Shown: positions 1-64,000 of the stretch, in pieces
How positions within the stretch are numbered: the first letter of the stretch is position 1
Layout of the letters: each line of letters begins with the position of its first letter
IMG/VR virus record: IMGVR_UViG_3300034072_000758
Location: 434,001-498,000 of that record
Length of the DNA stretch: 64,000 nt
Reading direction: 5' to 3' (one strand)
Made by a program: the position numbers and the translations under genes
Notes under the pieces: generated by a model
Databases searched by the model: none
Told to the model about the DNA's origin: nothing
Seen by the model: the letters and a program-made list of their open reading frames with translations, nothing else

Positions 1-51
1 TCTCGAAGAAGTAGTCTTCGATGAAAATGATTTCGCAGGATGTGAAGTAAT

Positions 52-375
52 ATGAAATTGATTATTCTTCAAGCTGAACACGCAGAAGCCGCAATCGCTA
101 CTCGCATCGTAACTCTGGAATACGAGTCAAAAGAAGCTGTCGATAAGTTGATCGAAGGCTACCTAGCATCGGCCCCCAAGCCGTTTACTTGGCGCGAATA
201 CCGAGCGACTACGCCGGAAGAACGAGCCAAAAGAAAAGAAGAACGGGAAAATTGGGCTAAAGCTCAACCCGATCTTCAAATCGGCAAAGCGAAATTCCCA
301 GCCGAAGTTCTTGTAAGGGCTTCTACTTACGTGTATGATCTGAATGCGTTCTTCGAAGAGTTTAAGGAAGGTTAA
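52..375 (+). CDS. hypothetical protein
   Basis: 107-aa ORF followed closely by the next ORF; no recognised motif. Confidence 0.7.
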   Translation: MKLIILQAEHAEAAIATRIVTLEYESKEAVDKLIEGYLASAPKPFTWREYRATTPEERAKRKEERENWAKAQPDLQIGKAKFPAEVLVRASTYVYDLNAFFEEFKEG

Positions 376-378
376 TTC

Positions 379-648
379 ATGTACCACTTCATCGCCCTAC
401 TTCTCACGTTTCTTCACGTGATCATCGCCATCATTGTTGGTGGTATCGGTTCAGTTTTGTTCATGTTCAGGACAAAAAATTTCCGCGATCTGACCGCAAT
501 GATTCTGGTCATCGGTGGCATCTATATGCTGATCGGGGCTATTTTCTTCCCGGTGTTTGCTATCGGTTCGTTCGCCCTGTTCTGGCCAGTTTACATCGTC
601 ACCCTGTATCTTCTTCACATCAAGAAAGAAGACAATACGCTCACATAA
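379..648 (+). CDS. small membrane protein (about 3 TM helices)
   Basis: Very hydrophobic 89-aa ORF with AAGGAAGG upstream; stop codon lies inside the downstream tRNA-Thr. Confidence 0.7.
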   Translation: MYHFIALLLTFLHVIIAIIVGGIGSVLFMFRTKNFRDLTAMILVIGGIYMLIGAIFFPVFAIGSFALFWPVYIVTLYLLHIKKEDNTLT

Positions 649-714
649 GTTCAATTGGTAGACTATCTCCTTGGTACGGAGGCAGTAGGAGTTCGAGTCT
701 CCTTGTGAGCACCA
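639..714 (+). tRNA. trnT: tRNA-Thr(GGT)
   Basis: GCTCACA/TGTGAGC acceptor, TCTCC-TTGGTAC-GGAGG anticodon arm, GTTCGAGTC T-loop, encoded CCA. Confidence 0.9.
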
Positions 715-741
715 TAATCGTTATTCACAAGGATCACTCAA

Positions 742-909
742 ATGATGATATTCACTTGGCTATTGTCAGCGGCTTCGCTAAACAATCAGGCACATCTTAG
801 AAATTTGCCGAAGACCAAGATCGACCCAGCACCGAATGAGCATCCGGTTACGGAAACACCTCCAAAAAAGAAAAAGAGAGCTTGGTTCTCTTTGTTGGAC
901 ACCGACTGA
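742..909 (+). CDS. small hypothetical protein (55 aa, not in ORF track)
   Basis: AAGGA upstream of ATG 742; MMIFTWLLSAAS...KKKKRAWFSLLDTD fills the gap up to the convergent cysS. Confidence 0.5.
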   Translation: MMIFTWLLSAASLNNQAHLRNLPKTKIDPAPNEHPVTETPPKKKKRAWFSLLDTD

Positions 910-910
910 T

Positions 911-2245
911 TCACACGAACCAGTCGGTTCCTTCTTTTGTATCCAATAGGGTGACGCCGCGTTCGGCCAAAGCATTCCGAATGATGTCCGCCATGACCCA
1001 ATCTTTACCGGCTCTTGCCAGATTGCGGTCGTAGATCAGACCTTCGATGATTTCACGCTCGTCCTTAGACACATTCTTGAACCAATCCTCGTATCGATGA
1101 TTGAGGACACCAAGCAATTGCGCAGCCGCAACGAACTCGGACTTGGTTTCCGGCTTCATCAAACTGGATAATTCAGCCAGAGCCAAAGGCGTATTCAGAT
1201 CATCATGAAGATGATCGAGGAATGATTGTGGCACCGGAACTTCGTGCGTGGTGAGCTTTGCCGTCTGGCGCAGGAAGGCATAGTAGCCATCCAGCCGGTT
1301 CTTCGTGGTTTGAAGAAGTTCTGGGGTCCAATTCAAGACGGTTCTATAATGCGCTGAGAGCAACGCCAAGCGCACGATTTCCCCATCCCATTCCTTTACG
1401 AGATCGTGGACCAACACGACATTCCCTACCGACTTGGACATCTTGCCGTTATTGGTCAGGAACTCGTTATGCATCCAGTAGCGGGAATACTCGTGATTAT
1501 GGCCGCAATGACCTTGAGCACATAACCCCTGAGAGATTTCATTCTCATGGTGCGGAAAGGCCAAGTCTATACCCCCGCCATGAATGTCGATAGGAAGACC
1601 CAGATTGGCTTCAATCATGGCCGAGCACTCAATGTGCCAACCGGGGCGTCCAGCACCCCACGGACTTTCCCAAGCCGGTTCACCGGGCTTCGACGGTTTC
1701 CATAGTACGAAGTCTTTTTGGTCGCGCTTATACGACACCTCACCGATCCGGCTTTCGGCTTCGTCATCCGAACCATTGGAGAAAACACCATGATCCGGGT
1801 ATGAATCCACGTCAAACAAAACGTGACCTTCCGACACATACGCATGGCCGTTCTTGATCAGACGCACAATCATGTCGATCATGGCCGGGATATGGTTGGT
1901 CGCCAGAGGTTCAATGGGAGGCCGTAGGACGCCCACGGAGGCCATGTCTTGACGATATATGTCCGTGTAGCGTTCAGCAATAACCTTGTAGTCCACGCCC
2001 TCCTGAGAGGCTTTCTGGATGATTTTATCATCGATGTCGGTGATGTTCCGAGCATAGATGACATGGTTATTTCCATACTTGTGGCGGAGAACACGAAACA
2101 GCAAATCGAATACGACCGCTGGGCGGGCATTGCCGATATGTGCGTGATTATATACCGTAGGACCACAGACGTACATCGTAATCCGGTTAGGATTTCGAGG
2201 AACGAAAGTTTCTTTGGATCGAGTTTTGCTGTTGAATATCTTCAT
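911..2245 (-). CDS. cysS: cysteinyl-tRNA synthetase
   Basis: MYVCGPTVY, HIGN, RNITDIDDKII, GRPGWHIECSAM, DIHGGG.DL.FPHHENE, KMSKS; start set at MKIFNS by family N-terminus. Confidence 0.97.
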   Translation of the reverse strand: MKIFNSKTRSKETFVPRNPNRITMYVCGPTVYNHAHIGNARPAVVFDLLFRVLRHKYGNNHVIYARNITDIDDKIIQKASQEGVDYKVIAERYTDIYRQDMASVGVLRPPIEPLATNHIPAMIDMIVRLIKNGHAYVSEGHVLFDVDSYPDHGVFSNGSDDEAESRIGEVSYKRDQKDFVLWKPSKPGEPAWESPWGAGRPGWHIECSAMIEANLGLPIDIHGGGIDLAFPHHENEISQGLCAQGHCGHNHEYSRYWMHNEFLTNNGKMSKSVGNVVLVHDLVKEWDGEIVRLALLSAHYRTVLNWTPELLQTTKNRLDGYYAFLRQTAKLTTHEVPVPQSFLDHLHDDLNTPLALAELSSLMKPETKSEFVAAAQLLGVLNHRYEDWFKNVSKDEREIIEGLIYDRNLARAGKDWVMADIIRNALAERGVTLLDTKEGTDWFV

Positions 2246-2290
2246 AGATAAATTCCTAACATAACCAATGACTGTTGGCAACACTATGGC

Positions 2291-2318
2291 TTGACAATAT
2301 TAATTACCATGCTAGACT
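2291..2318 (+). promoter_or_regulatory. sigma70-type early promoter
   Basis: TTGACA-16 nt-TAGACT (GCTAGACT) upstream of the early ORF cluster; similar promoters at 7294, 12370, 21789, 26238, 33083, 41873. Confidence 0.7.
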
Positions 2319-2348
2319 AGAATTAGAAAATATTGGAGATTAGTTTAC

Positions 2349-2600
2349 ATGATGACCCTCGACATGGCTGAAATGGAATACGATTTGAGTAAGAAAGCCC
2401 TGACTTTCTACATGGATCGTGGCGAAGCTTGGCCAAGCGAAGTCGAAGTGGTATCGCATCATACGGGTCGTGTCATCCGTTTTGTTTACGATTTGGAACT
2501 GGCTCAACAAAATGATTTCTGGGACGGCGAACTGACCGCCTTAAAACCAACCGAAGAATGTAATGTGAAAACCCTCTGGCTGGTGCCGTGTTTCCGATGA
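2349..2600 (+). CDS. hypothetical protein
   Basis: GGAG RBS after promoter; first gene of a tightly packed operon. Confidence 0.7.
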   Translation: MMTLDMAEMEYDLSKKALTFYMDRGEAWPSEVEVVSHHTGRVIRFVYDLELAQQNDFWDGELTALKPTEECNVKTLWLVPCFR

Positions 2601-2920
2601 CTGATGCCGAATATGAAAAATTAGCTCGCCGGGTCGCACACCTTATGGGGGACGACGATGCGGCTGCAAAGAGCCTGTGGCGGATGGCTGCGGGCTGTCG
2701 AGAACGCGCTGTAGAAGTCGTCCGCGCCTTCGGACAACATCTTAGTGCCGGTCTGGCCAAAACTTTAATTGAGACCGATAATGATTTCTGCGATTATGTT
2801 TGCGCATATGTCATCAACGGTGGTCTTGAAGTCGAATGGTTGTATTGGAGCCGCGATGAATATGACGCCGATCATGATCTCAAAAGAATAGCCGCGATAG
2901 CCAAGAAAGCACTGATATGA
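2588..2920 (+). CDS. hypothetical protein
   Basis: Overlapping operon ORF; start may be ATG 2597. Confidence 0.65.
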   Translation: MFPMTDAEYEKLARRVAHLMGDDDAAAKSLWRMAAGCRERAVEVVRAFGQHLSAGLAKTLIETDNDFCDYVCAYVINGGLEVEWLYWSRDEYDADHDLKRIAAIAKKALI

Positions 2921-3213
2921 ATCAGCCATTGTACAAAGTAGTAATGCGGGCAGAAGAAATCAAAGATGGCTCAACCGTCACCAAAAAGACGGGTGAAGTT
3001 CAGTATACGTTCAAGAACAAATTGTCGCTGTACCAAACTCAAACCAAAGGGGAACCACCCATTCTTCCGGTCATTATCGAAGGATACTTCCTCGTTGGTG
3101 CTAGAGGACAAATCAATCAGATCAAAGGCGATCTGGAACTGATGATGACCATGACCGCCGAAGAGTTGTTGTGGTTTGCTCAAGAACTTTGTGATGAAGA
3201 GGAAGACAAATGA
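2917..3213 (+). CDS. hypothetical protein
   Basis: ATGA-coupled operon ORF. Confidence 0.65.
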   Translation: MNQPLYKVVMRAEEIKDGSTVTKKTGEVQYTFKNKLSLYQTQTKGEPPILPVIIEGYFLVGARGQINQIKGDLELMMTMTAEELLWFAQELCDEEEDK

Positions 3214-3392
3214 AATTTTGTGTGACGGCTGAAAACGATCAAGGTCTAACCTTTCAGGTTACATTCCATAATCCCAATTGGAATGGCGCAACGGCTGCTG
3301 CGCAGCGCGCCGTAAATAAGGCGGTGAAGGCCGATCCTTTCCATAAAAAGCATGGACCGTTCTTGGCCAAGAATATCGACGTGACAGCATGA
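3210..3392 (+). CDS. hypothetical protein
   Basis: ATGA-coupled operon ORF. Confidence 0.6.
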   Translation: MKFCVTAENDQGLTFQVTFHNPNWNGATAAAQRAVNKAVKADPFHKKHGPFLAKNIDVTA

Positions 3393-4159
3393 AGCGAATC
3401 AACCCCATAACCAATAGTGCGCAGGATAAGAGAGATTTTAAGATCAGAACGTTCTCTGATCTTAATCACTATCTCGACACGTTTTTGGGCGGGGAGATTG
3501 CGCGTTGTGCGAAGGCTACGGTCTTCTTCATGATTAATCGCATGTTGGATCAACCTGCCACCAAACCATTTAAACCCTTCACAATGGGTGATATTTTACG
3601 AGTGACCGGGGAAGACATCGATGTCGTGGTCCCTTCGACAAGCTGGCTTCAAAATCTCGACATTCTTGTGTTTGATCGGTCGATTGGTGACAATGATCCA
3701 ATCACCCTGAAATATAGCACTCTTTTTAAAGACTTATATCGAAATAACGATCTGGGCGCTGGGCCGAAACCAGTACCAACCCCACCTATTATCCCCCGGT
3801 TGTTGGCGGCAATTGATGGCACGGTTGACCACGAGCACAATGTCAGAGAAAAAGAAGATCGGGTATTTACTAAGACAATCCATCGTTTTCTTAATACCAA
3901 CAGACTTTTTCTTCAATACTCTCTGACCAAATGTGCCGGTAAAGAAGATAGTCATATATCCAATGATCGCAAACCAATGGTTGTTATTGAATTTATTCAT
4001 AGCTATGTTGGAATTATAGGACACACTTGGTTTACGGGCGCGGGCAAAGTATTAGCTCCCGAAACCAATGTTTATTACAAGGTTCGTCCCAAAAAAGGGT
4101 CTTCGCTCGAAGAGGCCGAAGAAGAACTTATGTTGCTGATGATGGAGGAAAGAATATGA
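3389..4159 (+). CDS. hypothetical protein with acidic-then-hydrophobic C-terminal motif
   Basis: 256 aa, ATGA-coupled; ends EEAEEELMLLMMEERI. Confidence 0.7.
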   Translation: MKRINPITNSAQDKRDFKIRTFSDLNHYLDTFLGGEIARCAKATVFFMINRMLDQPATKPFKPFTMGDILRVTGEDIDVVVPSTSWLQNLDILVFDRSIGDNDPITLKYSTLFKDLYRNNDLGAGPKPVPTPPIIPRLLAAIDGTVDHEHNVREKEDRVFTKTIHRFLNTNRLFLQYSLTKCAGKEDSHISNDRKPMVVIEFIHSYVGIIGHTWFTGAGKVLAPETNVYYKVRPKKGSSLEEAEEELMLLMMEERI

Positions 4160-4285
4160 AAATAGCTATGATTGTCGCGGCTATAGCTTTGTGCTATACC
4201 GGCAACAACACGACCAAAGAAACCACCGATCTTGAGAACGCGCAATGGGTTCAGGGTCTTATGAATATTTTGACTGCTGTGAAAT

Positions 4286-4984
4286 ATGAAACTCCGTCCG
4301 TTACGCGATGTGATTCTTGAAGGCTTAGGTGAGGCTTGGAAATATTATCCAAAGAACCTCGCCTTAAAGAAATGCTTTCAGATCATCGGTGAAATTGAAA
4401 GCTCCAAAAAGACGGGGTTCGATGACCTGTGCCAAGCCATACAATCTTTACCGGATGGCAGCATTAAAATTTCTCGTTGTCTCGACTATTACAAGACCGT
4501 AACTTTCGATCTTAACGCAGTAGAAAGCGGCGAGATCGATTTATATAGAGCTATGGTGGAAGATGACACTTGGCACTCTGTTTTTGATTTACACATGATT
4601 AAAAATCACGCCAGTATCATCCCAGCCCCATCGGTATCCAGAAAGCTGATTAATTTTGGGTATTGTCTTCATTGTTGTTTGAAGGCTACCACAACAAAAT
4701 ACGCAAGTATGTTATGTCGAGTTATAGAAGCGCTTTCGAACGAAAATTGGAAGATGTTTACTTACCATTGCCAACATGGCTATAACAACGGCATCCCGGC
4801 ATCAAGATCAATATTAAGCTGGCTGCGCTACGAGTATCAAGTAGGCCAGTATGGTCCCGATTACGATCTCTTAGCCGATGTTATAGCGATAATGGACCGG
4901 AACACTTCGTTGGCTATAGATAAATGGTTCGACCAATGCCTCATTGAGACGCGGGAGAGCGACCATAATGCAAGTGATAAATGA
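4286..4984 (+). CDS. hypothetical protein
   Basis: 232-aa ORF ending the + operon. Confidence 0.65.
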   Translation: MKLRPLRDVILEGLGEAWKYYPKNLALKKCFQIIGEIESSKKTGFDDLCQAIQSLPDGSIKISRCLDYYKTVTFDLNAVESGEIDLYRAMVEDDTWHSVFDLHMIKNHASIIPAPSVSRKLINFGYCLHCCLKATTTKYASMLCRVIEALSNENWKMFTYHCQHGYNNGIPASRSILSWLRYEYQVGQYGPDYDLLADVIAIMDRNTSLAIDKWFDQCLIETRESDHNASDK

Positions 4985-5390
4985 TCTCGTACTGCGGCGG
5001 CTCTATAAATTCTGGCTTAATAAAGACGGTGACGGCTTCATCAAAACTGGTTGATATGCTTTTCCGATTGACTGTTCGGAAAAGCATATAAGGATGAATC
5101 TTATTACCTTGGTCGATTTCGCGTTTCAACTCTGAGCGGATTTTGAGAATTGCGGTCGAATCATATAGATAATCCTGTCGTAACAAGATGCCATTTTCCA
5201 CGTCAAACCTGAACATTCTCGACATGGCTTGAACCGGGTCTTTGTGTCCAGCAAACATATTTACCGGGGCAGTCATAGGCTCATCAAACAAATCTTCTAG
5301 CTGATCAATAGGCATAATCTTGGCGCTGGAATATTGTAGCCTGAGATTTGCCATATTGATGTTTAATTTGTACGCGACGTATGAGGTCAT
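4941..5390 (-). CDS. hypothetical protein
   Basis: Start moved to MTSYV (5390), which gives an ATGA overlap with the upstream gene's stop. Confidence 0.6.
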   Translation of the reverse strand: MTSYVAYKLNINMANLRLQYSSAKIMPIDQLEDLFDEPMTAPVNMFAGHKDPVQAMSRMFRFDVENGILLRQDYLYDSTAILKIRSELKREIDQGNKIHPYMLFRTVNRKSISTSFDEAVTVFIKPEFIEPPQYEIIYHLHYGRSPASQ

Positions 5391-5608
5391 TGATAAGCAC
5401 CACTGGTAATGGACGCCAGAAGACGCATAACGGCCTCTGGATGCGTCTTCATTGCGTCGATGGGGCGAAGATACCCAAGGGCGCGTTTCTCGGTGTACGC
5501 CCATTCTTTAGCCCAAGAATCGATGTCGAAGTTCTTATGTTCGTCATCTTTGTCCGCATTTTCCCAGACCGCACGAGCTTGAGCTATGATTTGTTCAAGG
5601 TCAGTCAC
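5387..5608 (-). CDS. Xre/MbcA/ParS-type antitoxin C-terminal domain protein (DUF2384-like)
   Basis: W...EKRALGYLRPIDAMKT...VMRLLASITSGAYQ matches the family pattern W..P..ALG..RP.D...T......V..LL..I..G.Y. Confidence 0.7.
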   Translation of the reverse strand: MTDLEQIIAQARAVWENADKDDEHKNFDIDSWAKEWAYTEKRALGYLRPIDAMKTHPEAVMRLLASITSGAYQ

Positions 5609-5789
5609 GGAGCACCAATGGGGCTTCCGACGCTTGTTCTATGCGATACGCCTTCTCATGCCAGAACTCGAACATTTTAAGATCGTTCTTGGTCAAGGCG
5701 TGACGGAGTTCATCTATGTACCCTTGCCTCAACTCAGGAGGAAGGCTCATAAAATCGGCGACGGTTAATCTGAATGATAATGTGCTCAT
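5601..5789 (-). CDS. hypothetical protein
   Basis: 62 aa, overlaps the next gene of the minus operon. Confidence 0.55.
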   Translation of the reverse strand: MSTLSFRLTVADFMSLPPELRQGYIDELRHALTKNDLKMFEFWHEKAYRIEQASEAPLVLRD

Positions 5790-5869
5790 ATCACGAGCAT
5801 ATCAAAGATAGTTAATAAATGGCAATTTTAAAATTGATTTATCGAGACCATATTTGATATATTTACTAC

Positions 5870-6157
5870 ATGACAACAGATACAGATTTCCGAAAGATCA
5901 TCGCCGAAGCGTTCAAGAATGCTGACGCCAAACCAGAATATGAACGCGCCGAATACCTGATCAGGGAATTGACCGGCGTGATTGCTTTGAAGCCGGATTT
6001 GGAAAGCTTCAACGACTGTGTTATGGGGAATTTCAACATTCGCCTTGTGATGAATAGAGCCGAATGGTATACCCCCGCGTTACGAGTGTCTGAATACATG
6101 GCCGCGCTCTTTACCGAGACGGCTAGGATTAAAGACGAGTGGGAAAAGTCGGAATAA
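5870..6157 (+). CDS. hypothetical protein
   Basis: 95-aa ORF after an AT-rich promoter region. Confidence 0.65.
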   Translation: MTTDTDFRKIIAEAFKNADAKPEYERAEYLIRELTGVIALKPDLESFNDCVMGNFNIRLVMNRAEWYTPALRVSEYMAALFTETARIKDEWEKSE

Positions 6158-6249
6158 CTTTTCCACAGGTTTCAGTCCTTATTGTTATATTATGGTTGAC
6201 TTTGATACTAAATAGAATTATAGTCACCAAATAGACCGTAAGGTCATGT

Positions 6250-6325
6250 TCCTCGGTAGCTCAGTTGGTAGAGCGCCTGACTGTTAATCAGGATGTCACA
6301 GGTTCGAGTCCTGTCCGAGGAGCCA
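6250..6325 (+). tRNA. trnN: tRNA-Asn(GTT)
   Basis: TCCTCGG/CCGAGGA acceptor, CCTGA-CTGTTAA-TCAGG, GGTTCGAGTCC, encoded CCA. Confidence 0.95.
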
Positions 6326-6381
6326 TTAAAATTCGTGCGTTGTTTACCGCGTTGTAGCGGAGTAATAAATACGCACTATAT

Positions 6382-6453
6382 GGCCGATTAGCTCAGTGGT
6401 AGAGCGTCTCGTTTACACCGAGAATGTCGGGAGTTCGACCCTCTCATCGGCTA
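6382..6453 (+). tRNA. trnV: tRNA-Val(TAC), CCA not encoded
   Basis: GGCCGAT/ATCGGCT acceptor, TCTCG-TTTACAC-CGAGA; followed by CCATCC-TTCG-GATGG-TTTTCTT hairpin. Confidence 0.93.
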
Positions 6454-6538
6454 CCCATCCTTCGGATGGTTTTCTTTATATAAAAATAATTTTGCGGTTG
6501 CGAAATTATAAATAATGTATTAAGATGTCCTTAGATAT

Positions 6539-6610
6539 GCGGGTGTAACTCAGCGGTAGAGTGTCAGCCTTCCAAGCTGTTCGTCGCAGGTTCGATCCCT
6601 GTCACCCGCT
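6539..6610 (+). tRNA. trnG: tRNA-Gly(TCC), CCA not encoded
   Basis: GCGGGTG/CACCCGC acceptor, U73, TCAGC-CTTCCAA-GCTGT. Confidence 0.93.
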
Positions 6611-6629
6611 CTCTACAAAGGACATCAAG

Positions 6630-6872
6630 ATGAAACTCTTCCATTACACGAAAGAAGGCGAGCCAACCAAGGTTGGTTTCAATTTCTATCCGCCTAACGA
6701 TCCGAGTTCGATTGGCTTTAAGCTGATGTTCTCGCGCCGCCATCTGATCTATCTTCGTTGGTCTAAGATCAGAAAGAAGCTCCATTTCAACATCCGCTGG
6801 ATGTCTAAAGATCAATATGAGCATTCCCGCGCGCTCTATGAGATTTATAACACGCGGGTTGAGCGTCACTAA
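6630..6872 (+). CDS. hypothetical protein
   Basis: AAAGGA RBS then MKLFHY; the upstream in-frame part overlaps tRNA-Gly and is rejected. Confidence 0.65.
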   Translation: MKLFHYTKEGEPTKVGFNFYPPNDPSSIGFKLMFSRRHLIYLRWSKIRKKLHFNIRWMSKDQYEHSRALYEIYNTRVERH

Positions 6873-6900
6873 TCCGGGTCGTGGAACTACCGCCCTCTGA

Positions 6901-6926
6901 AAAAGCCTCCGCAAGGGGGCTTTTTT
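6901..6926 (+). terminator. intrinsic terminator
   Basis: AAAAGCCTCC-GCAA-GGGGGCTTTTTT. Confidence 0.85.
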
Positions 6927-6962
6927 ATTGCCTCAAAGTAATCATTCGTATAGTATTGAAAC

Positions 6963-7292
6963 ATGAGTATTACCGATAATATAAAACCATTTCTACCAGT
7001 AATTCACAATATGCTGGATAATAAACAAGAGACCTTTGATTTTCATATTCAACTAGAAAATACAGAAACGCTTGTGTCTATTAAAAACGAATGGGGTAAT
7101 ATGACTCGCAGTAGTGAGGAATTTACGATAATTGCTCACGGGTATTTTTGTTATACTTTGTTTATGGTCCCCGGACTTGATGGCGACAAAAAAGTATATC
7201 GATACGAAAAATCCCCCACGTTCTTTCTAAACGACCGCACCGAAGAAGACATGGAAGACGTGATTTTTGAAATAACCATGCGTCTTATGTAA
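6963..7292 (+). CDS. hypothetical protein, shared C-terminal motif
   Basis: AT-rich 109 aa, ends EDMEDVIFEITMRLM. Confidence 0.7.
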   Translation: MSITDNIKPFLPVIHNMLDNKQETFDFHIQLENTETLVSIKNEWGNMTRSSEEFTIIAHGYFCYTLFMVPGLDGDKKVYRYEKSPTFFLNDRTEEDMEDVIFEITMRLM

Positions 7293-7346
7293 CTTGACAC
7301 GATGTCAATATTAACATAATCTATCTTCTTCCATGAGGATGAATTT

Positions 7347-7718
7347 ATGATCGACGCAAAGATTTTCGAGCCTATGTTTAAGCGGGCTTGGGCGGAAATG
7401 GGTAAATCCCTCCCGGTCGTAATTCCATTCTACTATACCAGTAAGAGTGAACAAATCACGCTCAATCTTCATAGCTTTAGCATTGAGAATCGCGGCTTTG
7501 ACGAACCGTTTACTGGTTTTGTCACTATGGACATCAATCTGTCAAATAAAGCGCGCTTCGTGATCCTAGTAGAATTTGACGGAAGCTACACCCAACTAAA
7601 TGGGATTACCGTTCACCGGATCAATAAGCTTTCTCACAAGTACGGGTTTCCTCGCCTTCGTGCGAATAGCACTGATGTAGAAAATATTCTGGCGTATTTG
7701 ATAATGGCTGTATTCTAA
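7347..7718 (+). CDS. hypothetical protein, shared C-terminal motif
   Basis: 123 aa, GAGGA RBS, ends DVENILAYLIMAVF. Confidence 0.7.
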   Translation: MIDAKIFEPMFKRAWAEMGKSLPVVIPFYYTSKSEQITLNLHSFSIENRGFDEPFTGFVTMDINLSNKARFVILVEFDGSYTQLNGITVHRINKLSHKYGFPRLRANSTDVENILAYLIMAVF

Positions 7719-8080
7719 TGATCGACGCTCGTAATTTCGCCACCATGTTATACAGGATAACAGATGGCAATCCTTTAACCACAGATTTGGGGTACGTCCG
7801 GCTACACTATCGGATCGACGGTGAGGAAGATTTCATCATATTCGATATTACGGGTCATGCATATCATCCGGTCATAGAGGGACAGACTGGTGTTTCAGAA
7901 ACATTTATGACTATTCGACACCAACACTTCTATATGAAGGTTGGTGTTTGGTATAGCGAAGTTTCCAAATCCATTATAAGGGCATGGTACAGAAATGGGT
8001 GGGATAATAAAGCGGTGTATAAAATTTATAATCAAGAGGACGCTGAGAAGCATATAATGGCGGCTATGCTATATGTCTAG
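7718..8080 (+). CDS. hypothetical protein, shared C-terminal motif
   Basis: TAATG-coupled; same MIDA start as previous gene; ends EDAEKHIMAAMLYV. Confidence 0.7.
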   Translation: MIDARNFATMLYRITDGNPLTTDLGYVRLHYRIDGEEDFIIFDITGHAYHPVIEGQTGVSETFMTIRHQHFYMKVGVWYSEVSKSIIRAWYRNGWDNKAVYKIYNQEDAEKHIMAAMLYV

Positions 8081-8456
8081 CCAACCATTCGATAGCAATC
8101 CAGAGTATGTAAAGAATCTTCCTTGGGGGTGTATTGCGCGACTTTGCCAAAGTAATATTAAAAAGAGATTCTTAGAATTTAATGATCAAGATTTCGTTTT
8201 TTCTGTAGATGAACTCACCAATGGTGTGGATACTGCGAGGTATCATGTATTACTTTCTGAAATACAAATCGATCCTATATACGGAATATATCGTTATACA
8301 AAAAAGCTGTTCACCGCTTACGTTCATTTTGAGCGCGTGGAAAATCGCTTAATGGGTTCTAAACCACCTCTCTCTTTGTATATGCCCGTCGAGCTTTACG
8401 AGGACGACGCACCGTTAGTAGAAGAGGTGATTTTTATGATGGCATTATTATCCTGA
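8073..8456 (+). CDS. hypothetical protein, shared C-terminal motif
   Basis: 127 aa, ends LVEEVIFMMALLS. Confidence 0.7.
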   Translation: MSSQPFDSNPEYVKNLPWGCIARLCQSNIKKRFLEFNDQDFVFSVDELTNGVDTARYHVLLSEIQIDPIYGIYRYTKKLFTAYVHFERVENRLMGSKPPLSLYMPVELYEDDAPLVEEVIFMMALLS

Positions 8457-8520
8457 TAGGCAAAAAATAAGGACAATTAAGCACGGCTATTTAGGGGCTA
8501 TCCGGCTTCTAAATATTTTT

Positions 8521-9348
8521 ATGGCCTTCTTGAATTTAGATTTACGTCCAGTATCCAAGAAAATCGACTCCTTCGTCAGTTACGTTGATAAGCGTGTTGA
8601 CGAAATGGATTTATATACTCAGACCATGTTGTTCTGTGAACTGAGTTGCTTGGCGTACTTCTCTCATAACGAGGTTCAGGATTGGGCCAAAAAATTAAAT
8701 TTCCTGTCAGTAGTCGCTATCGAGAATGATGGTGGGTTGGCATATCTGTTCGAAACGGAAACCGATCTGATCTTGTCGTTCCGTGGGAGTGATAATGCTC
8801 AGAATCGTAAAACCAACTTCGACCTCGATCTAGTGAAGGATGGAGCTTTAGCCGGTAAAGTTCACCACGGTTTCTTGAAGCTGGCAGACAAGATGATCAA
8901 CAGCTTTGTAACGCTGCTGGATGCTAATAATTGTGAAAAGAAGGTTTGGGTAACAGGACATTCTCTGGGAGGCGCAATAGCTGCGATCATGGCCGTGAAA
9001 GCCGAGCGTCGAGTCGGACCTAATGTTGATGGTATCGTGACTTTCGGCCAACCTAAGATAGGCAATCATGCCTATATCAAGGGAATTACTACCCCGTATT
9101 ATCGTTGGGTAAACCACGAAGACATCGTATCGAAGCTTCCGATGTGGTTACCTCATTTTGGTTCATTAAAATATCTTAACAACAAAGGTGATCTGAGCAT
9201 TCAGACTTTTATTTCCACTTTGTTTATATTCCCTTCTACCCAATCGATAGAAGATCATGACATCGTGAAATATCGCGCTGTTCTGGAAAAACAAAAGGGG
9301 AAGGAACTTAATCCCTCCCCTATGACATTCTTCAAACTTATTAAGTAA
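8521..9348 (+). CDS. class 3 lipase / phospholipase (alpha/beta hydrolase)
   Basis: LSFRGS, GKVHHGF, VWVTGHSLGG, TFGQPKIGN, VNHEDIVSKLP, C-terminal DH; TAAATA 5 nt before ATG. Confidence 0.9.
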   Translation: MAFLNLDLRPVSKKIDSFVSYVDKRVDEMDLYTQTMLFCELSCLAYFSHNEVQDWAKKLNFLSVVAIENDGGLAYLFETETDLILSFRGSDNAQNRKTNFDLDLVKDGALAGKVHHGFLKLADKMINSFVTLLDANNCEKKVWVTGHSLGGAIAAIMAVKAERRVGPNVDGIVTFGQPKIGNHAYIKGITTPYYRWVNHEDIVSKLPMWLPHFGSLKYLNNKGDLSIQTFISTLFIFPSTQSIEDHDIVKYRAVLEKQKGKELNPSPMTFFKLIK

Positions 9349-10011
9349 TTAGAACGAAGCAGTCAGCGACAGGACGGTATGGTCCGGTTCGATTTGGGTG
9401 TTGGTGTCATGGTAACGAACGTCAACCGACAGGCGGTCATTCAGCTTGTACGAGACACCGATGTTGCCAGTGTTGTAGGACGACTGCTGGAACGATTGTT
9501 CTCCGAGCGCGCCCGAAACAGTCAGACGATTTGTCAACGGGTACGAAGCATTGACCTCATAGTAGAAAGCCTTGCCAGTCTCACCGAAGAACTGTGGCGA
9601 GTAATAAACGGCTGCGCCGACATTGGCCTTACCAACCGGACGCGAAACGCCAGCCTTGATTTCGCCATAAGCGTAATCGGAACCCTTCGGCTGATCAGGA
9701 TAGCCGGTGTAAATCACGGCGAAATCGAATGTGTATTCCTTGTAGGAAGGGCGGACACCCGCATACAGATTGATTTCAGCATCCGTGCTGTTATTGAAAT
9801 CCACGTTGGACGCAAAAGCGCCGACATATACAGTGTTGTCGAAGGTGTGTTCGACACGGGCTTGAACAGCTTCATGTTGATCGGTTTGGCTGACACCACG
9901 ATCCACATAATCCGAGGCGACGGTTACTGCGTAATTGGTGTCACCAGCCGAAGCCGTTGCCGCCGATACTAAACCGAGAGCGGCGATTGTTGCTGCGATA
10001 AGCACTTTCAT
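9349..10011 (-). CDS. TorF-family putative outer-membrane porin (TIGR02001-like)
   Basis: Signal peptide, VASDYVDRGVSQT motif, alternating beta-strands, C-terminal Phe. Confidence 0.85.
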   Translation of the reverse strand: MKVLIAATIAALGLVSAATASAGDTNYAVTVASDYVDRGVSQTDQHEAVQARVEHTFDNTVYVGAFASNVDFNNSTDAEINLYAGVRPSYKEYTFDFAVIYTGYPDQPKGSDYAYGEIKAGVSRPVGKANVGAAVYYSPQFFGETGKAFYYEVNASYPLTNRLTVSGALGEQSFQQSSYNTGNIGVSYKLNDRLSVDVRYHDTNTQIEPDHTVLSLTASF

Positions 10012-10179
10012 TTTGTTTTTACCTCATGTATTCTGAAAGGAAGCGGAATATACATGATTGGTAAAATGTATGTCAAAATATTTTTTAAATTACGGAAATA
10101 AATTAAATTGACGAAATCGTAAAAAAATCTTAAGATTTTACAAATCTGTCAATAAATAATAGACAGTGAGGAAAAAGTC

Positions 10180-10299
10180 ATGGAATTTCAGTTCAATAAA
10201 GATAAGGCAATGGGATTGTGCGTCACCATTGGAGGCTCCATATTGGGGTGGAGCCTCATTGGTTTGGCAATCTATCTGGCAGTTACGCAGCTAACTTAG
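10180..10299 (+). CDS. 39-aa single-TM peptide (not in ORF track)
   Basis: GTGAGG RBS; MEFQFNKDKAMGLCVTIGGSILGWSLIGLAIYLAVTQLT; 3' end overlaps the endolysin 3' end. Confidence 0.5.
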   Translation: MEFQFNKDKAMGLCVTIGGSILGWSLIGLAIYLAVTQLT

Positions 10300-10915
10300 A
10301 CAGTTTAGCGAAGTAAGCCTTTCGGTCATCGAGACCATTTTTACCGCCATTGATCAGCTTGGTAACAGCTTCAATGTTGTTATTGTCAGCGGCGGCGTTG
10401 ATCTTGCGATCCGACCAGTACAGACAAGCCAGCGTCACGGAAATATCTGGCTGCGCGGCTATCTCTGGGTTCTTGGCCAGATCGATACCGATGCGTTTAC
10501 CGAACTTGACGTAATTGAAATAGCCAGTCAATTGGAAGATACCGCGTCCGCGATACTTTGGACCCATGCCTACAGCATTGTTACCGAGGTCTTTGCGAAA
10601 ATCGTACTTTTGAAGATAGTCGTCAAAACCATCCTTATTGGCATCCTTACCCGACCCCAATTCGCTGAAATAACGGAAGCCTGACGTTTCGTGCGCGGCT
10701 TGAGCTAAGAAATGGAAAATACGTAATTGTGTATTGATCTCATATTTCTTAAGTTCAACGGCCATAGAACGACCCAAAAGAACACTGGTCGATCCGAGAT
10801 TCTTACCGACCATATAATTTATTAATGCTGTAAAAGTCTTTGGTCCCAAATCACCATCAACGATGATTCCAGCACCAGCCAAGTTCAATTTGGCTTGAAT
10901 TGCTTTAACGTCCAT
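10283..10915 (-). CDS. endolysin: N-terminal peptidoglycan-binding domain plus GH19 catalytic domain
   Basis: IQAKLN..G.GIIVDGDLGPKT; FLAQAAHETSGF, YRGRGIFQLTG..NY, TKLINGG.NGL.DR. Confidence 0.92.
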   Translation of the reverse strand: MDVKAIQAKLNLAGAGIIVDGDLGPKTFTALINYMVGKNLGSTSVLLGRSMAVELKKYEINTQLRIFHFLAQAAHETSGFRYFSELGSGKDANKDGFDDYLQKYDFRKDLGNNAVGMGPKYRGRGIFQLTGYFNYVKFGKRIGIDLAKNPEIAAQPDISVTLACLYWSDRKINAAADNNNIEAVTKLINGGKNGLDDRKAYFAKLSKLAA

Positions 10916-11032
10916 TTCAATATCTCCATAAAATGTGTTTTAGATAGAATATTTATCGCCAGATAGCTTGACAGACTGGATATATTTGATATGCTGTCAA
11001 CATATCGTCATTCACTAGAAGGATCACAAAAT

Positions 11033-11743
11033 ATGCTGTTTAACAACGATGTTAAAGCCGCCAAGGTTGCCAAGCCGTCTTCGAAGCCCAAGGCTGTCGA
11101 AGTGGCCCTGCCGGGTATGCTTCAACTGGCTCGCCTCGATGCTCTGATCAAAAGCTTCGCCGGTCTGAAAGCCAAGGTCGAGAGCAAGGTTAAGGACAGC
11201 ATGACCGACTATTTCGTCCGCGTCGGCATGGAACTGTCTAAGCAACCGGAAAACTTCAAGGGTATCGAAGGTCTGGCCAACGGCTCGTGCCAACTCAAGA
11301 TTCGTTCGACGGCTTCCTATCTGACCGACGAAGAACGCGCTCTGCTGGATGCGCACAAGATTTCGACCGTGAAGGTCACATCGCAAGTCGAAACCTTCAT
11401 TATCAATCCGGCCTACGGCACCAACATGGAAATTCTGTCCAAGGTCAGCGCCCTTCTCGAAGCGGCTGCGGAAGCTGGTGAAATTCCGTCCGACCTGTTC
11501 CAGAAGCAAGATGCCGTCGAGTCCTATGTCGTGGACAAGGACGCCATCAACCAAGTCTTCGCCCTTAAGGGTGGAAAAAAGCCCGGTGACCGCGAACGTC
11601 TGATCCGCGCTCTGCTGCCGGTCGTTTCGAGCCTCGCCGTCAAGACGACTATCGAAGAAGATGATCTGGAAAAGAACATCAGCGAGTTCGGTGGTCTGGT
11701 CCGCGAAGCCAAGGCTGTCGCCACTGCTGTCGCTGCGGTATAA
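11033..11743 (+). CDS. hypothetical protein, translationally coupled to the ligase-like gene
   Basis: GAAGGA RBS before MLFNND; strong C/T-ending codon bias; TAATG overlap with next gene. Confidence 0.75.
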   Translation: MLFNNDVKAAKVAKPSSKPKAVEVALPGMLQLARLDALIKSFAGLKAKVESKVKDSMTDYFVRVGMELSKQPENFKGIEGLANGSCQLKIRSTASYLTDEERALLDAHKISTVKVTSQVETFIINPAYGTNMEILSKVSALLEAAAEAGEIPSDLFQKQDAVESYVVDKDAINQVFALKGGKKPGDRERLIRALLPVVSSLAVKTTIEEDDLEKNISEFGGLVREAKAVATAVAAV

Positions 11744-12366
11744 TGGACTATTCCGATTGGCAATTCCTCTACCCACCTCGTCCCGACATCGCTATCCCCA
11801 AAGCTCTTTTGGGATCGTACGAAAAGGACGGGTGGGTTGCTCAAGTCAAGCTAAATGGTACATGTTCGGTGATGGGTATAGCCCCTCACCGAGGTTCCAT
11901 GAAAGCATGGAACAGGCATGGTGAAACTCATTCCGCGTGGCAACCATCGAGTATCAACCTGAATGCGTTTCAAAATCTTCCGGGTGATGGGTATTACGTC
12001 TTCGTGGCGGAACTTCTTCATTCGAAGGGTAACTACAAGAATATCAACTATATCCACGATATTCTTGTGGCGGATGGCGACTTTCTGCTGGGTTACACCA
12101 TGACGGAACGCCAAGACCTTCTTCAATCCCTGTTCCCGACCGAAGATACCGGGTCCGTAAGCCATACTGTAATTGACGACAATACATGGCTGGTGAAGAA
12201 CCACACGACCGGATTTTCCAGTCTGTTTGATAATCTGGATGATGACGCTTACGAGGGTTTGGTTATGAAACAGCCGAACAAAGCTCTGGCGTTTTGCCTG
12301 AAAGAAAAATCGAACTCGGATGGCCAAGTCAAGTGCCGCCGCCCATCTAAGAACTATCACTTCTAA
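11743..12366 (+). CDS. stand-alone ATP-dependent ligase adenylation domain
   Basis: Motif I QVKLNGT (KxNG), III VFVAELL, IIIa YIHDIL, IV EGLVMK, V VKCRR; 207 aa, no OB domain. Confidence 0.75.
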   Translation: MDYSDWQFLYPPRPDIAIPKALLGSYEKDGWVAQVKLNGTCSVMGIAPHRGSMKAWNRHGETHSAWQPSSINLNAFQNLPGDGYYVFVAELLHSKGNYKNINYIHDILVADGDFLLGYTMTERQDLLQSLFPTEDTGSVSHTVIDDNTWLVKNHTTGFSSLFDNLDDDAYEGLVMKQPNKALAFCLKEKSNSDGQVKCRRPSKNYHF

Positions 12367-12420
12367 TACTTGACATATCCCGCTTTTATTGTATGATATG
12401 CTTATATTATATGTAGGAGA

Positions 12421-12714
12421 ATGAATATGTCGAACAATACGGTTGCGGCTGGTGGTGATAAAATCCTCAAGGATGGCATGTATGCTATCAGGTTAGGTGA
12501 TGCCTATAAGATCAACGAAATCCCAAATTCGGGGGTGGGGCCGAACGGTCGCTACAAAAAATTCAGTGTAATGGGGAGCAAGTACAGCTTCGAAGGCTTT
12601 AGCCTTGAACATACTGGCATCCTGCGCGAAGTTTATGAAACCCAAGATGAAGCGCTTGCGGTAGTCAAACAAAGAAAGGCAGAGCATGAAAGTCGGCGAC
12701 AAGGTTTGGTTTAA
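12421..12714 (+). CDS. hypothetical protein
   Basis: AGGAG RBS after the promoter at 12370. Confidence 0.65.
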   Translation: MNMSNNTVAAGGDKILKDGMYAIRLGDAYKINEIPNSGVGPNGRYKKFSVMGSKYSFEGFSLEHTGILREVYETQDEALAVVKQRKAEHESRRQGLV

Positions 12715-13111
12715 ACCCAAGAAATGTTATGTGATCATCGACTTCATTGAAGACGATTACGTAGAAGTTCGATACGGGACCACCGGGTCTACCGTGGAGA
12801 CTACTCTGGCGAGCTTGACCGAAAAGTCGCCAGACGACATTATCAACGATTTCGACCGAGACATTCATGACGCTTTGGGCGAGATCGCGGCTAAGAATGC
12901 GTTCGAATTTTATCTTCGCAGAAACCCGGACCTGATCAAGCAAATTGAAAAGGTCTATGACGCGGATCGTGAAAAATTCAAAGAGTTGGGCGTTACCGCA
13001 AATTCTTTGTCTGAAATGCCGTTCATGGCCCGCCTGAATGTCATGGGGGTGTATCTGAACATGAACGCTCGCGCTCTTATCGCTGGATCGATCTATGGGG
13101 ACTTGTCTTGA
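12686..13111 (+). CDS. hypothetical protein (SH3-like N-terminus)
   Basis: MKVGDKVWF..K...VIIDFIEDDYVEVRY. Confidence 0.6.
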   Translation: MKVGDKVWFKPKKCYVIIDFIEDDYVEVRYGTTGSTVETTLASLTEKSPDDIINDFDRDIHDALGEIAAKNAFEFYLRRNPDLIKQIEKVYDADREKFKELGVTANSLSEMPFMARLNVMGVYLNMNARALIAGSIYGDLS

Positions 13112-13479
13112 CCCGTAATGACCTAATCCAGCGTGTCAAGGGATTTCGGGGCAACAAGGCGGATAAAGCCCGCTGGGATGCCGTGACCACGGCTTTAGCC
13201 GTTGCGAAGAAATGGCCAACCGACATCCCATTCCCTGTAGCGAAGATCGACGGTTACGGAATCGTCACATTCAAAGTAAAGCGAAATGATGCTGTCATAG
13301 GACGCATTGTTTTCAACGGCACCGACATGCTGTTTTCAGCCGGTGATACCGAAACGGCGAAGCGCGAAGATAATCTCCAAACAATTTTCGATGCTTTCAT
13401 GCTGATCATGAATCCCCCACCGAAGACAGCCGGACAAAAACTCTCAGACTTTAAATCGAGATATTTGTCCACAGTCTAA
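13108..13479 (+). CDS. hypothetical protein
   Basis: TTG start overlapping the previous stop. Confidence 0.55.
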   Translation: MTRNDLIQRVKGFRGNKADKARWDAVTTALAVAKKWPTDIPFPVAKIDGYGIVTFKVKRNDAVIGRIVFNGTDMLFSAGDTETAKREDNLQTIFDAFMLIMNPPPKTAGQKLSDFKSRYLSTV

Positions 13480-13486
13480 ATAAAGT

Positions 13487-14077
13487 ATGACTTTAATTCC
13501 AAAAAATGTTCTCATGGGAAAATCCCCGGAGAATGTCGTACTGAACAAAGCTCGCCAAGATAAAACATTAGCGACAATCGTTGATAGTCTGGCATCAATG
13601 ACCTTACAGGACATTGATGCTTTGTCGTATATGAAATATATCAAAGATGGCCTGAAAAAAATAAAGACCAATATGGTGGATGCCCCAGCATCATTTACAA
13701 CATATGATATGATCGAAGCATTTGTTTCTTGGAGCACCGTTCCCGATGTTTTAGGCCACTGCTATACCTATTTGGGAGACACCACCTTTGTTCCAGTTGG
13801 TAATGGTCGCACTTCTTTGGAAATAAAATACGGCGATTTGTTCTTCTGTCCGTTCGAGGGTGGTATCTGGATCGATACCATTTTCTCTGAAAAAATACCC
13901 AGCTTGGCCAAGAAAGACGATGGCGTCGTGGCGTTTATGGAATACAAAAAGCGCGTCCGAGATCGTATGAATGAATCTGTAAATGGGTCCGGCGTTATTT
14001 TTGACAGTCATTCAGACAAAAGGGGCGACACCATAAGCATCGCCCCAAATATCAATTTCACTATACAACGCTTTTAG
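13487..14077 (+). CDS. hypothetical protein (late)
   Basis: 196 aa; TAAATA 4 nt before ATG. Confidence 0.7.
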   Translation: MTLIPKNVLMGKSPENVVLNKARQDKTLATIVDSLASMTLQDIDALSYMKYIKDGLKKIKTNMVDAPASFTTYDMIEAFVSWSTVPDVLGHCYTYLGDTTFVPVGNGRTSLEIKYGDLFFCPFEGGIWIDTIFSEKIPSLAKKDDGVVAFMEYKKRVRDRMNESVNGSGVIFDSHSDKRGDTISIAPNINFTIQRF

Positions 14078-14997
14078 TAACGGAACCAAACATCGCCCTC
14101 ATTACCTCCCGATGGCGCGTTAGGGGAAACGGTAACAGCATAAGATGTCGAAGCACCGCCATTGAAAGAACGAATAGTCTTTTGGTTCACAACCGAAGAC
14201 AAATAGTCATACTCGTTCTTACGTACTGGTTGATCCCCGCCATTTGCTTCTGGTAGACCGGTGATACGATTACCATTCATGTTCAGTGTGCCGGACATTG
14301 TGTCCCCGGCCTTGTGAACTACCAAAGAATCATTGGCTGGGATGTATCCTAGAGCGTCAGTTACCTGAGTGCTATTGATCGAGGTCAATGCGTTTTGTGT
14401 AGGCGTATAACCCAAAGCATCAGTCACGTCTTGACTGGTCAGATTGACGTTCCCACCACGGTTATTGAATGAGGATACATACTGAGCCGGTCCACCGCCG
14501 TCACCGCCGTTGTTCGTGATCCCGGTGATGATACCCTTTTCATTGACCGTAAAAGCTGGGGATGAATAAAAACCGGGCGCGTTGTTTTGAGAACCAGAAG
14601 CGCCACCAAGGGTCGTTGGGAGAGATACCGCGATAGAAACGTTAGCCGATCCATCAAACGATCCAGAACCGGAAACAGCGCCAGAAATAGCAATTGTGCG
14701 GGCCGTTGTCAGCTTGTCAGCGGATGCGGCTTGCTGTGATACTGAGGACCATGCGTTTGAACTATTATATACTTTGAGAACACCAACCGATGTATCCCAC
14801 CAAAGGATACCCTTTCTAGGGTTAGCTGGGGCGGTTGGGCCAGCAAAGTTTTCAACCAAGCTCAAGAAGTTTTGAGCATAGTCATCACCCCAATTGATCG
14901 CATTTTTACCGACCAGAGCAATTGGGGCCGCGCTGGTGTTTACCGTCTCAGCATTGACGGTTACGTTTCCATTATTTGAGAATAAATTATAAGCCAT
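14074..14997 (-). CDS. virion structural protein (baseplate/tail-fibre-like)
   Basis: ALVGKNAINWG...AQNF..LVENFAG.TAP.NP..G.LWWD N-terminus of jumbo-phage baseplate proteins; fibre motifs LTTARTI.ISG, VSSFNNRGG.V.L, VHKAGDTMSG.L.M. Confidence 0.75.
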   Translation of the reverse strand: MAYNLFSNNGNVTVNAETVNTSAAPIALVGKNAINWGDDYAQNFLSLVENFAGPTAPANPRKGILWWDTSVGVLKVYNSSNAWSSVSQQAASADKLTTARTIAISGAVSGSGSFDGSANVSIAVSLPTTLGGASGSQNNAPGFYSSPAFTVNEKGIITGITNNGGDGGGPAQYVSSFNNRGGNVNLTSQDVTDALGYTPTQNALTSINSTQVTDALGYIPANDSLVVHKAGDTMSGTLNMNGNRITGLPEANGGDQPVRKNEYDYLSSVVNQKTIRSFNGGASTSYAVTVSPNAPSGGNEGDVWFRY

Positions 14998-15008
14998 TCT
15001 ACTCCCAA

Positions 15009-15596
15009 TTACGACATGTAAATTCTGATAGTGTATGTGATTTCCAGAGTTCTGTTCAAGGATTTCTGGACCGGGTGGAAGATACAGTGTGTCAAGAGCT
15101 TACCAGCCCCGGCGATTGTTTCATAAGCCTTGAGACCAATTTCATCAAATACGTATGTACCTTCGGTTGTGCTCGACAAATCGGTAGCCATCTGATCGGC
15201 TGGCTCGGTAGCATTGAGCGTACAAACAATCACAACATCTGAATAGATGGTGTTCTGAGCATGTTTCACGCGCATGTAGTTGTTTGTTGGATCGGTGTTC
15301 AGCGGAGACAAATCATTCACAACCTTACGATAAGTTTGGTTATAGATTTGCGCCGTCTTACCGGTTACGTTCGGTGGAAAATATGTGACCGTGCCAATAC
15401 CAGAAACTACCGACCCACCGTTTCCGAAAACCATTTCATGAATGTTCCCGGTTGGACGGTTCGCCAGAGCCAAAGCAAGGGCTTCGCTCATATTTTCGAA
15501 ATGGATACTGTTGAACTTATCCACCAAAACTTCTTTAGTATTCGCGTCAACAATTTTGACATGTCCAACGAATTTCGTTCCAAGCTTATCATTCAT
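15009..15596 (-). CDS. virion structural protein (baseplate-associated)
   Basis: GHVKI.D..T.EVLVDK.N.IH.ENMS, FDEIGL, HPVQKSLNR...I.YT.RI; pattern recalled from jumbo-phage baseplate modules. Confidence 0.65.
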   Translation of the reverse strand: MNDKLGTKFVGHVKIVDANTKEVLVDKFNSIHFENMSEALALALANRPTGNIHEMVFGNGGSVVSGIGTVTYFPPNVTGKTAQIYNQTYRKVVNDLSPLNTDPTNNYMRVKHAQNTIYSDVVIVCTLNATEPADQMATDLSSTTEGTYVFDEIGLKAYETIAGAGKLLTHCIFHPVQKSLNRTLEITYTIRIYMS

Positions 15597-16302
15597 TTCG
15601 TTTACGCCCGCCGCCGCGTCCTTTACCTATTTTGATAGTGACAAAACCATTTTTGGAATTGTAAACATCATAGAATTTTAAATCATTTTCTACACACCAA
15701 GATCGTAAGGCTGTTACCTTGACCGTATTACCATCGGGTTTAGTAACAATCCAATTCAATGCGTTAGCATTATTTGCCCCGGATTGTGCTTCTCTCATCT
15801 TATTTATTGTGTTTTTCGAGTGCTTTTTATCTTTTCGTTGTCTCGACCACAACTCACGAGTTTCGGGGCTTGGTATCCATCCAGTTCTCTTATAAATCAT
15901 CGATCTTGGTTTGGAATGCTTCATCCCTTTTTTGCCACCACCCAATGATTTCTGCGTGATTACTCTATTTGTTAATATACCACCAGCATCTATACCAAAG
16001 CGACCAAACTCTTTTATCAATGCTATTTCTAAAGCGTAAGCATCATCGCTCAACATTAGCTCATTAATAAAAACGATTTCCGGTTCTACCCCGTCATCCA
16101 GCATTTGTTTCAATGCGTTATGCTTGAGTGAATTTAATCGCTTTACAGCGATCTCTCCCTTTGCTTCTCTTACATGCGAATAGCATCTATCATCGCAACC
16201 TTTGCCTATATACAATGGTTGGTGGCGTAATAAATTATGATAAAAGTCTATTCGAGGATCACAAATAGCATAGACATAAAATCTATTCTGGTTCGTCCCC
16301 AT
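15589..16302 (-). mobile_element. free-standing GIY-YIG homing endonuclease with NUMOD3-type repeats
   Basis: FYVYAICDPR...PLYIGKG..DR...H, AY.LE..LI..FGR, SPETRELWS/SKNTINKMREAQSG; AT-rich, overlaps both neighbours. Confidence 0.85.
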
Positions 16303-16423
16303 CGTCCTCTATCTCTGTTCTTACGAATAAATTTTGTACCAAAACTTCGGAAGTATCTTTATCTCTGATCACAAACTGATCATAGATTTTTGGCTTAGAC
16401 ATTTCGTTTGGTGTATCGCTCAT
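16283..16423 (-). CDS. 46-aa late protein (not in ORF track)
   Basis: TAAATA 4 nt before ATG; MSDTPNEMSKPKIYDQFVIRDKDTSEVLVQNLF... resembles the N-terminus of the 15009..15596 product. Confidence 0.6.
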   Translation of the reverse strand: MSDTPNEMSKPKIYDQFVIRDKDTSEVLVQNLFVRTEIEDDGDEPE

Positions 16424-16441
16424 TTGATATTTATTTACTTT

Positions 16442-19400
16442 TTAAACACGATTTTGATCCGAGATGAATATTAATCCATCGTAGACCGGTGTGCCGGTGT
16501 CATAATAAGATTGCTCAAACTTTTTGATCAGATAAACGGTTGTTCCGAAGTTCGGGGCTTTCTTGAAATTGACAGTCAAGCCGCTCGAAGTCGTAGTCAC
16601 CGTATAATCAACAGTGAAAGTCTTCGCAGAAAGGACAGGGAACCCCGTGTATCCATCGCTGGTGATCAGTGTTCCATTAGCATATACCAGAGGCTCATAG
16701 ACCGCCACAGACAGCCCATCCATACTATTTACACCCATCATAGTGAAAGATTTGTTCGATCCATTCCCAGCAGCACTCACCTTGAATATACGCTCATTGC
16801 CGACCGAGGTATTATGTGTCCCGCGACGAAGACCAGACAATTCGGTAACGCCACCATTTACAGTGATATTATCGAACTCAATCCGCTCACCATTGATCCA
16901 AATAACGCCACAACGATCCTGCTGTGTTATGCTGCCATCCAAAGCTTGAACGTCAATGACACGTGGGGGAATAAGATCGCCAGTTACCGACAGATAGATC
17001 GTGGAATTATTCAGATATAATGGTTGACTTAATGTTGCCACAGAAGATGTCATGTCAATAAGACGGAATGAATCTTCTCTCGCAACAAGAATTGGTATAT
17101 CATTTTCTACGGCACCGACGACGCCAGTATCGAACGAATATTCTTCCACTCCACCGGCATCATAGTCACCAGTTTCCTTTGGATTGAAGAGATCATATGC
17201 TGGTCTCGTCAAAGACAATTTATAGCTTTCTGGGGTGATCAGCGGTGCGTCAAACACGGTGACTACAATGTTCGGAATATATTCGTCGGTCGATGGTGGT
17301 ATATAGTCCCCAATACGGATCACTACGCGGTGAAGTTTGTTGTATTCGTTCACCCCAAATGCTTCAAAAATATCCCCGGCTTGGTCCATAAACACAGTTG
17401 GCCCATGCTTACCATAGGTATAACGATCAGATGAAGTACCAGCAAACCAAGAAACTGTATCCAGAGTTGGTCCAGCTACGTTAGACATGTAAGTAAATTC
17501 AGCGGCCTGAGTGTCATACGTAACGACATCAGCTTGAATAGCAAAACCAATGTTACTGTTATGAACTCCACCCATTTCTTTACGCATGACCAAACGATAA
17601 GTATCCGCGTCTAGCTTTTTCGTCGTAAACAACTCAGTGTAACCTACGTTTACTGTGAAGTTATTATCCGAAGTATCGATTACGGTCCCATCAAAACAAA
17701 GATCGGTGTTGGCCATATATGAACCAAAGATCGTATCGAATTGAGTATCGACGGTACACTCCGCCCCCGGAGTAGAGAACGGCACATACCCCATCCAACC
17801 ATTAGGGTAAGCAAACATGTTATTCTTGACGTGCGGGCAGATATTTGACCACGTTACCGAAGTGCCGCCATTGGCGATGTCGGCAGACACATATTCCTCG
17901 TGCGCGAACTGAACGCGGTTCTTGGATATGTAGTAATAGTAACGCATTTCCATAGTACCATTTGCGTAGTTCGGTAAGATAACGCCTTTACCATCGTCTC
18001 GTCCCGCCATAACCAGCGTATAGCTATCATTTAACCACTGTGTTGTATTGGCAATAACGGTATCATCAGTTGCGCTCGGAACATATACTTGATCATTCCA
18101 TTGTGCTATTGGCGGAAGCTTGAATAGTTGTAAACGCGAAACGCTATATCCAGTGGTAGCAGACACAAAGAATGAACCGGTATCTTGATCAAGATGTATA
18201 CAGTTTATGGATGGTCCAATACCAGTCAGATCATTGATACGATAAACGATACCACCGACCCTCACAGGGACTTGGTTGACAGTATCGACTTCATACAAAA
18301 TAAACCACGGGCTATACGAACCATATCCAGTAGGCACACAGCTACCACCCACCACAAAATAATTTGTATCTGGGATACCAACCGCAAACGTGATGGATTG
18401 ATAGAAATCATGCGGGACCGATGATGCTGGACTATCCGCATGAATGGTTACGTTGGCCACGGACTCATATGTGATTGTGCCGGTATTCACGTTCTGGAAA
18501 GAGAATGTTGTATCATCATTTCTAAAACGAATAAACACGGCGGTCGATCCATCTAAAGACAAATGAATTGGTGTATGGCTCCAAACCGAACTTATATCAG
18601 CGCTGTTCGCAACGGCATTGGCCACGAACAAATAAGCTTCGTCTTGTTCTTCCGGGTAAGGAATATCCAGCGGGTTAGCGGCATCCTGATAAACACCGTC
18701 CACACTAATCCAAGTGTATGTCGGCCCATTTAGTGACAGAACAACAGAGTTTTCGTCATTCACCAGAGAAGTCGCCATACCAGCGGCATTTGGATCAGTC
18801 AGATAGGTGATTTGAATTTCATCCCCCGCCGACAACACGGCGGTCATCACAACCGATGATCCCGTTACCGTATATTCATCCGGGTTCAGGCGCAGACCGT
18901 TGACATCCACGAACAATGTCTCCGGTGCTTGACTATTGTTTCCAATCACATATGTCGAGTTCGCATGGTAATTAAACACTTCGATCTGAACATTCGCCCC
19001 AGCGGTCAATTCGCTGAAAGTTCTCAGCGTGATTGTGTCGGCTGGTGTATTTGAAATAACGACCGTTTTGTTCCCGTGATCGACTGAATACAGGCTTGGT
19101 GAAATACGCTTACCATCAGCAAATGGAACAACGACATCCGCATTTTCAGTATAAGATACGAGGTGAACCGTTCCGTTGCTTAAGATGTCGTGATAGCCTT
19201 GTACTGGCATAGAAGCGCCGCCAGACATGAATACGTCAATACTCAAGGTATCGCTCACCGAAGGAGCAACCAACTCTTCTGGGTTATTGCGCTCCATCTG
19301 AAAGCCATCTTGTTCGTTGATAGTATCGTCGCCATCCTGATCGAGAATTGTAAAATCCTTTTCATCCGTGAATGATCCACCATCAATGCGATCATCCTTG

Positions 19401-21763
19401 ATGCCAGTCAGCTTTTCGATGTTTGTTTCCTCAAACCCGCCGTAGAAACGAACAACACGATCCGCCGCAGCATTCGCCGCGATATTTTCTTTGACGTAAA
19501 CCGTAATGACCGTGTTCGCGTCATAAGAACCATTAAACAGAATTGTATTGCTCGTTATTGTGTAGTTCTTAACGACTTCGTTGTCAGCGAGCACTTCAAC
19601 GATCTTATTTGTTACGTCATAGTTGAGAGGAATGGATTGATTGTAAATGAAGCTCTCCTGAAAAACGACAGGAAGGTGGTCAATTCTATCAAAATTCAAA
19701 CCAATTTTGATAAAGCGCGTTGGGTTCCAAGATGCGGGAGTATATTCCGCAAGATCGCGGCCAGTTTTATTGTAATTAGCGTACCAAGTTTTCCAAGGTT
19801 CGGTTGTCTGAATGATTGTGAGATCACGAGCATTCTTCATATCCAACATGCGATATGAGTTCGTGGACTCGTCAAAATATGCTGGGAAATCGAAATCCAT
19901 AACCGACACCGCAGCGTTGTCGATGTCTGGCGAAACGATACGCGAGAACTCACGAACCTTAACACGATATGGCTTCACTTCGGTGATGTAATCAATGAGG
20001 TTTTGTGTGTTGTCGATAGGCTGAACTGGTACAGCCTTAAGTGGTTCGTTATATCCAATCAAATTTAGGAACGAGGTCTTGAAAGCCCAAGTGACCTGAT
20101 CTTGGCTCGAATGAATATAGTGAAGCATATCGTAGAACATTGTGTTTTGTTCTTCGATAGTCAAAATTTCACTTCTCAGCGTATCAATCAAATACTTCAA
20201 TTCAATCGAACCATCACGTTGGTTGAATTGATCAACGTCACCTTCAAACTTGATCAGGTCTTCGTCGTAGAATTTTTCAGAAAGCTCGATTGTACCGGAT
20301 TGTCTCGCCACAACGATCCACGCGCCGTCGATGTGTTCACACCATAGCCATTTGCCGTTATCGTCATCCAATACCTTGACGAATTTGTCTTTGTTATTTA
20401 CGAAAGAAACGTCGCGGTCTCTAATCGTATTATAAGTAACAGCAGGGGGATTCAAATATGAGTAACCCTCAGCGTACCAATCTACATAATTGAAGAAATC
20501 AACAGTTCTGTAATTCTGATAATTGATCAGTTCGTATGCTGTAGAATTGTATTCCCATACTGTCCAGAAATTGTGAGTTTCGCTGTTTGCGTTCACTAGA
20601 ACCTTGTAGCCTTGAGTTGGGTTCGGGATAGCATCGCGTTCTTCCAGCGTATCGACCACAATGTCGTAGGTCTTCACCGGAGAGAATACCAGACCCGGAT
20701 TATTGACCAAGAAGGAGCTTCCATATCCAGTCAAGGTTACGTTAGCAAAATAGGAGGCGGCTTGGCTATACGCACAATATCCGAAGCGAGAAGGACCATA
20801 GAACGGTGAGTTCGATGGAATCTCGTATTCAAGCGCAGTATTATCGTCCAGAGAGCCATTTTTTTGCGACGTTCGAATCGTGACACGATTACTGGCACGG
20901 ACCACTTCGATTTGTATTTCGCCCAGAGCGTTCCATCCACCGCCTTCTGGCAAAATAGTATTATGGCCATTCACGAGAATGGTCTTGGTTGTCCCGGCGT
21001 AATACACAAGGCTCCATGCCTCAGATACATTGCTCCCTTTGACCGCACGATTTGCGATCAAGCTATGAGGGACGCCATTGACTTCGGCAAAAGCTACCAC
21101 AAGACCAATAACGTCATCATCCCCGTTGGTGCTACCTACGGTAACGGTATGCTTGTAGTTCGACAAAGCATTCGGTGAAACGAAACCAATCATGTTGGCG
21201 CTGTTCACAGTGGTTTCGAAACGGTTATTGACGAAATCCCAAGAAAGCGCTTCGTTTCCCGGTGGAATCACACCAGCATTAATGAAATATTGATTTCCGT
21301 TAAATCTCCCCCAAGTATTGAAGATTTCGGATTGTGTAGGCGTCTGAACAACGTCTTCGTCATTGGCATCTTCTGGGATGTTTTCGGTCGATGCTTCCCA
21401 CACACTCCACTGAGGATCATCGACATTGCTAACGCCGTCCACAAGAATTTTATATTTGTTTCCCGCGATTATGGAAGAAACAAAATTTGGATCGAGCAAC
21501 AGATCATTGCGCTCCTGATAACTGTAGACCTTGTGATCATAAGTCGTTTCTGGTGGAAGTTGTTCAATATATTTTTTACCTTCGGCGCGTCTCCACACGA
21601 GATATTCCGAATAGGGAGTCGTGGCTACCAAGCTATCAATGTACGAAGACCTTTCGATAACGAAAGCTTCTTTCGCAAATATGTTATTAGCTATTTTAAC
21701 AAAGGCTTTTCTTGCGACGGTGAAGTCTGTGATAGAAAATATGCCACGATTCAATTCATTCAT
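16442..21763 (-). CDS. large baseplate wedge-like virion protein (1773 aa)
   Basis: W.FKTSF, YI.EVKPYRVKVREF, IWINGERIEF..L.GLRRGT..T motifs recalled from jumbo-phage wedge proteins; late promoter. Confidence 0.75.
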   Translation of the reverse strand: MNELNRGIFSITDFTVARKAFVKIANNIFAKEAFVIERSSYIDSLVATTPYSEYLVWRRAEGKKYIEQLPPETTYDHKVYSYQERNDLLLDPNFVSSIIAGNKYKILVDGVSNVDDPQWSVWEASTENIPEDANDEDVVQTPTQSEIFNTWGRFNGNQYFINAGVIPPGNEALSWDFVNNRFETTVNSANMIGFVSPNALSNYKHTVTVGSTNGDDDVIGLVVAFAEVNGVPHSLIANRAVKGSNVSEAWSLVYYAGTTKTILVNGHNTILPEGGGWNALGEIQIEVVRASNRVTIRTSQKNGSLDDNTALEYEIPSNSPFYGPSRFGYCAYSQAASYFANVTLTGYGSSFLVNNPGLVFSPVKTYDIVVDTLEERDAIPNPTQGYKVLVNANSETHNFWTVWEYNSTAYELINYQNYRTVDFFNYVDWYAEGYSYLNPPAVTYNTIRDRDVSFVNNKDKFVKVLDDDNGKWLWCEHIDGAWIVVARQSGTIELSEKFYDEDLIKFEGDVDQFNQRDGSIELKYLIDTLRSEILTIEEQNTMFYDMLHYIHSSQDQVTWAFKTSFLNLIGYNEPLKAVPVQPIDNTQNLIDYITEVKPYRVKVREFSRIVSPDIDNAAVSVMDFDFPAYFDESTNSYRMLDMKNARDLTIIQTTEPWKTWYANYNKTGRDLAEYTPASWNPTRFIKIGLNFDRIDHLPVVFQESFIYNQSIPLNYDVTNKIVEVLADNEVVKNYTITSNTILFNGSYDANTVITVYVKENIAANAAADRVVRFYGGFEETNIEKLTGIKDDRIDGGSFTDEKDFTILDQDGDDTINEQDGFQMERNNPEELVAPSVSDTLSIDVFMSGGASMPVQGYHDILSNGTVHLVSYTENADVVVPFADGKRISPSLYSVDHGNKTVVISNTPADTITLRTFSELTAGANVQIEVFNYHANSTYVIGNNSQAPETLFVDVNGLRLNPDEYTVTGSSVVMTAVLSAGDEIQITYLTDPNAAGMATSLVNDENSVVLSLNGPTYTWISVDGVYQDAANPLDIPYPEEQDEAYLFVANAVANSADISSVWSHTPIHLSLDGSTAVFIRFRNDDTTFSFQNVNTGTITYESVANVTIHADSPASSVPHDFYQSITFAVGIPDTNYFVVGGSCVPTGYGSYSPWFILYEVDTVNQVPVRVGGIVYRINDLTGIGPSINCIHLDQDTGSFFVSATTGYSVSRLQLFKLPPIAQWNDQVYVPSATDDTVIANTTQWLNDSYTLVMAGRDDGKGVILPNYANGTMEMRYYYYISKNRVQFAHEEYVSADIANGGTSVTWSNICPHVKNNMFAYPNGWMGYVPFSTPGAECTVDTQFDTIFGSYMANTDLCFDGTVIDTSDNNFTVNVGYTELFTTKKLDADTYRLVMRKEMGGVHNSNIGFAIQADVVTYDTQAAEFTYMSNVAGPTLDTVSWFAGTSSDRYTYGKHGPTVFMDQAGDIFEAFGVNEYNKLHRVVIRIGDYIPPSTDEYIPNIVVTVFDAPLITPESYKLSLTRPAYDLFNPKETGDYDAGGVEEYSFDTGVVGAVENDIPILVAREDSFRLIDMTSSVATLSQPLYLNNSTIYLSVTGDLIPPRVIDVQALDGSITQQDRCGVIWINGERIEFDNITVNGGVTELSGLRRGTHNTSVGNERIFKVSAAGNGSNKSFTMMGVNSMDGLSVAVYEPLVYANGTLITSDGYTGFPVLSAKTFTVDYTVTTTSSGLTVNFKKAPNFGTTVYLIKKFEQSYYDTGTPVYDGLIFISDQNRV

Positions 21764-21850
21764 AGTTATATTTATTTCTCAAAAAGGCTTGACTTTTTGA
21801 TTTCATAGATGGATACTGAGCACAGTCTTAATTTTCCACATTAGGGAAAC

Positions 21851-22057
21851 ATGTCCAGAAAGAAGCCTACCAAGCTCACAATGTCGCAAAAGACGGCGTT
21901 GAACAACATTCGTCAGAAGTTCGGTGAACCCAAATTTATCTATTATCAGGGTAACTATACCTACTGCGAATTTGCCACGGTCCTATACAAGTGGGACGCG
22001 CGGTCTGAGAAATGGCTTCAAGAGGGCGAGATTTCGGCTCAGGCTGAAACGGCCTAA
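21851..22057 (+). CDS. hypothetical protein
   Basis: First ORF after the promoter at 21789. Confidence 0.6.
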   Translation: MSRKKPTKLTMSQKTALNNIRQKFGEPKFIYYQGNYTYCEFATVLYKWDARSEKWLQEGEISAQAETA

Positions 22058-22062
22058 TAAGG

Positions 22063-23820
22063 ATGTCCACTATGATCAAAGTTGCCTCAGTGCAATTCAA
22101 TCCCGTTGTCGGCGACGTATTCGGCAATGCGGAGCGTATGCTTCAACTATACATTGAAGCGGCAAAGACCGCCGATCTGGTAGTCTTCCCCGAATGCTCC
22201 ATCAGTGGGTATCCCATCGAAGACCTCGCGTTGAAGGCGGATTTCATCGACAGATGTATCGAAGCGCGAAAATCATTCATTGATGCCGTGTATCTTTCCA
22301 AGGAAAAGGCCGGTGTCATTTTCGGATGCCCCAACCTAAACACCAATGGTAAAACCACAAACTCCGCATTCGCGGTCGATCCGGTTCACCAAGACTATTC
22401 GATCTTTGATAAACAACGCCTCCCGAATTATGGCGTGTTCGATGAAGTCCGTACTTTTGCCCCAGCAACCAAGCCTCAACCAACATGGCAGTTCCGCGAT
22501 CTCAAGATCGGCATTCTGATCTGCGAAGATGCGTGGCATTCCGGTTCGTTGAGCGGATGTATTGGTGAGCATTTCCCCAACCTGATGATCAGCATCAATG
22601 GTTCGCCGTTCGAAATCGGCAAGAATGTCATCCGCAAGAATGTAATCGTAGATCGTATCCACGAACTGTTCGAAGTCGGTGATGCGTTCGGCGTCCCCTT
22701 CGTCTATACCAACATGGTTGGTGGTCAAGACGAGATCGTATTTGATGGTAATTCGTTTGTCATCGACAAGAATGGCTACCGGGCTGTGCCTACCTTCGAA
22801 GAAGGTGTTCACTATTTCGATGTCTCGCTGGACTCGTTCCAACCGGGCGTTTACGATGTCGAGCCTTCCAGCATTGCCGATGTCTACAAATGTCTTGTCA
22901 CCGGCACGAGAGATTTCTTCGGAAAGCAAGGTTTCGTGTCCGGCGTTCTCGGCTATTCAGGTGGTGTAGATTCGGGTCTGGTGGCCGCTATCCTTGTGGA
23001 TGCGCAAGGACCGAAAAATGCCAATCTCGTGTCTCTTCCGTCGAAGTTCTCGGACCAAGCCTCGAAAGACGATGCCTTGGAAGGCGCTATTCGTTTGGGC
23101 GCTAACTATCGGTCGATCAGCATTGAACCGATTGTCCAAGCCCTACGCGATGCCTACAAGCCGTCTGAATACAATCCAAACAGCATGTCCATGATGAATG
23201 GCGCTCGTAAAAATACTGGCACGATCTTCACCACGGACCCGGAGTTGAGCAACTATTCGGGTGAACTGACCGGCGTGGCGGACGAAAACATCCAAGCTCG
23301 TGCTCGTGGTAATATCCTGATGGCTATCTCTAACCAAGAAGGCCACATGGTTCTGTCCACCGGTAATAAGTCGGAAGTGAGCCTCGGTTTCTGTACGATT
23401 TATGGTGACATGTCGGGTGGTTACAACCCGATCAAGGATTGCCCGAAGACGCTGGTATGGGCGCTATGTTTGTGGCGAAATCAAGCTGATCCGGCTGAAT
23501 ACGGCTTCCTTGGTCCCAAGGGTGAAGTTGTTCCGCAAGAGATCATCGACAAAAAGCCGGACGCTGGCTTGGCTGAAAATTCCAAAGGCGATCCGTTCGA
23601 CTACCGCAACATCACCGATCCAATCCTCAATATTTTGGTGGACAAGGCCGGTTCGGTTCAAGACGTGATCGATGCTGGTTTTGATCCTGCGGAAGCACAG
23701 CGCCACTACAAGCTTCTTCTGCGCTCGGAATACAAGCGCCGCCAAGCATGTCCCGGCATCAAGATCACTTCCAAATTACACGGGCGGGATCGACGTATCC
23801 CAATCGTCTATCGAGAATAA
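22063..23820 (+). CDS. nadE: glutamine-dependent NAD+ synthetase
   Basis: Nitrilase triad VFPE / K..LPNYGVFDE / ICEDAW; synthetase SGGVDS, ENIQARARG, LSTGNKSE, EYKRRQ..PGIK. Confidence 0.96.
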   Translation: MSTMIKVASVQFNPVVGDVFGNAERMLQLYIEAAKTADLVVFPECSISGYPIEDLALKADFIDRCIEARKSFIDAVYLSKEKAGVIFGCPNLNTNGKTTNSAFAVDPVHQDYSIFDKQRLPNYGVFDEVRTFAPATKPQPTWQFRDLKIGILICEDAWHSGSLSGCIGEHFPNLMISINGSPFEIGKNVIRKNVIVDRIHELFEVGDAFGVPFVYTNMVGGQDEIVFDGNSFVIDKNGYRAVPTFEEGVHYFDVSLDSFQPGVYDVEPSSIADVYKCLVTGTRDFFGKQGFVSGVLGYSGGVDSGLVAAILVDAQGPKNANLVSLPSKFSDQASKDDALEGAIRLGANYRSISIEPIVQALRDAYKPSEYNPNSMSMMNGARKNTGTIFTTDPELSNYSGELTGVADENIQARARGNILMAISNQEGHMVLSTGNKSEVSLGFCTIYGDMSGGYNPIKDCPKTLVWALCLWRNQADPAEYGFLGPKGEVVPQEIIDKKPDAGLAENSKGDPFDYRNITDPILNILVDKAGSVQDVIDAGFDPAEAQRHYKLLLRSEYKRRQACPGIKITSKLHGRDRRIPIVYRE

Positions 23821-23848
23821 AAAAAGGGGCCGAAAGGCCCTTTTTTCA
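23818..23848. terminator. bidirectional intrinsic terminator
   Basis: AAAAAAGGGGCC-GAAA-GGCCCTTTTTT between convergent genes. Confidence 0.85.
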
Positions 23849-24211
23849 TAATGATAATAATAGTGTGATCAGAAAATCATCAATTTCGGTCTCTTCACCA
23901 GTAACATACATTTTATAGCTGGTGACAATATCTCTACCGTATGGTGGATGATATTTGAATGTTGGATCAAACCGAATAACGAATTTATCAGTCTCAAATT
24001 CAGTTATAGCGTGATAAATATCTCTATCAGGGTTGACCATATTATCGGCTATCGAGAATAGAAAATTTATATCCCTGTGAATTACCCAAAGATAAAATAT
24101 ATTATCTTTGGGTAATGTGGTTGCGATTTTACCGAGCACCATTTGCTCCCACACGGTCCTATACAGCGTGTGGCACTTTTCAGCATCATCGAATGTTTTG
24201 GTTATAATCAT
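23846..24211 (-). CDS. hypothetical protein, shared C-terminal motif
   Basis: AT-rich 121 aa, ends EETEIDDFLITLLLSL. Confidence 0.65.
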   Translation of the reverse strand: MIITKTFDDAEKCHTLYRTVWEQMVLGKIATTLPKDNIFYLWVIHRDINFLFSIADNMVNPDRDIYHAITEFETDKFVIRFDPTFKYHPPYGRDIVTSYKMYVTGEETEIDDFLITLLLSL

Positions 24212-24354
24212 TTTTCAAGTATGCCACATTTTCTTACTTAATCAAGAATTTCAACAAAATAAATCCCTTGCCCTCAGTTAACGTTAATGCTACGTTAACC
24301 ACAAATCTACATTGTGTGGATTGTGTCTGCCAGTAATCAGTAAGAGAGTAGAGT

Positions 24355-25710
24355 ATGCCTCCATTTTTATGGATTGTAATCCCGGTAGCGGTTGTTGCCT
24401 TCTTGGTCATCACCGCGATCCTGTTGTCGTTCGCATGGCGCGTTGTCGTTGATACGAACAAGGTCCACATCGTTCAGTCTCGCAAAAAGACAACCAGCTA
24501 CGGCGTCGGCGCTGAACACGGTAACGTCTATTACCGCGTCCCATCATTCATCCCGGTTTGGGGTGTTACAACCATCGAGCTTCCAGTCAGCAACTTTGAT
24601 CTGTCTCTGAACAGCTATAAAGCATATGACAAAGACCGCGTTCCGTTCGAACTCGACATTACCGCGTTCATGCGTATCGCTGACACCAATACCGCCGCAG
24701 CGCGCGTTTCCAGCTTCACCGACTTGAAGACCCAACTCCAATCGGTCGTACAAGGCGCTGTTCGTAAAATTCTGTCGTCCTATGACATCAACACTGTTAT
24801 GGGTGATCGCTCGACTTTCGGTCAACAATTCACTGACGAAGTAAAAGCCGAACTCGCCAATTGGGGCGTTGAGCCGGTTAAGAACCTCGAACTGATGGAC
24901 ATCCGTGACTCGGACGGCTCTAAGGTAATCGCTAACATCATGGCGAAGAAGACCTCGTTCATCGAAATGGAATCCCGCGTCGAAGTCGCCAAGAACCAGC
25001 AAGCCGCTAAGGAAGCTGAAATCGCTGCCGGTCAAGCCGTTCTCATTCGTGAGCAAGAAGCCCAACAACAAGTTGGTGAACGTACTGCGCAGCAAGAGCG
25101 CGCTACGGGTATCGCCAAAGAAAAGTCTCGCCAAGACATACAGCAAGAAGCCGCTATCACCAAAGAGCGCGAAATGGAAGTTCTTTCGGTTGAAACCCAG
25201 CGTAATGCTGAAATCACCAAAAAGGCTCAAGTCGTTCTGGCTGAACAGCAACGCGATACTGACGTTATTAAAGCTGAGGCTCAAAAGAAGACCACAGTTC
25301 TGATCTCCGAAGGTAATCTCCAAGAAGCTAAGCTCACCGCCGAAGGTATCAAGGCAAAGGGTGAGGCCGAAGCTGCTGCGAAGCAAGCGATGGAAACCGC
25401 TCCGGTTCAAGCTCAAATCCTGCTGGCGCAGGAAATTGGTGAAAACCAAGGCTACCAAAAGTACCTTATCGATCTGCGTGAGGTAGAAGCCTCTCAGGTG
25501 GTTGGTGTGGCTCAGGCCGCTGCCCTCCAAAAGGCTGAGATCAAGATCATCGCCAACAACGACACTGCTTCTAAGGGTCTGAACTCGGTCGGTGAACTGT
25601 TCTCGTCCACGGGCGGCACAAAGCTCGGTGCTATGGTCGAAGGCTTCGCTCAGACCGAAGAAGGCCGCAAGCTGATCGACAAGTTTATCGGTAAGGGCGG
25701 CGCTGCTTAA
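24355..25710 (+). CDS. SPFH/band 7 (flotillin-like) membrane protein
   Basis: N-terminal TM, SPFH domain, long Ala/Glu/Gln coiled coil; strong codon bias. Confidence 0.9.
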   Translation: MPPFLWIVIPVAVVAFLVITAILLSFAWRVVVDTNKVHIVQSRKKTTSYGVGAEHGNVYYRVPSFIPVWGVTTIELPVSNFDLSLNSYKAYDKDRVPFELDITAFMRIADTNTAAARVSSFTDLKTQLQSVVQGAVRKILSSYDINTVMGDRSTFGQQFTDEVKAELANWGVEPVKNLELMDIRDSDGSKVIANIMAKKTSFIEMESRVEVAKNQQAAKEAEIAAGQAVLIREQEAQQQVGERTAQQERATGIAKEKSRQDIQQEAAITKEREMEVLSVETQRNAEITKKAQVVLAEQQRDTDVIKAEAQKKTTVLISEGNLQEAKLTAEGIKAKGEAEAAAKQAMETAPVQAQILLAQEIGENQGYQKYLIDLREVEASQVVGVAQAAALQKAEIKIIANNDTASKGLNSVGELFSSTGGTKLGAMVEGFAQTEEGRKLIDKFIGKGGAA

Positions 25711-25733
25711 TTCACTCAACAAAGTGAATTTGT

Positions 25734-25761
25734 AAAGGCGGGGAGAAATCTCCGCCTTTTT
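25734..25761 (+). terminator. intrinsic terminator
   Basis: AAAGGCGGGGA-GAAA-TCTCCGCCTTTTT. Confidence 0.85.
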
Positions 25762-25898
25762 AATGTAAAAATACGGTTAAAAAATATCGTTAAAAAATAC
25801 GAATTAAATTGAATCTCCCAAAAACACTTGATACATTAGAGTTAACTTGATGACAGTCATCAAGCCTGTAACAAGCTAATCCAAGGATTAACAAGCAA

Positions 25899-26159
25899 AT
25901 GTCGAACATCGTACAAGAACTGAACAACGGCCTCGTGTCGGTTTCCTTCACCAAGGCTGACGGCTCGCTGCGCGCCATGAAGGCCACCCTGAGCACCAAC
26001 GTTTCGGAAGCCAAGGCTCTGATCGAAGCCGCTCAAGCCGCTGGCACCCTGAACACAACTCCTTCGGCTTCGGGCCAAATCTCGGTCGTTGAAGTCACCG
26101 ACGCTGGTGTCGCTCAATGGCGCTCGCTGAATGTCAACACGGCGAAGATCACCGCCTAA
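25899..26159 (+). CDS. small SH3/Sm-like beta-barrel phage protein (DUF2693-like)
   Basis: V.VSFTKADGSLR.M.ATL ... QWRS motif; AAGGA RBS. Confidence 0.7.
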   Translation: MSNIVQELNNGLVSVSFTKADGSLRAMKATLSTNVSEAKALIEAAQAAGTLNTTPSASGQISVVEVTDAGVAQWRSLNVNTAKITA

Positions 26160-26198
26160 TTGACAAGAAAGTCTTTCCTAGACTTCATGTTAAAACTC

Positions 26199-26229
26199 AA
26201 AGACTCTCGGTATTCCGAGGGTCTTTTTT
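26199..26229 (+). terminator. intrinsic terminator
   Basis: AAAGACTCTCGG-TATT-CCGAGGGTCTTTTTT. Confidence 0.85.
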
Positions 26230-26297
26230 ATGTTTACTTGACATCAACATATTCTGTGATACTATAGGTTCATAAAATATAATCTAGGAGCTTACAT

Positions 26298-26888
26298 ATG
26301 ACTGATGAACGCCGAGTATCAAATATCGAATTTTGTATATCTCGCATGGAAAAGGAATGTCAAATCTTCCAAGCGGCTGGTACTAATCTGACCCCGGCTC
26401 ACCTTCTTCAAGTCATGATCAAGGCCGAGGTCTATGATTATTCGCTGATCGTCACGTCGCGCACCGGCAAGGCTTCTGGTTTCAAAGTCACCGTCGATAG
26501 TTCGGTTGACATGCGCCTGATCTACAACATCAATTTCAAGAATGACGTTTTCGATCTCAAGCTGGACATGATGGATACCAAAGATATGAAGGTGACCACC
26601 ACGAACAGCCAAGGCGACGATGTGACGGAAATTCGCAGTGTGCGTATCCTGTATTTTGTCAACAAGCTGGATCGTCATTCAGAGCGTCATCACCGGGATG
26701 CCATCAATATCGCCATGTCGATGTTCGATGAAGACGTGAACCGCGATGATCGCCACACCATTCGCCTTCTGGAACGAGTTCGTTCCTATACCAATCCTCA
26801 ATCGGCGGTCGGCGAAGAAAAGCGTAGCCAGTGGGTTGGCTCTAACGGCGAACGTTTCGAGAAACACAAAGGAAAGAGGATCGCATGA
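26298..26888 (+). CDS. hypothetical protein
   Basis: AGGAG RBS after the promoter at 26238. Confidence 0.7.
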   Translation: MTDERRVSNIEFCISRMEKECQIFQAAGTNLTPAHLLQVMIKAEVYDYSLIVTSRTGKASGFKVTVDSSVDMRLIYNINFKNDVFDLKLDMMDTKDMKVTTTNSQGDDVTEIRSVRILYFVNKLDRHSERHHRDAINIAMSMFDEDVNRDDRHTIRLLERVRSYTNPQSAVGEEKRSQWVGSNGERFEKHKGKRIA

Positions 26889-27052
26889 AATCGGACGCAT
26901 ACAAAGAGGGCTACGACTACTGTGGTCATCATGGGCCAAACTTTCAAGCCAACCCATATCCCAAAGGCTCTCAGGAAGCCGAGGATTGGCGTGATGGGGT
27001 TTGGCGCTGTGTCAACGAAGACGACGCCGAACATCGCGGAAGGGGCGGCTAA
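26885..27052 (+). CDS. ribosome modulation factor (Rmf)-like protein (55 aa, not in ORF track)
   Basis: AYKEGY..CG.......NPY......EDWRDGVW matches the GY.AG......PY......W..GW pattern; coupled to both neighbours. Confidence 0.55.
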   Translation: MKSDAYKEGYDYCGHHGPNFQANPYPKGSQEAEDWRDGVWRCVNEDDAEHRGRGG

Positions 27053-27318
27053 TGAAGATCGTTCTGGAACAGCTTCCTAACTACCAAATGGTCACGCATG
27101 GTGGCGATTTCCTCGCGCGGCGTTTCGCCATTCTGATCAACGATGTTGTCGTTGACGAGTTCATGGAACGGGGTGCGCCCCACTACTATGTATCCACCAT
27201 GTTCGAAAAGCTTATTCGTGATCGGATCGGCGTCTACGAACTGGCTCTCGGTATCAAAGCCGAAGAAATAGTCATCACACCAGCCGAAGAGTTTAGAAAA
27301 TGGAGGAATTTTCAATGA
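27052..27318 (+). CDS. hypothetical protein
   Basis: TAATG-coupled start MKIVLEQ. Confidence 0.6.
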   Translation: MKIVLEQLPNYQMVTHGGDFLARRFAILINDVVVDEFMERGAPHYYVSTMFEKLIRDRIGVYELALGIKAEEIVITPAEEFRKWRNFQ

Positions 27319-27515
27319 TGGGTTACACCAAAGCCACCGATTTCATGCGTGATAATGTGTCGGGTAATCTGGTCAAGCGTGGCGATACGACCAAGAGTGG
27401 CGGGCTGGTTTACTATATGGAAACCGGCCCCGCATATCGTCTGTCCGCTAAGGAAGCGGAAGTCCTCGGACGATACAACTTTCGCCCCCGTTTCGTAGAA
27501 GGAGCTACCAAGTGA
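27315..27515 (+). CDS. hypothetical protein
   Basis: GGAGG RBS before ATG 27315. Confidence 0.55.
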   Translation: MMGYTKATDFMRDNVSGNLVKRGDTTKSGGLVYYMETGPAYRLSAKEAEVLGRYNFRPRFVEGATK

Positions 27516-27844
27516 TCGTCATGAACCAATATTTCTTTCTGGGGCCGAACGCGATCATTCATAACTTCTATGATCCAGAAATCCAAACGGCGGCTCAGAT
27601 GTCTCGCGGCATGGCCATCGAACTCGGTGAAGTTCCCCCGGCCTACAGCGAAGACCCGATCATTGTCACGCCTGATGCGTATATCGCTAAGAACGAGTTC
27701 GACCGCGATGACTTGTTCTTCGGCGATACTAACTTCGTCCCCGAATATCTTCTGTGGGAAGGTGGCGACGGTAAGACTTACGTGGTTCACATCAAGGACT
27801 GCTATCGAGCCACCGACATGGTTTGTATGGGTCTTCTGAATTAG
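27512..27844 (+). CDS. hypothetical protein
   Basis: GTGA-coupled operon end. Confidence 0.6.
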   Translation: MIVMNQYFFLGPNAIIHNFYDPEIQTAAQMSRGMAIELGEVPPAYSEDPIIVTPDAYIAKNEFDRDDLFFGDTNFVPEYLLWEGGDGKTYVVHIKDCYRATDMVCMGLLN

Positions 27845-28896
27845 AAGTCGGCCTTCGGCTTCAATACCTGTGACAAATTCTGACGCTGTTTGATTTCATA
27901 TCCATCACGGAACGTAGTCATCTTGTCGTTCGACAGGTAGTCTTTCAGGATGCGGTGCGCAGCTTCCCACTCGTATTCGCGGTACGCCACTTCCTTGATC
28001 TTCCAAGCGCTGCTAACGCGCTGGAACAGGGTTGATGGCATGTAGTCGGTACGCAGGAAGAAATCGCCTTCCTGAGCCACGTCTGGGAACGCATGACCAG
28101 AACCAATCAGTTGAGCACCATTAGGCGGAATGCCATCACCCGCAAAAATCCAAGGGTTCTGTAAACCATCCTCAGAACCGGGGATGTAGTAGAACTGCTG
28201 GGTTTCGAAGTTTCTACGAATGAAATTCGCCTTGGCGTTCTCAACGACTTGTTCGTTGATCTCGAACTCCTTAGTCGCGGTGGATAGAATGTCTCCCAGA
28301 GTGTCGGATGTATCCAACCCAAATGGATCGGTGGCCTGTTTATCCAAAATATCTTGGTATTCCTGAGAGGCCGTCATGGGCTTCACTTGGATACGCCATA
28401 TGTGAGGATACCAAGTAGACGAATAACCATCAGCGGCCTTGTCGGCTTCCTTCACGACATAAAACTTGTTGGCTGGCTTCGCGGTCGGTGAGGTGTTATC
28501 GCGGCGGTGTGGAAGCTCTATAACGTCCCCGGCGATGATACGACGACCAAGACGGGCGATCAGATCATTTAGATGGAACTCAATAAACAGCGTATCGGAC
28601 TCAAACATCATCCCGAACTGAGACAAACTGAAATCCGTCTCGTCGTTGATTTGATAGATACCGCGTGTCTCATACACGGTATCCGAATATTTTCTATCGC
28701 GGTTTTCCAAGTATAACGGGTCTTGAATACTGGTAATATTCGTGACGGTTGAGTTAGACGTTTGGTCGTACACACCTTCATATAGGTGAACATATACCGC
28801 AGTACCAGACACCGTGAAAAATTCCGAGATCACCCTATCGGAGAACTTGAAATCGTTTCCTTTTTTACCACTATTCCAGAGAGTTATACGAGCCAT
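27841..28896 (-). CDS. neck/head-closure protein (T4 gp14-like)
   Basis: LENRDRKY, FSLSQFG, DTLFIEFH, LGRRII.GDVIELPH, WYPHIWR; full TATAAATA late promoter. Confidence 0.7.
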   Translation of the reverse strand: MARITLWNSGKKGNDFKFSDRVISEFFTVSGTAVYVHLYEGVYDQTSNSTVTNITSIQDPLYLENRDRKYSDTVYETRGIYQINDETDFSLSQFGMMFESDTLFIEFHLNDLIARLGRRIIAGDVIELPHRRDNTSPTAKPANKFYVVKEADKAADGYSSTWYPHIWRIQVKPMTASQEYQDILDKQATDPFGLDTSDTLGDILSTATKEFEINEQVVENAKANFIRRNFETQQFYYIPGSEDGLQNPWIFAGDGIPPNGAQLIGSGHAFPDVAQEGDFFLRTDYMPSTLFQRVSSAWKIKEVAYREYEWEAAHRILKDYLSNDKMTTFRDGYEIKQRQNLSQVLKPKADF

Positions 28897-28967
28897 ATTT
28901 GTATTTATATTGAAGAAAACCCCCGAACGTGTTATCTAAATATAGCATTGTTCGGAGACTGGCGCTC

Positions 28968-29345
28968 GTGCCAAAGGTTTATCAAAATTTGTCTGGCACG
29001 ACAAAAGACTCTTTTAAGATCGGCAAGAACGGTCCTGAAATCATTCGTGGATACGGAGAGCCAGAGGTCGAAGCTACAAATGGTAGTCTATACGTCGATC
29101 AAACCGATGGTGAACTTTATCAATATAAAAAAGACGAATGGGTTCTCCTGTCCAAGGACTACGCGAGCTTCCATTATCTGTCCCTGTTGGCCCAGCACGA
29201 GACGATCCAGCACATAGCCACTCTCATGTGTCAGGCAAAAGAAAAGAGCCAATTCCCGTGGAAAGTGACTCTTACTTTATTCGGACTATTTGCCGCGTTT
29301 GCGATCCCCGGCGTGATCCTTATCTGGTTATTCTTTCCCGACTAA
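28968..29345 (+). CDS. membrane-anchored paralog of the 48531..48965 N-terminal domain
   Basis: GGAG RBS then GTG; VYQNLSGTT.D.F.IGK.GP..; C-terminal TM helix. Confidence 0.6.
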   Translation: MPKVYQNLSGTTKDSFKIGKNGPEIIRGYGEPEVEATNGSLYVDQTDGELYQYKKDEWVLLSKDYASFHYLSLLAQHETIQHIATLMCQAKEKSQFPWKVTLTLFGLFAAFAIPGVILIWLFFPD

Positions 29346-30605
29346 CCATTCACCCGGAAGATCATAATTGTCGATGATCTTCTTGTTCATGTCGCCATAC
29401 AGGCTGATCGACGGCTTGCGATTGATCAGATCATTGTGGAACGCCTGAACCTGTTCGCGGGACGTGCGTTCAGCTTCTTCGAGGATTCCGCCCACGTTAT
29501 CGTAGCTTCGGCCTTCATCGAACATGTCGGCCAGAACGAATTGCATCAGTTCGCCGTATTCTTCATCGACCTTGGAAATTTCCACAAGGGCCTTATTCTT
29601 CGCCAGCGTCCAGTCGGCATCGGTGATACCGTTTTCGGCGATGGTGCGCAGCGTTTTACCGATGGCGATAAAGCATTTCTTGAGGTTCTTTTTCGTCGTT
29701 TCGAACGCGATGACAAAGAGTTCCGTATCGTTGGAATAGTGGGCGCTGACATGGTAGCACAGACCCAACTTCTCGCGTACTTCAACGAACAGAGGCGACG
29801 ACATGCCACCAGACAGAACATCGGTGAGAAGATAGGACAGAACGCGCTCGTCACGCTTTACCGGAAAGGCGATGCGACCCTTAACCGAACCCTTCGGGGG
29901 AGACGGAATAACGACTGTGCCACCCACGTATTCCGCCTTTTCAGTCGGAACCTTTTGGCCTTGAGGCAGCTTCATGACGTGGCTGGCTTTCACCTTTTTC
30001 ACGAACTCGTCATGATCGACATTACCACCACAGAACACGATCATGTTCTGGGTGAAATAGTTGGCCTTGTGATAGACCGCCAGATCGTCTTCGACGTTGA
30101 TATTTGTGATGGTTTCTTCCGTGCCGAGCGTTTCGCGGCCCAGAGCGCTGCCGGGATATGCCGCCGCTTTCAGGCCGTTGTAGACCATCTTGCCGCCATT
30201 GGTTTGGGTCATGGCGAACTCTTGGAGGATGACATCGCGTTCCTTCTCGATTTTGTTGAAAGCGATGTTGGTCACCATGTCGGTGAGAAGGTCGAGCGAA
30301 TTATCCACAAACTTACCGAGACCTTCCACGAAATAAACCGTGTGGCGGGCCGAGGTGTACGCATTGAAGGACGAGCCGAGCGATTCGATTTCGGATGAAA
30401 TAGCGAACGAATCTTCCCGGTTGGAAGTACCGTTAAACATCATGTGTTCGAGGAAGTGAGCGGTGCCTTGCTTTACGTCATTTTCATCACTGGAACCAGC
30501 GTTGACGGCGACCGCAACAAGCGAAGAGTGAGTTTGCCTTTGAGCGGTGATGACCGTTAGGCCATTGTCGAGGACGGTGGTTCTGATGTTTGTGTAAAAT
30601 GACAT
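29328..30605 (-). CDS. M16 family (pitrilysin-like) zinc peptidase
   Basis: LDNGL.V, V.AGS.DE...G.AHFLEHMMFNGT (HXXEH), FNAYTS, GGMSSPLF.EVREKLGLCY. Confidence 0.93.
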   Translation of the reverse strand: MSFYTNIRTTVLDNGLTVITAQRQTHSSLVAVAVNAGSSDENDVKQGTAHFLEHMMFNGTSNREDSFAISSEIESLGSSFNAYTSARHTVYFVEGLGKFVDNSLDLLTDMVTNIAFNKIEKERDVILQEFAMTQTNGGKMVYNGLKAAAYPGSALGRETLGTEETITNINVEDDLAVYHKANYFTQNMIVFCGGNVDHDEFVKKVKASHVMKLPQGQKVPTEKAEYVGGTVVIPSPPKGSVKGRIAFPVKRDERVLSYLLTDVLSGGMSSPLFVEVREKLGLCYHVSAHYSNDTELFVIAFETTKKNLKKCFIAIGKTLRTIAENGITDADWTLAKNKALVEISKVDEEYGELMQFVLADMFDEGRSYDNVGGILEEAERTSREQVQAFHNDLINRKPSISLYGDMNKKIIDNYDLPGEWLVGKE

Positions 30606-30738
30606 ATTCGCTCCATGTAACTAAATCAACGCATATACTATCATAAAAATCTTTCAAGTCAACATTTTATATTTGCTTATCCACATCCAATGATGATAGA
30701 AAAATATGGTTAATTTTGTGTAAAGGATTATCCGCGTA

Positions 30739-31269
30739 ATGGGTACTCGTCATTTGGTGGTTGTTCGCTTGAACAATGAAGTAAAAGTCGCTCAGTATGG
30801 TCAATTCGACGGTTATATGAGCGGGGCTGGTAGAACAATACAACGTATTTTGTCGTTTGCTGATTTGAATTTGCTAAAAGAGTTAGTAGCAAAATGTTGG
30901 TGGATCACAGATGATGAACACAACAAGATGATGGCTGATCTTGGTGTCAAAAGTAATGACGGTTGGATTAGCTTGGATGACAGTAAAAAAATTGAAAAAG
31001 CTTATCCGCATCTTCATCGCAATTGTAGCGCCGAAGTCATCACTGAAATTCTCAACAGCGAAAACGGATTACCGCTTCAAAATTCATACGATTTTGGAGA
31101 AGATGGACTTTTTTGCGAATACACCTATACGGTCGATCTCGACAATGATACATTGACCGCACAAAGCGGGGGTTTGGACGGCAAAGTCCTTTTCCAAGGA
31201 CCAATCAACACGCTCCACACAATCCCACCATTTGAAGACCCCAAAGACGAAGAAGAAGACGAAGAATGA
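30739..31269 (+). CDS. conserved phage hypothetical protein (MGTR family)
   Basis: MGTRH...[12 protein letters not shown] and LFCEY.Y.VDLD motifs. Confidence 0.7.
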
Positions 31270-33047
31270 CCAAGACAAACATGCGAACGCAAACCTGTGG
31301 TGAATTGACCGTGGCCTATACTGGCGACACGGTGAGCCTGTGTGGCTGGATTCACCGCAAGCGAGATCATGGCGGCTTGCTGTTCATCGACTTACGTGAC
31401 AATTACGGACTGACCCAGATCGTAATGCAAAAGACCGCTGCCTGTTTCTCGGTGGTGGAGCACCTTCGCCAAGAAAGCGTAATTCGCGTAATCGGTAAGG
31501 TCGTAACGAGAACGGAAAATACACAAAACCCGAACCTCGCAACCGGGCAGATCGAAGTCATCGCTTCGGAAATTACAGTTCTGTCGGAAGCCTCGGAACT
31601 TCCAGTGCCAGTGTTCGGTGATGTTCAGTATCCAGAAGACCAACGTTTGAAGCATCGCTATCTCGATCTTCGCCGTGACGAACTCCACTCAAACATCCTG
31701 CTGCGCTCCAAGATCATTAGCTACCTGCGTAGGTTCATGGAGGGCGAAGGCTTTACTGAGTTTCAGACGCCTATTCTGACCGCATCTTCCCCAGAAGGCG
31801 CGCGCGACTTCCTCATTCCATCACGCCTTCATCCCGGCAAATTTTATGCCCTGCCTCAAGCACCACAACAATTCAAGCAACTTTTGATGGTGTCTGGCTT
31901 TGACCGCTATTTCCAGATCGCACCTTGCTTCCGCGACGAAGCCGCCCGTGCTGACCGGTCGCCGGGTGAGTTCTATCAACTCGATATTGAAATGTCTTTC
32001 GTCAATCAGGAAGACGTTTTCTCTCAGGCTGAACGTATCCTTCATTCGACCTTTACTGAGTTCTCGAACGGGAAGACCGTAAGTTCGTACCCATTCCAGC
32101 GAATCACCTACAAGGACTCGATGGAAAAATACGGCAACGATAAGCCCGATCTTCGTAACCCAATCGTCATGAGCGATGCTTCGCTTTATTTCGTGAACGG
32201 CGGCTTCGGTCTGTTTGAGAAAATGGCCAGCGACGGCAAAAGCTCGATCTGGGCTATTCCGGTCAAGGGCAATGGAAACATCAATCGCAAATTCTGCGAC
32301 AAGATGAACTCTTGGGCCATCGAAGAAGGCCAAAAAGGTATGGGATATATCTATTGGAACGAAGAAGGCGCACAAGGCCCAATCGCCAAGAATCTCCATG
32401 CCGATAAGCTGGGACAATTGGAAGCCGCCTATGAATTGGGTAACGGTGATGCCATATTCTTCGTGGCCGGGATCAAAAAGGATTTCCTCAAGTTCTGCGG
32501 ATTCGCCCGCACCAAGATCGCCGAAGAACTCGGTCTGATCAAGGATGATCATTTCCATTTCTGCTGGGTGGTGGATTTCCCAATGTTCGAACTATCGAAC
32601 GAAGGCAAAATCGATTTCGCCCACAATCCGTTCTCTATGCCACAAGGCGAAATGGAAGCTCTGGAAACCAAGAACCCGCTGGATATTCTGGCCTATCAGT
32701 ACGACATCGTGTGTAACGGCATCGAACTGTCCTCCGGGGCTATTCGTAACCACCGACCCGACATCATGCTCAAGGCTTTTGAAATCGCTGGTTACAAGGC
32801 CGAGGAAGTGGAAGAACGCTTCGGCGGTATGTTGAACGCATTCCGCTATGGCGCGCCTCCCCACGGTGGTCTGGCTCCCGGTGTTGACCGCATGGTCATG
32901 ATGCTGGCTAATAAATCCTCCATCCGAGACATCATCGCTTTCCCGCTGAATCAGCAAGGACAAGATTTGATGATGAACGCACCATCGGAAGTCACGGATA
33001 AACAACTCAAAGAGTTGAACATCCGAACATACAAGCCATTGAGCTAA
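31266..33047 (+). CDS. aspS: aspartyl-tRNA synthetase, probably non-discriminating
   Basis: [55 protein letters not shown]; His in RDHGG is the ND-type residue. Confidence 0.97.
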
Positions 33048-33148
33048 TCTTGGAGGGTCGCTTGAAAAAGCGGCCCTTTCTATTGACATACTAAGAAGAT
33101 ATGATATGTTGTTAGTAAGACAACATTATATTATTAGGAGATTTACAT

Positions 33149-33478
33149 ATGACTGACCGCGAAGCGAATGCCCTGAAAATCATTCAACACAAGATTGATC
33201 AATTCGTTCTAATTCTTGAAGCTGCTAATCGCCAAATGATCGCGGCTATGTCGGAAAAAACTGGTCACATGCCGGAAATCTTAGTCTACGAAATCAAGAA
33301 AGCCAATGACTACATTCTCTACGGCGAGGAAGTCGTTAAGTGGTTCAATGACGGCAAGACCAAGGAAGAGGTCTTGGCGATGATCAACCAATTCTTCATC
33401 GACTACCATATGGGCTGGTCGAACAAGCCGAAGGAATGCTGTGAAGTGATGGCGGCTATCGCTTGCGCCATCAAGTAA
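33149..33478 (+). CDS. hypothetical protein
   Basis: AGGAG RBS after the promoter at 33083. Confidence 0.65.
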   Translation: MTDREANALKIIQHKIDQFVLILEAANRQMIAAMSEKTGHMPEILVYEIKKANDYILYGEEVVKWFNDGKTKEEVLAMINQFFIDYHMGWSNKPKECCEVMAAIACAIK

Positions 33479-34705
33479 TTACAGCCACACTTTCCCATAT
33501 GCTGATTGAAGAATAGACGGGATGAACACTTTACCACCTTCGTCCTGATAGTTTTCCAGAACAGCCAACAAAGTTCTACCAACCGCCAGTCCAGACCCAT
33601 TTAAGGTGTGGACTGGTTCTTTTTTGCCTTGAGCATTGGTGAAGCGAGTCTTCATGCGATTGGCTTGGAAATCGCCACAATTGGATACCGAGCTAATCTC
33701 ACGATAAGTTTTCTGTGATGGCACCCAAACTTCGATGTCGTAAGTCTTTTGTGCTCCGAAGCCCATGTCACCCGCGCATAATAACATGATGCGATATTTT
33801 ATACCCAATGAAGTGAGGATGTTTTCAGCACAAGATAACATGAACTCGTGCTCTTGTGCCGACTTCTCAGGCGTAGTGATCGACACCATTTCAACTTTGT
33901 TAAATTGATGCTGGCGTAAGATGCCATGCGTGTCCTTACCAGCGCTTCCGGCTTCGGATCGGAAACATGGGGTCAGCGCAGTTAGACGAAGGGGTAATTC
34001 ACCCTCAGCCAAAATCTTATCAGCGACATAATTTGTCAAAGTCACTTCGGCGGTCGGGATCAGAAAATGTTCATCAGTGTTCACCGAGTACAGGTCATCG
34101 ATGAATTTAGGAAGCTGACCAGTTCCATACAAGGCCGTGTCTTTCACCAGCAACGGAGTGGAGCATTCCTCGAATCCATTTTTAACCTGACATTCAAGCA
34201 TATACTGCCCGATAACTCGTTCGAGACGTGCCACGGGGCCGCGCATGAATGAGAAGCGTGTGCCAGACATCGCTACCCCCGCTGATATATCGAGGCCGTA
34301 TTTGCTCCCGATCTCAACATGGTCTTTCGGGTCTTTTATGGAACGGAGCGGAATATCATTGACACGAACCAATTGATTGTCGTGCTCGTCTTTTCCAACC
34401 GGAACGTCATTGGCTGGGACATTTGGGATGTCGAACAAATAGTCTTCAAGTTCCCCGGCCAGATAATCGACCAAGCCTTCGGCAGTAGTTATTTCGGCCT
34501 TCACCGCCACCCCGGTTTCATGGTCTTTATTCCGCGCGGCATCCTTGCGCTTGGCGTACAAAGCCTCAAGATCAGTCAACGATTTACGATGATCTGTATC
34601 CTTTTTGAGAATGTCCGAAACTATCCGAGACCCGTCAAGCCCTCTCTTATTCAACCCGCTGGCAACGGCTTCTGGATTCTCGCGGATGGTCTTTATATTG
34701 ATCAT
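33479..34705 (-). CDS. serS: seryl-tRNA synthetase
   Basis: N-terminal coiled arm, LIPTAEV.LTN, FRSEAGSAGKDT.GILRQHQFNKVE, YREISS.SNC.DFQA.R, TLNGSGLAVGRT. Confidence 0.97.
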   Translation of the reverse strand: MINIKTIRENPEAVASGLNKRGLDGSRIVSDILKKDTDHRKSLTDLEALYAKRKDAARNKDHETGVAVKAEITTAEGLVDYLAGELEDYLFDIPNVPANDVPVGKDEHDNQLVRVNDIPLRSIKDPKDHVEIGSKYGLDISAGVAMSGTRFSFMRGPVARLERVIGQYMLECQVKNGFEECSTPLLVKDTALYGTGQLPKFIDDLYSVNTDEHFLIPTAEVTLTNYVADKILAEGELPLRLTALTPCFRSEAGSAGKDTHGILRQHQFNKVEMVSITTPEKSAQEHEFMLSCAENILTSLGIKYRIMLLCAGDMGFGAQKTYDIEVWVPSQKTYREISSVSNCGDFQANRMKTRFTNAQGKKEPVHTLNGSGLAVGRTLLAVLENYQDEGGKVFIPSILQSAYGKVWL

Positions 34706-34768
34706 GATATTCTTCTACGGCTATTTAATTCACCATAAAAGAGTGATGATTCTCAGTCAATATAAAAC

Positions 34769-34942
34769 TTATGCTGCGCCTCGAAGAACGACCCCAGCTT
34801 CGTCCAACAAATGTTCCAGCATGTCGTAAAAACCATCCAATTGCTCACGGGTAGGAACGAATTTGGGTTCACGACCATGAACAGCACGATAGCATTCAAT
34901 GTAGGCGGCAACTTCTTCGTCGGCAATATTTTGTTGAGACAT
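34769..34942 (-). CDS. 57-aa hypothetical protein (not in ORF track)
   Basis: AAAGGA RBS; MSQQNIADEE...VLRGAA. Confidence 0.55.
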   Translation of the reverse strand: MSQQNIADEEVAAYIECYRAVHGREPKFVPTREQLDGFYDMLEHLLDEAGVVLRGAA

Positions 34943-35002
34943 ATCTTGTTCCTTTACTGCTATAAATTCAGCATAACATACATAGGAACAGTGTCAATTA
35001 TT

Positions 35003-35959
35003 TTAAACCCACTGGACGCCAGTATTTCCGTCTAAATCAATTCCGATTTTCTTGAAGAACTCTGTTATTTCGTTACGATCCAAAGTCTTATCCATAAAGT
35101 TCGACTTGAGTTGAAGATAATCCCAAGACTGAATATGATACGTAAGATCGTAAAGCTTCTCGACCGAGGCTTTCAATTGATCATTATTCATGGATTGAAC
35201 GAATGCCATATTGTTTCCTTTGTCATCCTTACCAACACCAATAGCCACCCAACCATTGTTTTCAGCTTTCACCCGCATGTTTACCAAAGTCATATCCGAC
35301 GATGGCTGAATGCCGAATGCTTCTGGATTATCTTTTAACGAAGCCGCGAATTGCTTCACTTGCTTAGTCTCGCCCGATTTAGTATTGAACCACGCTTTAA
35401 AAGCGACAGGCTTTTCTTTTTTCACAAGCTGGTGGAGAATATTTTGAAGCTGGGAAATGAAATGTTGACCGGGATCATTAACGAACGGAGTATCATTCAT
35501 ACGGATTGGTTTACTCAGGGTGTGACCATTAGCATAAGCCAAGAACATGATTTTGGCTTTACCTGAGAATATAACTGCTTCGACCGGTGGATAATAAATC
35601 TTGGCAGCTTTGATTATCTCTGGAAGCATTTTGAAATTTGTCATAACGACAATTTTCTTAATGACGCCCTTGCCGTAAATCCAAATAGTCAATTCGTGAT
35701 TATCGTGACCAGACAGTTCCCAAATACGCTTCTTGAAGAAATTGATGTCGGTATAATTATTCTTGAGAATTGCGGAATTTTTTGAATCAGTCTTCCATAC
35801 TTCTCTACCGCGCAAGAACTTGAAAGCATTAACAACTTCTAACGCATCTTCCTTTGGAAGATTGCGAATGATGTTGGCCAATTCTTTATTCGTTTCTACC
35901 TGTTCAGGGTCAATACCATGTTTGGATAGAACTTCATATGCTTCTGCTTGTGGGTCCAT
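35003..35959 (-). CDS. hypothetical late protein
   Basis: 318 aa; TAAATA 4 nt before ATG. Confidence 0.7.
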   Translation of the reverse strand: MDPQAEAYEVLSKHGIDPEQVETNKELANIIRNLPKEDALEVVNAFKFLRGREVWKTDSKNSAILKNNYTDINFFKKRIWELSGHDNHELTIWIYGKGVIKKIVVMTNFKMLPEIIKAAKIYYPPVEAVIFSGKAKIMFLAYANGHTLSKPIRMNDTPFVNDPGQHFISQLQNILHQLVKKEKPVAFKAWFNTKSGETKQVKQFAASLKDNPEAFGIQPSSDMTLVNMRVKAENNGWVAIGVGKDDKGNNMAFVQSMNNDQLKASVEKLYDLTYHIQSWDYLQLKSNFMDKTLDRNEITEFFKKIGIDLDGNTGVQWV

Positions 35960-36034
35960 ACTTTATTTATTTTAAAATTGCGAACGCCGCCACGTATATG
36001 CTACGGTTGATTTTATTAGAAAGTAGATGGTGTA

Positions 36035-36610
36035 ATGGAACAAATCGCTAAAACCATTAAGTATGTGACTTTTCTCGCTCTGGTTACATATGTGTCCACA
36101 TTATCCAAAGCGGATATTTTGTTTTATTCCCTATTTGTGGCGTTTGTGTTTCTTATCAATGTCCCAGCAATGGCGGTCGGCTTAACCCAGCCGGATGGCG
36201 TAACAGTTAGATATGAAAAAACCTTTTGCATCACTAACCTGTTACTTCTTTCCATAGGTGGGATGATCTTATCTCATTATAAAGGCTTCGATCTTTTCTG
36301 GCCAATAATGGGTTCGTCCTTCTTAATAATTCTTGCTGCCGTGGCGGCAGGGAGCTTCATCCCAATCACAGATGATTTCTATAAAGACATTCTCAGGGGA
36401 GAAATTATCGCAATTGGGTTGGGTTCATTGATAACAATCAGCGCTGGCGCAGCAAACGTAATGGGTTATACCAGCAAGTTTTTGGTAGTGGTCGGGTTGG
36501 CATTTTTATGTGTGGCTGCTATTTTATCCAGCGCAACCGTTCGCTTAAGATATAGTATCCCAACAGCATTATGTGCGTTAACTTGGAGTGCGATGTTCGT
36601 TCTTCGGTAA
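36035..36610 (+). CDS. multi-pass membrane protein
   Basis: About 7 hydrophobic segments. Confidence 0.7.
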   Translation: MEQIAKTIKYVTFLALVTYVSTLSKADILFYSLFVAFVFLINVPAMAVGLTQPDGVTVRYEKTFCITNLLLLSIGGMILSHYKGFDLFWPIMGSSFLIILAAVAAGSFIPITDDFYKDILRGEIIAIGLGSLITISAGAANVMGYTSKFLVVVGLAFLCVAAILSSATVRLRYSIPTALCALTWSAMFVLR

Positions 36611-36621
36611 TAAATACTTGA

Positions 36622-37377
36622 ATGAGCATCAGACCAAGAGACCGCCTAAAAAGAGAAATCAACATCATGTTGGGTGGAACCCTCGTAGATGTTGAATTGG
36701 AAGACCTCGAACTGGATTTGGCTATCGACATTACATTGGATCGCTATCGCCAACGCAGCGGTAATTCAATGGAAGATGGTTATATTTTTATGACCATGAC
36801 CGATCAACAGGTCTATCAGCTTCCAGCCGAAGTTCAGGTTGTAAAGTCCGTTCTCAGAACCGGCTATGGTCAATTTGGTACAGAAGAACCATTCTCATTG
36901 GCCTTCGTAAACCAAATGTATTACATGAACAGCCCATCCGGTATGGGTGCTCCCGGTGGTACTGCGGGCTTCCTGTCAACATATGATATGTCGGCTCAAT
37001 ATTCTGAACTGTCTGCGCGTCTGTTTGGTCGTGACGTTGACTTCACTTGGAACGCTCAAACCAAGCGCATTCAAATGGCTCGCAGACCAATGATCGGTGA
37101 GCAAGTCGCACTGGAAGTCATGCTGATTAAACCAGAAGATGTGATCATTGACGATTTCGCCGCTAAGGGTTGGATCAGAAGCTACGCAATGTCTCAGGCT
37201 AAAATGATCTTGGGTCAAGGTCGCGGCAAGTTTGCTACCTTTGCTGGCCCACAAGGCGGAATTACTCTGAACGGCGCTGAACTTAAGCAAGAAGCGGTGG
37301 CCGAGATCGAAAAATTAGATGCTGAGCTTACCAACCTAATCGACGCCAATAGAGGCTTCCCATTCATAATTGGATAA
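36622..37377 (+). CDS. neck protein (T4 gp13-like head-tail adaptor)
   Basis: LG...VDVEL, Y.LP.EV..V, W.RSYA...AK..LG..RGKF....GPQGG.TLNG..LK.EA..E...L, ends F.IG; late promoter. Confidence 0.8.
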   Translation: MSIRPRDRLKREINIMLGGTLVDVELEDLELDLAIDITLDRYRQRSGNSMEDGYIFMTMTDQQVYQLPAEVQVVKSVLRTGYGQFGTEEPFSLAFVNQMYYMNSPSGMGAPGGTAGFLSTYDMSAQYSELSARLFGRDVDFTWNAQTKRIQMARRPMIGEQVALEVMLIKPEDVIIDDFAAKGWIRSYAMSQAKMILGQGRGKFATFAGPQGGITLNGAELKQEAVAEIEKLDAELTNLIDANRGFPFIIG

Positions 37378-37439
37378 CTTGACAGCAAGAAAATATATTG
37401 CTAGATTGAAACCCTCATTTTATTTTGGGGGTATAAATC

Positions 37440-37631
37440 ATGGAATATCGTTTTTCGTATACTGATCTGAGTGGGGGCAGCGTTATGGTGTCTACCCGCG
37501 ATTACAGCGAGGCAAAGAGACAGTACGACAACGTAACCACGAAGTATCTGTGTAAATTCCTCCTTCACTTCGGCGATAATGGCTGGCAAGTCATTGAACA
37601 AAGCCTCCCGGTTTATGGAAGGGCAGCATAA
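37440..37631 (+). CDS. hypothetical protein
   Basis: After the promoter at 37379; coupled to next ORF. Confidence 0.55.
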   Translation: MEYRFSYTDLSGGSVMVSTRDYSEAKRQYDNVTTKYLCKFLLHFGDNGWQVIEQSLPVYGRAA

Positions 37632-37933
37632 TGGACAAGACACAAGTTGCGCTGGGGATCGTGCGCGAGGCTCATTCGCTGTCTCCCGAAGAGTTCCAAA
37701 ATCGCTATCCGCCGAAGACTGATCGGATGTATGATCCGAACGACCCCTTCTACATGACTTCGACGGATTATTTGAACCAATATAATCCCAACCGTCTCCA
37801 TTGTGCGGATGGCGGCGCTTGTCACCACGCTTGCGCTTCGAACGAGGCCGGGGCCTGTTTCCGACGTGATACTTGCGGGCCGCTCAGTAATAGTGGCTGG
37901 GAAATGAAAGACGGAAAGTGGGTACAAGAATGA
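37631..37933 (+). CDS. small Cys/His-rich hypothetical protein
   Basis: C-x5-C-H-H-x-C...C-x4-C-x-P possible metal-binding cluster. Confidence 0.6.
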   Translation: MDKTQVALGIVREAHSLSPEEFQNRYPPKTDRMYDPNDPFYMTSTDYLNQYNPNRLHCADGGACHHACASNEAGACFRRDTCGPLSNSGWEMKDGKWVQE

Positions 37934-38934
37934 CCATCGTTCATAAACTTCAAGAGCACGGACTAATCAGTCCGCCGAAATGGTTGCCGGATAACCTCGC
38001 GTATCTGGTCATCATGGGATCGATGGCTTACGGCGTCAATACGGACACGTCCGATATGGATGTGTATGGCTTTGCTGTGCCTCCCAAGGAGATCGTATTT
38101 CCACACCTGACCGGCTATATCCCCGGCTTTGGTAACCACCCGGAAAAGTTCGATCAGTGGTCCGAGCATCACATCAGACAGAACCAGAAGGAATACGACT
38201 TCTCGGTCTATTCCATCGTGCGATATTTCGATCTGTGTAGGGAAAACAACCCCAACATGATTGATAGCCTTTTCGTGCCGGACAACTGCGTGATGTTCCA
38301 ATCCAAAGTCGGTGAGATCGTCCGCGAGAACAAACACGCCTTCCTTCACAAGGGGGCTTTCCACAAATACAAAGGCTATGCTTACGCGCAAATCGGGCGT
38401 TACAAGTCTCTGTCCCCGGAGAGCAAGCTTGGCTCCATCCGTATCAAGATGGGTGAAGAAGGTTTGGAGTTCGATGCCTTCAAAGAAAAGGTGGATAGTG
38501 GGGAGCTTGTTCTATCAGCTTCGATGAAGCGTGATTTCGACGGCCTGAACGAACGCCAAATCAACACCATCAAGGAAGGTGTGGATCGCAAGGCTATGTA
38601 TCACGTGGTTCGTTTGATGAACGAGCTTGAGCAAATCCTGACAACAGGGACGCTTGATCTCCAAATCAATCGGGAACAGCTTAAGTCTATTCGTCGTGGC
38701 GAGTGGACACCTGAGCAAATCTTTGAATACTTCGAGCGCAAGGAAGCCGAACTCGACGGCATCCAATTGACCTCGAACGTGCTTCCACATGGCCCTAACA
38801 TGAAACAGCTTCACAGCATTCTGGTAAGCTGTCTGGAAGAGGTTTATGGGTCTCTGGACAACATGATCTCCCAGAATAAAGATGATCGATTACTGGTCGA
38901 ATTGAAAGGTCTCGTGAAAAAGTTCGACGTATAG
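37930..38934 (+). CDS. Pol beta-superfamily nucleotidyltransferase (YcgL/RlaP-like)
   Basis: GSMAYG.NTDTSD.D motif, NPNMID.LF, K.MYH.VRL, L.SIRRGE. Confidence 0.85.
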   Translation: MTIVHKLQEHGLISPPKWLPDNLAYLVIMGSMAYGVNTDTSDMDVYGFAVPPKEIVFPHLTGYIPGFGNHPEKFDQWSEHHIRQNQKEYDFSVYSIVRYFDLCRENNPNMIDSLFVPDNCVMFQSKVGEIVRENKHAFLHKGAFHKYKGYAYAQIGRYKSLSPESKLGSIRIKMGEEGLEFDAFKEKVDSGELVLSASMKRDFDGLNERQINTIKEGVDRKAMYHVVRLMNELEQILTTGTLDLQINREQLKSIRRGEWTPEQIFEYFERKEAELDGIQLTSNVLPHGPNMKQLHSILVSCLEEVYGSLDNMISQNKDDRLLVELKGLVKKFDV

Positions 38935-39348
38935 CTTGACAAAGGTGAGTATTGGTGTATGTTGGTATCACAAAATATCGATACTCACCTTTTTCAAGGA
39001 GATTTAAATATGTTCATCACCAACGAAATGCGCAACTGGCTGAACAGCCAATCAATCCAAGACCTCCGCGATGCCCTGCGGGCCGACATAGGCGATCTGG
39101 CTCAGGTCATCCGCGACGAACTCAATCTGCGGACGGCCTAATGTTCGACTGGTATCTCGTGAAGCCCGGTCGATATGAAAACGCCGAAAAGACAAGGGCG
39201 CTGGTATTCTCCGATGACGGTGCCGTCTGGTGGAATGTCCCGGCTGTAAAGACTGGACCGGGATATAACCTTGGTGACATGTGTGGGCCTTACAGAGAGG
39301 CCGAACACGCTGGGACACTCGATCAAGCGCCGGTTCTCCCACCACTAT

Positions 39349-39378
39349 AAAAAAGCCCGCTTCAAGCGGGCTTTTTTT
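39349..39378. terminator. bidirectional intrinsic terminator
   Basis: AAAAAAGCCCGC-TTCAA-GCGGGCTTTTTTT. Confidence 0.85.
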
Positions 39379-40567
39379 AATAATTTGCTAATATGTTTCT
39401 ATAATATTTTAAATACAAGTTCGAGTTTCCCGAAACGTTATTCATAGTTACAATAATATCCAGATTGTCTATGTAAAACCTCACAAATTCGGTAGCATCA
39501 ATTGGTAATGTGACATCACTTAACATGCTTATGGAACGAAGTGCCGAGTCATAATAATAAATCTCGTGTGGCGCACTAGGAGAACTTGAATTTTTCATAT
39601 TTGTTATGATCAAATATTTGTTAGTTCGATTTGATATTTTATGTATATGGCTGTTCCCATTACTTATTATGCTTCTGGTATAATTGTTTATATTGCCCTG
39701 TAACGAACTCGTCTCATCGGTTACAACGGACGTAGAGGGGTTATAAGAAAAATAGGAAAATTGAGGATGCGTTACGCTGCTTGAACCATGATGTAGCAAC
39801 AATTCATTGTTGGCCGGGGATAACATCGCGCGAGACGCAAGGTTACCAGATACAAAGGTATATGGGCTTGTGTATGTTTGTTCATACGTGATGCCGGTAG
39901 ACGTATTGAACTTGAAGAAATATAAATAGCTTCCATTCATATTCCACATCACAAAAGTGTCGTCATTAATCCATTCTACTTCACACACCGCACCAAATGA
40001 GCTATAACCCGGAATACCGGTAGGCACAGTAATAGTAAAATTAGAAGCCGGGGTCAAAACCGTTACATATACCGTTCCACTAAGAACACTCGCCGTAGCC
40101 GCCCAATCATTTGTTTTATGCCAACCATTTGCGGTAGTCGTACTCGCAGCCGAGGTAGCATGGTAAATAGAGCGTGATGTCGATGTAGAGGCAAATGGAA
40201 ATGTTGTTAACACATCAGAACCACTTACAGTTGTCTGTGGATAACCACCAAAAACCGAGGGTTTATGAAGCGCTCTCGTAAAAGTAAAAGGACCACTACT
40301 ATAAAAACCTGATGAATTTGCGGTATCTTTCACATACAAATCGGTCCCGGTATTCAACATAATAGCATATCTTATACCAGACACATAATAGCCGCTCGAA
40401 GCAGTGGTTGTATCTTTTCCGTATGAATACAGGCCATTTACCATTGGTGCTGTACTTGGGTGTACTTTACCATTAAAGCTTACAAAATACGGGGTGTGAT
40501 CAAACCTCGTACTTGAGGTCTGAGCGGGCGATGTACTTTTTCCTTCAACCAAATAATGATACAGCAT
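39377..40567 (-). CDS. AT-rich Ser/Thr/Tyr-rich virion accessory protein (possible receptor-binding)
   Basis: TAATG-coupled to the collagen fibre; beta-rich composition. Confidence 0.6.
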   Translation of the reverse strand: MLYHYLVEGKSTSPAQTSSTRFDHTPYFVSFNGKVHPSTAPMVNGLYSYGKDTTTASSGYYVSGIRYAIMLNTGTDLYVKDTANSSGFYSSGPFTFTRALHKPSVFGGYPQTTVSGSDVLTTFPFASTSTSRSIYHATSAASTTTANGWHKTNDWAATASVLSGTVYVTVLTPASNFTITVPTGIPGYSSFGAVCEVEWINDDTFVMWNMNGSYLYFFKFNTSTGITYEQTYTSPYTFVSGNLASRAMLSPANNELLLHHGSSSVTHPQFSYFSYNPSTSVVTDETSSLQGNINNYTRSIISNGNSHIHKISNRTNKYLIITNMKNSSSPSAPHEIYYYDSALRSISMLSDVTLPIDATEFVRFYIDNLDIIVTMNNVSGNSNLYLKYYRNILANY

Positions 40568-41847
40568 TATGAGAAGTTCTTCCCGATCTGGGTTAGAAGA
40601 TACGTTAAACCGCCGTCATATGTAAATACAGTGTAAACATCTACCGCACCATTCGACGTGGATTGTGTATACGTAACATTCTGGGGGGTTCTGGCCGATG
40701 CTGGCCATGTTACCGAAAATGCTCCGCCCCCCTGCCGCACCGCAACAATCGCAGTATATGTTCTGGATGTCGAAACCGCATTCGTGAAGGCAAAACTTGT
40801 AGCCCCGGTTAAGGTAATATTATAAAAATAGTTAGCACCTAGATCGAGCGTAACAGTTCCAGACGCACTAGCAACCACCGCAACATTTTCATAAGTTGGC
40901 CCCATCGGACCTTGAATACCTTGAATGCCCTGAACACCTTGAATACCTTGAACACCTTGAATACCCTGAGCACCAGTATTACCTATAGGGCCTTGTATAC
41001 CTTGTATACCTTGCGGACCTTGTGGTCCTTGCTCACCTCTAACATACCCAGCGTTCCCAATCGATCCATTGGAATATAGAATATTAAGCCAGCCGGTAAT
41101 CGCGTTGGCCGAAACAATACCATTACCATATGGACCTGCTGGTCCGGTCGCGCCTTGGTTACCCTGTGGCCCCTGTGGGCCGATCACCGAACCAGCATCA
41201 ATCGTCGCTCCCGTTGAGAGAGTCAGAATAAGGCGTCCTGAGCCATTGACCACTGCTGCTGTAACACTGGTCCCACTTGGACCCACCACGGCACCGGCAT
41301 TGATCACGGTTCCAGACGTAAGCGTCAGATAAAGTTGACCGTTCGTAACTGTAGCAGACTGTACACCAACACCATTGGTCCCAGAAGCCCCATCTAAGCC
41401 CTTTACGTAGCCAGCATTGATCGTGAGGCCGTTGGACATATTAATGAAGAGATCGCCGCTCTGAGCTACGTATGCGCCTTGTACGCCTACACCGTTTTCA
41501 CCCACAACATCACCCACGTCGATGACCGTGTTATCAGTCAAAGTGAAAATCAGATTTTGGTTCAGAATTTGCGCGTTGGAAACGCCGACGCCTTGCGGAC
41601 CAGCCTCGCCAGTAGGAACGATCCCGGCATCAATGACTGAGTTATCGGTCATGAGCATCAGAAGATGATTCTCACCGTTTACGTACTCAACGTATACGTT
41701 GGCAACACCCACCCCACGCGGGCCTTCTGGCCCCATAACAACAGGGATTTTATCGACCACGGCATTAGGTATTATCGTGTCGTTTGTATTGTTGAACATA
41801 ACTGGTGGAGTACCACCGGGAAGACGGGCATTGATAATATCTGGCAT
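40567..41847 (-). CDS. collagen-like tail fibre protein
   Basis: (GXY)n tracts, several GVGVxxAxVxxGxL.LTLS.G..I.AG.V.G repeats, C-terminal TLDL.....NITLTG...F.FTN domain; late promoter. Confidence 0.85.
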
Positions 41848-41872
41848 ACAGATATTTATTCAACAACATGAC

Positions 41873-41900
41873 TTGACAAAATATCAGGCTATGCTATCTT
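41873..41900 (+). promoter_or_regulatory. sigma70-type promoter of a non-coding transcript
   Basis: TTGACA-16 nt-TATCTT with extended TG; no credible ORF before the terminator at 42340. Confidence 0.7.
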
Positions 41901-41906
41901 ATACTT

Positions 41907-42373
41907 GTCCCTCCGCTATTGGGTCGTGTGAACATTCTAGGTAAGTAACACGTTCTCATACAGGCTCGCGGTTAAGTCTATGGGTGATCTGAGTGGCCTA
42001 AGATGTATGTGGTTCGATTCCACTATGGGATACCAATTCGCTCAAATGAGCAAACGAATTGTTGTTTAAAGGGTGTATGGAGGCACGTTCTGTCCGAGTG
42101 GGGACAGAAAGGCGGGGGTTCGAATCCCCGTTGTCCGAATCAGGTGGTGTTTTCGAGGGAGACCTTGGAAATGTGGGTTCGAGTCCCACAGAGACAGAAC
42201 AACAGACCAACGGCGAGAGTTGCGTATCTATAAGTTCAGGCCCGAAAGGGATAGAGTGAAGCTGAGGATGCCGCGAAGGAAGTAAGCGCGGATTCGATGA
42301 CGCTGAAACGAATATTACACCCTGACGCTCTCAATGATTAGGCCCTCGGACATACCATCCGAGGGCCTTTTTT
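41907..42373 (+). ncRNA. unidentified structured ncRNA (~460 nt) with a tRNA-like 5' module and two further T-loop hairpins
   Basis: T-loops at 42013, 42119, 42178; CCA at 42033-35; helices 42070-77/42316-23 and 42087-94/42193-200; GNRA hairpins; terminator 42340..42373. Confidence 0.7.
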
Positions 42374-42704
42374 ATATGTATAGCAACACGTCCATTAAAA
42401 GATTATCTATACATTCCACCGAGGGCTTGTCCGTGTGCGGGAAATTAGTGTACATCAAACGATTATCATTGAACGTAAATTCATACTTATATTCTTGAAT
42501 ACCATTATTTCTAAGCTTATACGTGATGTCATCAATAAAAATCTCCCAAATAAAAACCGAATCAATTTTGTCTATTTCAATACGTTTATACTTATGTCCA
42601 TAGCCCTCACGACATTGCGTCCATTTACCCAAGCTCTCTATTTGCTTAAAAGCATTTTCAAGAGACCTGAGTAAATGTCGTTGTTCCTGCGGTGTGTAAA
42701 TCAT
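42372..42704 (-). CDS. hypothetical protein, shared C-terminal motif
   Basis: Start MIYTPQ gives an ATGA overlap with the K+ channel stop; ends ECIDNLLMDVLLYI. Confidence 0.6.
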   Translation of the reverse strand: MIYTPQEQRHLLRSLENAFKQIESLGKWTQCREGYGHKYKRIEIDKIDSVFIWEIFIDDITYKLRNNGIQEYKYEFTFNDNRLMYTNFPHTDKPSVECIDNLLMDVLLYI

Positions 42705-43045
42705 TTCTTTTGAGACCGAATGTATTTCAGAATTTCTTCTTGTTCTTCGTGCGTGAACTCGTTGCGATTCTCGACCATCGTACTGATGATGCGACCGATC
42801 AACAAAGGCATAATGAAAAGAAGAATGACGTGCATCAAGCCAGTCGCAATAAGCCGCCCAGCCAAAGTTGTGGGATACATGTCGCCGTAGCCGACCGTAG
42901 AGGCAGTCACGACGCACCACCAAAGACTATCCCAGAAAGTCTTTCCTTCGGCCCACGAGTAGCCCAGAGCCGCCAGAAACACGATCAATACATACAGAGC
43001 AATAAGCTCACGGATCGTGTTTGTCGCCTTGATCAAATACTTCAT
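42701..43045 (-). CDS. two-TM potassium channel (KcsA-like, 114 aa)
   Basis: TM1, pore helix SLWWCVVTAST, filter TVGYGD, TM2; AAGGAG RBS. Confidence 0.9.
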   Translation of the reverse strand: MKYLIKATNTIRELIALYVLIVFLAALGYSWAEGKTFWDSLWWCVVTASTVGYGDMYPTTLAGRLIATGLMHVILLFIMPLLIGRIISTMVENRNEFTHEEQEEILKYIRSQKK

Positions 43046-43104
43046 ACTATCTCCTTTTCTAATAGAGAAGCGCAGCATACTACTTTTTAATGGAAGCATC
43101 AAGA

Positions 43105-43386
43105 TCAGCCATGACGATATAATGCGTCAGACAACCAACCATCCCAATCATCGAATGGAGGAATGTTGTTGAGATCGACCACGAAGTAACGCATCAGGGC
43201 ATTATCGACTGTGGCTTGCGCTCTGGCCTTCCAAACAGCTTTCGCTTCCTCGGAAGATGGATAGATACCTACCAAGTCGATTTTAGAAACATCTTTGAAT
43301 TGGAGAGAATCGACGGAGACCAACTCTCCCCCAATCACCAAATACAACCACTGTCTTGTGTGAAAGCTGTCGGTTTCGTTGGTCAT
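43105..43386 (-). CDS. DUF4170-family protein (alphaproteobacterial)
   Basis: LVIGGEL......F.D...IDLVG.YP....A...WKA.AQATVDNA.MRYF. Confidence 0.8.
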   Translation of the reverse strand: MTNETDSFHTRQWLYLVIGGELVSVDSLQFKDVSKIDLVGIYPSSEEAKAVWKARAQATVDNALMRYFVVDLNNIPPFDDWDGWLSDALYRHG

Positions 43387-43413
43387 ATTCCAGTCCTTGT
43401 GATCAAAGTATTT

Positions 43414-43490
43414 TGGCAGGGGTGGAGAGATTCGAACTCCCATCGCGCAGTTTTGGAGACTGCCGCTCTAACCGTTGGAGCTACACCCCT
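43414..43490 (-). tRNA. trnW: tRNA-Trp(CCA)
   Basis: AGGGGTG/CACCCCT, GCAGT-CTCCAAA-ACTGC, G73-CCA. Confidence 0.95.
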
Positions 43491-43502
43491 ATAGGCGATC
43501 AA

Positions 43503-43781
43503 TCACTTGACCGCAAAGGAAGAAATGAGCTTACAACTCGTTTTTACAAACCCTACATAACGAGGGTCCGAGAAACGGTCGAAGTCATTCAAATAATCGA
43601 AGTCCGCCTTGTCGATTTCATACACATGATATTCGACGGCTGGTGAATGCTGTTCTACAACCGTAAAACTACGGTCGCTTCTCAAGCCACGTTCTTTATC
43701 TGCGATCTTCACAGCTTCAATCGGCCTTAAGTTATTCGTCAAGGCGACGATATGATTTTGATTCAAAACAGCGGTACGCAT
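43503..43781 (-). CDS. hypothetical protein inside the tRNA array
   Basis: AAGGAG RBS, 92 aa. Confidence 0.6.
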   Translation of the reverse strand: MRTAVLNQNHIVALTNNLRPIEAVKIADKERGLRSDRSFTVVEQHSPAVEYHVYEIDKADFDYLNDFDRFSDPRYVGFVKTSCKLISSFAVK

Positions 43782-43841
43782 ACTATTACTCCTTACCCGA
43801 CATTAATAATTTATTTACATTATCAAAGTCAATTTTATTTT

Positions 43842-43932
43842 TGGAGGACGTGGTGGGACTCGAACCCACGGTGGTCTATGTTACGACAACAGGTTAAGAG
43901 CCTGTCCCTCTCGCCGCTGAGGTGACACGTCC
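43842..43932 (-). tRNA. tRNA-Lys(CTT) with long variable arm (91 nt)
   Basis: GGACGTG/CACGTCC, ACAGG-CTCTTAA-CCTGT, ~19-nt variable region with a GTC/GAC stem, U73-CCA. Confidence 0.85.
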
Positions 43933-44026
43933 GTATCAAAAATGTAGGGAGATCGGGTTCACCACAATCATGCTGGTACACAAGGTCGTCACATGATTAG
44001 TAACCCACTAGGGCATGGCTCCAGCT

Positions 44027-44102
44027 TGGTGAACACGGTGGGGGTCGAACCCACGACCTACTGATTAAAAGTCAGTTGCTCTACCTACTGAGCTACGTGT
44101 TC
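44027..44102 (-). tRNA. trnK: tRNA-Lys(TTT), canonical
   Basis: GAACACG/CGTGTTC, ACTGA-CTTTTAA-TCAGT, A73-CCA. Confidence 0.95.
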
Positions 44103-44103
44103 G

Positions 44104-44183
44104 TGCGCCCTGTCGGACTCGAACCGACACTCGTTAGAAGCAGATTTTAAGTCTGCCGGGTCTACCAATTTCCCCAAGGGCGC
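44104..44183 (-). tRNA. trnL: tRNA-Leu(TAA)
   Basis: GCGCCCT/AGGGCGC, GCAGA-CTTAAAA-TCTGC, type II arm, A73, no CCA. Confidence 0.92.
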
Positions 44184-44233
44184 TTAGGTACTTTTCTTGT
44201 AAACATCAAAGATGATTTTGGCAACATCTTTGT

Positions 44234-44309
44234 TGGCGAGGATAGAAGGATTCGAACCTCCGACACATGCGTTCGAAGCGCATTGCTCTGTCCACTGAGC
44301 TATATCCCC
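44234..44309 (-). tRNA. trnR: tRNA-Arg(TCG)
   Basis: GGGGATA/TATCCTC, ATGCG-CTTCGAA-CGCAT, G73-CCA. Confidence 0.93.
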
Positions 44310-44310
44310 G

Positions 44311-44395
44311 TGCGCCGAGAGGGATTCGAACCCTCATACCATTACGGTGTCCGTTTTTGAAACGGGTGCGTCTACCAAAGTTCCGCCACCAGCGC
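44311..44395 (-). tRNA. trnL: tRNA-Leu(CAA)
   Basis: GCGCTGG/TCGGCGC, CCCGT-TTCAAAA-ACGGA, type II arm, A73. Confidence 0.9.
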
Positions 44396-44446
44396 ATAGA
44401 AAACCTTTAATATAGATCGTTATCCACATCCATATTAAAGGTTATG

Positions 44447-44530
44447 AGGATGTAGAGGGACTCGAACCCCCGATGGTCTTTTGACAACGGATTAAAAGCC
44501 CGTCCCTCTCGCCGCTGAGGTGATACATCC
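44447..44530 (-). tRNA. tRNA-Lys(TTT) with long variable arm
   Basis: GGATGTA/TACATCC, ACGGG-CTTTTAA-TCCGT, GTC-AAAA-GAC variable hairpin, D-arm identical to the 43842 tRNA, U73, no CCA. Confidence 0.85.
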
Positions 44531-44545
44531 ATAGTAGTATTTGTT

Positions 44546-44622
44546 TGGAGGACGTGGTGGGACTCGAACCCACAACATTCGGTTTAAGAGACCGACGCTC
44601 TAACCATTGTAGCTACACGTCC
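44546..44622 (-). tRNA. trnK: tRNA-Lys(CTT), short variable loop
   Basis: Same acceptor and T-arm as 43842..43932; TCGGT-CTCTTAA-ACCGA; U73-CCA. Confidence 0.93.
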
Positions 44623-44639
44623 GTATCAAACAAATACTG

Positions 44640-44712
44640 CGCGGATCAAGGGACTCGAACCCATAACCCTCTGTTTAGAAGACAGATGCTCGTCCAATTG
44701 AGCTTCATCCGC
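44640..44712 (-). tRNA. trnR: tRNA-Arg(TCT)
   Basis: GCGGATG/GATCCGC (7:66 mismatch), TCTGT-CTTCTAA-ACAGA. Confidence 0.88.
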
Positions 44713-44721
44713 ATAGTAGTG

Positions 44722-44807
44722 TGTGCCGAGGGGGACTCGAACCCCCACGCCCATTACAGGCCCCGGTTTCTGAAACCGGGAAGTCTACCAAATTTCATCA
44801 TCAGCAC
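44722..44807 (-). tRNA. trnL: tRNA-Leu(CAG)
   Basis: GTGCTGA/TCGGCAC, CCGGT-TTCAGAA-ACCGG, type II arm. Confidence 0.9.
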
Positions 44808-44832
44808 GTATGCTCTTTCGAGCAAAGTCTTG

Positions 44833-44912
44833 TACGGGTGAGAGGACTCGAACCTCCACGATTGCTCGCTAGAACCTAAACCTAGTGCGTCTACCAGTTT
44901 CGCCACACCCGC
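44833..44912 (-). tRNA. trnL: tRNA-Leu(TAG)
   Basis: GCGGGTG/CACCCGT, CTAGG-TTTAGGT-TCTAG, type II arm. Confidence 0.92.
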
Positions 44913-44913
44913 G

Positions 44914-44986
44914 CACTGCCAGTAGGACTCGAACCTACAACCTTCTGATTCGTAATCAGATGCTCATCCAGTTGAGCTATGGCAGC
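44914..44986 (-). tRNA. trnR: tRNA-Arg(ACG)
   Basis: GCTGCCA/TGGCAGT, TCTGA-TTACGAA-TCAGA. Confidence 0.92.
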
Positions 44987-44992
44987 ATAAAG

Positions 44993-45102
44993 CAACAAGA
45001 CGGTGGGGTTCGAACCCACAACCTTTCGGCTCCGACTTTGACCGCAACGGCTTTTCGCAAACCATTACGTGCGTGTGTATACCCATTCCACCACGCCAAG
45101 TT
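44993..45102 (-). ncRNA. oversized tRNA-like RNA (110 nt) without a canonical anticodon loop
   Basis: T-arm GTGGG-TTCGAAC-CCCAC, type II D-arm GTG-GAATGGGTATA-CAC, imperfect acceptor AACTTGGCG/CGTCTTGTT, ~55 nt multi-hairpin centre. Confidence 0.65.
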
Positions 45103-45110
45103 ACTTCAAG

Positions 45111-45195
45111 TGTCCATGAAAGGATTCGAACCTTCACGCCCATTACAGGCAACAGCCTCTCAAGCTGCCGTGGCTACCAATTACACCACACGGAC
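45111..45195 (-). tRNA. trnL: tRNA-Leu(GAG)
   Basis: GTCCGTG/CATGGAC, GCAGC-TTGAGAG-GCTGT, type II arm. Confidence 0.92.
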
Positions 45196-45204
45196 ATACG
45201 CAAG

Positions 45205-45321
45205 TGCGTTCGGGAGGATTCGAACCTCCAACCTCTATACTCGTTTGATCGTCATCCGACCAGTATAGCGGTATCCAACCCTCTAATGGGCTGGCGTGGC
45301 TACCAATTTCACCACGAGCGC
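45205..45321 (-). ncRNA. oversized Leu-like tRNA (117 nt) with 7-bp anticodon stem and ~45-nt variable arm
   Basis: GCGCTCG/CGAACGC acceptor, Leu-type D-arm, CCAGCCC-ATTAGA-GGGTTGG, CTATACT/AGTATAG arm, GGAGG-TTCGAAT-CCTCC, A73. Confidence 0.7.
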
Positions 45322-45331
45322 ATATTACGAG

Positions 45332-45406
45332 CGGGACTGGCAGGATTCGAACCTGCGACCTTCGGTTTCGTAGACCGGCGCTCTTATTCCGCTGAGCTAC
45401 AGTCCC
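45332..45406 (-). tRNA. trnR: tRNA-Arg(ACG), second copy
   Basis: GGGACTG/CAGTCCC, CCGGT-CTACGAA-ACCGA. Confidence 0.92.
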
Positions 45407-45436
45407 GTAATACTTTGATTCACAATGTAAAAGAAC

Positions 45437-45474
45437 ATAGAAAAACCCCCAAAAGCGTATTGCTCTTGGGGGTT
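45437..45474 (-). terminator. attenuator terminator (3:4 helix) directly upstream of the tRNA array
   Basis: AACCCCCAAGAGC-AATAC-GCTTTTGGGGGTT followed by TTTCT on the minus strand. Confidence 0.85.
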
Positions 45475-45532
45475 CGATCTTAACCGTTATGTTGTCTGCC
45501 TATTTCATCCGATGAAACGCAGACATGCGCGA

Positions 45533-45598
45533 TTAAACCGTACCCCCTTTCGGGCGGCGGAGCCACTTTCTTAACAGTTTAAGGCGCAGAGCGAACAT
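45533..45598 (-). CDS. leader (attenuator) peptide MFALRLKLLRKWLRRPKGGTV
   Basis: AGGA 10 nt upstream of ATG; codons 4-17 are 13/14 Leu/Arg/Lys/Trp; stop lies within the antiterminator strand. Confidence 0.8.
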   Translation of the reverse strand: MFALRLKLLRKWLRRPKGGTV

Positions 45599-45644
45599 AA
45601 CGAAAAATTCCTGTGATTTTGGGGCGAAACCCCGTGTGGATTTC

Positions 45645-45674
45645 ACCCTATCATTTCTATTTATCATCGGTCAA
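45645..45674 (-). promoter_or_regulatory. tRNA-array promoter (sigma70-like, with an embedded TAAATA late element)
   Basis: TTGACC-18 nt-TAGGGT preceded by TG; ATAAATA within the spacer. Confidence 0.55.
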
Positions 45675-45713
45675 CAAAAAAAGTTATTTTCCGATGAATT
45701 TTTTTGAACAAAG

Positions 45714-45744
45714 AAAAAGCGCCGCACGTTTCCATGCGGCGCTT
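45714..45744 (-). terminator. intrinsic terminator
   Basis: AAGCGCCGCA..TGCGGCGCTTTTT after the HNH-like gene; insulates the leader. Confidence 0.8.
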
Positions 45745-45749
45745 CATCA

Positions 45750-46325
45750 TTACTTTACGATCTTGAAACCGTGCTTCTTGTAGTATGGAACGTTCTCGAA
45801 ATCGATGACCGACACCATAAACTTACCATAGCCGTTGCTGACCATGACTTGTTCGACCGTGGCCACGACCTGATCCACGACCGACTTGACCGCCTTCGCC
45901 GCTTTGATCTTCGGCTTGATGGTTTCGACAGCGGGTTCAACCGACGCTTCATCTTCAATAACGCGCGGCGCGATTTCGGCTGCGACCGTTTCGATGCGAG
46001 TGTCGATGACATTGATGGAATCGCCGAACTTGGAGACTTCACGATCCAGACGCTTGAGTTCGAGGTTTTCGACCGCGTTGTTATGACCGTTACCATCCTT
46101 ATGAACGACTTCATCATTCTTCGTCGCGCCGAGGAAGCAGATGGCTATCAGACGATGGAGGCCGACCTTGGAATGGAGGGCGACGTTCTTGAGACTGATA
46201 CGGAGCTTATCGCCATCCTTCTGATAGGATAGTTCGGTGCCGTCCTTCTTGAAGACGCGACCATCGGAAGTGGCAAGATATTGTTCGTCCGCGAAATAGA
46301 AACGGACGCGCTTGACGCTCGACAT
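45750..46325 (-). CDS. HNH-fold protein with Lys/Ala-rich C-terminal extension
   Basis: ATSDGRVF, LHRLIAICF, VVHKDGNGHNNAVENLE; codon-adapted rather than AT-rich. Confidence 0.7.
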   Translation of the reverse strand: MSSVKRVRFYFADEQYLATSDGRVFKKDGTELSYQKDGDKLRISLKNVALHSKVGLHRLIAICFLGATKNDEVVHKDGNGHNNAVENLELKRLDREVSKFGDSINVIDTRIETVAAEIAPRVIEDEASVEPAVETIKPKIKAAKAVKSVVDQVVATVEQVMVSNGYGKFMVSVIDFENVPYYKKHGFKIVK

Positions 46326-46404
46326 ATAAATCTCCTTAATTGATGTTGTTGGGGAGACAATATATCAGGTGTTTCAATTCGTCAACACCCCACGGCCAAA
46401 AATA

Positions 46405-46857
46405 TTATGACGGCATAGTCCCGTCCATATTTCCATCCGGCCAACCACTATAGATGTCTATAGCATCCAAGTCTTCTAAGGTTTCACAAGCGTCAATTTG
46501 TGCTTTTAACGCCCACGAATATGTATAGACCTGATTAACATATAACAGTAAATATCCAGAAAATGTGATCAAACCTTGAGCATTCATAGGAACGTTATTA
46601 TTATTATTATCGCGCCATGTATAGTTCGGTGGCAAAGGAATACCAGCCGTGACAGCAGCAACCATACCGGTAAGGTTTGTTCTCGCGCGGGCATCGGTAG
46701 CCCAAAAATATCCAAGATACCACATACCCGCAGCAAGCCTAGTCTCTCGGTGAGTATTAATATCATTGTTCAGTTTTAAGATTGTAGCCCCAACTGTTCG
46801 GTTATCCTCAACCGAGATCAGAACGCCATTATCGTATACTTCTAATTTATTCAACAT
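46405..46857 (-). CDS. DUF4376-like tail fibre assembly protein
   Basis: W.TD..AR.NL.G, YTWRD.NN..VPM, LKAQIDA..T.E.LDAI. Confidence 0.7.
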   Translation of the reverse strand: MLNKLEVYDNGVLISVEDNRTVGATILKLNNDINTHRETRLAAGMWYLGYFWATDARARTNLTGMVAAVTAGIPLPPNYTWRDNNNNNVPMNAQGLITFSGYLLLYVNQVYTYSWALKAQIDACETLEDLDAIDIYSGWPDGNMDGTMPS

Positions 46858-47612
46858 TATGTATTCCTAATCCAAATATAAGGAAAGATGTTCGAAACAT
46901 AGGTTGGGTTTGTAAAAGTCGCTGGGAACGAAGAGGCCGGTGTGCTTGTAGAAGTCACACCGATGTTTGTATACGAAGAAGTCGAGGTTCTTCCCAAATA
47001 TGGATTTCCGCTCGATTGCCAACCATAACACATCAGGTTCATTGGTGAACTCAATAGGAGTGTTACCCAAATCCATTTTCCATAGCAATTAGCCGAATTA
47101 TAAAAAACAATTTCTTTATTGCCACTGGAATTAATAGGTATTTGACCGAGATCATACATTAATGCGGATGGTGCGCCATTGACATTACTGTAAATAGCTA
47201 TTCGAATATTGGGATTTTGCCACTGATGCGTTACATTAAAACCGATGCGATTAAATGCTCCACCGTCATGAATAAAAAACGGCATGGCATACAACGTCCC
47301 ATTTACGAAATAGTTATTTGATAATTGGCTCGCGTCTACTTGAGGGGAGCCATAAAATAAGCCATTAACAAAACCCGGATGCGTCAAAGCATTTGAGTTT
47401 GTTCCGCTCGCCGGTCTACCAGCTAAGTTACTTTCACCAAGCTGGGTCCATTCTTGATTTTTATATTCTTCAATATAACCCAAATCAGTGTTGAAGCGGA
47501 TCATACCCTCAGTCGGCGAAGACGGACGCTGATCGGTTGAACCCTTGGCCAGTCGAAAAAAACCAGTAGATTCTTGCTTAATGTTACCAGATGAAAGTAT
47601 ACCGTGTTTCAT
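46857..47612 (-). CDS. tail-fibre-associated protein
   Basis: LAKG.T.QRP..P.EGMIRFNT.LG..E.Y module; late promoter. Confidence 0.65.
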   Translation of the reverse strand: MKHGILSSGNIKQESTGFFRLAKGSTDQRPSSPTEGMIRFNTDLGYIEEYKNQEWTQLGESNLAGRPASGTNSNALTHPGFVNGLFYGSPQVDASQLSNNYFVNGTLYAMPFFIHDGGAFNRIGFNVTHQWQNPNIRIAIYSNVNGAPSALMYDLGQIPINSSGNKEIVFYNSANCYGKWIWVTLLLSSPMNLMCYGWQSSGNPYLGRTSTSSYTNIGVTSTSTPASSFPATFTNPTYVSNIFPYIWIRNT

Positions 47613-47691
47613 AGACTATATTTATCGACCGTGAGTGTTTTAAAAAAACGGTATTATACGTTTCGTAACCAAATGTAAGAGGATTTCGCAA

Positions 47692-48477
47692 TTACCCTAC
47701 AACTACTACCTGCCAAGTTCCAGAAATGGTGAAGGAACTCAAATCAACAATAGTGGTTGTAGTATTGGAATACGTGATTTCATCGGGCAAAATCGCACGA
47801 TTATTATTATCGATAATTTGAACCAACACATACTGTTGATTGAGACCATGAGTTACTGTTAAAAGACCCGCAACCGTAGCCGTAAATGTTGTCTTGTAAA
47901 CCCCGGCTGCACTCAGGTTAGAGCGGGCTGTCTGTGCGTTGCTGGCTCCTGTACCACCCAGAGTCACGGATACAGGGGCGGTGAGAGAGATCGTGTTACC
48001 GACGATTGTGATACCATTTCCAGCCGCATAGTTACCGGAGATTGTAGCACCATTCACGGTGATACCAGTTCCGCCGACCAAGTTAGTAGCAACGGTTGTG
48101 CTGTTGATGGTAATACCAGTACCAGCATTTATGGTCGAATAGACGTTGCCGGTCTTCGAAACGAGACCGTTGCTAGACAAGATGCTGAGGTTTTGGAGGC
48201 CGTTCGCAAGACTCAAAGAAACAACACCATTTGAGTAAGCGGTGTTTAGACCAGAACCAATCGTTGTTACCACATTTTCTGTCATGGAAACCCAAGTCGA
48301 ATTTCCAGAAAGAGTTGGGTCTGAGAAACCTTCAAATTTACCTAAAGATAGATTATATCGGATCGAACCGGCGTTTGCCGTGGCAGGACGTTGATCCGTA
48401 TTCCCACTGGCGATTTGTGTAGAAATTACACTGTCATGAATGAGTGCGCCTTTTATAACACTATTACCTGAAAACAT
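47692..48477 (-). CDS. tail-fibre-like structural protein
   Basis: SG.T.QRP...AGSIRYN, AG.GITI repeats, GGTGAS.A..AR.NL, C-terminal H.L....VLVQ. Confidence 0.7.
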   Translation of the reverse strand: MFSGNSVIKGALIHDSVISTQIASGNTDQRPATANAGSIRYNLSLGKFEGFSDPTLSGNSTWVSMTENVVTTIGSGLNTAYSNGVVSLSLANGLQNLSILSSNGLVSKTGNVYSTINAGTGITINSTTVATNLVGGTGITVNGATISGNYAAGNGITIVGNTISLTAPVSVTLGGTGASNAQTARSNLSAAGVYKTTFTATVAGLLTVTHGLNQQYVLVQIIDNNNRAILPDEITYSNTTTTIVDLSSFTISGTWQVVVVG

Positions 48478-48530
48478 TGAAAATATACCCCAGCGTGTAG
48501 GTTGCTTTAGTATATTTAGTTTGTAGTCAG

Positions 48531-48965
48531 TTACACTTTAACGCACACTTTAATAATCATACCTTCTGTAGCATAAGTAGATAAGTAAAGCCTGAAAGAG
48601 TTATTATCAATAAGTCTTATATTATCGGGACTGATAAGGTTATCATCCCAATATAACTGCACTATAACGTATTTTTCTGACAAATTGTGAGAAATTACTA
48701 CGGATTTTTCCTCGTCTAAATCAGAAATTCCAATAGTTGTTCTATATGAACTCACCGGTATCATGTCAACGGTGACTAATTGAAGCCAACCACTAGCCGT
48801 CTTCTGATACGATGTTCCCGTATCTTCTCTAAGATAAATGCTGCTATCTGGTACATCAATAAAGGCAGTTGGCAAGCCAGTACCGCGCACGAATGTCGGT
48901 CCTCGCTTGCCTATAGCGAACTTATCTTCTGTTGTTCCACTGAGATTGTGATACACGTTGCTCAT
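48531..48965 (-). CDS. small structural protein
   Basis: TATAAATA 5 nt before MSNVYH; C-terminal SHNL..KYVIVQ like its neighbour. Confidence 0.65.
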   Translation of the reverse strand: MSNVYHNLSGTTEDKFAIGKRGPTFVRGTGLPTAFIDVPDSSIYLREDTGTSYQKTASGWLQLVTVDMIPVSSYRTTIGISDLDEEKSVVISHNLSEKYVIVQLYWDDNLISPDNIRLIDNNSFRLYLSTYATEGMIIKVCVKV

Positions 48966-48999
48966 AGTTTTATTTATATAAAAACCGAGCATTATGTTA

Positions 49000-49470
49000 T
49001 CAAATTATGGCGTCCTCAATTCCGGCGACACGGAGACGTGTGATGTCACCAATACGAAAACCCATTTGCTCTAATCCTTTAAAGATACCAAAGAACTTGT
49101 TTCTGATAAGAGCTATGTGTTCAACCAATTGTGCTAGGTCTAACACTGTCTGATCAACCTCAGCATATTGATCAGCCTGACGATCAGTCAAAGAACGATT
49201 ATAATTTTCCAGATAGAATTTCTTACGAGCGGTCTTCTCTTTCAATTCTTCTCGTTCATAGAGCTTAAGAATGGCCTCAAGCTCTTGAAGCTGAGCATAG
49301 CGATATTCAAATAGACCCGGTATCTCCTTGAGCACCGTATTAAGGCGCTTTTCGTCAATGATCAGGTCTTTCTTAGCATCTTCGTATTGGGCTTCGAAAT
49401 AATCCACAGCCTTTCCAAAGTTGTCAAAGTCCAGAGGACTTCTAGCCAATATTGAATACCACTTGCTCAT
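49000..49470 (-). CDS. uvsY: UvsY-like recombination mediator
   Basis: LE.YNR.L..R.A..Y, RNKF.GI.KGL, I..LR.AG.ED pattern; downstream of UvsX. Confidence 0.75.
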   Translation of the reverse strand: MSKWYSILARSPLDFDNFGKAVDYFEAQYEDAKKDLIIDEKRLNTVLKEIPGLFEYRYAQLQELEAILKLYEREELKEKTARKKFYLENYNRSLTDRQADQYAEVDQTVLDLAQLVEHIALIRNKFFGIFKGLEQMGFRIGDITRLRVAGIEDAII

Positions 49471-49713
49471 TTAGTAGTCGTCTCCGTAGGGATCGTCTTC
49501 TTCTTCATCTTCATATGGAGAGCCGTAAAGCTCGTCATATGCCCTCGATAACACACTGTCTTCATCAGCGATCATTTGAATATCTTTGCTTTCAAAGCCA
49601 TATTCTTCAAATTCTCGAAGGATAGACATCGCAACCTCGTGTTGTTGACGGGCTGGTATGAAGGGTTTCACTCTGTCCCAAATATTTAGGATCAGTTCAC
49701 TTTCGCTATTCAT
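49471..49713 (-). CDS. hypothetical protein
   Basis: Start MNSESE overlaps the uvsX stop. Confidence 0.6.
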   Translation of the reverse strand: MNSESELILNIWDRVKPFIPARQQHEVAMSILREFEEYGFESKDIQMIADEDSVLSRAYDELYGSPYEDEEEDDPYGDDY

Positions 49714-50776
49714 CACCACTCTCGTCCGCCAAGTCTTCGAGTTCGTCACCAAACCCAATATCACCTGATGGTTCGCTAAACGAATCCATCAAAGCATCGT
49801 AGTGTGAAGGTTCAATTTGCTTTCTGAACATTTTAAGTTCTTCACCATTGATAGTGAACTTGTAACGAGTGCCGTCCTTTTGGATGACATTCTTTCCCAA
49901 GAAGAAATCGAACAGACCGGAATAGGGGTTCATACCACCGTTGTAAGGGATTTGAACTTCTACTTCCTCGAATGGCTTGGAGAAGCGCGACTTGACACAT
50001 TTGATCTTAGAGCGAATACCGCGTACTTCCTTGATCTTCTGACCGTCTTCGTCTTCTTTCAGCTTGAGCTTGTTCATCGTAAGGATAATCGAACTTGCGA
50101 AAATGAAGCCTGAACCACCGGAAACCACATCATCAGGATTAAATTGATCCTGAGATTTGTAGGTGTGGTTTGTGGCTACCAGACCGATGTTGCGCGATCC
50201 GAACAATTTCAAGCACTGTGTAACAAATGCCTTCAATTGCTTGGCCTTACGGCCCATATCGCCCTTCATGTTACCATCGGCGAACTGATCCAATTCGGTA
50301 GGTGTCGAAAGCATACCCAACGAATCGATAATGAACATGACCGGCTGACGATCTGCCTTATCGACGTTCGCATATTGAAGATCGTAATCCGCAATATATT
50401 CAGTAACAATCTTGGCGCACTCGTCCACAGTCGATACCGGAATACGAAGCATCTTGTCGATGTCGATGTTGAAGCGTTCAGCCCAACCCTTATCGACGCC
50501 ATTTTCGGAGTCCAGAAGGATGGCAAGAATACCTTGCTTCTGGCAGTCTTCAATCACCTTACCAACGGCGATGAACGACTTACCTGAACCAGATTCACCA
50601 GCCAGAACCGTGACTTTCCCAAGAGGAATACCACGTTTGAAATCGCCAGAAATCATCATATTGACAGCGTAGTTTCCAGTGTCAACCCAATGTGTTGGAT
50701 CAAAGAAACCAGTTTCAATATTCAATGATTTACTGATCGATTTCCTAAATTTAGAAAAATCGTAAGGTTTTACCAT
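49706..50776 (-). CDS. uvsX: UvsX/RecA-like recombinase
   Basis: DTGNYA.N..ISG, Walker A AGESGSGKS, IIDSLGML, GDMGRKAK, VATNHTY, SGG.GFIFASS, KSRF.KPFE. Confidence 0.93.
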   Translation of the reverse strand: MVKPYDFSKFRKSISKSLNIETGFFDPTHWVDTGNYAVNMMISGDFKRGIPLGKVTVLAGESGSGKSFIAVGKVIEDCQKQGILAILLDSENGVDKGWAERFNIDIDKMLRIPVSTVDECAKIVTEYIADYDLQYANVDKADRQPVMFIIDSLGMLSTPTELDQFADGNMKGDMGRKAKQLKAFVTQCLKLFGSRNIGLVATNHTYKSQDQFNPDDVVSGGSGFIFASSIILTMNKLKLKEDEDGQKIKEVRGIRSKIKCVKSRFSKPFEEVEVQIPYNGGMNPYSGLFDFFLGKNVIQKDGTRYKFTINGEELKMFRKQIEPSHYDALMDSFSEPSGDIGFGDELEDLADESGDE

Positions 50777-50832
50777 TGATATAAGAAGGGTGGCACGATG
50801 GTTCGCACCACCACTCTCTCCCTGTATTGAGA

Positions 50833-51876
50833 TTAGTTACCCGCAGCGGCGGTTTTGTTACGGATACGCGCAAGGATGGCTTGTGCGTCACCTGATGGGG
50901 CGGCTGTTTGCTTAGGAGCTTCGGCGGCTGGTGCCACGTCAACAACGACTTCATCTGCTTCCGCATCCGGGGTCGTGGCCGCTACAGCCTTGGTAGCCGG
51001 GATCGATGTTCTAGCTACAGGAGCCGCAGCAGGAGCCGAGGCCGGGGCTTGGCCGTCACGACGCACATACGGCTTGTATGGGCTGTTAGCATACTTGTCA
51101 GCATCGAACGGAAGACCAGCAACGGAGTCGTGGAACAGTTGCATGATGACTTCCAGATCGGCTTCCGAAGGCTTCTTCGGCAGAGCGACTTGTGCGAGAT
51201 CGAACAGACCATAGGTATCGATAGCGGCCAACTCTTCTTCGCTCAGGGTACGCTCCTTCGGAGAGAACTTGGACGAAGTGTAGTTGTTGTGCTCACCGTT
51301 CTTGGTCACAATGATCTTGAAATCACGGCCATGAACGTAGTCTACCGGCAGATGGCTGTAATCGATGTCATCAACGTCAGCTTCGATAATCTTGGCCAAT
51401 TGCGGGCCGAAAACAAAGCGACGAATTGGGTTTTCTGGGGGGTCTTTTTCGTTGAGGGATGTCGAAACGACAAAGCCCTGAGCAACCAGTGTGCGCTTAC
51501 GATAATACTTGAGCGCATCTTGCTTGCGGTCAGTCCACCACGGACGGATCGCCTCGGTAATCGGGCAAACTTCCTTCGGGCCATACATCTTCATACATGG
51601 AACGGTGATAGTTACCTTCTTGTTGGTTGGATATTGACCGCCGACAATACCATCAAATTCGAGGGTGATTGTTTCGCGGTAAACCCAGAAGCGTGGGCTG
51701 TCTGGATCGCCATCAGGCAGGAGGCGGATTACTGTTTGCTCGCCCGACTTCATGTCCCAGAATTGGAAAGAGGCGTTGTCGCCCGAAGAAGTGGTGGTGC
51801 GGCTGTTGTTGCCTTCGTTCTTGGACTTAGCCATCAACGCTTGCAAACGTGCTTTTTTGTCATCAATCTGTGTCAT
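50833..51876 (-). CDS. single-stranded DNA-binding protein (T4 gp32-like)
   Basis: IRLLPDGD, VPC..MY...CPI, G.DF.I......Y.SSKF, Ala/Pro tail; start may be 51942. Confidence 0.8.
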   Translation of the reverse strand: MTQIDDKKARLQALMAKSKNEGNNSRTTTSSGDNASFQFWDMKSGEQTVIRLLPDGDPDSPRFWVYRETITLEFDGIVGGQYPTNKKVTITVPCMKMYGPKEVCPITEAIRPWWTDRKQDALKYYRKRTLVAQGFVVSTSLNEKDPPENPIRRFVFGPQLAKIIEADVDDIDYSHLPVDYVHGRDFKIIVTKNGEHNNYTSSKFSPKERTLSEEELAAIDTYGLFDLAQVALPKKPSEADLEVIMQLFHDSVAGLPFDADKYANSPYKPYVRRDGQAPASAPAAAPVARTSIPATKAVAATTPDAEADEVVVDVAPAAEAPKQTAAPSGDAQAILARIRNKTAAAGN

Positions 51877-52066
51877 TTTATTTTGCCTTTTTACTTTGCT
51901 TGTTAGGTTTTGCTTGGTATGAGGTTCTTTCTGAACCCGCATAGTATTTATGCTAATTCTTCGTTAACCTCATGAATTAACCATACCATAATGTACTTTT
52001 TCTTTTCAATTTAAATCGGTATTTAATGTAAATAAAAACCATGTTATTTACTTTACACAAGGTAAT

Positions 52067-52092
52067 AAAAAAGCGACCCGAAGGCCGCTTTT
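52067..52092 (-). terminator. intrinsic terminator with UUCG loop
   Basis: AAAAGCGGCC-TTCG-GGTCGCTTTTTT on the minus strand. Confidence 0.8.
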
Positions 52093-52164
52093 ATTAATCA
52101 ATCTCTGAGACGTTTCAACGGTCCACCAGAGCCATCGCGCTTCAATACTACCAAGCTACTATAC

Positions 52165-53994
52165 TCATACACCATCAGCCAGCATTTCAGCCATGTTCTT
52201 CGGCGTCACATCCTTGTATGAAGGGGCGCGATAGTACATCGACACCATACCATTCGGAAGCTCTGTTACAGGGACGACATTAATCTTTTTAATGGTGGGA
52301 TACTTCTCAAAGAATGCCTTAGCGGCCTCCATAGCGGTCTTGTGAACCGATCCGGTTACTCCACCCTTAGCCGATCCCATATAACCCGAATAGGACAGTT
52401 CAACCGCTTCCTCAAGCTCACCGTCTTCTTCATCGTATTCTGGTTCTTCTTCATCGTATTCTGGTTCTTCATCTTCGCTCTTAAGCTCGAAGACGGTCTG
52501 ATCATTTTCATCACGAACATCGGCATAGAAATCACCACGCTCGTCAAGATTGATATAATAACCATAGATCGGCCCATCCCACTCAGCACGGGCTTCATCA
52601 TCACTCATCAAATTTTCGAAGTCACGGCTATCAAACAAATGACCGTTTGCTGGGATCAATTCAACGGTTCTCAAGTAATTTTCAAGACCATCGGTATCAT
52701 GTTTGTGCTTCATGTATCCAGCGTCGATTACCGAGATCGTTTCATTCAAACCTTCGGTGTCATCCTTAATCATTACTTCGTTCTTAAAGTCATCAATCTG
52801 GCTGTGCGGAAGCAGAACATCTTCACGGCGGAGGCCATCGGCTTCCATGAGGCGGGCAGTCGAGAAACTATTAGTCCATTCCAAGAACTCACGAATAGCC
52901 GAGCTAGAGGTCATGAAACCTTCGGAAATTTTCAGGCCCGATGCCTTGATGATCTTGACCATAAGCGAGCGAACAGCAGTCTTCTTGTCAGCAGGAAGTT
53001 CGGCATAGCGGTCAGAAATGTAAGAGCACAGATTGCTTAAGCTCAGGTTTTCAATGTATGGAACGACCAGATCGAAATAGTAAATCACATTTGGATTTAT
53101 TGGTTTGTCGCTAGGAACAGTTGGTGTTCCAGTGAAAGCCACTTCTCCGGTCTTAACCAGCTTTTCCCAAGCCAGTTTAGATACCTTTTTACCCAAAACG
53201 TTCGTGGTTTCGATACCAGTTCCACCGCAGCTATCGCATGGTTCTTCATTACCACCAGTACCCTTACAAGTCGGGCAAGCTTCGTCATCCACACCCATAG
53301 CCACTCTGGCTTCGGTCAGACGTTCAAAATGACCAGCCGATTTGTATTCAGCATAGCTTTCACATATTTTTGCTGATTTAAGTTCAGAATAGTGAGACGC
53401 CATGCGCAGGATTTGTTGTCCAACCGCGTCAGCAAACGATCCACCACCATTCACGTGGTTGGTCATATCGATTGCGGCTTCGAGATCATTGACCGGAAAT
53501 TGGAAGCGATTGCTACTCGCGTCTTCAATTTGAATAGAATTATATCCTTCATTCACCGACTTCTTGGCTATCATCTTAGCATTGTCGAGGGTCAAGTAAG
53601 AAGTTTTAGATGTATGATAAAGCATAATAGTCTCCGACTCTGTAACTGAACTATATGTAGAAAATTCTTTTGGCGTGATTTTTTTATTGGAGGCGCGGGC
53701 CGCAAATGTAACATTAAATTTAGAGGCCAAAGAACGAAATGCCGAGAACAAGTCTTCAATACTATTAATATCAATAATGCTGTTATCATAATACATACGA
53801 ATACAGCTATCATTCCCTTCATCTACGACCGAGACTAGCAGATGATTTGGTTTAGTAATGAAGCGACGGCAATCTTGTGGCTCGTATACAGTATTTCCGT
53901 CATTATCAAACATTCGGCATTCGTACCCGTATTGACGAAGTACGTTAAAAACCTCCGTAGATAAAGCAGCAAAAGAGATCACAATATTCTCCAA
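52165..53994 (-). CDS. acidic head-associated structural protein with a CxxCxGxG zinc-finger insert
   Basis: Many LxE/IxE sites, EEPEYDEE tandem repeat, CPTCKGTG...CDSCGGTG; TAAATA upstream. Confidence 0.6.
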   Translation of the reverse strand: MENIVISFAALSTEVFNVLRQYGYECRMFDNDGNTVYEPQDCRRFITKPNHLLVSVVDEGNDSCIRMYYDNSIIDINSIEDLFSAFRSLASKFNVTFAARASNKKITPKEFSTYSSVTESETIMLYHTSKTSYLTLDNAKMIAKKSVNEGYNSIQIEDASSNRFQFPVNDLEAAIDMTNHVNGGGSFADAVGQQILRMASHYSELKSAKICESYAEYKSAGHFERLTEARVAMGVDDEACPTCKGTGGNEEPCDSCGGTGIETTNVLGKKVSKLAWEKLVKTGEVAFTGTPTVPSDKPINPNVIYYFDLVVPYIENLSLSNLCSYISDRYAELPADKKTAVRSLMVKIIKASGLKISEGFMTSSSAIREFLEWTNSFSTARLMEADGLRREDVLLPHSQIDDFKNEVMIKDDTEGLNETISVIDAGYMKHKHDTDGLENYLRTVELIPANGHLFDSRDFENLMSDDEARAEWDGPIYGYYINLDERGDFYADVRDENDQTVFELKSEDEEPEYDEEEPEYDEEDGELEEAVELSYSGYMGSAKGGVTGSVHKTAMEAAKAFFEKYPTIKKINVVPVTELPNGMVSMYYRAPSYKDVTPKNMAEMLADGV

Positions 53995-54058
53995 AAAATC
54001 GATACATATATTTATTCAAAAAGAAAAAGGGACGAATTTTACTTCGCCCCTTTCGGAA

Positions 54059-54436
54059 TTAAACTTGATCGAGATCGAGTATTTGGTACGATTCGATACC
54101 ATTTATATTCAACCACTTGTCCAAAACATACATAGCGTTAGTATCGCAGCCCTCCGAATCCGGCACAAGGGTGTAAGCTCTCCCGGTATAAGTCGTACCT
54201 GTTAACTTGTCCTTATCAAAGGTTTCAATAGAAGAAGACACTCTCGCAACGCCTTCATAAACGTTGTGACCGACAAAGTGCTTACTAGAGACCCCATCAC
54301 TGGTTGCTTCAATAAGCAACCAGCGCTCAAGAAGAACAGATGGGGATTTTTCTATAGACTCTGGATGCCAGATCATCTTAGGTACATGACTCGCATATTT
54401 CCGGGTTTTCTGGGGCAACCGTTGGGGCAGCGTCAT
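54059..54436 (-). CDS. hypothetical protein
   Basis: L..W.LIE.......HFVG.....G.RVSS.IE.FD....G.T..GR.Y.L; true start probably near the nrdA stop. Confidence 0.6.
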   Translation of the reverse strand: MTLPQRLPQKTRKYASHVPKMIWHPESIEKSPSVLLERWLLIEATSDGVSSKHFVGHNVYEGVARVSSSIETFDKDKLTGTTYTGRAYTLVPDSEGCDTNAMYVLDKWLNINGIESYQILDLDQV

Positions 54437-57023
54437 AGTTATTGACGGTGACCTTTTGGATACGGCTGGCCGAGCGAGAGCGCAGATAATAAGTCGTTTT
54501 CAGACCAGATTCCCACGCCATTTTGTACAGGGCCGACAAGACACCAATTCTCTTGTTCTGATCATACTTGTTCAAGTCCAAAAAGATGTTCGTGGACTGC
54601 GCTTGACAAATAAAGGCACCACGAGCCGCCGCGTGACGAATGATGGCCTTCTGTGAAATTTCCCAGACGGTCTTGTAGAGCGAATAGAAATCCGTAGGCA
54701 GGTTCTTAAGGTTCATGATCGAACCCTCGTCTTGTATCAACGTTTGGATCGTTTCGTCATTCCATCGACCGATTGCCTTCAAGTCGGCAACCAAGTGCTT
54801 GTTGATAGAAATGAACTCACCCGACAGAGTTTCACGCTTCAACAGGTTTGACTTCGTAGGCTCTGTACATTCCTCAGCACCAGAAATGTGCGCAATGGAG
54901 GCCGTAGGAGCGATAGCAATCAGCAGGGAGTTGCGAAGGCCATACGTTTTAATATCCGCCTTGAGAGCGTCCCAACGGGCCTTGTCAGATGGTTCTACAC
55001 CTACCAGATCGAATTGGAGATCACCCTTGGCAGCACGGGTCAGGAAGAAGTCTCGGTGAGCACCATGTTTCTTAGCCAGTTCACATGAGGTCTTCAAGGC
55101 TTGGTAATAAATTTCCTCTTGGATCGTAGCAGACAGAGCAACCGCTTCATCGCTCTCGTAAGGAAGACGTAGCTGATAGAAAATATCAGCCAGACCCATC
55201 AGACCCAAACCAACTGGACGCCAGCGCTTGTTAGATGCTTCCGACTCTGGGATCGGATAGAAGTTACGGTCGATAACACGATCAAGATACTTGACCGCAA
55301 TGTCTACGTTCTTTCTCAGCTTTTCTTTGTCGAGCTTGTTGTTCTTGACATAATTACGACCAACATTGATCGAACCAAGGTTACAAACAGCGACTTCATG
55401 GCCTTCCAACGCGGTATAACGATCCGTTGAGTGATCATAACCAAGAATGTTGATATTGTCGTGAAGAATCTTTTCCGGGGACATCGCATTGAATTGTTCA
55501 CGGGTCAATTCGATCTTCTTACCAGAGTTGGTAATTTCGAGAATTTCCGTACACAAATTCGACAGGTGAATGATACCGGAGGACAACTTCTTTTCAACCA
55601 GCTTCACACCATAGACTTCACTATGACCGGCGACCCCGATAGAATCGGCGGTAGTGATCTCAGCAGCATATTTTGTACCGGAGATTGTCTCGATTTGGTC
55701 AGTTGGAAGATGGCGCAGGAACGAACCATTCGTCAATTCGATCTGAATGACTTCCGTTTCCGGGTGAACCTGATTGCCGCGCTTATTAGCGGTATCCTTG
55801 AAGCAAATCCATCCGTTGCCGGTTTCGCTCAAGGTACGAATCATACGCGCATACAGCTTGTGTGCCGGAATTTGTTCAGCGTACTTGCCTTCGCGCTCAA
55901 GCTCAAGATAGCGAGCCTCATAAGCTTCACCGTACAGGTCATTCAATTCTGGCGCGACAGCCGGGTCAAACAGCGACCATTGCTCGTTGGCGACCATACG
56001 CTTCATGAACAAATCGGATACCCAGACCGCGAGGTTCAGGTTGTAGGCGCGCTTTTCCTTTTCACCGGCATTATCGCGCAGTTCCAAGAACTCCATGATG
56101 TCAGCGTGGTGTGTTTCGATATAAACACAAGCCGCACCCTTGCGCTTGCCACCTTGGTTGACAGCAGCAACATATCCGTTATTGGCATGAAGCCAAGGAA
56201 TCAGGCCGTTGGAATTACCGTTTGTGCCTTTGATGAAGCTACCAGACGAGCGGATGCGCGAAGCCGAATAACCGATACCACCAGCATACTTCGACAATTG
56301 ATTAAAGTCCGACTGGCGCTTCGAAATGTCTTTCAGATCATCCAGAGCCGAATCCAACAAATAGCACGACGACATCTGGCTACGTTGAGTTCCCGAATTG
56401 AAAAGCGTCGGCGATGATGTCATGTACTCCAAGCTGGACAGCAGATTATACATTTCGATAACTTCGGAAGCTGTTTCGGCAAGACCAGCAGCTACGCGCA
56501 TGAAGAAATATTGAGGCGTCTCAATGACAACACGTTGTTTCGAGTTCTCGCTTACCTTCGCCGAGGTGTGCTTCAAACAATAGCGATCATATAGCGTTTG
56601 AATACCATGATATTCCAACAGGTTATCGCGCTCAGGCTTAATCGCCGAGTTCAGCTTACGCTTGTTGGCCGAAACCAATTTATACGTTGCTTCGTTAATC
56701 AGACCCAACTCATAACCAGTTTGAATGCTCTGCGAGAACGAATGAATGTCCTGAACAGCCAATTCTTTAGCAATATAGTTCGAGAGAATACGAGCGGCCA
56801 GTGTACCGTATTGCGGATCAGTAATGGCCAAATTGGAAGAGTTCTTTATAGAAATCAAATCGATTTCGCGGGAAGCAACACCGTCAACCAAACTACCAAC
56901 GGTCTTAGTAGCTACCTTAAAGATGTCCAAATCTTTCAGGTCACTCGACACTCTTGTCAGAGAATTAACAATCTTATTCAGGTCAACCTCTTCAAGTTGA
57001 CCATTTCTTTTCTTTACGAACAT
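54378..57023 (-). CDS. nrdA: class Ia ribonucleotide reductase large subunit with ATP cone
   Basis: VKKRNG ATP cone, SPTLFNSG, SSCYL, SNLCTEI, VCNLGS, AIAPTAS, GLKTTYYLR, C-terminal CESC. Confidence 0.96.
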   Translation of the reverse strand: MFVKKRNGQLEEVDLNKIVNSLTRVSSDLKDLDIFKVATKTVGSLVDGVASREIDLISIKNSSNLAITDPQYGTLAARILSNYIAKELAVQDIHSFSQSIQTGYELGLINEATYKLVSANKRKLNSAIKPERDNLLEYHGIQTLYDRYCLKHTSAKVSENSKQRVVIETPQYFFMRVAAGLAETASEVIEMYNLLSSLEYMTSSPTLFNSGTQRSQMSSCYLLDSALDDLKDISKRQSDFNQLSKYAGGIGYSASRIRSSGSFIKGTNGNSNGLIPWLHANNGYVAAVNQGGKRKGAACVYIETHHADIMEFLELRDNAGEKEKRAYNLNLAVWVSDLFMKRMVANEQWSLFDPAVAPELNDLYGEAYEARYLELEREGKYAEQIPAHKLYARMIRTLSETGNGWICFKDTANKRGNQVHPETEVIQIELTNGSFLRHLPTDQIETISGTKYAAEITTADSIGVAGHSEVYGVKLVEKKLSSGIIHLSNLCTEILEITNSGKKIELTREQFNAMSPEKILHDNINILGYDHSTDRYTALEGHEVAVCNLGSINVGRNYVKNNKLDKEKLRKNVDIAVKYLDRVIDRNFYPIPESEASNKRWRPVGLGLMGLADIFYQLRLPYESDEAVALSATIQEEIYYQALKTSCELAKKHGAHRDFFLTRAAKGDLQFDLVGVEPSDKARWDALKADIKTYGLRNSLLIAIAPTASIAHISGAEECTEPTKSNLLKRETLSGEFISINKHLVADLKAIGRWNDETIQTLIQDEGSIMNLKNLPTDFYSLYKTVWEISQKAIIRHAAARGAFICQAQSTNIFLDLNKYDQNKRIGVLSALYKMAWESGLKTTYYLRSRSASRIQKVTVNNYDAAPTVAPENPEICESCT

Positions 57024-57086
57024 GTGACGATCCTTTCAATACCGATTATAGGTTATCGGTTTTGCCTTTTACAATTTTTAAATAAT

Positions 57087-57671
57087 TCAGATGGTGGTTT
57101 TTTTAATAAAAGCGTGAATAACATCACCCAAGTCATTGATCAGCAGAAGCGGGCGATAATATTCCCCGTCTTGGACAAACTCGTCCCCAACAACAAATTG
57201 TTGTTCTACTATACCAATACCATTTCTCTGATATGTAATTGTATCACCATAGAGTATTCTCAATTCGTATGGCGGTTCAATTGGTACATTTGTTTCAGAA
57301 CGCCAAGTAGAGATCAATAGCGTTACTGATGTGTTCTTTTTTATATTCAAATCATAACCATATCCACCTTCCTTAGATATGACCTTCACGACTTGCGGTG
57401 TGTTTCCCAGACTTTCATATCGAGGGGTAATGAAGAACTCCGTCTTCGTCTGGCGGCGATTATGGAGGCTAAAAACACGTTGGGTCTTTGTCCCAATCTC
57501 AGTAAGAATTTCTGTGTGGCTATATGGAAAGCTTTCACGATTGAAACCGTTTTTACTACCAATGATAACTTCGTTCGCATCGGTAAAAGCCAGACGACCC
57601 TCAGCATAATCAGGCCCAATTACGGAATTACTTACTTGAGGAAGGACGAGTGGTGATTTCAAATTTAACAT
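57087..57671 (-). CDS. structural/hypothetical protein
   Basis: EGRLAF.D..E..IG module paralogous to 58099..58740. Confidence 0.6.
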   Translation of the reverse strand: MLNLKSPLVLPQVSNSVIGPDYAEGRLAFTDANEVIIGSKNGFNRESFPYSHTEILTEIGTKTQRVFSLHNRRQTKTEFFITPRYESLGNTPQVVKVISKEGGYGYDLNIKKNTSVTLLISTWRSETNVPIEPPYELRILYGDTITYQRNGIGIVEQQFVVGDEFVQDGEYYRPLLLINDLGDVIHAFIKKTTI

Positions 57672-58102
57672 TCTTTATATCTCCTACCATCAAACTTCCA
57701 TACCGACAGTACATCATGGTGAGTTGATGGTATCGCCGAAACAGTTCTATATTTATAGTTCAGCCAATACTTTTTATCGACTTCAAGCACGATCATTTGA
57801 TCAGAAATATCATAGTCTCGGATTAGTTTTAATGACAGATCGCTCGCCTCATAGCCGCCCAAACGAAGCGTAAATTCCATGCCAGCGGCTATGGAATTGA
57901 TACACCAGTCATTGTTGTTGATCATTTCCCAAGGCGTCGGCCAAGTATCCAATGCTTCGGGATCGTATGCCATTTTAGCAAGCGGGGCCATCGACCAAAA
58001 ATCAACGACCGCTTGTAAAGCATCGTCACGTTCGGCCACACTATTGCGCAGGGTCTTCCAAGCTTTAGTCAGTTCGTCTATTGGGAGTATAAAAGGATTC
58101 AC
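57665..58102 (-). CDS. conserved jumbo-phage hypothetical protein
   Basis: W..LR, FWS.APL, D...WPTPWE.I..N..C pattern. Confidence 0.65.
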   Translation of the reverse strand: MNPFILPIDELTKAWKTLRNSVAERDDALQAVVDFWSMAPLAKMAYDPEALDTWPTPWEMINNNDWCINSIAAGMEFTLRLGGYEASDLSLKLIRDYDISDQMIVLEVDKKYWLNYKYRTVSAIPSTHHDVLSVWKFDGRRYKEC

Positions 58103-58740
58103 ACCAATTCCCCATCAGTCAATCCAGAGAGAACAGTCTTCCTCATAAAGAATTTCACATCGCCGTTTTCAGCACCATTGTCGCACATCAAATAATAGTA
58201 AGTGCCATTATAGCCGATAGTAAAATCTACAGCGGACCCAACGCCTTCATGGAATATTTCAGCCGAACCACCCGATGCGCGGATGTACAATTTGCCATTC
58301 TGAATTGGCGAATTATCAGCTAAAATAAAACAATGATATTCAACCACCGCGCTGAAATTAGTAGCATAAAATCTGCTAGGAACTTCATTACCACTGTAAT
58401 CAGGGAAAGTAATTTCAGCATTGGCGACCGGAATTGTTGTTGGGACAAAAAAGTCATTTTCTGTTTGACTTTTCATAAAGTCAGAAAATAACTCTTTCGT
58501 TCTTGGGGAAGCTTCTGTCAGTATCTCGATATTCTGATAGGGGAAGCGTGTTCTGTTGTAATTTACGTCACCAACACCCGGCACATGACCGATGAAAACT
58601 CGTCCGGTGTCTGTGGTCATAACGAGTTGCCCTAAATCTACACTTTGGCTGAAAGCCAGTGGAGACTCGCTTATTGGTTTACCCGGTAAGTCAATTTCCT
58701 TACCTCTAGTTAAACGAAACTTAGCAGCAATACTCGTCAT
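58099..58740 (-). CDS. virion protein with tropism-determinant-like N-terminus
   Basis: RG...DLP....L.QL..TTDTGRVFIG, N.EILTE. Confidence 0.6.
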   Translation of the reverse strand: MTSIAAKFRLTRGKEIDLPGKPISESPLAFSQSVDLGQLVMTTDTGRVFIGHVPGVGDVNYNRTRFPYQNIEILTEASPRTKELFSDFMKSQTENDFFVPTTIPVANAEITFPDYSGNEVPSRFYATNFSAVVEYHCFILADNSPIQNGKLYIRASGGSAEIFHEGVGSAVDFTIGYNGTYYYLMCDNGAENGDVKFFMRKTVLSGLTDGELV

Positions 58741-58761
58741 TCATAAATCCTCGCATTCTAT

Positions 58762-59433
58762 TTATTTCTTATTTTCGTGGTATTGCTCTAATCTCTGGAA
58801 CCAAATGTCGGAAAAATGATCGAACTCCGCCCCCTTCACTATAAACTCTTCGTAGTTGGTATCACGGTCGATCATCATAATAACGATCTTTCGTATCTCA
58901 GTGCCGTAGAGATAATTATGTGCGTGAGCATATGCAGCACACTGACAAAAATAGTCAGTGATTTGTTCTTTCTTTTTGATCTTCTTCGAGTTCTTGAAGT
59001 CCATAATGGCTTGCTCACCATGATGTTCTCCCACCAGATCGGTGGTCCCGGCATACAGGGCTGGATAATAAAGCCCCACTTCGCTACCGTAGAGCGTCGT
59101 AACGCCCGGTAGAGCCTCTTTAATCATCTTGTCTGCCATGATAGCCGCAAGCTGAAAGATGGGCTTCCCCGACCGCGATGGGCGCTCTGTGCCAAGGATA
59201 TGACACTCCATATGCTCATGGACCAGAGTTCCCAAATTCGAAGCGTACTTGACTTGTTGGTCAGCAGCCGCATTTCCAATACGCTTACGCCATTCAATCA
59301 AGAATGTTTTGTCGGCGGTAGCATCCAGAATAGTGGTAACAGAGGGGATCAATAGATTGCTTTCGGGACAGACATAATGTCTCTTCTCGTAAGTAGTTTC
59401 GTCCCGAACCAATTTTTGATAATTAAACGCCAT
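58762..59433 (-). CDS. PD-(D/E)XK (Cas4-like) exonuclease
   Basis: PSVTTIL, GT.VHE..E, YAGTTDL, IMDFKNS, Q.AAYA.A. Confidence 0.88.
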   Translation of the reverse strand: MAFNYQKLVRDETTYEKRHYVCPESNLLIPSVTTILDATADKTFLIEWRKRIGNAAADQQVKYASNLGTLVHEHMECHILGTERPSRSGKPIFQLAAIMADKMIKEALPGVTTLYGSEVGLYYPALYAGTTDLVGEHHGEQAIMDFKNSKKIKKKEQITDYFCQCAAYAHAHNYLYGTEIRKIVIMMIDRDTNYEEFIVKGAEFDHFSDIWFQRLEQYHENKK

Positions 59434-60020
59434 TATGTTAACTCGTACTTTGCGATATAGTAATTCAGCAGAGGTTTGCTGATCTTCAAATCGGCCATGA
59501 TTTTTTCGATTGGCTTATTTCGACAATAAGCAGTGAATGTTTCTTTGCTGGAAACGATGTCGGCGAGACTCAATTCATCAACTTTATTTTCACAAATCCA
59601 ATTTCTCTGAGCATTTTTTGCTTCCTGAACGGCGATCCTAGCTTCATGCGCTGCGGATATGCGTTGGTTCACGCAAGGGCATCCTCGTTGACACCGAGCG
59701 ACATACTGCCCCGGATCAAAAACTCTTGTGTTCCCGAAGCTACATGTTCGAGCTTCCTTAGAGTACAAAAAGAAAATCTTCGACTTGGCGTCTAAGTCTT
59801 CGTTGGGAAATTGACTATCGATACACATCTTGAAGTCGTCATCGATCTCATATATTTTCGAGAACGCCGTAACAACAACTTCCACATCCGAACGAGTCTT
59901 CGCAACGATGGGCCGACGACCTCTTCTCGGATTATAACTGTCAGCAATGAGATATTCTCTTATCAAAGAGGTATCTTGCTTACCTTCTAATATCGATTGA
60001 AAATGTAACGCAAAACTCAT
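59433..60020 (-). CDS. hypothetical protein
   Basis: 195 aa, TAATG-coupled to the nuclease. Confidence 0.6.
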   Translation of the reverse strand: MSFALHFQSILEGKQDTSLIREYLIADSYNPRRGRRPIVAKTRSDVEVVVTAFSKIYEIDDDFKMCIDSQFPNEDLDAKSKIFFLYSKEARTCSFGNTRVFDPGQYVARCQRGCPCVNQRISAAHEARIAVQEAKNAQRNWICENKVDELSLADIVSSKETFTAYCRNKPIEKIMADLKISKPLLNYYIAKYELT

Positions 60021-60139
60021 ATCATCCTCACTTGGATGTTAACCATACTATACTGTCGGAAGAAATAGCAAAATTATTTTTTATGATTCCGCGCAAACAG
60101 CCAAAATGTTGGCCATAGTATAAGTATGGAGGACTAGAT

Positions 60140-60358
60140 ATGATCGTGTATTTGGTAATAGGACACATCGACGGCGCAATCTATGCGCACTTCACCGCGA
60201 CAAAAAAGCAAGCGAAAGAGCACATAAAATACTGTGAGCGAACTTTCGATTGGGTAGAGGTGAGTATATCAGAATACGAAATAACCCCGACTAAAGCCGG
60301 GGTCGCAGAAGCAATGAATGTGTTTATTCATCATACCGCTCTTAACGATGGCGGCTAA
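60140..60358 (+). CDS. hypothetical protein
   Basis: GGAGG RBS. Confidence 0.55.
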   Translation: MIVYLVIGHIDGAIYAHFTATKKQAKEHIKYCERTFDWVEVSISEYEITPTKAGVAEAMNVFIHHTALNDGG

Positions 60359-60620
60359 CGGCTTCCAAACCAGCGTCGGTGATTTCGACAGATGGCGTAA
60401 ATGTGAACATTTCACCATTGTCCAGTTCAACAGGGTCTTCTTCTGTTATGATCACATACCCCGCCTTATTGAGACGCTTAAAGCGATTCAAACCGAATGA
60501 ATCCGAACCAAGGTTATCGGTGGAGTCTTTGTCATCCAGACGCGAAATTAGAACCGAACCACCAAAGTTGTGTTTCAGCCAGTATAACGCATCATAATCT
60601 TTCGGTTTAAGATTAGACAT
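60342..60620 (-). CDS. hypothetical winged-helix-like protein
   Basis: AGGAGG RBS, TTGACA promoter upstream, ...L.KAGYV...VEITDAGLE. Confidence 0.55.
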   Translation of the reverse strand: MSNLKPKDYDALYWLKHNFGGSVLISRLDDKDSTDNLGSDSFGLNRFKRLNKAGYVIITEEDPVELDNGEMFTFTPSVEITDAGLEAVSRHR

Positions 60621-60673
60621 AGATACCTCCTATAGAGATATATTACACAAATATACGTATATGTCAATCTATC

Positions 60674-61036
60674 TTACTTTTTGACTTCTTTAGCCGCTTG
60701 GTCAGCCGCAAGTTTGTCAAATCTCTTCTGACCCTTTTCTTTTTCAGTGTCGGATACGACTGTATCCGGGTCGAACTGTTGGTTGAAGTAGATTTTGTCA
60801 TCTTCAATTTTCTTGATAATCTTAAATTTATCTGGATTCAAGAGGTTCATCACATAGTCATCGTCCAGATTAATACCAGTGTCCAAATTTTCCAACTGAT
60901 CCTGAACGGACTGAACGGACACAAATGGAACTCCACCATCATATAGCGGCAACAACACATCCATTAGATAGTTTCTAATGTCTGCGTCGTCGTTCACGCC
61001 GTCCGGGTCTTCATCGAATAATTCCGAAAGTCTCAT
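60674..61036 (-). CDS. acidic hypothetical (head-assembly region) protein
   Basis: MRLSEL start, D/E-rich. Confidence 0.65.
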   Translation of the reverse strand: MRLSELFDEDPDGVNDDADIRNYLMDVLLPLYDGGVPFVSVQSVQDQLENLDTGINLDDDYVMNLLNPDKFKIIKKIEDDKIYFNQQFDPDTVVSDTEKEKGQKRFDKLAADQAAKEVKK

Positions 61037-61053
61037 TTGTGTCCGCCTAATCC

Positions 61054-62730
61054 TTATGAGAATGGGGTGTCGTCGGCGTTTTCAGCCGATTTTTGAACGC
61101 GGTATTGTGGAGCGTGGATCACACCATTTTTAACGTTTTCTGGGATGATACCCTTCCCGTCAACGATAGTAACACGATAACGAGGGACCAGCATATTACC
61201 TTCCCAAGTCAATACGAGATCGGTGTTTTGCATCACCTTTACGAGGAAAGGATTGTTCACCTTCGAATTGAATTGCTTGGTTTCGCCCAACCCAATTGTT
61301 CCAAATACGTAAAGTGCCTCAACGGTCTTGTTGACGAACTTCTTGTAATCCAATTTCGCGGCATTTTCAGCCTCTTCCTTTGTAGCCTTGTCGATATACG
61401 ACTTATAAATTTGCTTCAACGGAACAACACCATTTGGCGTCTGATGAGCTACTGGCGCAGCTACACCACGCTTACCGAAGGCTTCATCCAGTTCTTCTTG
61501 GTCATTTTGCTTCTTCTTGCGATTTTGAGCAAATTGATCCTGAGACTTAGCCTTACTACCACCCTTGAAGTTAGGCGAATCTGGGTTCTTCGACCATGAA
61601 CGGCCTTCTTCTAATTCGTCCTGATCAGACTTTTTTTTACGGCGCTCTTGTGAGGCTTGGGCCTGTCCAGCCGCTTTCTTTCCACCTTTGAAGTCTTCGG
61701 AGTCCGGGTTATTTGACCACGAACGGCCTTCCTTGACTGGTTTTGGCGCAGCTTTGATACTCTTGGCCATAGAAGCTTCCTTACCATTCTTCAACAGAGC
61801 GGATGGGATTTTTCCTTCTTCGAGTTCTTCCTGATCGGCTTTCTTCTTGTTACGATCCTGAGCGAACTTGTTTTGAGTAGTAGCTTTCTTACCACCCTTG
61901 AAGTTAGGTGAGTCTGGGTTACGGTTCCAAGAGCGACCTTCATCCAAATCCTCTTCTTCGCCCTTCTTGCGGCGGTGGGCTTGTTCATCCTTAGCCTTCT
62001 TTTGCGCGTCCTTGGACTTGTAATTCGCAGCGTCAGGATTCTTCGACCACGAACGACCTTCCTTGACGATCTCAACTACGTCCGACATTTCGATACCAAA
62101 AGCTTCGGAGACAAGCTTTGCTGTCTGTGTGCCATTCTTTACCGATGGATAGAGCTTAACAAATGTGCTGAAAATCAAAGCATCCGGGTTCGAAGACTCG
62201 CGCAGAGCCTTTACATTACGCTCGAAGCTTTCCTTGCGGGCGCGGCCCATGTTGAAGTCCATTGAGTCTCCGTTCATGGTGTCTGGACCGGCTTCGGCGT
62301 CGTCTGCGTTGTCATCCGCGAAATCATCGACCGCATCAACGGTCTCTTCATCATCACCCAAATCAGGAGCGTCATCACCGGAGAAGTCGTCATCGCCTGT
62401 ACCATCGTCCATAGCCATGTCGTTGGTTTCTTCGCCGTTCACTGTACCTTCCATCTTACCGATGTGTGTGGTCAATTCTTCTTTAGCTTCTTTTAAGGAG
62501 TTGATGACAGCACGAAGCTTTTCTGTAGCCGATTGATTGAATTGATCAGCCATTTCAGTTCCAAATGCTGTTTGCATGTTGTCCAGAATAGGCATAATGT
62601 CATTAGCTTCAATCTTCGCCATGTTTTCAGCGAGACTTTGAAGTTTATCGGTGATGGCCTTAACCGCCAATACTACCGAAGCTTTGTTCAATTCATTCTC
62701 AATCAAGAATGAAATATTTTTCGTGGTCAT
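61054..62730 (-). CDS. prohead core/scaffold-like protein with internal repeats
   Basis: Helical N-terminus, acidic linker, four EGRSW..NPD repeats bounded by LDE/LEE. Confidence 0.65.
   Translation of the reverse strand: MTTKNISFLIENELNKASVVLAVKAITDKLQSLAENMAKIEANDIMPILDNMQTAFGTEMADQFNQSATEKLRAVINSLKEAKEELTTHIGKMEGTVNGEETNDMAMDDGTGDDDFSGDDAPDLGDDEETVDAVDDFADDNADDAEAGPDTMNGDSMDFNMGRARKESFERNVKALRESSNPDALIFSTFVKLYPSVKNGTQTAKLVSEAFGIEMSDVVEIVKEGRSWSKNPDAANYKSKDAQKKAKDEQAHRRKKGEEEDLDEGRSWNRNPDSPNFKGGKKATTQNKFAQDRNKKKADQEELEEGKIPSALLKNGKEASMAKSIKAAPKPVKEGRSWSNNPDSEDFKGGKKAAGQAQASQERRKKKSDQDELEEGRSWSKNPDSPNFKGGSKAKSQDQFAQNRKKKQNDQEELDEAFGKRGVAAPVAHQTPNGVVPLKQIYKSYIDKATKEEAENAAKLDYKKFVNKTVEALYVFGTIGLGETKQFNSKVNNPFLVKVMQNTDLVLTWEGNMLVPRYRVTIVDGKGIIPENVKNGVIHAPQYRVQKSAENADDTPFS
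61483..62061 (-). repeat. four ~41-codon repeats (EGRSWxxNPDxxxFKGGxKA...RxKKxxxQxELxE)
   Basis: Seen in the translation and as a GAAGGxCGxTCxTGG DNA motif. Confidence 0.9.
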
Positions 62731-62966
62731 TTACTTCTCCTTGTACGCTTTGGGGCGATTTCTTTCAAATATAATTTAATCGATTCCGAAATCAAAACTG
62801 ACTTTGAATACTCAGCATCGAGGCGACCTTCCATCGCAAGAGACTTCTTCTTTTCCCCATAATGGGTCATCACATCCACCAAATGATCGCGGGATGCGTC
62901 GAAATTGATCTCTATTCCGAACTGTTCATTCAGAGATTTGTTTAACTTCTTAATTTTAGAGTTCAT
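62727..62966 (-). CDS. hypothetical late protein
   Basis: TAAATA upstream; ATGA-coupled to the scaffold-like gene. Confidence 0.6.
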   Translation of the reverse strand: MNSKIKKLNKSLNEQFGIEINFDASRDHLVDVMTHYGEKKKSLAMEGRLDAEYSKSVLISESIKLYLKEIAPKRTRRSK

Positions 62967-63019
62967 GAATCAATCCAATTAAGCATCAAGTATATTTAGT
63001 ATTTTTAATAAATATTCGT

Positions 63020-63250
63020 ATGCGCTATTTTGAAATTGCCGGTGGAATGAACCTTATGCTGTCATCAGAAGAAGATGACATAATGGGTATGTTCTCGAAT
63101 AAATCGAAAGTATACAAGAGTTCAATTAAAGACGAGAGGCTTGAAGAAGTAGCTCGTAACATGGTTACTCGTGGAATATTAAATAGACACAAAGATGACA
63201 ACGGTATATACTTCGAGATTAACGACAATAAAGGAGTTTGGAGGCTATGA
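63020..63250 (+). CDS. hypothetical late protein
   Basis: TAAATA 5 nt before ATG; MR..EIAGG, A..MV.RG.L. Confidence 0.65.
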   Translation: MRYFEIAGGMNLMLSSEEDDIMGMFSNKSKVYKSSIKDERLEEVARNMVTRGILNRHKDDNGIYFEINDNKGVWRL

Positions 63251-63870
63251 GCTTAGGACCACCTAGCAGAGACGAAATCAATCAAATGAGCAAGCTTATT
63301 GCTTTGATGAACGCTGGCGTTTCGGATGAGCCAGATGATATTGTCATGGAGAACTACAAAACCATCGATCCTTCGGCGGGTGATGCTATTCGTGCCGCTA
63401 CTTCCGATAAACAATCGATGAAAGAAATCCTTGAACGCATGTATTCAGCGAACGATGTTGTAATCGACAAAGCGAAGACCAACCGCGTTCTAAAAGAAGC
63501 CATCGACACCCATACCATTGAGAATGGCGTGATGATCGGACATTACTCGATAATCAGTTCGGATAATCATTATGACGTAGTGGATACATCGACCGGTAAA
63601 AAAATCGCCGAAGACTTATCTTTGTATGACGCTGCTTACGGTATCGCCAAGTTCTTATATGAAGGCGCGATGATCAATGATCATCGTATCAAGACTATCT
63701 TGATCCAAGAGAGTGATTATTCGAAATACATCAATGATGCAGCGCTTTATAAGATCAACATGAAAACTAGCGATGATCGTAAGAGAATGGTTCTGGAAGA
63801 CCGTTATCAAGTAGCTTATGACCGTGCTAAGGGTTCAAGAAAGATCATCAAAGACCTTTTAAAGGATTAA
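63247..63870 (+). CDS. hypothetical protein
   Basis: ATGA overlap with the previous stop; 207 aa. Confidence 0.65.
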   Translation: MSLGPPSRDEINQMSKLIALMNAGVSDEPDDIVMENYKTIDPSAGDAIRAATSDKQSMKEILERMYSANDVVIDKAKTNRVLKEAIDTHTIENGVMIGHYSIISSDNHYDVVDTSTGKKIAEDLSLYDAAYGIAKFLYEGAMINDHRIKTILIQESDYSKYINDAALYKINMKTSDDRKRMVLEDRYQVAYDRAKGSRKIIKDLLKD

Positions 63871-64000
63871 CCATACTTTCTCATTGACAAACAAAATATA
63901 CAAAATATAGTCTCCTATTAGTTAATTCTATTGGGAGACCTTTTTATGTCCAAAACCTTCAAATTCGACGTGTTCTTCAAGGCTTCGGCTGGCGCAAAAG

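What the first reader, a model, noticed from the sequence alone, without database searches (positions are those of the whole stretch)
43842..44622. Four tRNA-Lys genes in two architectures: canonical and long-variable-arm versions of both CTT and TTT
Seen: Lys(TTT) 44027 and Lys(CTT) 44546 are ordinary. Lys(CTT) 43842 and Lys(TTT) 44447 share an identical unusual D region (TCACCTCAGCGGCGAGAGGG, 3-nt linker after the acceptor stem), a GTC/GAC variable hairpin, G1-G2-A3 and U73. The two CTT genes have identical acceptor, T-arm and flanks but different D/anticodon/variable arms, which looks like a module swap. Established: long variable arms are normally limited to Ser/Leu/Tyr/Sec, SerRS reads the variable arm rather than the anticodon, and tRNA-Lys is the target of PrrC and PARIS AriB. 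Inference: these are either nuclease-resistant or decoy Lys tRNAs, or allo-tRNAs charged by the phage SerRS, which would mistranslate Lys codons. Caveat: the arm stem is short (3-4 bp) with about 4 unpaired 3' nt, unlike typical tRNA-Ser.
Basis: partly seen in the sequence, partly recalled or inferred. Interest (0 to 1): 0.8.

Follow-up and report, generated by a model that had tools for sequence, protein, structure and literature searches.

The report
Phage lysine tRNAs on tyrosine-type bodies
This giant phage carries, beside two ordinary lysine tRNAs, two lysine-anticodon tRNAs built on a long-armed, tyrosine-tRNA-like body; they belong to a conserved family found almost only in phage-like DNA, including the model phage phiCbK, and may keep lysine decoding going when ordinary lysine tRNA is attacked.

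Summary
ARAGORN and Rfam call four tRNA-Lys genes on the minus strand. Two are canonical (76 and 77 nt). Two are long (91 nt CUU, 85 nt UUU) and share an identical 20-nt D region, a 3-nt 8-9 linker, a 3-bp variable hairpin with a 4-nt 3' tail, and U73.

They are not oddities of this window. I collected 45 distinct relatives, mostly from large phage contigs. Cultured carriers include Caulobacter phiCbK-like and Brevundimonas jumbo phages. The same strict pattern hit only 2 places in 185,579 species genomes.

Stems covary strongly (96.6% paired, 16 of 21 pairs compensatory), with a normal 7/5 acceptor/T layout. The body is closest to bacterial tRNA-Tyr, not tRNA-Ser.

Charging by SerRS is unlikely:
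- G73 never occurs in the family.
- The variable hairpin is missing in about 40% of members.
- phiCbK-like carriers gave no SerRS match.

Best reading: these are functional Lys decoders on a swapped body. They are probably charged by LysRS through the anticodon, and possibly selected because the body escapes nucleases that target tRNA-Lys. Charging and nuclease resistance are inferred, not shown. I found no paper that describes this architecture.

The parts
43842..43932 (-). Long tRNA-Lys(CUU), 91 nt, subfamily A: 3-nt linker, D region UCACCUCAGCGGCGAGAGGG, 19-nt variable region (U-GUC-8 nt loop-GAC-CACC), U73, CCA encoded
   Evidence: ARAGORN; Rfam 52.1 bits; cloverleaf is the MFE; family model R1 93.3 bits
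44446..44530 (-). Long tRNA-Lys(UUU), 85 nt, subfamily A: same D region, 15-nt variable region (U-GUC-AAAA-GAC-CAUC), U73, CCA not encoded
   Evidence: ARAGORN; Rfam 49.3 bits; R1 90.5 bits; cloverleaf -26.7 vs MFE -30.3 kcal/mol
44027..44102 (-). Canonical tRNA-Lys(UUU), 76 nt, A73; 3' side of the anticodon arm reads AAUCA, the E. coli-type AriB site
   Evidence: AriB site from PMC12409363
44546..44622 (-). Canonical tRNA-Lys(CUU), 77 nt, U73; acceptor stem, T arm and immediate flanks identical to those of the long CUU gene
43414..45406 (-). tRNA gene cluster holding the four Lys genes: Trp, 4 Lys, 5 Leu and 4 Arg called by ARAGORN
   Evidence: terminator-like hairpin 45475-45443(-) just upstream of the cluster
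33479..34705 (-).
   Evidence: Pfam PF00587 2.2e-43 and PF02403 1.7e-10

Best explanation
The two long genes are real, functional elongator tRNAs. They belong to a family, found almost only in phage-like DNA, in which a lysine anticodon (CUU or UUU) sits on a class-II-like, tRNA-Tyr-type body. That body has a 3-nt 8-9 linker, a D stem CC(Y)N with D loop AGYGGCGA, and a 7-22-nt variable region ending in a 4-nt tail (CAYC in 36 of 45 members). The acceptor/T layout is the normal 7/5.

They read AAG and AAA on the ribosome and are most likely charged with lysine. LysRS identity rests mainly on the anticodon. In this window the long CUU tRNA also has exactly the acceptor end of the canonical tRNA-Lys(CUU).

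The swapped body gives the phage a second, structurally different tRNA-Lys pool. I infer that this pool stays usable when ordinary tRNA-Lys, host or phage, is cut by defence tRNases that read the anticodon stem, the D loop and other body parts.

Shown: existence, family membership, structural constraint, Tyr-like body, near-absence from cellular genomes, and carriers with no detectable phage SerRS. Inferred: lysine charging and nuclease evasion.
For: Gene calls.

Family: 45 distinct sequences. In IMG/VR they lie mostly on contigs of 170-607 kb. In GenBank they occur in Caulobacter phiCbK-like phages, Brevundimonas jumbo phages and the uncultured phages LR745206 and LR756502. The same pattern hit only 2 loci in 185,579 species genomes, both dense tRNA arrays.

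Covariation: 96.6% of cells paired, 16 of 21 pairs with changes on both sides, 0 of 500 shuffles reach any observed measure, and sliding the partners collapses the signal.

Decoding role: both anticodons are kept. Sets of two canonical plus two long Lys genes recur in the window, L002, L006, L039 and L059. In the phiCbK-like tRNA clusters fetched, the long genes are the only Lys tRNAs.

Tyr-like body: the 16-mer CCCGAGCGGCGAAGGG, where it lies in a called tRNA in viral contigs, lies in tRNA-Tyr(GUA) or long Lys genes, apart from one aberrant 97-nt gene. Family model R1 scores E. coli tyrU at 64.2 bits, lysT at 53.9, serV at 51.8 and leu at 29.

Discriminator: U 29, A 15, C 1, G 0. This does not fit TyrRS or LeuRS (A73) or SerRS (G73).

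Lys identity: it rests on the anticodon plus A73, and a UUU transplant confers Lys identity in the human system. For class I LysRS, A73 is marginal (PMC9976931). Most alpha-proteobacteria, Caulobacter crescentus among them, use class I LysRS (PMC1475646).

Standard code: standard translation gives strong Pfam matches, for example RNR at 3e-172, and a Walker-A lysine in the UvsX-like protein, so AAR means Lys.

tRNA-Lys as a defence target: AriB cuts between positions 40 and 41 and also reads the D loop and other parts (PMC12409363). A bacterial Schlafen also prefers tRNA-Lys (PMC13056530).

Weak hint: the E. coli-type AAUCA site occurs in 0 of 24 long UUU members and 4 of 16 canonical UUU genes, including the window's own.
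Against: There is no expression, charging or cleavage data for any member. U73 is unusual for tRNA-Lys, and class II LysRS loses activity when A73 is replaced. 5 of 21 long CUU members keep the AAUCA site. PrrC-type enzymes act on the anticodon loop, which a body swap would not protect. The host of this phage is unknown. Its UvsX-like protein is closest to those of Agrobacterium and Sinorhizobium phages, and those host species use class II LysRS. The family was collected with a sequence pattern, so invariance of the D loop, anticodon loop and T loop is partly by construction. Only the acceptor, D-stem, anticodon-stem and variable-arm variation is independent evidence.
Confidence: 0.5

Rival explanations
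1. Plain supply. An old tRNA-Tyr-type gene acquired a Lys anticodon, is charged with Lys, and is kept only as extra decoding capacity for AAA and AAG. The unusual body is a tolerated historical accident with no role in defence.
For: phiCbK-like phages carry only the long forms in their tRNA cluster and no tRNA-Tyr. The phiCbK paper links phage tRNAs to the phage's common codons. Anticodon-centred Lys identity makes such a shift easy.
Against: It does not explain why megaphages keep canonical and long versions of both anticodons side by side on five separate contigs. It also does not explain why the odd features are conserved across very different phages with compensatory changes, or why the family is nearly absent from cellular genomes.
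Confidence: 0.3
2. Serine mis-charging, the reader's allo-tRNA idea. The phage SerRS binds the variable arm and loads serine, so Lys codons are partly read as Ser.
For: The window encodes a SerRS with an N-terminal tRNA-binding arm. Subfamily A, which includes the window's genes, always has a variable hairpin, with compensatory changes. G1-C72, G2-C71 and A3-U70 are present in the window genes. One GenBank record labels a member tRNA-Ser.
Against: G73 occurs in 0 of 45. The hairpin is absent in 19 of 45 and is only 3 bp in the window, followed by 4 unpaired nt. In tRNA-Ser genes from the same collection the variable stem is longer and has about 1 unpaired nt on each side. 2-71 is G-C in only 27 of 45. 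The layout is 7/5, not allo-tRNA-like. R1 scores serV below tyrU and lysT. No Caulobacter phage appears among the organisms matching the phage SerRS, although phiCbK-like phages carry the family. The same acceptor end sits on a canonical class-I-type tRNA-Lys(CUU).
Confidence: 0.05
3. Tyrosine mis-charging. TyrRS still recognises the Tyr-type body and U35, and loads tyrosine, so Lys codons are partly read as Tyr.
For: The D arm and variable-region layout are Tyr-like. U35 is kept. 15 of 45 members have A73 and most have G1-C72.
Against: A73 is a conserved Tyr identity element, yet 29 of 45 members, and all 11 of subfamily A including the window's genes, have U73. Positions 34 and 36 are changed. 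U35 and U36 are LysRS determinants. Proteome-wide Lys-to-Tyr replacement would hit catalytic lysines.
Confidence: 0.05
4. Not used in translation. The long forms act as decoys or sponges for a tRNA-Lys nuclease or another host factor, serve a non-ribosomal process, or are decaying pseudogenes.
For: AriB work raises the possibility that over-expressed viral tRNAs inhibit by competition. The 85-nt gene's cloverleaf is 3.6 kcal/mol above its single-sequence MFE.
Against: Both anticodons are maintained, the anticodon loop is perfect, CCA is encoded in 36 of 45, and all four stems covary, including the acceptor. This argues for decoding and against decay. A decoy would be expected to mimic the canonical body rather than differ from it.
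Confidence: 0.07

Closest known systems
Bacterial tRNA-Tyr (class II tRNA, e.g. E. coli tyrU) and phage-encoded tRNA-Tyr(GUA)
   Same: D arm (E. coli UU-CCCG-AGCGGCCAA-AGGG against family UGU-CCCG-AGCGGCGA-AGGG). Short variable hairpin followed by 3-4 unpaired nt. G13-A22-type mismatch closing the D stem. 7/5 layout. Some phage tRNA-Tyr genes share the exact 16-mer and the 3-nt linker.
   Different: The anticodon is YUU, not GUA. The discriminator is mostly U, not A. The variable hairpin can be absent. The tRNA-Tyr genes resident in the same contigs are usually not close relatives.
Phage T5 tRNA-Lys(UUU), which escapes PARIS AriB (PMC11464382, PMC12409363)
   Same: A phage-encoded tRNA-Lys that differs from the host type. 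The proposed benefit is to keep Lys decoding alive when host tRNA-Lys is cut. The window's long UUU tRNA has C41, as T5's tRNA does.
   Different: T5 uses point changes (U39A, A41C) on an ordinary class I body. Here the whole body is of another class. Resistance is not tested here.
allo-tRNAs (Mukai et al. 2017, PMC5389517)
   Same: Long variable arm combined with anticodons outside Leu/Ser/Tyr; found by sequence mining.
   Different: allo-tRNAs have an 8/4 or 9/3 acceptor/T layout (abstract of PMC5389517). Their serine identity is recalled from memory, not read here. This family is 7/5, lacks G73 and often lacks the arm helix.
Nematode nev-tRNAs (class II tRNAs with Gly, Ile and other anticodons, charged with Leu) - recalled from memory, not checked here
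   Same: A class II body carrying a class I anticodon.
   Different: They are eukaryotic, Leu-type bodies, reported as mis-charged. No relation by descent.

Membership tests
Canonical bacterial tRNA-Lys (class I tRNA) | Anticodon YUU in a 7-nt loop with U33 and A37 | tested here: met
   CU-CUU-AA and CU-UUU-AA
Canonical bacterial tRNA-Lys (class I tRNA) | 4-5-nt variable loop, 2-nt 8-9 linker, AGCUCAG-type D arm | tested here: not met
   Variable region of 19 and 15 nt, 3-nt linker, D arm CCUC-AGCGGCGA-GAGG. R1 scores canonical Lys genes at 45-61 bits against 79-99 for the family.
Canonical bacterial tRNA-Lys (class I tRNA) | Discriminator A73 | tested here: not met
   U73 in both long genes, and also in the window's canonical CUU gene. 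Family: U 29, A 15, C 1.
Bacterial tRNA-Tyr | Class II body: CCCG/AGGG-type D arm and a short variable hairpin with a 3' unpaired tail | tested here: met
   Shared 16-mer with phage tRNA-Tyr; E. coli tyrU is the best non-family hit among E. coli tRNAs.
Bacterial tRNA-Tyr | Anticodon GUA and A73 | tested here: not met
   YUU anticodon; U73 in the window genes.
tRNA-Ser / SerRS substrates | Long helical variable arm in the Ser orientation, conserved across the family | tested here: not met
   3-bp stem plus 4 unpaired nt in the window. No hairpin in 19 of 45 members and only 2 bp in 5 more.
tRNA-Ser / SerRS substrates | G73 discriminator; G2-C71 | tested here: not met
   G73 in 0 of 45. G2-C71 in 27 of 45, though present in the window genes.
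tRNA-Ser / SerRS substrates | Serylation by SerRS | not testable with these tools
   Needs an aminoacylation assay.
allo-tRNA | 8/4 or 9/3 acceptor/T-stem layout | tested here: not met
   7-bp acceptor and 5-bp T stem, both 100% paired with compensatory changes.
Defence-evading phage tRNA (T5 tRNA-Lys type) | Phage-encoded isoacceptor of a tRNA that defence nucleases target | tested here: met
   Lys anticodons on a 516-kb phage contig. tRNA-Lys is a target of AriB and of a bacterial Schlafen.
Defence-evading phage tRNA (T5 tRNA-Lys type) | Resistance to cleavage and rescue of infection | not testable with these tools
   Only a weak sequence hint: the AAUCA site is absent from 24 of 24 long UUU members.

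The most novel reading that the evidence does not exclude
The long tRNAs are deliberately mis-acylated, with Tyr through their Tyr-type body or with Ser through the phage SerRS. Infection would then partly recode AAA and AAG, giving programmed, phage-driven mistranslation of lysine codons.
Probability: 0.07. Interest if true: 0.95.

Novelty: new variant of a known kind. Interest (0 to 1): 0.65.

Why it matters
Textbooks restrict long variable regions to tRNA-Leu, -Ser, -Tyr and -Sec. Here a conserved, covarying family puts lysine anticodons on such a body. It is found almost only in phage-like DNA and is present in a tractable model phage, phiCbK on Caulobacter.

If the body swap protects against nucleases that target tRNA-Lys, that would be a new way for phages to evade defence: replacing the whole scaffold rather than a few anticodon-arm bases. 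It would also help explain why huge phages keep duplicate isoacceptor sets.

If the tRNAs are charged by class I LysRS regardless of body and discriminator, they are a natural example of how anticodon-centred identity frees the rest of a tRNA to evolve. They could also serve as a scaffold for engineering orthogonal tRNAs.

Some genome annotations mislabel a member: one record calls a long UUU gene tRNA-Ser.

Tried and rejected
- Megablast of the tRNA cluster against 50,697 phage records found nothing. Distant blastn found only generic tRNA matches.
- Searches for papers on class-II-like tRNA-Lys in phages found none. The phiCbK genome paper lists tRNAs but does not remark on their shape.
- I compared D regions by edit distance against the other tRNAs in loci fetched without D-arm bias. 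The single nearest was a tRNA-Tyr, but tRNA-Tyr as a class was not closest. The Tyr link therefore rests on the shared 16-mer and on model scores against E. coli tRNAs, not on co-resident Tyr genes.
- A search for class II LysRS in phages found none in phiCbK-like or Brevundimonas phages, and only 23% identical paralog-level hits in LR745206 and LR756502. An orthogonal phage LysRS partner is therefore not supported, though class I LysRS was not searched.
- A sigma-70 promoter scan near the cluster gave no more sites than shuffles.
- Rfam found nothing for the T-arm-rich region 41935-42375.
- The allo-tRNA layout is rejected on the 7/5 covariation.

Full report
OBSERVATION. ARAGORN finds 18 tRNA genes in the window, 14 of them in a minus-strand cluster at 43414-45406. 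Four are tRNA-Lys:
- 43842-43932, CTT, 91 nt
- 44027-44102, TTT, 76 nt
- 44446-44530, TTT, 85 nt
- 44546-44622, CTT, 77 nt

All four pass the Rfam tRNA gathering score. The two long genes share the D region CACCTCAGCGGCGAGAGGG exactly; 100 shuffles of the window give no such match.

Read as cloverleaves, both long genes have the same parts:
- a 7-bp acceptor stem
- three nucleotides (U-C-A) where tRNAs normally have two (positions 8 and 9)
- a D stem CCUC/GAGG with D loop AGCGGCGA
- a normal anticodon arm (CU-CUU-AA or CU-UUU-AA)
- a variable region of 19 or 15 nt, made of one unpaired U, a GUC/GAC stem and four unpaired nt (CACC or CAUC)
- a T arm, then U73

The 91-nt gene folds into this cloverleaf as its minimum-energy structure. 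For the 85-nt gene the cloverleaf lies 3.6 kcal/mol above the single-sequence optimum.

The long and canonical CTT genes share 16 identical nt at the 5' end and 30 at the 3' end, flanks included, and differ only in the D, anticodon and variable arms.

A FAMILY, NOT A ONE-OFF. The exact D region occurs in two IMG/VR contigs. One is a 516,805-bp contig with the same gene order and spacing, probably the window's source. The other is a 415,409-bp relative (L002). L002 also has two long and two canonical Lys genes, with different stem sequences.

Looser patterns recovered more members, giving 45 distinct family sequences after removing duplicates. In IMG/VR they lie mostly on contigs of 170-607 kb.

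BLAST against GenBank phages shows cultured carriers: Caulobacter phages phiCbK, Karma, Magneto, Swift and Rogue, Brevundimonas jumbo phages, and the uncultured phages of 634,780 and 642,428 bp, LR745206 and LR756502. GenBank calls them tRNA-Lys. One record labels the UUU member 'tRNA-Ser'. The phiCbK genome paper does not comment on their shape.

The same strict pattern hit only two loci in one genome from each of 185,579 bacterial and archaeal species. Both loci are dense tRNA arrays.

REAL, CONSTRAINED tRNAs. On the 45-sequence alignment, the cloverleaf without the variable arm is paired in 96.6% of cells. 16 of 21 pairs show changes on both sides (211 cells). No shuffle of 500 reaches any observed measure. 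Sliding the 3' partners by 1-3 columns drops pairing to 38-52%. The acceptor stem (7 bp) and T stem (5 bp) are 100% paired, so the layout is the ordinary 7/5.

A caveat applies. Members were collected with a pattern that fixes parts of the D loop, anticodon loop and T loop, so invariance there is by construction. The stems were free to vary.

Three subfamilies differ in the D arm. Subfamily A holds the window's genes: 11 sequences, all U73, both anticodons, and always a variable hairpin of 3-6 bp. Its stem sequences differ between members while pairing is kept (GUC/GAC, AGC/GCU, ACAAGC/GCUUGU, CAGGU/GCCUG, GUGCG/CGCAC).

Across the whole family the hairpin is absent in 19 of 45 and is only 2 bp in 5 more. 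The features shared across the family are the expanded variable region (7-22 nt) and its 4-nt 3' tail, CAUC or CACC in 36 of 45.

THE BODY IS TYROSINE-LIKE. Where the 16-mer CCCGAGCGGCGAAGGG (the D arm of subfamily B) lies in a called tRNA in viral contigs, that tRNA is a tRNA-Tyr(GUA) or a long Lys gene, apart from one aberrant 97-nt gene. Those phage tRNA-Tyr genes also have the 3-nt linker and a CACC tail.

A covariance model of the family (R1) gives these scores:
- family members: 72-99 bits (nearly all 79 or more)
- those tRNA-Tyr genes: 68-79 bits
- canonical Lys genes: 45-61 bits
- Ser genes: about 42-51 bits
- Leu genes: about 32-44 bits

Because those Tyr genes were fetched through the D-arm motif, I repeated the test on E. 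coli K-12 tRNAs. tyrU scores 64.2 bits, lysT 53.9, serV 51.8 and leuQPV 29, even though only lysT shares the anticodon loop.

The tRNA-Tyr genes that sit in the same contigs as long Lys genes are mostly not close to them. The family is therefore an old lineage that moves among phages, not a set of repeated local conversions.

WHICH AMINO ACID? This cannot be measured here. The sequence evidence points to lysine.

- Both anticodons are maintained, often in the same phage. Sets of two canonical plus two long Lys genes recur on five separate contigs. In the phiCbK-like tRNA clusters fetched, the long genes are the only Lys tRNAs.
- The discriminator is U in 29 members, A in 15, C in 1 and G in none. 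[quoted passage not shown] SerRS reads G73 together with the long variable arm (PMC7609411). That LeuRS needs A73 and that G73 is universal in tRNA-Ser I state from general knowledge. A base that drifts between U, A and C fits none of these enzymes.
- Lys identity rests on the anticodon plus A73. Transplanting UUU confers Lys identity on other tRNAs in the human system. For class I LysRS, A73 is marginal. Most alpha-proteobacteria, Caulobacter crescentus among them, use class I LysRS (PMC1475646), and the cultured carriers infect Caulobacterales. That a class I enzyme approaches from the side away from the variable region is my inference from general aaRS knowledge.
- In this window the long CUU tRNA carries exactly the acceptor stem, discriminator and T arm of the canonical CUU tRNA. 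An enzyme that reads the anticodon and acceptor end sees the same signals on both.
- AAR means lysine in this phage. Standard translation gives strong family matches and places Lys in the Walker A motif of the UvsX-like protein.

THE SERINE HYPOTHESIS. The window does encode a SerRS with its tRNA-binding arm (33479-34705), along with CysRS and AspRS. Against Ser charging:
- G73 is absent from the family.
- The arm helix is short in the window and dispensable family-wide.
- 2-71 is G-C in only 27 of 45 members.
- The model score for serV is lower than for tyrU and lysT.
- No Caulobacter phage appears among the organisms matching the phage SerRS at E<=1e-5, although phiCbK-like phages carry the family.

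I put Ser charging at about 5%, and Tyr charging at about the same.

WHY SWAP THE BODY? tRNA-Lys is a repeated target of defence tRNases. PrrC is the classic case. PARIS AriB cuts between positions 40 and 41; phage T5 escapes with two point changes, and chimeric tRNAs show that AriB also reads the D loop and other parts of the tRNA (PMC12409363). A bacterial Schlafen also prefers tRNA-Lys(UUU) (PMC13056530).

A tRNA that keeps only what LysRS needs, and replaces the D arm, the 8-9 junction and the variable region, would present a different surface to such enzymes. This is inference.

The only sequence hint is weak, because the sequences are not independent. The E. coli-type AAUCA site is absent from all 24 long UUU members and present in 4 of 16 canonical UUU genes, including the window's own. 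It is also present in 5 of 21 long CUU members.

The main rival is plain extra supply on an accidentally odd scaffold. It explains phiCbK, but not the side-by-side duplicate sets in megaphages.

CONTEXT. The window has 43-49% G+C. Its UvsX-like recombinase is 54.7% identical to that of Agrobacterium phage Atu_ph07 (490 kb) and about 53% to those of other jumbo myoviruses. I found no class II LysRS in phiCbK-like or Brevundimonas phages.

VERDICT. I found no paper that describes a class-II-like tRNA-Lys in phages. I rate it a new variant of a known kind (phage-encoded variant tRNAs), testable in a cultured system.

Noticed in passing
window 45205-45321 (-): A 117-nt tRNA-like gene that Rfam scores at 34.8 bits but ARAGORN does not call. 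Its acceptor and D arm resemble tRNA-Leu (compare L002 tRNA-Leu(UAA)). The anticodon arm looks aberrant by eye (about 7 bp with a 6-nt loop, or 5 bp with an 8-nt loop holding UUAG). The variable arm is very long (about 7 bp with a roughly 20-nt loop).
   Followed up: partly
window 45003-45100 (-): A perfect T-arm hairpin (GTGGGTTCGAACCCCAC) between tRNA-Arg(ACG) and tRNA-Leu(GAG), with tRNA-like sequence upstream. Neither ARAGORN nor Rfam calls a gene there. It may be a degraded or very unusual tRNA.
   Followed up: no
window 41935-42375 (+): A non-coding stretch with three T-arm-like hairpins (GGTTCGATTCC, GGGGGTTCGAATCCCC, GTGGGTTCGAGTCCCAC), ending in a strong terminator-like hairpin and T run near 42340-42375. 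It folds better than all 100 shuffles (z = -2.8). There is no Rfam match and no tRNA or tmRNA call.
   Followed up: partly
window 911-2284 (-), 31266-33047 (+), 33479-34705 (-), 22063-23820 (+): The phage encodes CysRS, a bacterial-type AspRS (with GAD domain), SerRS and a glutamine-dependent NAD synthetase. It also encodes an M16 peptidase (29328-30605), an SPFH protein (24355-25710) and a class I ribonucleotide reductase large subunit (54378-57023).
   Followed up: partly
L002 7782-7870 (-); L037 1187-1280 (-); L072 2916-3006 (+): Related contigs carry long tRNAs (89-94 nt) with the anticodon UAU (Ile, AUA codon). They have an ordinary D arm plus a variable hairpin, so a second class I anticodon sits on a long-armed tRNA.
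   Followed up: no
L048, L070, L004, L052, L054, L060 (several genes each): ARAGORN calls many 80-95-nt genes with anticodons for Asn, Gly, Asp, Gln, Cys, Trp, Thr, Met, Glu and Pro in these phage-like contigs. L070 also has two CUU tRNAs on yet another long-armed body. Extended variable regions on non-Leu/Ser/Tyr tRNAs may be a wider phage phenomenon. I did not check whether some are introns or miscalls.
   Followed up: no
L012 6142-6238 (-): A 97-nt gene with the same D arm (CCCGAGCGGCGAAGGG), T arm, CAUC tail and U73 as the Lys family, but an oversized anticodon loop. ARAGORN calls it Ala(GGC).
   Followed up: no
L038 2912-2988 and 4963-5038 (+); L041 1016-1092 (+): Contigs that carry long Lys tRNAs also carry tRNAs with the anticodon CUA (amber suppressors, labelled 'Pyl' by ARAGORN). 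These phages may read UAG as a sense codon.
   Followed up: no
L075 3096-3186 (KY555146.1, Caulobacter phage Ccr32): The GenBank annotation labels the gene at the position of the long UUU family member as 'tRNA-Ser, codon recognized UCG', a likely mis-annotation caused by the long variable region. The Ccr32 sequence itself was not read here.
   Followed up: partly
window 40567-41847 (-) and 39377-40567 (-): A 426-aa protein with collagen-like G-x-x repeats, followed by a 396-aa Ser/Thr-rich protein, just downstream of the non-coding region. They are probably fibre or decoration proteins.
   Followed up: no

What the first reader, a model, noticed from the sequence alone, without database searches (positions are those of the whole stretch)
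44993..45102. 110-nt tRNA-like RNA whose anticodon region is replaced by GNRA-capped hairpins
Seen: it retains a T-arm and type II D-arm, and has an up to 9-bp acceptor with two U-U mismatches. The centre has no 7-nt anticodon loop. It folds instead as CGCA/TGCG plus TGGTTT-GCGA-AAAGCCG and AGCC-GAAA-GGTT hairpins. It lies between intact tRNAs, so flanking processing would release it. Inference: a tRNA-scaffolded ncRNA, or a tRNA interrupted by a small intron-like insert.
Basis: partly seen in the sequence, partly recalled or inferred. Interest (0 to 1): 0.6.

Follow-up and report, generated by a model that had tools for sequence, protein, structure and literature searches.

The report
Anticodon-less tRNA look-alike in phage
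Inside a tRNA gene cluster of a 517-kb phage sits a tRNA-shaped gene that keeps the tRNA "elbow" and end-helix but has a closed 13-base-pair hairpin where the anticodon should be, so it cannot decode; whether it is a working tRNA mimic or a decaying gene copy remains open.

Summary
The feature is real. It lies on the minus strand of a 516,805-bp phage with direct terminal repeats, whose nearest named relatives are Agrobacterium phage Atu_ph07 and Sinorhizobium phage Phosso. It sits between tRNA-Leu(GAG) and tRNA-Arg(ACG) in a 16-member Lys/Leu/Arg/Trp array.

It keeps a canonical T-arm, a Leu-type D-arm and a terminal helix with two adjacent U-U mismatches. That helix runs four pairs into the flanks, which none of the genome's 57 tRNAs does. 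There is no anticodon loop.

The centre folds as a 2+11-bp helix with a GCGAA pentaloop, then a small AGCC-GAAA-GGUU hairpin.

Rfam's tRNA model does not match it. ARAGORN reads it only at a relaxed threshold, as Ile(AAU) with a 14-nt "intron".

No homologue could be retrieved. Contig summaries from two other sequencing runs show related phages keep it, while one of them lacks the neighbouring 117-nt aberrant tRNA.

Best reading (about 0.45): a non-decoding tRNA mimic, excised with its neighbours. Decaying pseudogene is close behind (about 0.35). Spliced tRNA is unlikely (about 0.07). Moderate interest; a new variant of a known kind.

The parts
45094..45104 (-). 5' strand of the terminal (acceptor-like) helix. 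CUUGGCG (45100-45094) is the canonical 7 positions, including the two U of the U-U mismatches. GUAA (45104-45101) is a 4-nt extension that pairs with the trailer.
   Evidence: Sequence; MFE folds. None of the genome's 57 tRNAs has 3 or more leader-trailer pairs, whereas this element has 4.
45075..45093 (-). U8-G9 connector and a class II (Leu-type) D-arm: GUG stem, 11-nt loop GAAUGGGUAUA carrying A14, G18, G19 and A21, then CAC.
   Evidence: Alignment with the phage's five Leu tRNAs and the 117-nt neighbour. Model R1 built from the element scores Ser(UGA) 41.6 and Leu(UAA) 40.9 bits in its own genome, and matches a Leu(CAA) and three Leu(UAG) genes in unrelated arrays.
45041..45074 (-). Two-nt connector (AC), then the closed helix that replaces the anticodon arm: G-U and C-G pairs, a bulged A, an 11-bp stem CGUAAUGGUUU/AAGCCGUUGCG, and a GCGAA pentaloop (45058-45054).
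   Evidence: Constrained and free folds. P(pair 34-60) = 0.985 with the outer arms enforced. The sequence is unique in the genome.
45032..45040 (-). Nine-nt single-stranded linker (CAAAGUCGG) between the long helix and the variable-arm hairpin.
   Evidence: Folds.
45020..45031 (-). Variable-arm-like hairpin AGCC-GAAA-GGUU, capped by a GNRA tetraloop.
   Evidence: Folds. It sits just 5' of the T-arm, where class II tRNAs carry their variable arm.
45003..45019 (-). Canonical T-arm GUGGG-UUCGAAC-CCCAC.
   Evidence: Sequence. Found by the T-arm motif scan of the whole genome. Nearest paralogue is the T-arm of tRNA-Lys(UUU), 92% over 25 nt.
44992..45002 (-). 3' strand of the terminal helix. CGUCUUG (45002-44996) is followed by UUGC (44995-44992), which pairs with the leader. 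The base at the discriminator position is U, not the A found in all Leu tRNAs of the array.
   Evidence: Sequence; folds; discriminator table.
45110..45195 (-). Upstream neighbour tRNA-Leu(GAG). Its 3' processing would define the element's 5' side.
   Evidence: ARAGORN and Rfam, 48.5 bits.
44913..44986 (-). Downstream neighbour tRNA-Arg(ACG). RNase P cleavage at its 5' end would free the element's 3' side.
   Evidence: ARAGORN and Rfam, 66.3 bits.

Best explanation
The locus is a tRNA-derived gene for a tRNA-shaped RNA that cannot decode.

Shown:
- It has the elbow of a class II, Leu-type tRNA (D-arm and T-arm with the residues that lock them together).
- It has a terminal helix of 11 positions with a tandem U-U.
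- A closed 2+11-bp helix with a GCGAA loop stands where the anticodon arm should be.
- A small GAAA-capped hairpin stands where the variable arm should be.
- It lies in the same orientation and spacing as the 15 tRNAs around it.

Inferred:
- It is transcribed with the array. Two terminator-like hairpins lie just upstream of the array.
- It is cut free by RNase P at the 5' end of the downstream tRNA-Arg and by 3' trimming of the upstream tRNA-Leu. Its elbow, terminal helix and closed hairpins then protect it, so it accumulates as a stable RNA of about 105-120 nt.
- With no anticodon loop it cannot be used by the ribosome.
- With U at position 73, rather than the A of every Leu tRNA in the array, it is probably not charged by the host LeuRS.
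- I think it is most likely kept as a tRNA mimic. It would present the tRNA elbow and end-helix, plus two GNRA-type loops, to some tRNA-binding protein. One candidate is a host tRNA-targeting defence enzyme.

The mimic or decoy role is the least supported step.
For: - tRNA-derived anatomy.
- All modelled helices are perfectly paired apart from the tandem U-U (30 of 32 pairs).
- The terminal helix extends 4 pairs into leader and trailer. None of the genome's 57 tRNAs has 3 or more such pairs.
- The central sequence is not a repeat or mobile insertion; it is unique in the genome.
- It is retained in related phages seen in other sequencing runs. The X3 contig is identical over 45038-45276. The X5 contig covers 45017-45194 with 9 substitutions and 2 gaps in 178 nt. 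The adjoining piece 45321-45804 (tRNA-Arg plus upstream intergenic DNA) has 58 substitutions and 20 gaps in 484 nt, and coding pieces are 10-18% diverged. The same X5 relative lacks the neighbouring 117-nt aberrant tRNA, so array members do get lost.
- Terminator-like hairpins upstream of the array.
- Precedent: T4 makes two small RNAs of unknown role, RNAC and RNAD, from its tRNA region (PMC3014915, PMC9697503).
Against: - There is no alignment of relatives, so there is no covariation test.
- The positions of the X5 differences were not shown. The X3 identity extends into the upstream intergenic DNA (1 difference in 156 nt), so it may reflect a recent shared block rather than selection.
- Fold energies are only weakly better than shuffles (z = -2.3 and -1.8).
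- No analogue was found in Atu_ph07 or Phosso.
- Aberrant tRNA genes are common in this genome and clade, which fits gene birth and death.
- No RNA run holds the sequence, so expression is unknown.
- No partner protein has been identified.
Confidence: 0.45

Rival explanations
1. Decaying tRNA pseudogene. A redundant class II tRNA copy in a duplicate-rich array lost its anticodon arm through rearrangement. It is still co-transcribed but has no function, and its hairpins are incidental.
For: - Two acceptor mismatches, U at position 73, no anticodon loop and a 2-nt rather than 1-nt link after the D-stem.
- No Rfam tRNA match at E <= 10.
- The central fold is not significant.
- The array and genome hold many duplicate tRNAs and other aberrant ones: the 117-nt neighbour, and genome 425084-425154. 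The neighbour is absent from a relative.
- XacN1 is reported to carry a tRNA pseudogene among the tRNA-like sequences of its terminal repeats (PMC5852040).
- No homologue in Atu_ph07 or Phosso.
Against: - Decay should also hit the D- and T-arms. Here D 3/3, T 5/5, hairpin 13/13 and variable hairpin 4/4 are all paired, and the elbow residues are kept.
- The terminal helix is longer than in any true tRNA of the genome.
- The element persists in relatives whose coding DNA is 10-18% diverged, and appears less diverged than intergenic DNA.
Confidence: 0.35
2. Interrupted tRNA. A 14-nt insert (UUUGCGAAAAGCCG, or the same length shifted by one or two bases) is removed after transcription, leaving a class II-shaped tRNA with anticodon AAU.
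For: - ARAGORN in intron mode at 80% threshold gives tRNA-Ile(AAU) with loop GUAAUGG, which has U33 and a purine at 37.
- Short inserts in the anticodon loop do occur in this clade. Atu_ph07 has three tRNA genes with inserts of roughly 30-50 nt between nucleotides 35 and 36.
Against: - It is found only below ARAGORN's default threshold.
- The restored stem has a C-U mismatch, position 32 is G and position 34 is A, and the acceptor keeps two mismatches.
- Rfam's tRNA model, which scores the Atu_ph07 interrupted genes at 54-57 bits, finds nothing here.
- The pre-splicing cloverleaf is 10 kcal/mol less stable than the continuous hairpin.
- I see no bulge-helix-bulge arrangement in the favoured fold, and no "...|UAA" junction like the Atu_ph07 cases.
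- From general knowledge, not tested here: bacteria and phages are known to splice only group I introns in tRNAs, and those are far longer.
Confidence: 0.07
3. A cis-acting piece of the array transcript rather than a free RNA, such as a spacer or processing module that sets the order of cleavage. Alternatively, a chance arrangement of hairpins.
For: It has no detectable family and weak fold statistics. tRNA-like processing signals are known elsewhere, for example the t-elements of plant mitochondria (general knowledge, not tested).
Against: - Real tRNAs on both sides already supply the processing signals.
- A D-arm, a T-arm and complementary ends in exact tRNA register are not a chance product.
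Confidence: 0.05

Closest known systems
Phage T4 RNAC and RNAD (small RNAs of the T4 tRNA region)
   Same: They are small RNAs transcribed from a phage tRNA gene cluster. They are not tRNAs and their role is still unknown (PMC3014915; confirmed as late RNAs in PMC9697503).
   Different: No sequence or structure comparison was possible, because Rfam has no family for them. The present phage is only distantly T4-like (UvsX and gp32 homologues). Whether RNAC and RNAD keep a full tRNA elbow was not checked here.
tRNA pseudogenes in jumbo-phage tRNA arrays (e.g. XacN1)
   Same: A degenerate tRNA-like sequence lying among many intact tRNA genes of a large phage (PMC5852040).
   Different: Here the D-arm, T-arm and all new helices are intact, the terminal helix is lengthened, and only the anticodon arm is replaced. 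That pattern is not simple decay.
Non-decoding tRNA mimics: tmRNA tRNA-like domain, bacterial Y RNA (YrlA), mascRNA, gammaherpesvirus tRNA-like RNAs
   Same: These RNAs keep the tRNA acceptor/T-arm or elbow for processing, stability or protein binding, and lack a working anticodon (general knowledge).
   Different: - No Rfam hit for tmRNA, YrlA or mascRNA at the element.
- The tmRNA domain lacks a D-stem and carries G3-U70. YrlA has the opposite topology, with its ends in the anticodon-side stem.
- The phage has its own separate two-piece tmRNA.
Interrupted tRNA genes of Agrobacterium phage Atu_ph07 (found here; the one record stretch checked, around 68159-68280, carries no tRNA annotation)
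   Same: Same phage clade. They are tRNA genes with extra structured RNA in the anticodon region: 68159-68280, 323905-324023 and 335108-335213.
   Different: Those keep perfect exons (54-57 bits). The insert sits between nucleotides 35 and 36 and is followed by UAA. The window element has no recoverable anticodon stem-loop and gets no Rfam score.
Engineered tRNA scaffolds for RNA expression
   Same: The design is the same: a tRNA body with the anticodon arm swapped for a hairpin of interest, which cells process and keep stable (general knowledge, not tested).
   Different: Those are artificial. A natural counterpart with a defined cargo function has not been shown here.

Membership tests
Canonical tRNA (Rfam RF00005) | Score at or above the family's gathering threshold (29 bits) | tested here: not met
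   No match to the element even at E <= 10, in a 2.4-kb and a 346-nt search. The whole-genome search lists 60 matches at E <= 0.01, and none of the listed ones falls on this locus.
Canonical tRNA (Rfam RF00005) | 5-bp anticodon stem with a 7-nt loop (U33, purine 37) | tested here: not met
   The favoured fold is a 2+11-bp helix with a 5-nt loop. A 7-nt loop appears only if 14 nt are removed, and only at ARAGORN's 80% threshold.
Canonical tRNA (Rfam RF00005) | 7-bp acceptor stem with a free discriminator and 3' end | tested here: not met
   Five of 7 pairs plus a tandem U-U. Four further pairs involve positions -1 to -4 and 73 to 76, against a maximum of 2 in the genome's 57 tRNAs.
Canonical tRNA (Rfam RF00005) | T-arm (5 bp, UUCRANY loop) and D-arm with A14 and G18-G19 | tested here: met
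   GUGGG-UUCGAAC-CCCAC, and GUG-GAAUGGGUAUA-CAC.
Class II tRNA-Leu | 3-bp D-stem with an 11-nt Leu-type D-loop, and a variable-arm hairpin | tested here: met
   It aligns with the phage's Leu D-arms. AGCC-GAAA-GGUU lies at the variable-arm site. Model R1 matches Leu and Ser tRNAs best.
Class II tRNA-Leu | Discriminator A73 (a major LeuRS identity element in E. coli, from general knowledge) and a Leu anticodon | tested here: not met
   Position 73 is U, whereas all five Leu tRNAs of the array and the 117-nt neighbour have A. There is no anticodon.
Intron-containing tRNA (protein-spliced type, or the Atu_ph07 35/36 type) | Exons that join into a canonical anticodon stem-loop | tested here: not met
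   Only a sub-threshold Ile(AAU) model with a C-U stem mismatch. The Atu_ph07 cases score 54-57 bits.
Intron-containing tRNA (protein-spliced type, or the Atu_ph07 35/36 type) | Bulge-helix-bulge splice motif, or a splicing endonuclease gene in the phage | tested here: inconclusive
   The favoured fold is a continuous helix, which I see as having no 3-nt bulges. The genome was not searched for a splicing endonuclease or RNA ligase.
tmRNA tRNA-like domain, Y RNA (YrlA) | Match to the Rfam models; G3-U70 with an mRNA-like part (tmRNA); ends in the Ro-binding stem (YrlA) | tested here: not met
   No such hit on the element. The phage's tmRNA lies elsewhere, at about genome 332,920-333,300 (97.5 bits). 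No Ro/Rsr gene was looked for.
Stable non-tRNA RNAs of phage tRNA clusters (T4 RNAC/RNAD kind) | Encoded within the tRNA cluster, co-oriented with it, and not a tRNA | tested here: met
   Position between Leu(GAG) and Arg(ACG) on the same strand.
Stable non-tRNA RNAs of phage tRNA clusters (T4 RNAC/RNAD kind) | Accumulates as a discrete stable RNA during infection | not testable with these tools
   No RNA run holds the stretch. Only assembled contigs were available.

The most novel reading that the evidence does not exclude
A natural tRNA scaffold. The huge phage would use a tRNA body, processed and stabilised by the host's tRNA machinery, to display two GNRA-type loops on rigid helices. The RNA would act as a decoy or inhibitor for a host tRNA-targeting defence enzyme, or as a dedicated cofactor of a phage protein. 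It would then be one of a set of shape-altered tRNAs in this Lys/Leu/Arg array, alongside the class II-shaped Lys tRNAs and the 117-nt Leu-like tRNA with a closed anticodon helix.
Probability: 0.15. Interest if true: 0.7.

Novelty: new variant of a known kind. Interest (0 to 1): 0.4.

Why it matters
Large phages carry dozens of tRNAs, and recent work links phage tRNAs to escape from host enzymes that cut tRNAs (PMC10264068, PMC13056530). An RNA that keeps everything a tRNA needs for processing and protein recognition, but has deliberately lost the ability to decode, would be a different tool: a mimic rather than a spare part. It would also give a natural example of the "tRNA scaffold" idea used in RNA engineering.

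If it is only a decaying copy, it still matters for annotation. Standard tRNA finders miss it, and this genome and its relatives hold several such non-standard tRNA genes.

Tried and rejected
**Searches for relatives that led nowhere**
- Megablast and blastn of the element and of its 117-nt neighbour against GenBank phages gave only T-arm-sized matches.
- Three exact-pattern scans of IMG/VR found nothing: central hairpin plus T-arm, the class II Lys D-arm, and the canonical Lys(CUU) core.
- UvsX-based locus searches gave nothing closer than 58% identity in IMG/VR, JGI metagenomes or GTDB genomes. ARAGORN found no tRNAs in the nine IMG/VR loci scanned.
- Word-based protein searches found only the query itself or nothing useful. 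I used the 92-aa ORF inside the array, the C-terminal part of the HNH protein, and a spurious ORF across the array.
- The full protein-library search with the ORF that overlaps the element found only translated, unrelated tRNA arrays.
- The genome search does not draw relatives for a virus record.

**Model and read searches**
- A single-sequence covariance model (R1) found only ordinary class II tRNAs in Atu_ph07, Phosso and other loci. It found no second copy in the element's own genome.
- It reported summary counts but not the positions of the nine differences in the X5 contig, so no covariation test was possible.

**Ideas rejected**
- The central hairpin as a repeated or mobile palindrome: it is unique in the genome.
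- An intrinsic terminator inside the element: the only scanner hit is the T-arm itself, and no U-run follows the long hairpin.
- A phage LeuRS or LysRS that could pair with odd tRNAs: none is present.
- A quick look at orphan T-arms in the Phosso and Atu_ph07 arrays: mostly tRNAs that ARAGORN missed, or otherwise odd tRNAs. None lacked an anticodon in the way this element does.

Full report
**Where it is**

The window is bases 434,001-498,000 of a 516,805-bp virus record with direct terminal repeats. The phage has a UvsX-like recombinase and a gp32-like single-strand DNA-binding protein. Its UvsX is 54.7% identical to that of Agrobacterium phage Atu_ph07 and 53.8% to that of Sinorhizobium phage Phosso. 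Nothing closer than 58% exists in IMG/VR, JGI metagenomes or GTDB genomes.

ARAGORN finds 57 tRNA genes in the genome, and Rfam's tRNA model gives 60 matches. The finding lies on the minus strand inside one array, 43414-45406. The order of transcription is: Arg(ACG), a 117-nt aberrant Leu-like tRNA, Leu(GAG), THE ELEMENT, Arg(ACG), Leu(UAG), Leu(CAG), Arg(UCU), Lys(CUU), Lys(UUU), Leu(CAA), Arg(UCG), Leu(UAA), Lys(UUU), Lys(CUU), a 92-aa ORF, Trp. Two terminator-like hairpins lie just upstream of the array (45745-45716 and 45475-45443), so the array probably has its own transcription start.

**Checking the observation**

Read on the minus strand, the element has these parts:
- A 5' strand CUUGGCG (45100-45094), followed by U-G.
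- A D-arm GUG-GAAUGGGUAUA-CAC. It aligns with the D-arms of the phage's Leu tRNAs and keeps A14, G18-G19 and A21.
- A T-arm GUGGG-UUCGAAC-CCCAC (45019-45003), directly followed by CGUCUUG. That strand pairs with the 5' strand apart from two adjacent U-U mismatches.

The helix continues for four more pairs into the flanks (GUAA with UUGC). I measured the same quantity for all 57 tRNAs of the genome: 25 have no such extra pair, 31 have one, one has two, and none has three or more. The ends of this RNA are therefore built differently from those of a tRNA that needs a free NCCA end.

Between the D-arm and the T-arm there is no 7-nt loop. With the outer arms enforced, the centre folds as G-U, C-G, a bulged A, then an 11-bp stem CGUAAUGGUUU/AAGCCGUUGCG closed by GCGAA. 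A 9-nt linker follows, then AGCC-GAAA-GGUU.

Its pairs have an ensemble probability of about 0.001. So one loop is a true GNRA tetraloop. The other is a GCGAA pentaloop, which fits the GNRNA pattern of the lambda boxB loops. That resemblance is from memory and was not tested.

**How tRNA-like is it?**

Rfam's tRNA model gives no match, even at E <= 10 in a 346-nt search. Under the same conditions the 117-nt neighbour scores 34.8 bits. ARAGORN finds the element only in intron mode at an 80% threshold. It then reads tRNA-Ile(AAU) with a 14-nt insert, a C-U mismatch in the anticodon stem, and the mismatched acceptor.

A covariance model built from the element with my structure (R1) scores the element at 138.8 bits. 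The next best hits in the genome are Ser(UGA) at 41.6 and Leu(UAA) at 40.9. In unrelated arrays its hits include a Leu(CAA) and three Leu(UAG) genes. In Atu_ph07 and Phosso its best hits are 78-91 nt long, the size of ordinary tRNAs. So the body is a class II, Leu/Ser-type tRNA, and there is no second copy.

The central 55 nt are unique in the genome, so this is not a repeated palindrome dropped into a tRNA gene. On energy alone the folds are only modestly better than shuffles: z = -2.3 for the whole element and -1.8 for the centre.

**Relatives**

No homologous copy could be fetched; the failed searches are listed under Tried and rejected. The only comparative evidence is the contig summary.
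- Run X3 comes from a different study. Its contig is identical over 45038-45276, while its contigs over nearby protein genes differ by 4-8%. However, its contig over the upstream intergenic DNA differs at only 1 of 156 positions. The identity may therefore reflect a recently shared block.
- Run X5 holds a more distant relative, with coding pieces 10-18% diverged. One 856-nt contig (depth 3.8) covers 45017-45194 with 9 substitutions and 2 gaps in 178 nt. It then skips 45195-45320 and continues over 45321-45804 with 58 substitutions and 20 gaps.

Two things follow. The relative keeps the element but lacks the 117-nt aberrant tRNA, so members of this array are gained or lost. Also, the element plus Leu(GAG) is less diverged than the piece 45321-45804, which is tRNA-Arg plus upstream intergenic DNA. 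Even if all 11 differences fell in the 86 nt of the element, that would be about 13%, against about 16% for that adjoining piece. The true figure for the element is probably lower. The positions were not reported, so covariation cannot be judged. This is suggestive evidence only.

**What it most likely is**

The identity is well supported: a tRNA-derived gene whose product has a tRNA elbow and end-helix but cannot decode.

The open question is whether it is maintained by selection. Evidence for maintenance:
- Every helix except the tandem U-U is perfectly paired, and the elbow residues are intact, although the centre has been completely rebuilt.
- The terminal helix is lengthened in a way no tRNA of this genome shows.
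- Both new hairpins carry GNRA-type caps.
- It persists in diverged relatives while its neighbour does not.

Evidence against maintenance:
- The fold statistics are weak.
- There are no covariation data.
- No analogue exists in the two cultured relatives.
- Odd tRNA genes are generally abundant here.

I put a retained, non-decoding tRNA mimic at about 0.45 and a plain pseudogene at about 0.35.

The release route is an inference from standard tRNA processing: RNase P at the downstream tRNA-Arg, 3' trimming of the upstream tRNA-Leu, and protection by the closed helices. The lack of charging is inferred from U73, and the phage encodes no LeuRS. A decoy role against tRNA-targeting defences is a hypothesis prompted by the literature (PMC10264068, PMC13056530, and PMC3014915 on PrrC). 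No data from this locus support it.

**The intron reading**

While searching relatives with R1 and with Rfam, I found three tRNA genes in Atu_ph07 that carry inserts of roughly 30-50 nt. The one record stretch I checked, around 68159-68280, carries no tRNA annotation.
- 68159-68280: loop CUUU | 48 nt | UAA, which I read as Lys(UUU); 56.5 bits.
- 323905-324023: CUGU | about 46 nt | UAA, probably Asn(GUU); 57.2 bits.
- 335108-335213: UUUG | about 33 nt | UAA, possibly Thr(UGU); 54.7 bits.

They show that short inserts in the anticodon loop occur in this clade. They also set a standard that the window element fails: no clean exons, no Rfam score, no UAA junction. The favoured fold is an unbroken helix rather than a splice motif. 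I put this reading at about 0.07.

**Comparison with known things, and novelty**

The nearest described analogues are T4's RNAC and RNAD, small RNAs from the T4 tRNA region whose roles are still unknown (PMC3014915, PMC9697503). Next come the tRNA pseudogenes noted in jumbo-phage arrays (PMC5852040). In working principle it resembles other non-decoding tRNA mimics (the tmRNA tRNA-like domain, YrlA, mascRNA, herpesvirus tRNA-like RNAs) and engineered tRNA scaffolds. It is a member of none of these by the tests run.

I rate it a new variant of a known kind, of moderate interest (0.4). It would rise sharply if relatives show covariation or if a stable RNA and a partner are found.

Noticed in passing
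window 45205-45321 (-): A 117-nt Leu-like tRNA that ARAGORN misses; Rfam finds it only with lax filters (34.8 bits). It forms a clean cloverleaf (z = -4.6) with a variable arm of about 45 nt, a 7-bp anticodon helix with a 6-nt loop AUUAGA (UAG inside), a C-A acceptor mismatch and A73. It is absent from the relative in run X5 (a 126-nt skip).
   Followed up: partly
window 43842-43932 (-) and 44446-44530 (-): Two tRNAs with Lys anticodons (CUU, UUU) but a class II shape. Both share the same 22-nt D-arm (UCACCUCAGCGGCGAGAGGGAC), which looks to me like a Tyr/Ser-type arm, and both have a variable-arm hairpin. The CUU one shares its acceptor, T-arm and UCCA end with the canonical Lys(CUU) at 44546-44622. 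A Lys tRNA with a long variable arm is unusual. No match to the D-arm in IMG/VR.
   Followed up: partly
Atu_ph07 MF403008.1: 68159-68280, 323905-324023, 335108-335213 (all -): Three tRNA genes (54-57 bits) with inserts of roughly 30-50 nt placed between anticodon nucleotides 35 and 36, each followed by UAA. I read them as Lys(UUU), probably Asn(GUU), and possibly Thr(UGU). The record stretch around the first carries no tRNA annotation. The inserts are far too short for group I introns. Two of them contain a hairpin with a 7-nt loop, one of which matches the T-arm motif. The first gene has promoter-like and terminator-like sequences of its own.
   Followed up: partly
Atu_ph07 MF403008.1, about 113,000-113,253 (-): The 5' half of a Leu-type tRNA (acceptor, D-arm, start of the anticodon arm) is followed by at least 170 nt of other sequence. 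This may be a tRNA-Leu gene with a large intron. Rfam gave no hit at E <= 0.1.
   Followed up: no
genome about 332,920-333,300 (+), outside the window (locus L023 223-596): A permuted (two-piece) tmRNA of the alphaproteobacterial type (RF04321, 97.5 bits; RF01849, 72.3 bits). This fits an alphaproteobacterial host, as do the nearest cultured relatives.
   Followed up: partly
genome 425084-425154 (+), in the Phe/Ile/Met/Gln/Asn/Pro/Asp array: Another aberrant tRNA-like gene that ARAGORN misses (Rfam 29.5 bits). By eye it has an intact acceptor, T-arm and A73-CC, a D-region expanded to about 29 nt, and an 8-nt anticodon loop (CCUAUGUU).
   Followed up: partly
window 42080-42215 (+) and genome 431870-431998 (+): Two unannotated structured stretches, each with two T-arm-like hairpins (for example CGGGG-GUUCGAAU-CCCCG and GUGGG-UUCGAGU-CCCAC). 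The first has flanking 8-nt complementary ends. No Rfam family matches them.
   Followed up: partly
window 911-2284 (-), 31266-33047 (+), 33479-34705 (-): The phage encodes CysRS, AspRS and SerRS, all above the NCBIfam cut-offs. An NAD synthetase lies at 22063-23820. No LeuRS or LysRS is found in the genome.
   Followed up: yes
genome 117291-117364 (+) and 351587-351662 (-): A tRNA with anticodon CUA (an amber suppressor, which ARAGORN calls Pyl) and a tRNA-Val with A34 (AAC; only 33.1 bits in Rfam). I did not examine whether the phage reads TAG as a sense codon.
   Followed up: no
window 42701-43102 (-): A 133-aa ORF with a TVGYGD potassium-channel selectivity-filter motif, giving weak NCBIfam K-channel hits. 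It is a small phage-encoded channel-like protein next to the tRNA array.
   Followed up: partly
window 45750-46325 (-): An HNH endonuclease gene (PHROG 959/59) lies immediately upstream of the array and is followed by two terminator-like hairpins. Its 90%-identity cluster in the 15-billion-protein collection holds only itself.
   Followed up: partly
Phosso PV764938.1, tRNA region 419-462 kb and 1-40 kb: ARAGORN misses several tRNA-like genes here. Examples are a class II Tyr(GUA) near 421,000 and a Pro(UGG)-like gene with a degenerate D-arm near 19,150. Non-standard tRNAs look common in this clade.
   Followed up: partly

Follow-up and report, generated by a model that had tools for sequence, protein, structure and literature searches.

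A candidate leader-peptide attenuator upstream of the tRNA genes of a giant phage

Introduction

The transcription of amino-acid operons is classically controlled by leader-peptide attenuators (trpL, hisL, leuL, thrL, ilvL/ivbL, pheL), in which a short translated leader rich in regulatory codons precedes an intrinsic terminator, and in which a mutually exclusive antiterminator has its upstream strand located where a ribosome that finishes the leader covers it. These devices respond to the level of aminoacyl-tRNA whatever its cause, and some of them (thr, ilv) are multivalent. A component of the translation machinery can be regulated in the same way, as in the pheST attenuator (pheM leader), whereas T-box riboswitches sense the state of a specific tRNA by binding uncharged tRNA directly, without translation. 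Large tRNA sets are known from phages such as T4, T5, mycobacteriophages and huge phages, where they are usually explained by codon usage or, more recently, as replacements for host tRNAs cut by defence nucleases, while the control of their expression is essentially unknown. Here, we examine a small ORF located upstream of a tRNA array in a giant phage. A sequence-only reading of this locus had proposed a ribosome-coupled attenuator with a leader peptide matched to the tRNAs of the array. We compare it with leaders found in front of other tRNA arrays, to evaluate whether such phages may make extra tRNAs only when ribosomes stall for lack of them.

Genomic Context and Anatomy of the Locus

The window, i.e., the whole stretch of 64,000 nucleotides analysed here, corresponds to positions 434001-498000 of a 516,805-bp uncultured jumbo-phage contig (IMGVR_UViG_3300034072_000758, also Ga0310127_000012). 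The phage is T4-like in its core genes, including UvsX, gp32, gp13 and tail fibres, and its closest cultured relatives are Agrobacterium phage Atu_ph07 and Sinorhizobium phage Phosso, with UvsX about 55% identical. Since its PTH2 protein and its tRNAs hit mainly phages of Alphaproteobacteria, the host is probably an alphaproteobacterium, even though this assignment is an inference. The features of the locus are as follows (window coordinates, all on the minus strand):

45716..45745 (-), intrinsic terminator (13-bp stem plus T tract) of the upstream HNH endonuclease gene (45750..46325), which insulates the leader unit from upstream transcription.
45645..45674 (-), promoter-like region, holding TTGACC (45674-45669), the box GATAAATAGAAAT (45665-45653) shared by all leaders of this clade, and TAGGGT (45650-45645).
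45622..45648 (-), 5' UTR hairpin GGGUGAAAUCC-ACACG-GGGUUUCGCCC; a similar hairpin is found in leader R5 (see below).
45609..45612 (-), Shine-Dalgarno-like AGGA, 10 nt before the ATG.
45533..45598 (-), leader ORF of 21 codons plus TAA, translated as MFALRLKLLRKWLRRPKGGTV.
45554..45589 (-), control codons 4-15 (L R L K L L R K W L R R).
45574..45587 (-), segment 1, the 5' strand of the predicted anti-antiterminator, pairing with 45541..45527.
45531..45547 (-), segment 2 (GGGGGUACGGUUUAAUC), in the last codons of the ORF and the stop codon, forming the upstream strand of the antiterminator.
45494..45524 (-), central hairpin enclosed by the 2:3 helix, a possible pause element.
45468..45485 (-), segment 3 (GGUUAAGAUCGAACCCCC), shared between the antiterminator and the 5' arm of the terminator.
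45441..45475 (-), intrinsic terminator (3:4) with U tract, -22.4 kcal/mol.
43414..45406 (-), tRNA array, in order: Arg-ACG, a 117-nt tRNA-like element, Leu-GAG, Arg-ACG, Leu-TAG, Leu-CAG, Arg-TCT, Lys-CTT, Lys-TTT (long arm), Leu-CAA, Arg-TCG, Leu-TAA, Lys-TTT, Lys-CTT (long arm), a 92-aa ORF, Trp-CCA.

The observation at the origin of this study is confirmed. As initially read, codons 4-17 of the ORF are 5 Leu, 4 Arg, 3 Lys, 1 Trp and 1 Pro, and ARAGORN finds Arg x4, Leu x5, Lys x4 and Trp x1 downstream. That the array encodes only these tRNAs is nearly rather than exactly right, because Rfam also scores the 117-nt tRNA-like element (45321..45205), which has a Leu-like body and a 33-nt insertion in the anticodon arm. 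Of the 20 codons after the ATG, 13 are readable by array anticodons, 12 of them consecutive (codons 4-15) and together probing 8 of the 10 distinct anticodons, but Pro16 is not readable. In composition, 12 of 15 control residues are in {L,R,K,W}, against 18.7% in the long ORFs of this phage (binomial P = 5e-7). An in-frame extension of 44 aa (ATG at 45667) was rejected because its ATG lies inside the promoter-like box. Finally, the terminator stem (45475..45443) was recovered by a terminator scan, and only 32 nt separate its U tract from the first tRNA; no promoter-like site was found in this interval, so the array must be reached by read-through.

Leaders Upstream of Other tRNA Arrays

Altogether, eight leaders were found in the six phage genomes in which they were examined. 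All share one layout, consisting of a promoter-like box, a GGA-type motif 10-14 nt upstream of the ATG (in seven of eight), an ATG-initiated ORF of 21-46 codons with control codons, a segment in the distal ORF complementary to the 5' arm of the terminator, a central hairpin at or just after the stop codon, a terminator (hairpins of -15 to -22 kcal/mol with U tracts, 24-57 nt after the stop) and then tRNA genes. The box of the window leader (hereafter W1), with TTGAC(A/C/G)-N16-18, also lies upstream of W2 and R1-R5 (see below), while TAAATAGAA lies before tRNA-Asn at window 6209.

Five L/R/K/W leaders precede Arg/Leu/Lys/Trp arrays. Besides W1, a second jumbo phage (IMGVR_UViG_3300050120_000230; L003/L004; neighbouring tail-fibre protein 48% identical) carries the homologous array (Arg3, Leu5, one long-arm ‘Ile-TAT’, Lys4, Trp) in inverted orientation, and yet keeps directly upstream a small ORF, MNRRLATLRLKTLRLKWLAGSGS... 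(R1), with a terminator and the same promoter-like box. Three more genomes, reached through homologues of the DUF4376 tail-fibre protein, each have such a leader before Arg/Leu/Lys/Trp tRNAs: R2, MIASVVTSKLLRLRRRKWLTSGVLRAE (genome L023); R3, MIASVVNTKLLRLRRLKWLMGGVLRAV (L036); and R4, MTRRLATLRLKTLRLKWLDGSGS... (L037). In L023, however, the Lys and Trp tRNAs are separated from the leader by opposite-strand genes, and the leader uses AAA although only Lys-CTT was seen.

Two further leaders provide a reciprocal control. About 55 kb away in the window's own genome, a second array (Phe, Ile x2, Phe, Met x2, Gln, Asn, Pro, Asp x2) is preceded by MFAAVATMINIANQVDTDFDMAIAMPATQQPFSVGSIHLTGDDTGI* (W2), the first 32 residues of which contain no L, R, K or W, and of which the terminator is paralogous to that of W1. 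In L037, the equivalent leader R5, MFVVANAIPATITTMPVGVAMAAGFVAARPMNQNQVFQ..., precedes Ile, Val, Gln x2, Met, Pro x3, Asn x2, Ala x2, Thr, Met, Val. This explains the Ala/Val/Thr codons of W2, which have no cognate tRNA in the immediately downstream array: in the window's genome those tRNAs lie further downstream, past inserted opposite-strand genes. Codon-level matching is specific to the own array, W1 matching its own array at 13/20 codons against 2/20 for the array of W2, and W2 (MFAAVATMINIANQVDTDFDMAIAMPATQQPF...) matching its own array at 22/45 against 1/45 for the array of W1. Against the amino-acid usage of the window phage, the control regions give binomial P values of 5e-7 (W1), 1e-6 (R1), 1e-6 (R4), 2e-4 (R2), 2e-4 (R3), 6e-9 (W2) and 1e-6 (R5).

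Moreover, an unrelated, AT-rich 634,780-bp uncultured phage (LR745206.1; L039) has an array of Asn, Arg, Leu, Val, Ile, Thr and Met tRNAs preceded by a terminator and by a T/M/N/L/V/I/R leader, MTTMNLNMTMNLTLNVVNITLCNIRPTEGSDLFREIVM* (U1), which has no obvious Shine-Dalgarno sequence. In this leader (MTTMNLNMTMNLTLNVVNITLCNIR...), 23 of 24 control residues belong to the set of the array (P = 1e-9) and 22 of 24 control codons are readable by the array.

Selection appears to act on decoding rather than on sequence. Within the control codons, R2 and R3 differ by three synonymous changes (CTG>TTG, TTG>CTG and AAA>AAG) and by CGT>CTT (Arg to Leu, within the set), whereas W1, R1 and R2 share KWL with different codons. 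Every Arg codon in the control regions is cognate to an Arg tRNA of its own array: AGA appears only in W1 and U1, which encode Arg-TCT, CGG only in R1 and R4, which encode Arg-CCG, and R2 uses only CGC/CGU and has Arg-GCG alone. The leaders also spread their codons over synonymous families.

Other searches did not enlarge this set. blastn of the leader and array against 50,697 phage records gave only generic tRNA hits, and patterns for the leader, the first tRNA-Arg and a 21-mer of the tRNA-like element found only the window's own contig and L004, while a tRNA-Trp pattern (with a gap range one base too tight for L004) found the window's contig and an unrelated prophage (L007). A terminator-motif scan found W1 and W2 but no third paralogue in the 517-kb contig, its 10 other hits carrying no tRNAs; the Asn-Val-Gly tRNA genes of the same phage (window 6250-6611) have no leader. 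Searching IMG/VR with PTH2 as an anchor found only the phage itself, a Logan copy of the same phage is 100% identical and thus uninformative, and two scans of genome contigs found nothing. Relatives L008, L017, L018 and L022 have no usable array within 10 kb; the regions retrieved from Atu_ph07 and Phosso contain no tRNAs (which the Atu_ph07 record does not annotate), and the tRNA region of CcrColossus shows no obvious leader. Lastly, a crude scan for skewed small ORFs before terminators recovered W1 and R1 but nothing else convincing.

Predicted RNA Architecture

The 231-nt region of W1 folds far better than shuffled sequences (z = -6.4). The 2:3 helix of the sequence-only reading (45547-45531 with 45485-45468) is the pairing predicted by RNAfold when the RNA ends after the 5' arm of the terminator, and its duplex beats dinucleotide shuffles of the ORF (-23.5 against a mean of -15.5, p=0.017), while the 9-bp helix proposed to occlude the AUG is present in the full-length MFE structure. 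In contrast, the 1:2 hairpin drawn in that reading is weak (-9.0), and RNAfold prefers a different, stronger 1:2 between the control codons CUGCGCCUUAAACUGU and ACGGUUUAAUCGCGC, at the end of the ORF (-22.4). A strong 1:2 is also predicted in R1.

All eight leaders fold independently into the same nested alternative, in which a long 2:3 stem (-24 to -42 kcal/mol) joins the distal ORF to the 5' arm of the terminator and encloses a hairpin that contains, directly follows or, in W1, lies 8 nt after the stop codon. In U1, the distal ORF segment CUGAGGGUU repeats the 3' arm of the terminator, and the resulting 2:3 duplex is -21.4 against -7.7 for shuffles. Complementarity exceeds shuffled ORFs in W1, R1, W2, R5 and U1, but is marginal in R4 (p=0.054) and not better than shuffles in R2 and R3 taken on their own (p=0.36 and 0.19); Fisher's combined P over six leaders is 3e-7. 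R1 and R4 differ by a compensatory U-A to C-G pair and by a G-C to G-U pair at the base of the 2:3 helix. In the stop-codon hairpin, R2 and R3 differ by G-C to A-U (which also converts UGA to UAA) and by A-U to U-A, but these two changes were read by hand from the folds, because MAFFT misaligns that stretch and the MAFFT-based count, which is unreliable in the central part of the antiterminator owing to indels, scored both pairs as broken.

To mimic translation, we folded the RNA with a ribosome masking successive codons. On the nascent W1 RNA (cut after segment 3), the 5' arm of the terminator stays about 50% paired, through 2:3, with the A site at codons 2-14, then drops to 7-10% from codon 15 to the stop, which is the behaviour that the attenuation model requires. 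R1 (MNRRLATLRLKTLRLKWL...) behaves as a textbook switch even at equilibrium, P(terminator) being 0.97 with no ribosome, 0.01-0.5 with the ribosome on codons 4-13, and 0.92-0.98 from codon 14 on. With the full-length RNA at equilibrium, however, the W1 and W2 terminators always win (as would also be the case for trp), hence the switch must be kinetic. Furthermore, in W2 and R1, and by the same layout in R4, R2/R3 and U1, the stop codon lies 15-30 nt beyond segment 2, so that a ribosome parked at the stop no longer covers it; termination then needs the ribosome to be on segment 2 as segment 3 emerges, or steric blocking of the long-range helix.

Proposed Mechanism and Alternative Explanations

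In the absence of expression, 3'-end or ribosome-occupancy data, these comparisons support, with good confidence, the interpretation of the locus as a ribosome-mediated transcription attenuator placed in front of a phage tRNA array. In the proposed sequence of events, which is inferred, transcription starts at the conserved promoter-like box and a ribosome initiates on the 21-codon leader, where it reads 12 consecutive Leu/Arg/Lys/Trp codons. If any of those aminoacyl-tRNAs is scarce, the ribosome stalls on codons 4-14, which melts the 1:2 helix and leaves segment 2 free to pair with segment 3 as the latter emerges, so that the terminator cannot form and RNA polymerase reads into the tRNA genes. 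If decoding is fast, the ribosome reaches codons 15 to stop and covers segment 2, the 3:4 terminator forms and transcription ends near 45441. As the products of the array relieve the stall, the circuit would be a negative-feedback, demand-driven supply of tRNAs, acting as an OR gate over about ten isoacceptors. The physiological trigger would be a loss or shortage of host tRNAs during infection. The trigger first suggested, anticodon-nuclease defences, remains possible but is weakened as a specific explanation, because leaders also exist for Phe/Ile/Met/Gln/Asn/Pro/Asp/Ala/Val/Thr arrays, which points to a general sensor of decoding capacity.

At face value, the same device might instead read amino-acid starvation (uncharged tRNA), as in the trp/his/leu operons, the phage adjusting tRNA output or infection timing to the nutritional state of its host. 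Our in silico evidence cannot separate the two signals, yet we consider this alternative unlikely, since making more tRNA does not relieve amino-acid starvation, which would make the feedback pointless, and since the codon-by-isoacceptor matching (Arg AGA/CGG tracking TCT/CCG) is expected for sensing individual tRNA species and is not needed for sensing an amino acid.

Two other readings appear very unlikely. The small ORFs might encode functional micro-proteins, with a terminator simply ending the small gene and arrays transcribed independently: LRLKLLRKWL could form an amphipathic cationic helix, and gene callers annotate W2 and R5 as 46-aa genes. Nevertheless, three unrelated compositions each mirror the adjacent array, the sequences keep set membership rather than residue identity (R-to-L swap, indels), a search of 5.8 billion proteins found no homologues of W2, the distal ORF is constrained as RNA, and in W1 there is no room or signal for a promoter between the terminator and the first tRNA. 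Alternatively, the region might be an untranslated structured leader or a small RNA ending at its own terminator (a processing platform or regulator), the ORF being incidental. The strong folding of the region, the sequestration of the AUG in the MFE fold and the Shine-Dalgarno spacing, which is longer than optimal, are compatible with this view, but a GGA-type motif is kept at a conserved distance from the ATG in seven of the eight leaders, the frame stays open in all eight, and neither the synonymous substitution pattern nor the codon-anticodon tracking is expected for a non-coding RNA; no matching Rfam family was found either (see below).

More broadly, we regard it as somewhat more likely than not that huge phages from unrelated lineages carry a general class of tRNA-supply sensors, i.e., multivalent leader peptides in which each codon probes one phage-encoded isoacceptor and in which a stall on any of them switches on the whole array through antitermination. 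Phage tRNA arrays would then be an inducible, self-limiting response to tRNA depletion, whether caused by host shut-off, codon mismatch or tRNA-cleaving defences, rather than constitutive cargo. Such a device would show that phages measure decoding capacity codon by codon, and would yield a simple sequence rule (leader composition equals array content) predicting which tRNAs a phage considers limiting. It would also make the question of why phages carry tRNAs directly testable with small reporter constructs, and would offer compact, programmable sensors of individual tRNA species.

Comparison with Known Systems

The mechanism class, trp-type attenuation, is known, whereas its use on tRNA genes would be the first case found in this search: literature searches, necessarily incomplete, and the Atu_ph07 paper (PMC6102473) turned up no description of leader-peptide or attenuator control of tRNA genes, in phages or otherwise. 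Reports on phage tRNA arrays, including those of jumbo phages related to this one, treat the arrays as cargo. In the Rfam search of 42500-46500, only tRNA and chance-level hits were found at E<=10, without any leader, T-box or sRNA family. With the leader-peptide attenuators of amino-acid operons, the present locus has in common a short ORF rich in regulatory codons, an intrinsic terminator, a predicted mutually exclusive antiterminator whose upstream strand lies where a ribosome finishing the leader would cover it and, as in thr/ilv, a multivalent design. It differs from them in that the downstream genes are tRNA genes and not genes for amino-acid biosynthesis, transport or synthetases (a variation in the regulated function rather than a mechanistic mismatch), that the leaders probe 4-10 amino acids and nearly every isoacceptor once instead of using runs of one codon, that they reside in phages, and that the stop codon usually sits in or next to a central hairpin inside the antiterminator. 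The pheST attenuator likewise applies leader-peptide attenuation to a component of the translation machinery that handles the sensed amino acid, but it controls a synthetase, uses a single amino acid and is chromosomal. Finally, T-box riboswitches also switch between a terminator and an antiterminator according to the state of a specific tRNA, but they do so by direct binding and without translation, and the locus has no specifier or T-box sequence.

tRNA Content, Atypical tRNAs and a tRNA-Like Element

Together with the 14 tRNA genes of the Arg/Leu/Lys/Trp array, those found on two further stretches of the same phage contig (L010 and L014; contig 424-441 kb) and at window 639-6611 bring the total to at least 36 in the 88 kb examined, over which no Ser, Tyr, His, Cys or Glu tRNA was seen. 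A scan for the terminator motif found no third paralogue. Two kinds of atypical tRNA or tRNA-like elements were encountered in these phages, in the window as well as in L004 (a stretch of a second jumbo phage), L037 (the genome carrying leaders R4 and R5) and L023 (the genome carrying leader R2):

Window 43842-43932 and 44446-44530 (-); L004 6629-6719 and 7615-7699; L037 9618-9704, 10286-10379, 10780-10865 and 1489-1574: long-variable-arm copies of tRNAs.
Window 45205-45321 (-); L023 19101-19224: tRNA-like element.

The long-variable-arm copies (85-94 nt, class-II-like) belong to tRNAs that are normally class I, i.e., Lys-CTT and Lys-TTT in the window, and also Trp and Asn in L037, and each of them sits beside a canonical copy. 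Notably, the 91-nt Lys-CTT shares its acceptor stem and T arm with the canonical Lys-CTT at 44546-44622. This feature is conserved across the clade, and possible roles include escape variants or decoys for tRNA-targeting nucleases, or altered charging. The tRNA-like element, which is 117 nt long in the window, is recognized by Rfam (tRNA, 34.8 bits) but missed by ARAGORN. It has a Leu-like acceptor and D arm and a 33-nt insertion where the anticodon arm should be, while a 124-nt counterpart lies between Lys and Trp in L023. It could be an intron-containing tRNA, a pseudo-tRNA or something else.

Protein-Coding Genes

Several protein-coding genes were noted, either in the window's genome or in the related genomes (L017, a relative; L036, the genome carrying leader R3):

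Window ~911-2245 (-) (L010 10860-12194); L014 6180-6707; L017 12987-13970: translation-related enzymes.
Window 45750-46325 (-): HNH homing-endonuclease gene.
Window 42701-43386 (-); L023 18360-18749; L036 1-187: small ion-channel-like gene (PF00520/PF07885) and DUF4170 gene.

The translation-related enzymes encoded by the phage near its tRNA region are a class-I aminoacyl-tRNA synthetase (PF01406, CysRS-type) and a PTH2 peptidyl-tRNA hydrolase, while a relative encodes a PF00579 (Trp/Tyr-type) synthetase. PTH2 lies a few kb from the leader in four genomes. The HNH homing-endonuclease gene sits between the DUF4376 tail-fibre gene and the leader, and no ORF downstream of the DUF4376 gene in L003 (another stretch of the second jumbo phage) matched it; it looks like a mobile insertion next to the tRNA module. 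Finally, the ion-channel-like gene and the DUF4170 gene flank or interrupt the Arg/Leu/Lys/Trp tRNA cluster in several of these phages.

The same phage is present at 100% nucleotide identity over more than 20 kb in an independent public sequencing run (Logan SRR10854512; L011, L013 and L015), which is a possible route to the source environment and host.

Sequence Elements Flanking the Leaders

Two further sets of elements were observed downstream and upstream of the leaders:

L004 8690-8810; L023 17035-17190; L036 14930-15085; L037 7930-8070: stretch between the leader terminator and the first tRNA.
Window 6196-6222 and 45653-45674; L014 9896-9927; L004 ~9050-9082; L023 16800-16832; L036 14700-14735; L037 7674-7705 and 3018-3046: shared promoter-like element.

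In R1-R4 (the Leu/Arg/Lys/Trp leaders of the related genomes), about 150-190 nt lie between the leader terminator and the first tRNA, and this stretch holds conserved extra hairpins (GCCGGTCGCCACCGGT, and GCCCCCGG...CCGGGGGC without a U tract), to which R2 and R3 add a second terminator-like hairpin. These hairpins could be involved in processing or in a second control step. In contrast, W1 (the leader of the window's Arg/Leu/Lys/Trp array) lacks this stretch.

The promoter-like element, TTGAC(A/C/G)-N16-18-(G/C)ATAAATA(C/G/A)AAT, lies upstream of all leaders of this clade and is also present, albeit with different spacing, upstream of the leaderless Asn-Val-Gly tRNA cluster. It resembles the T4 late box TATAAATA, which also occurs directly before structural genes at window 48976 and 28907 (-).
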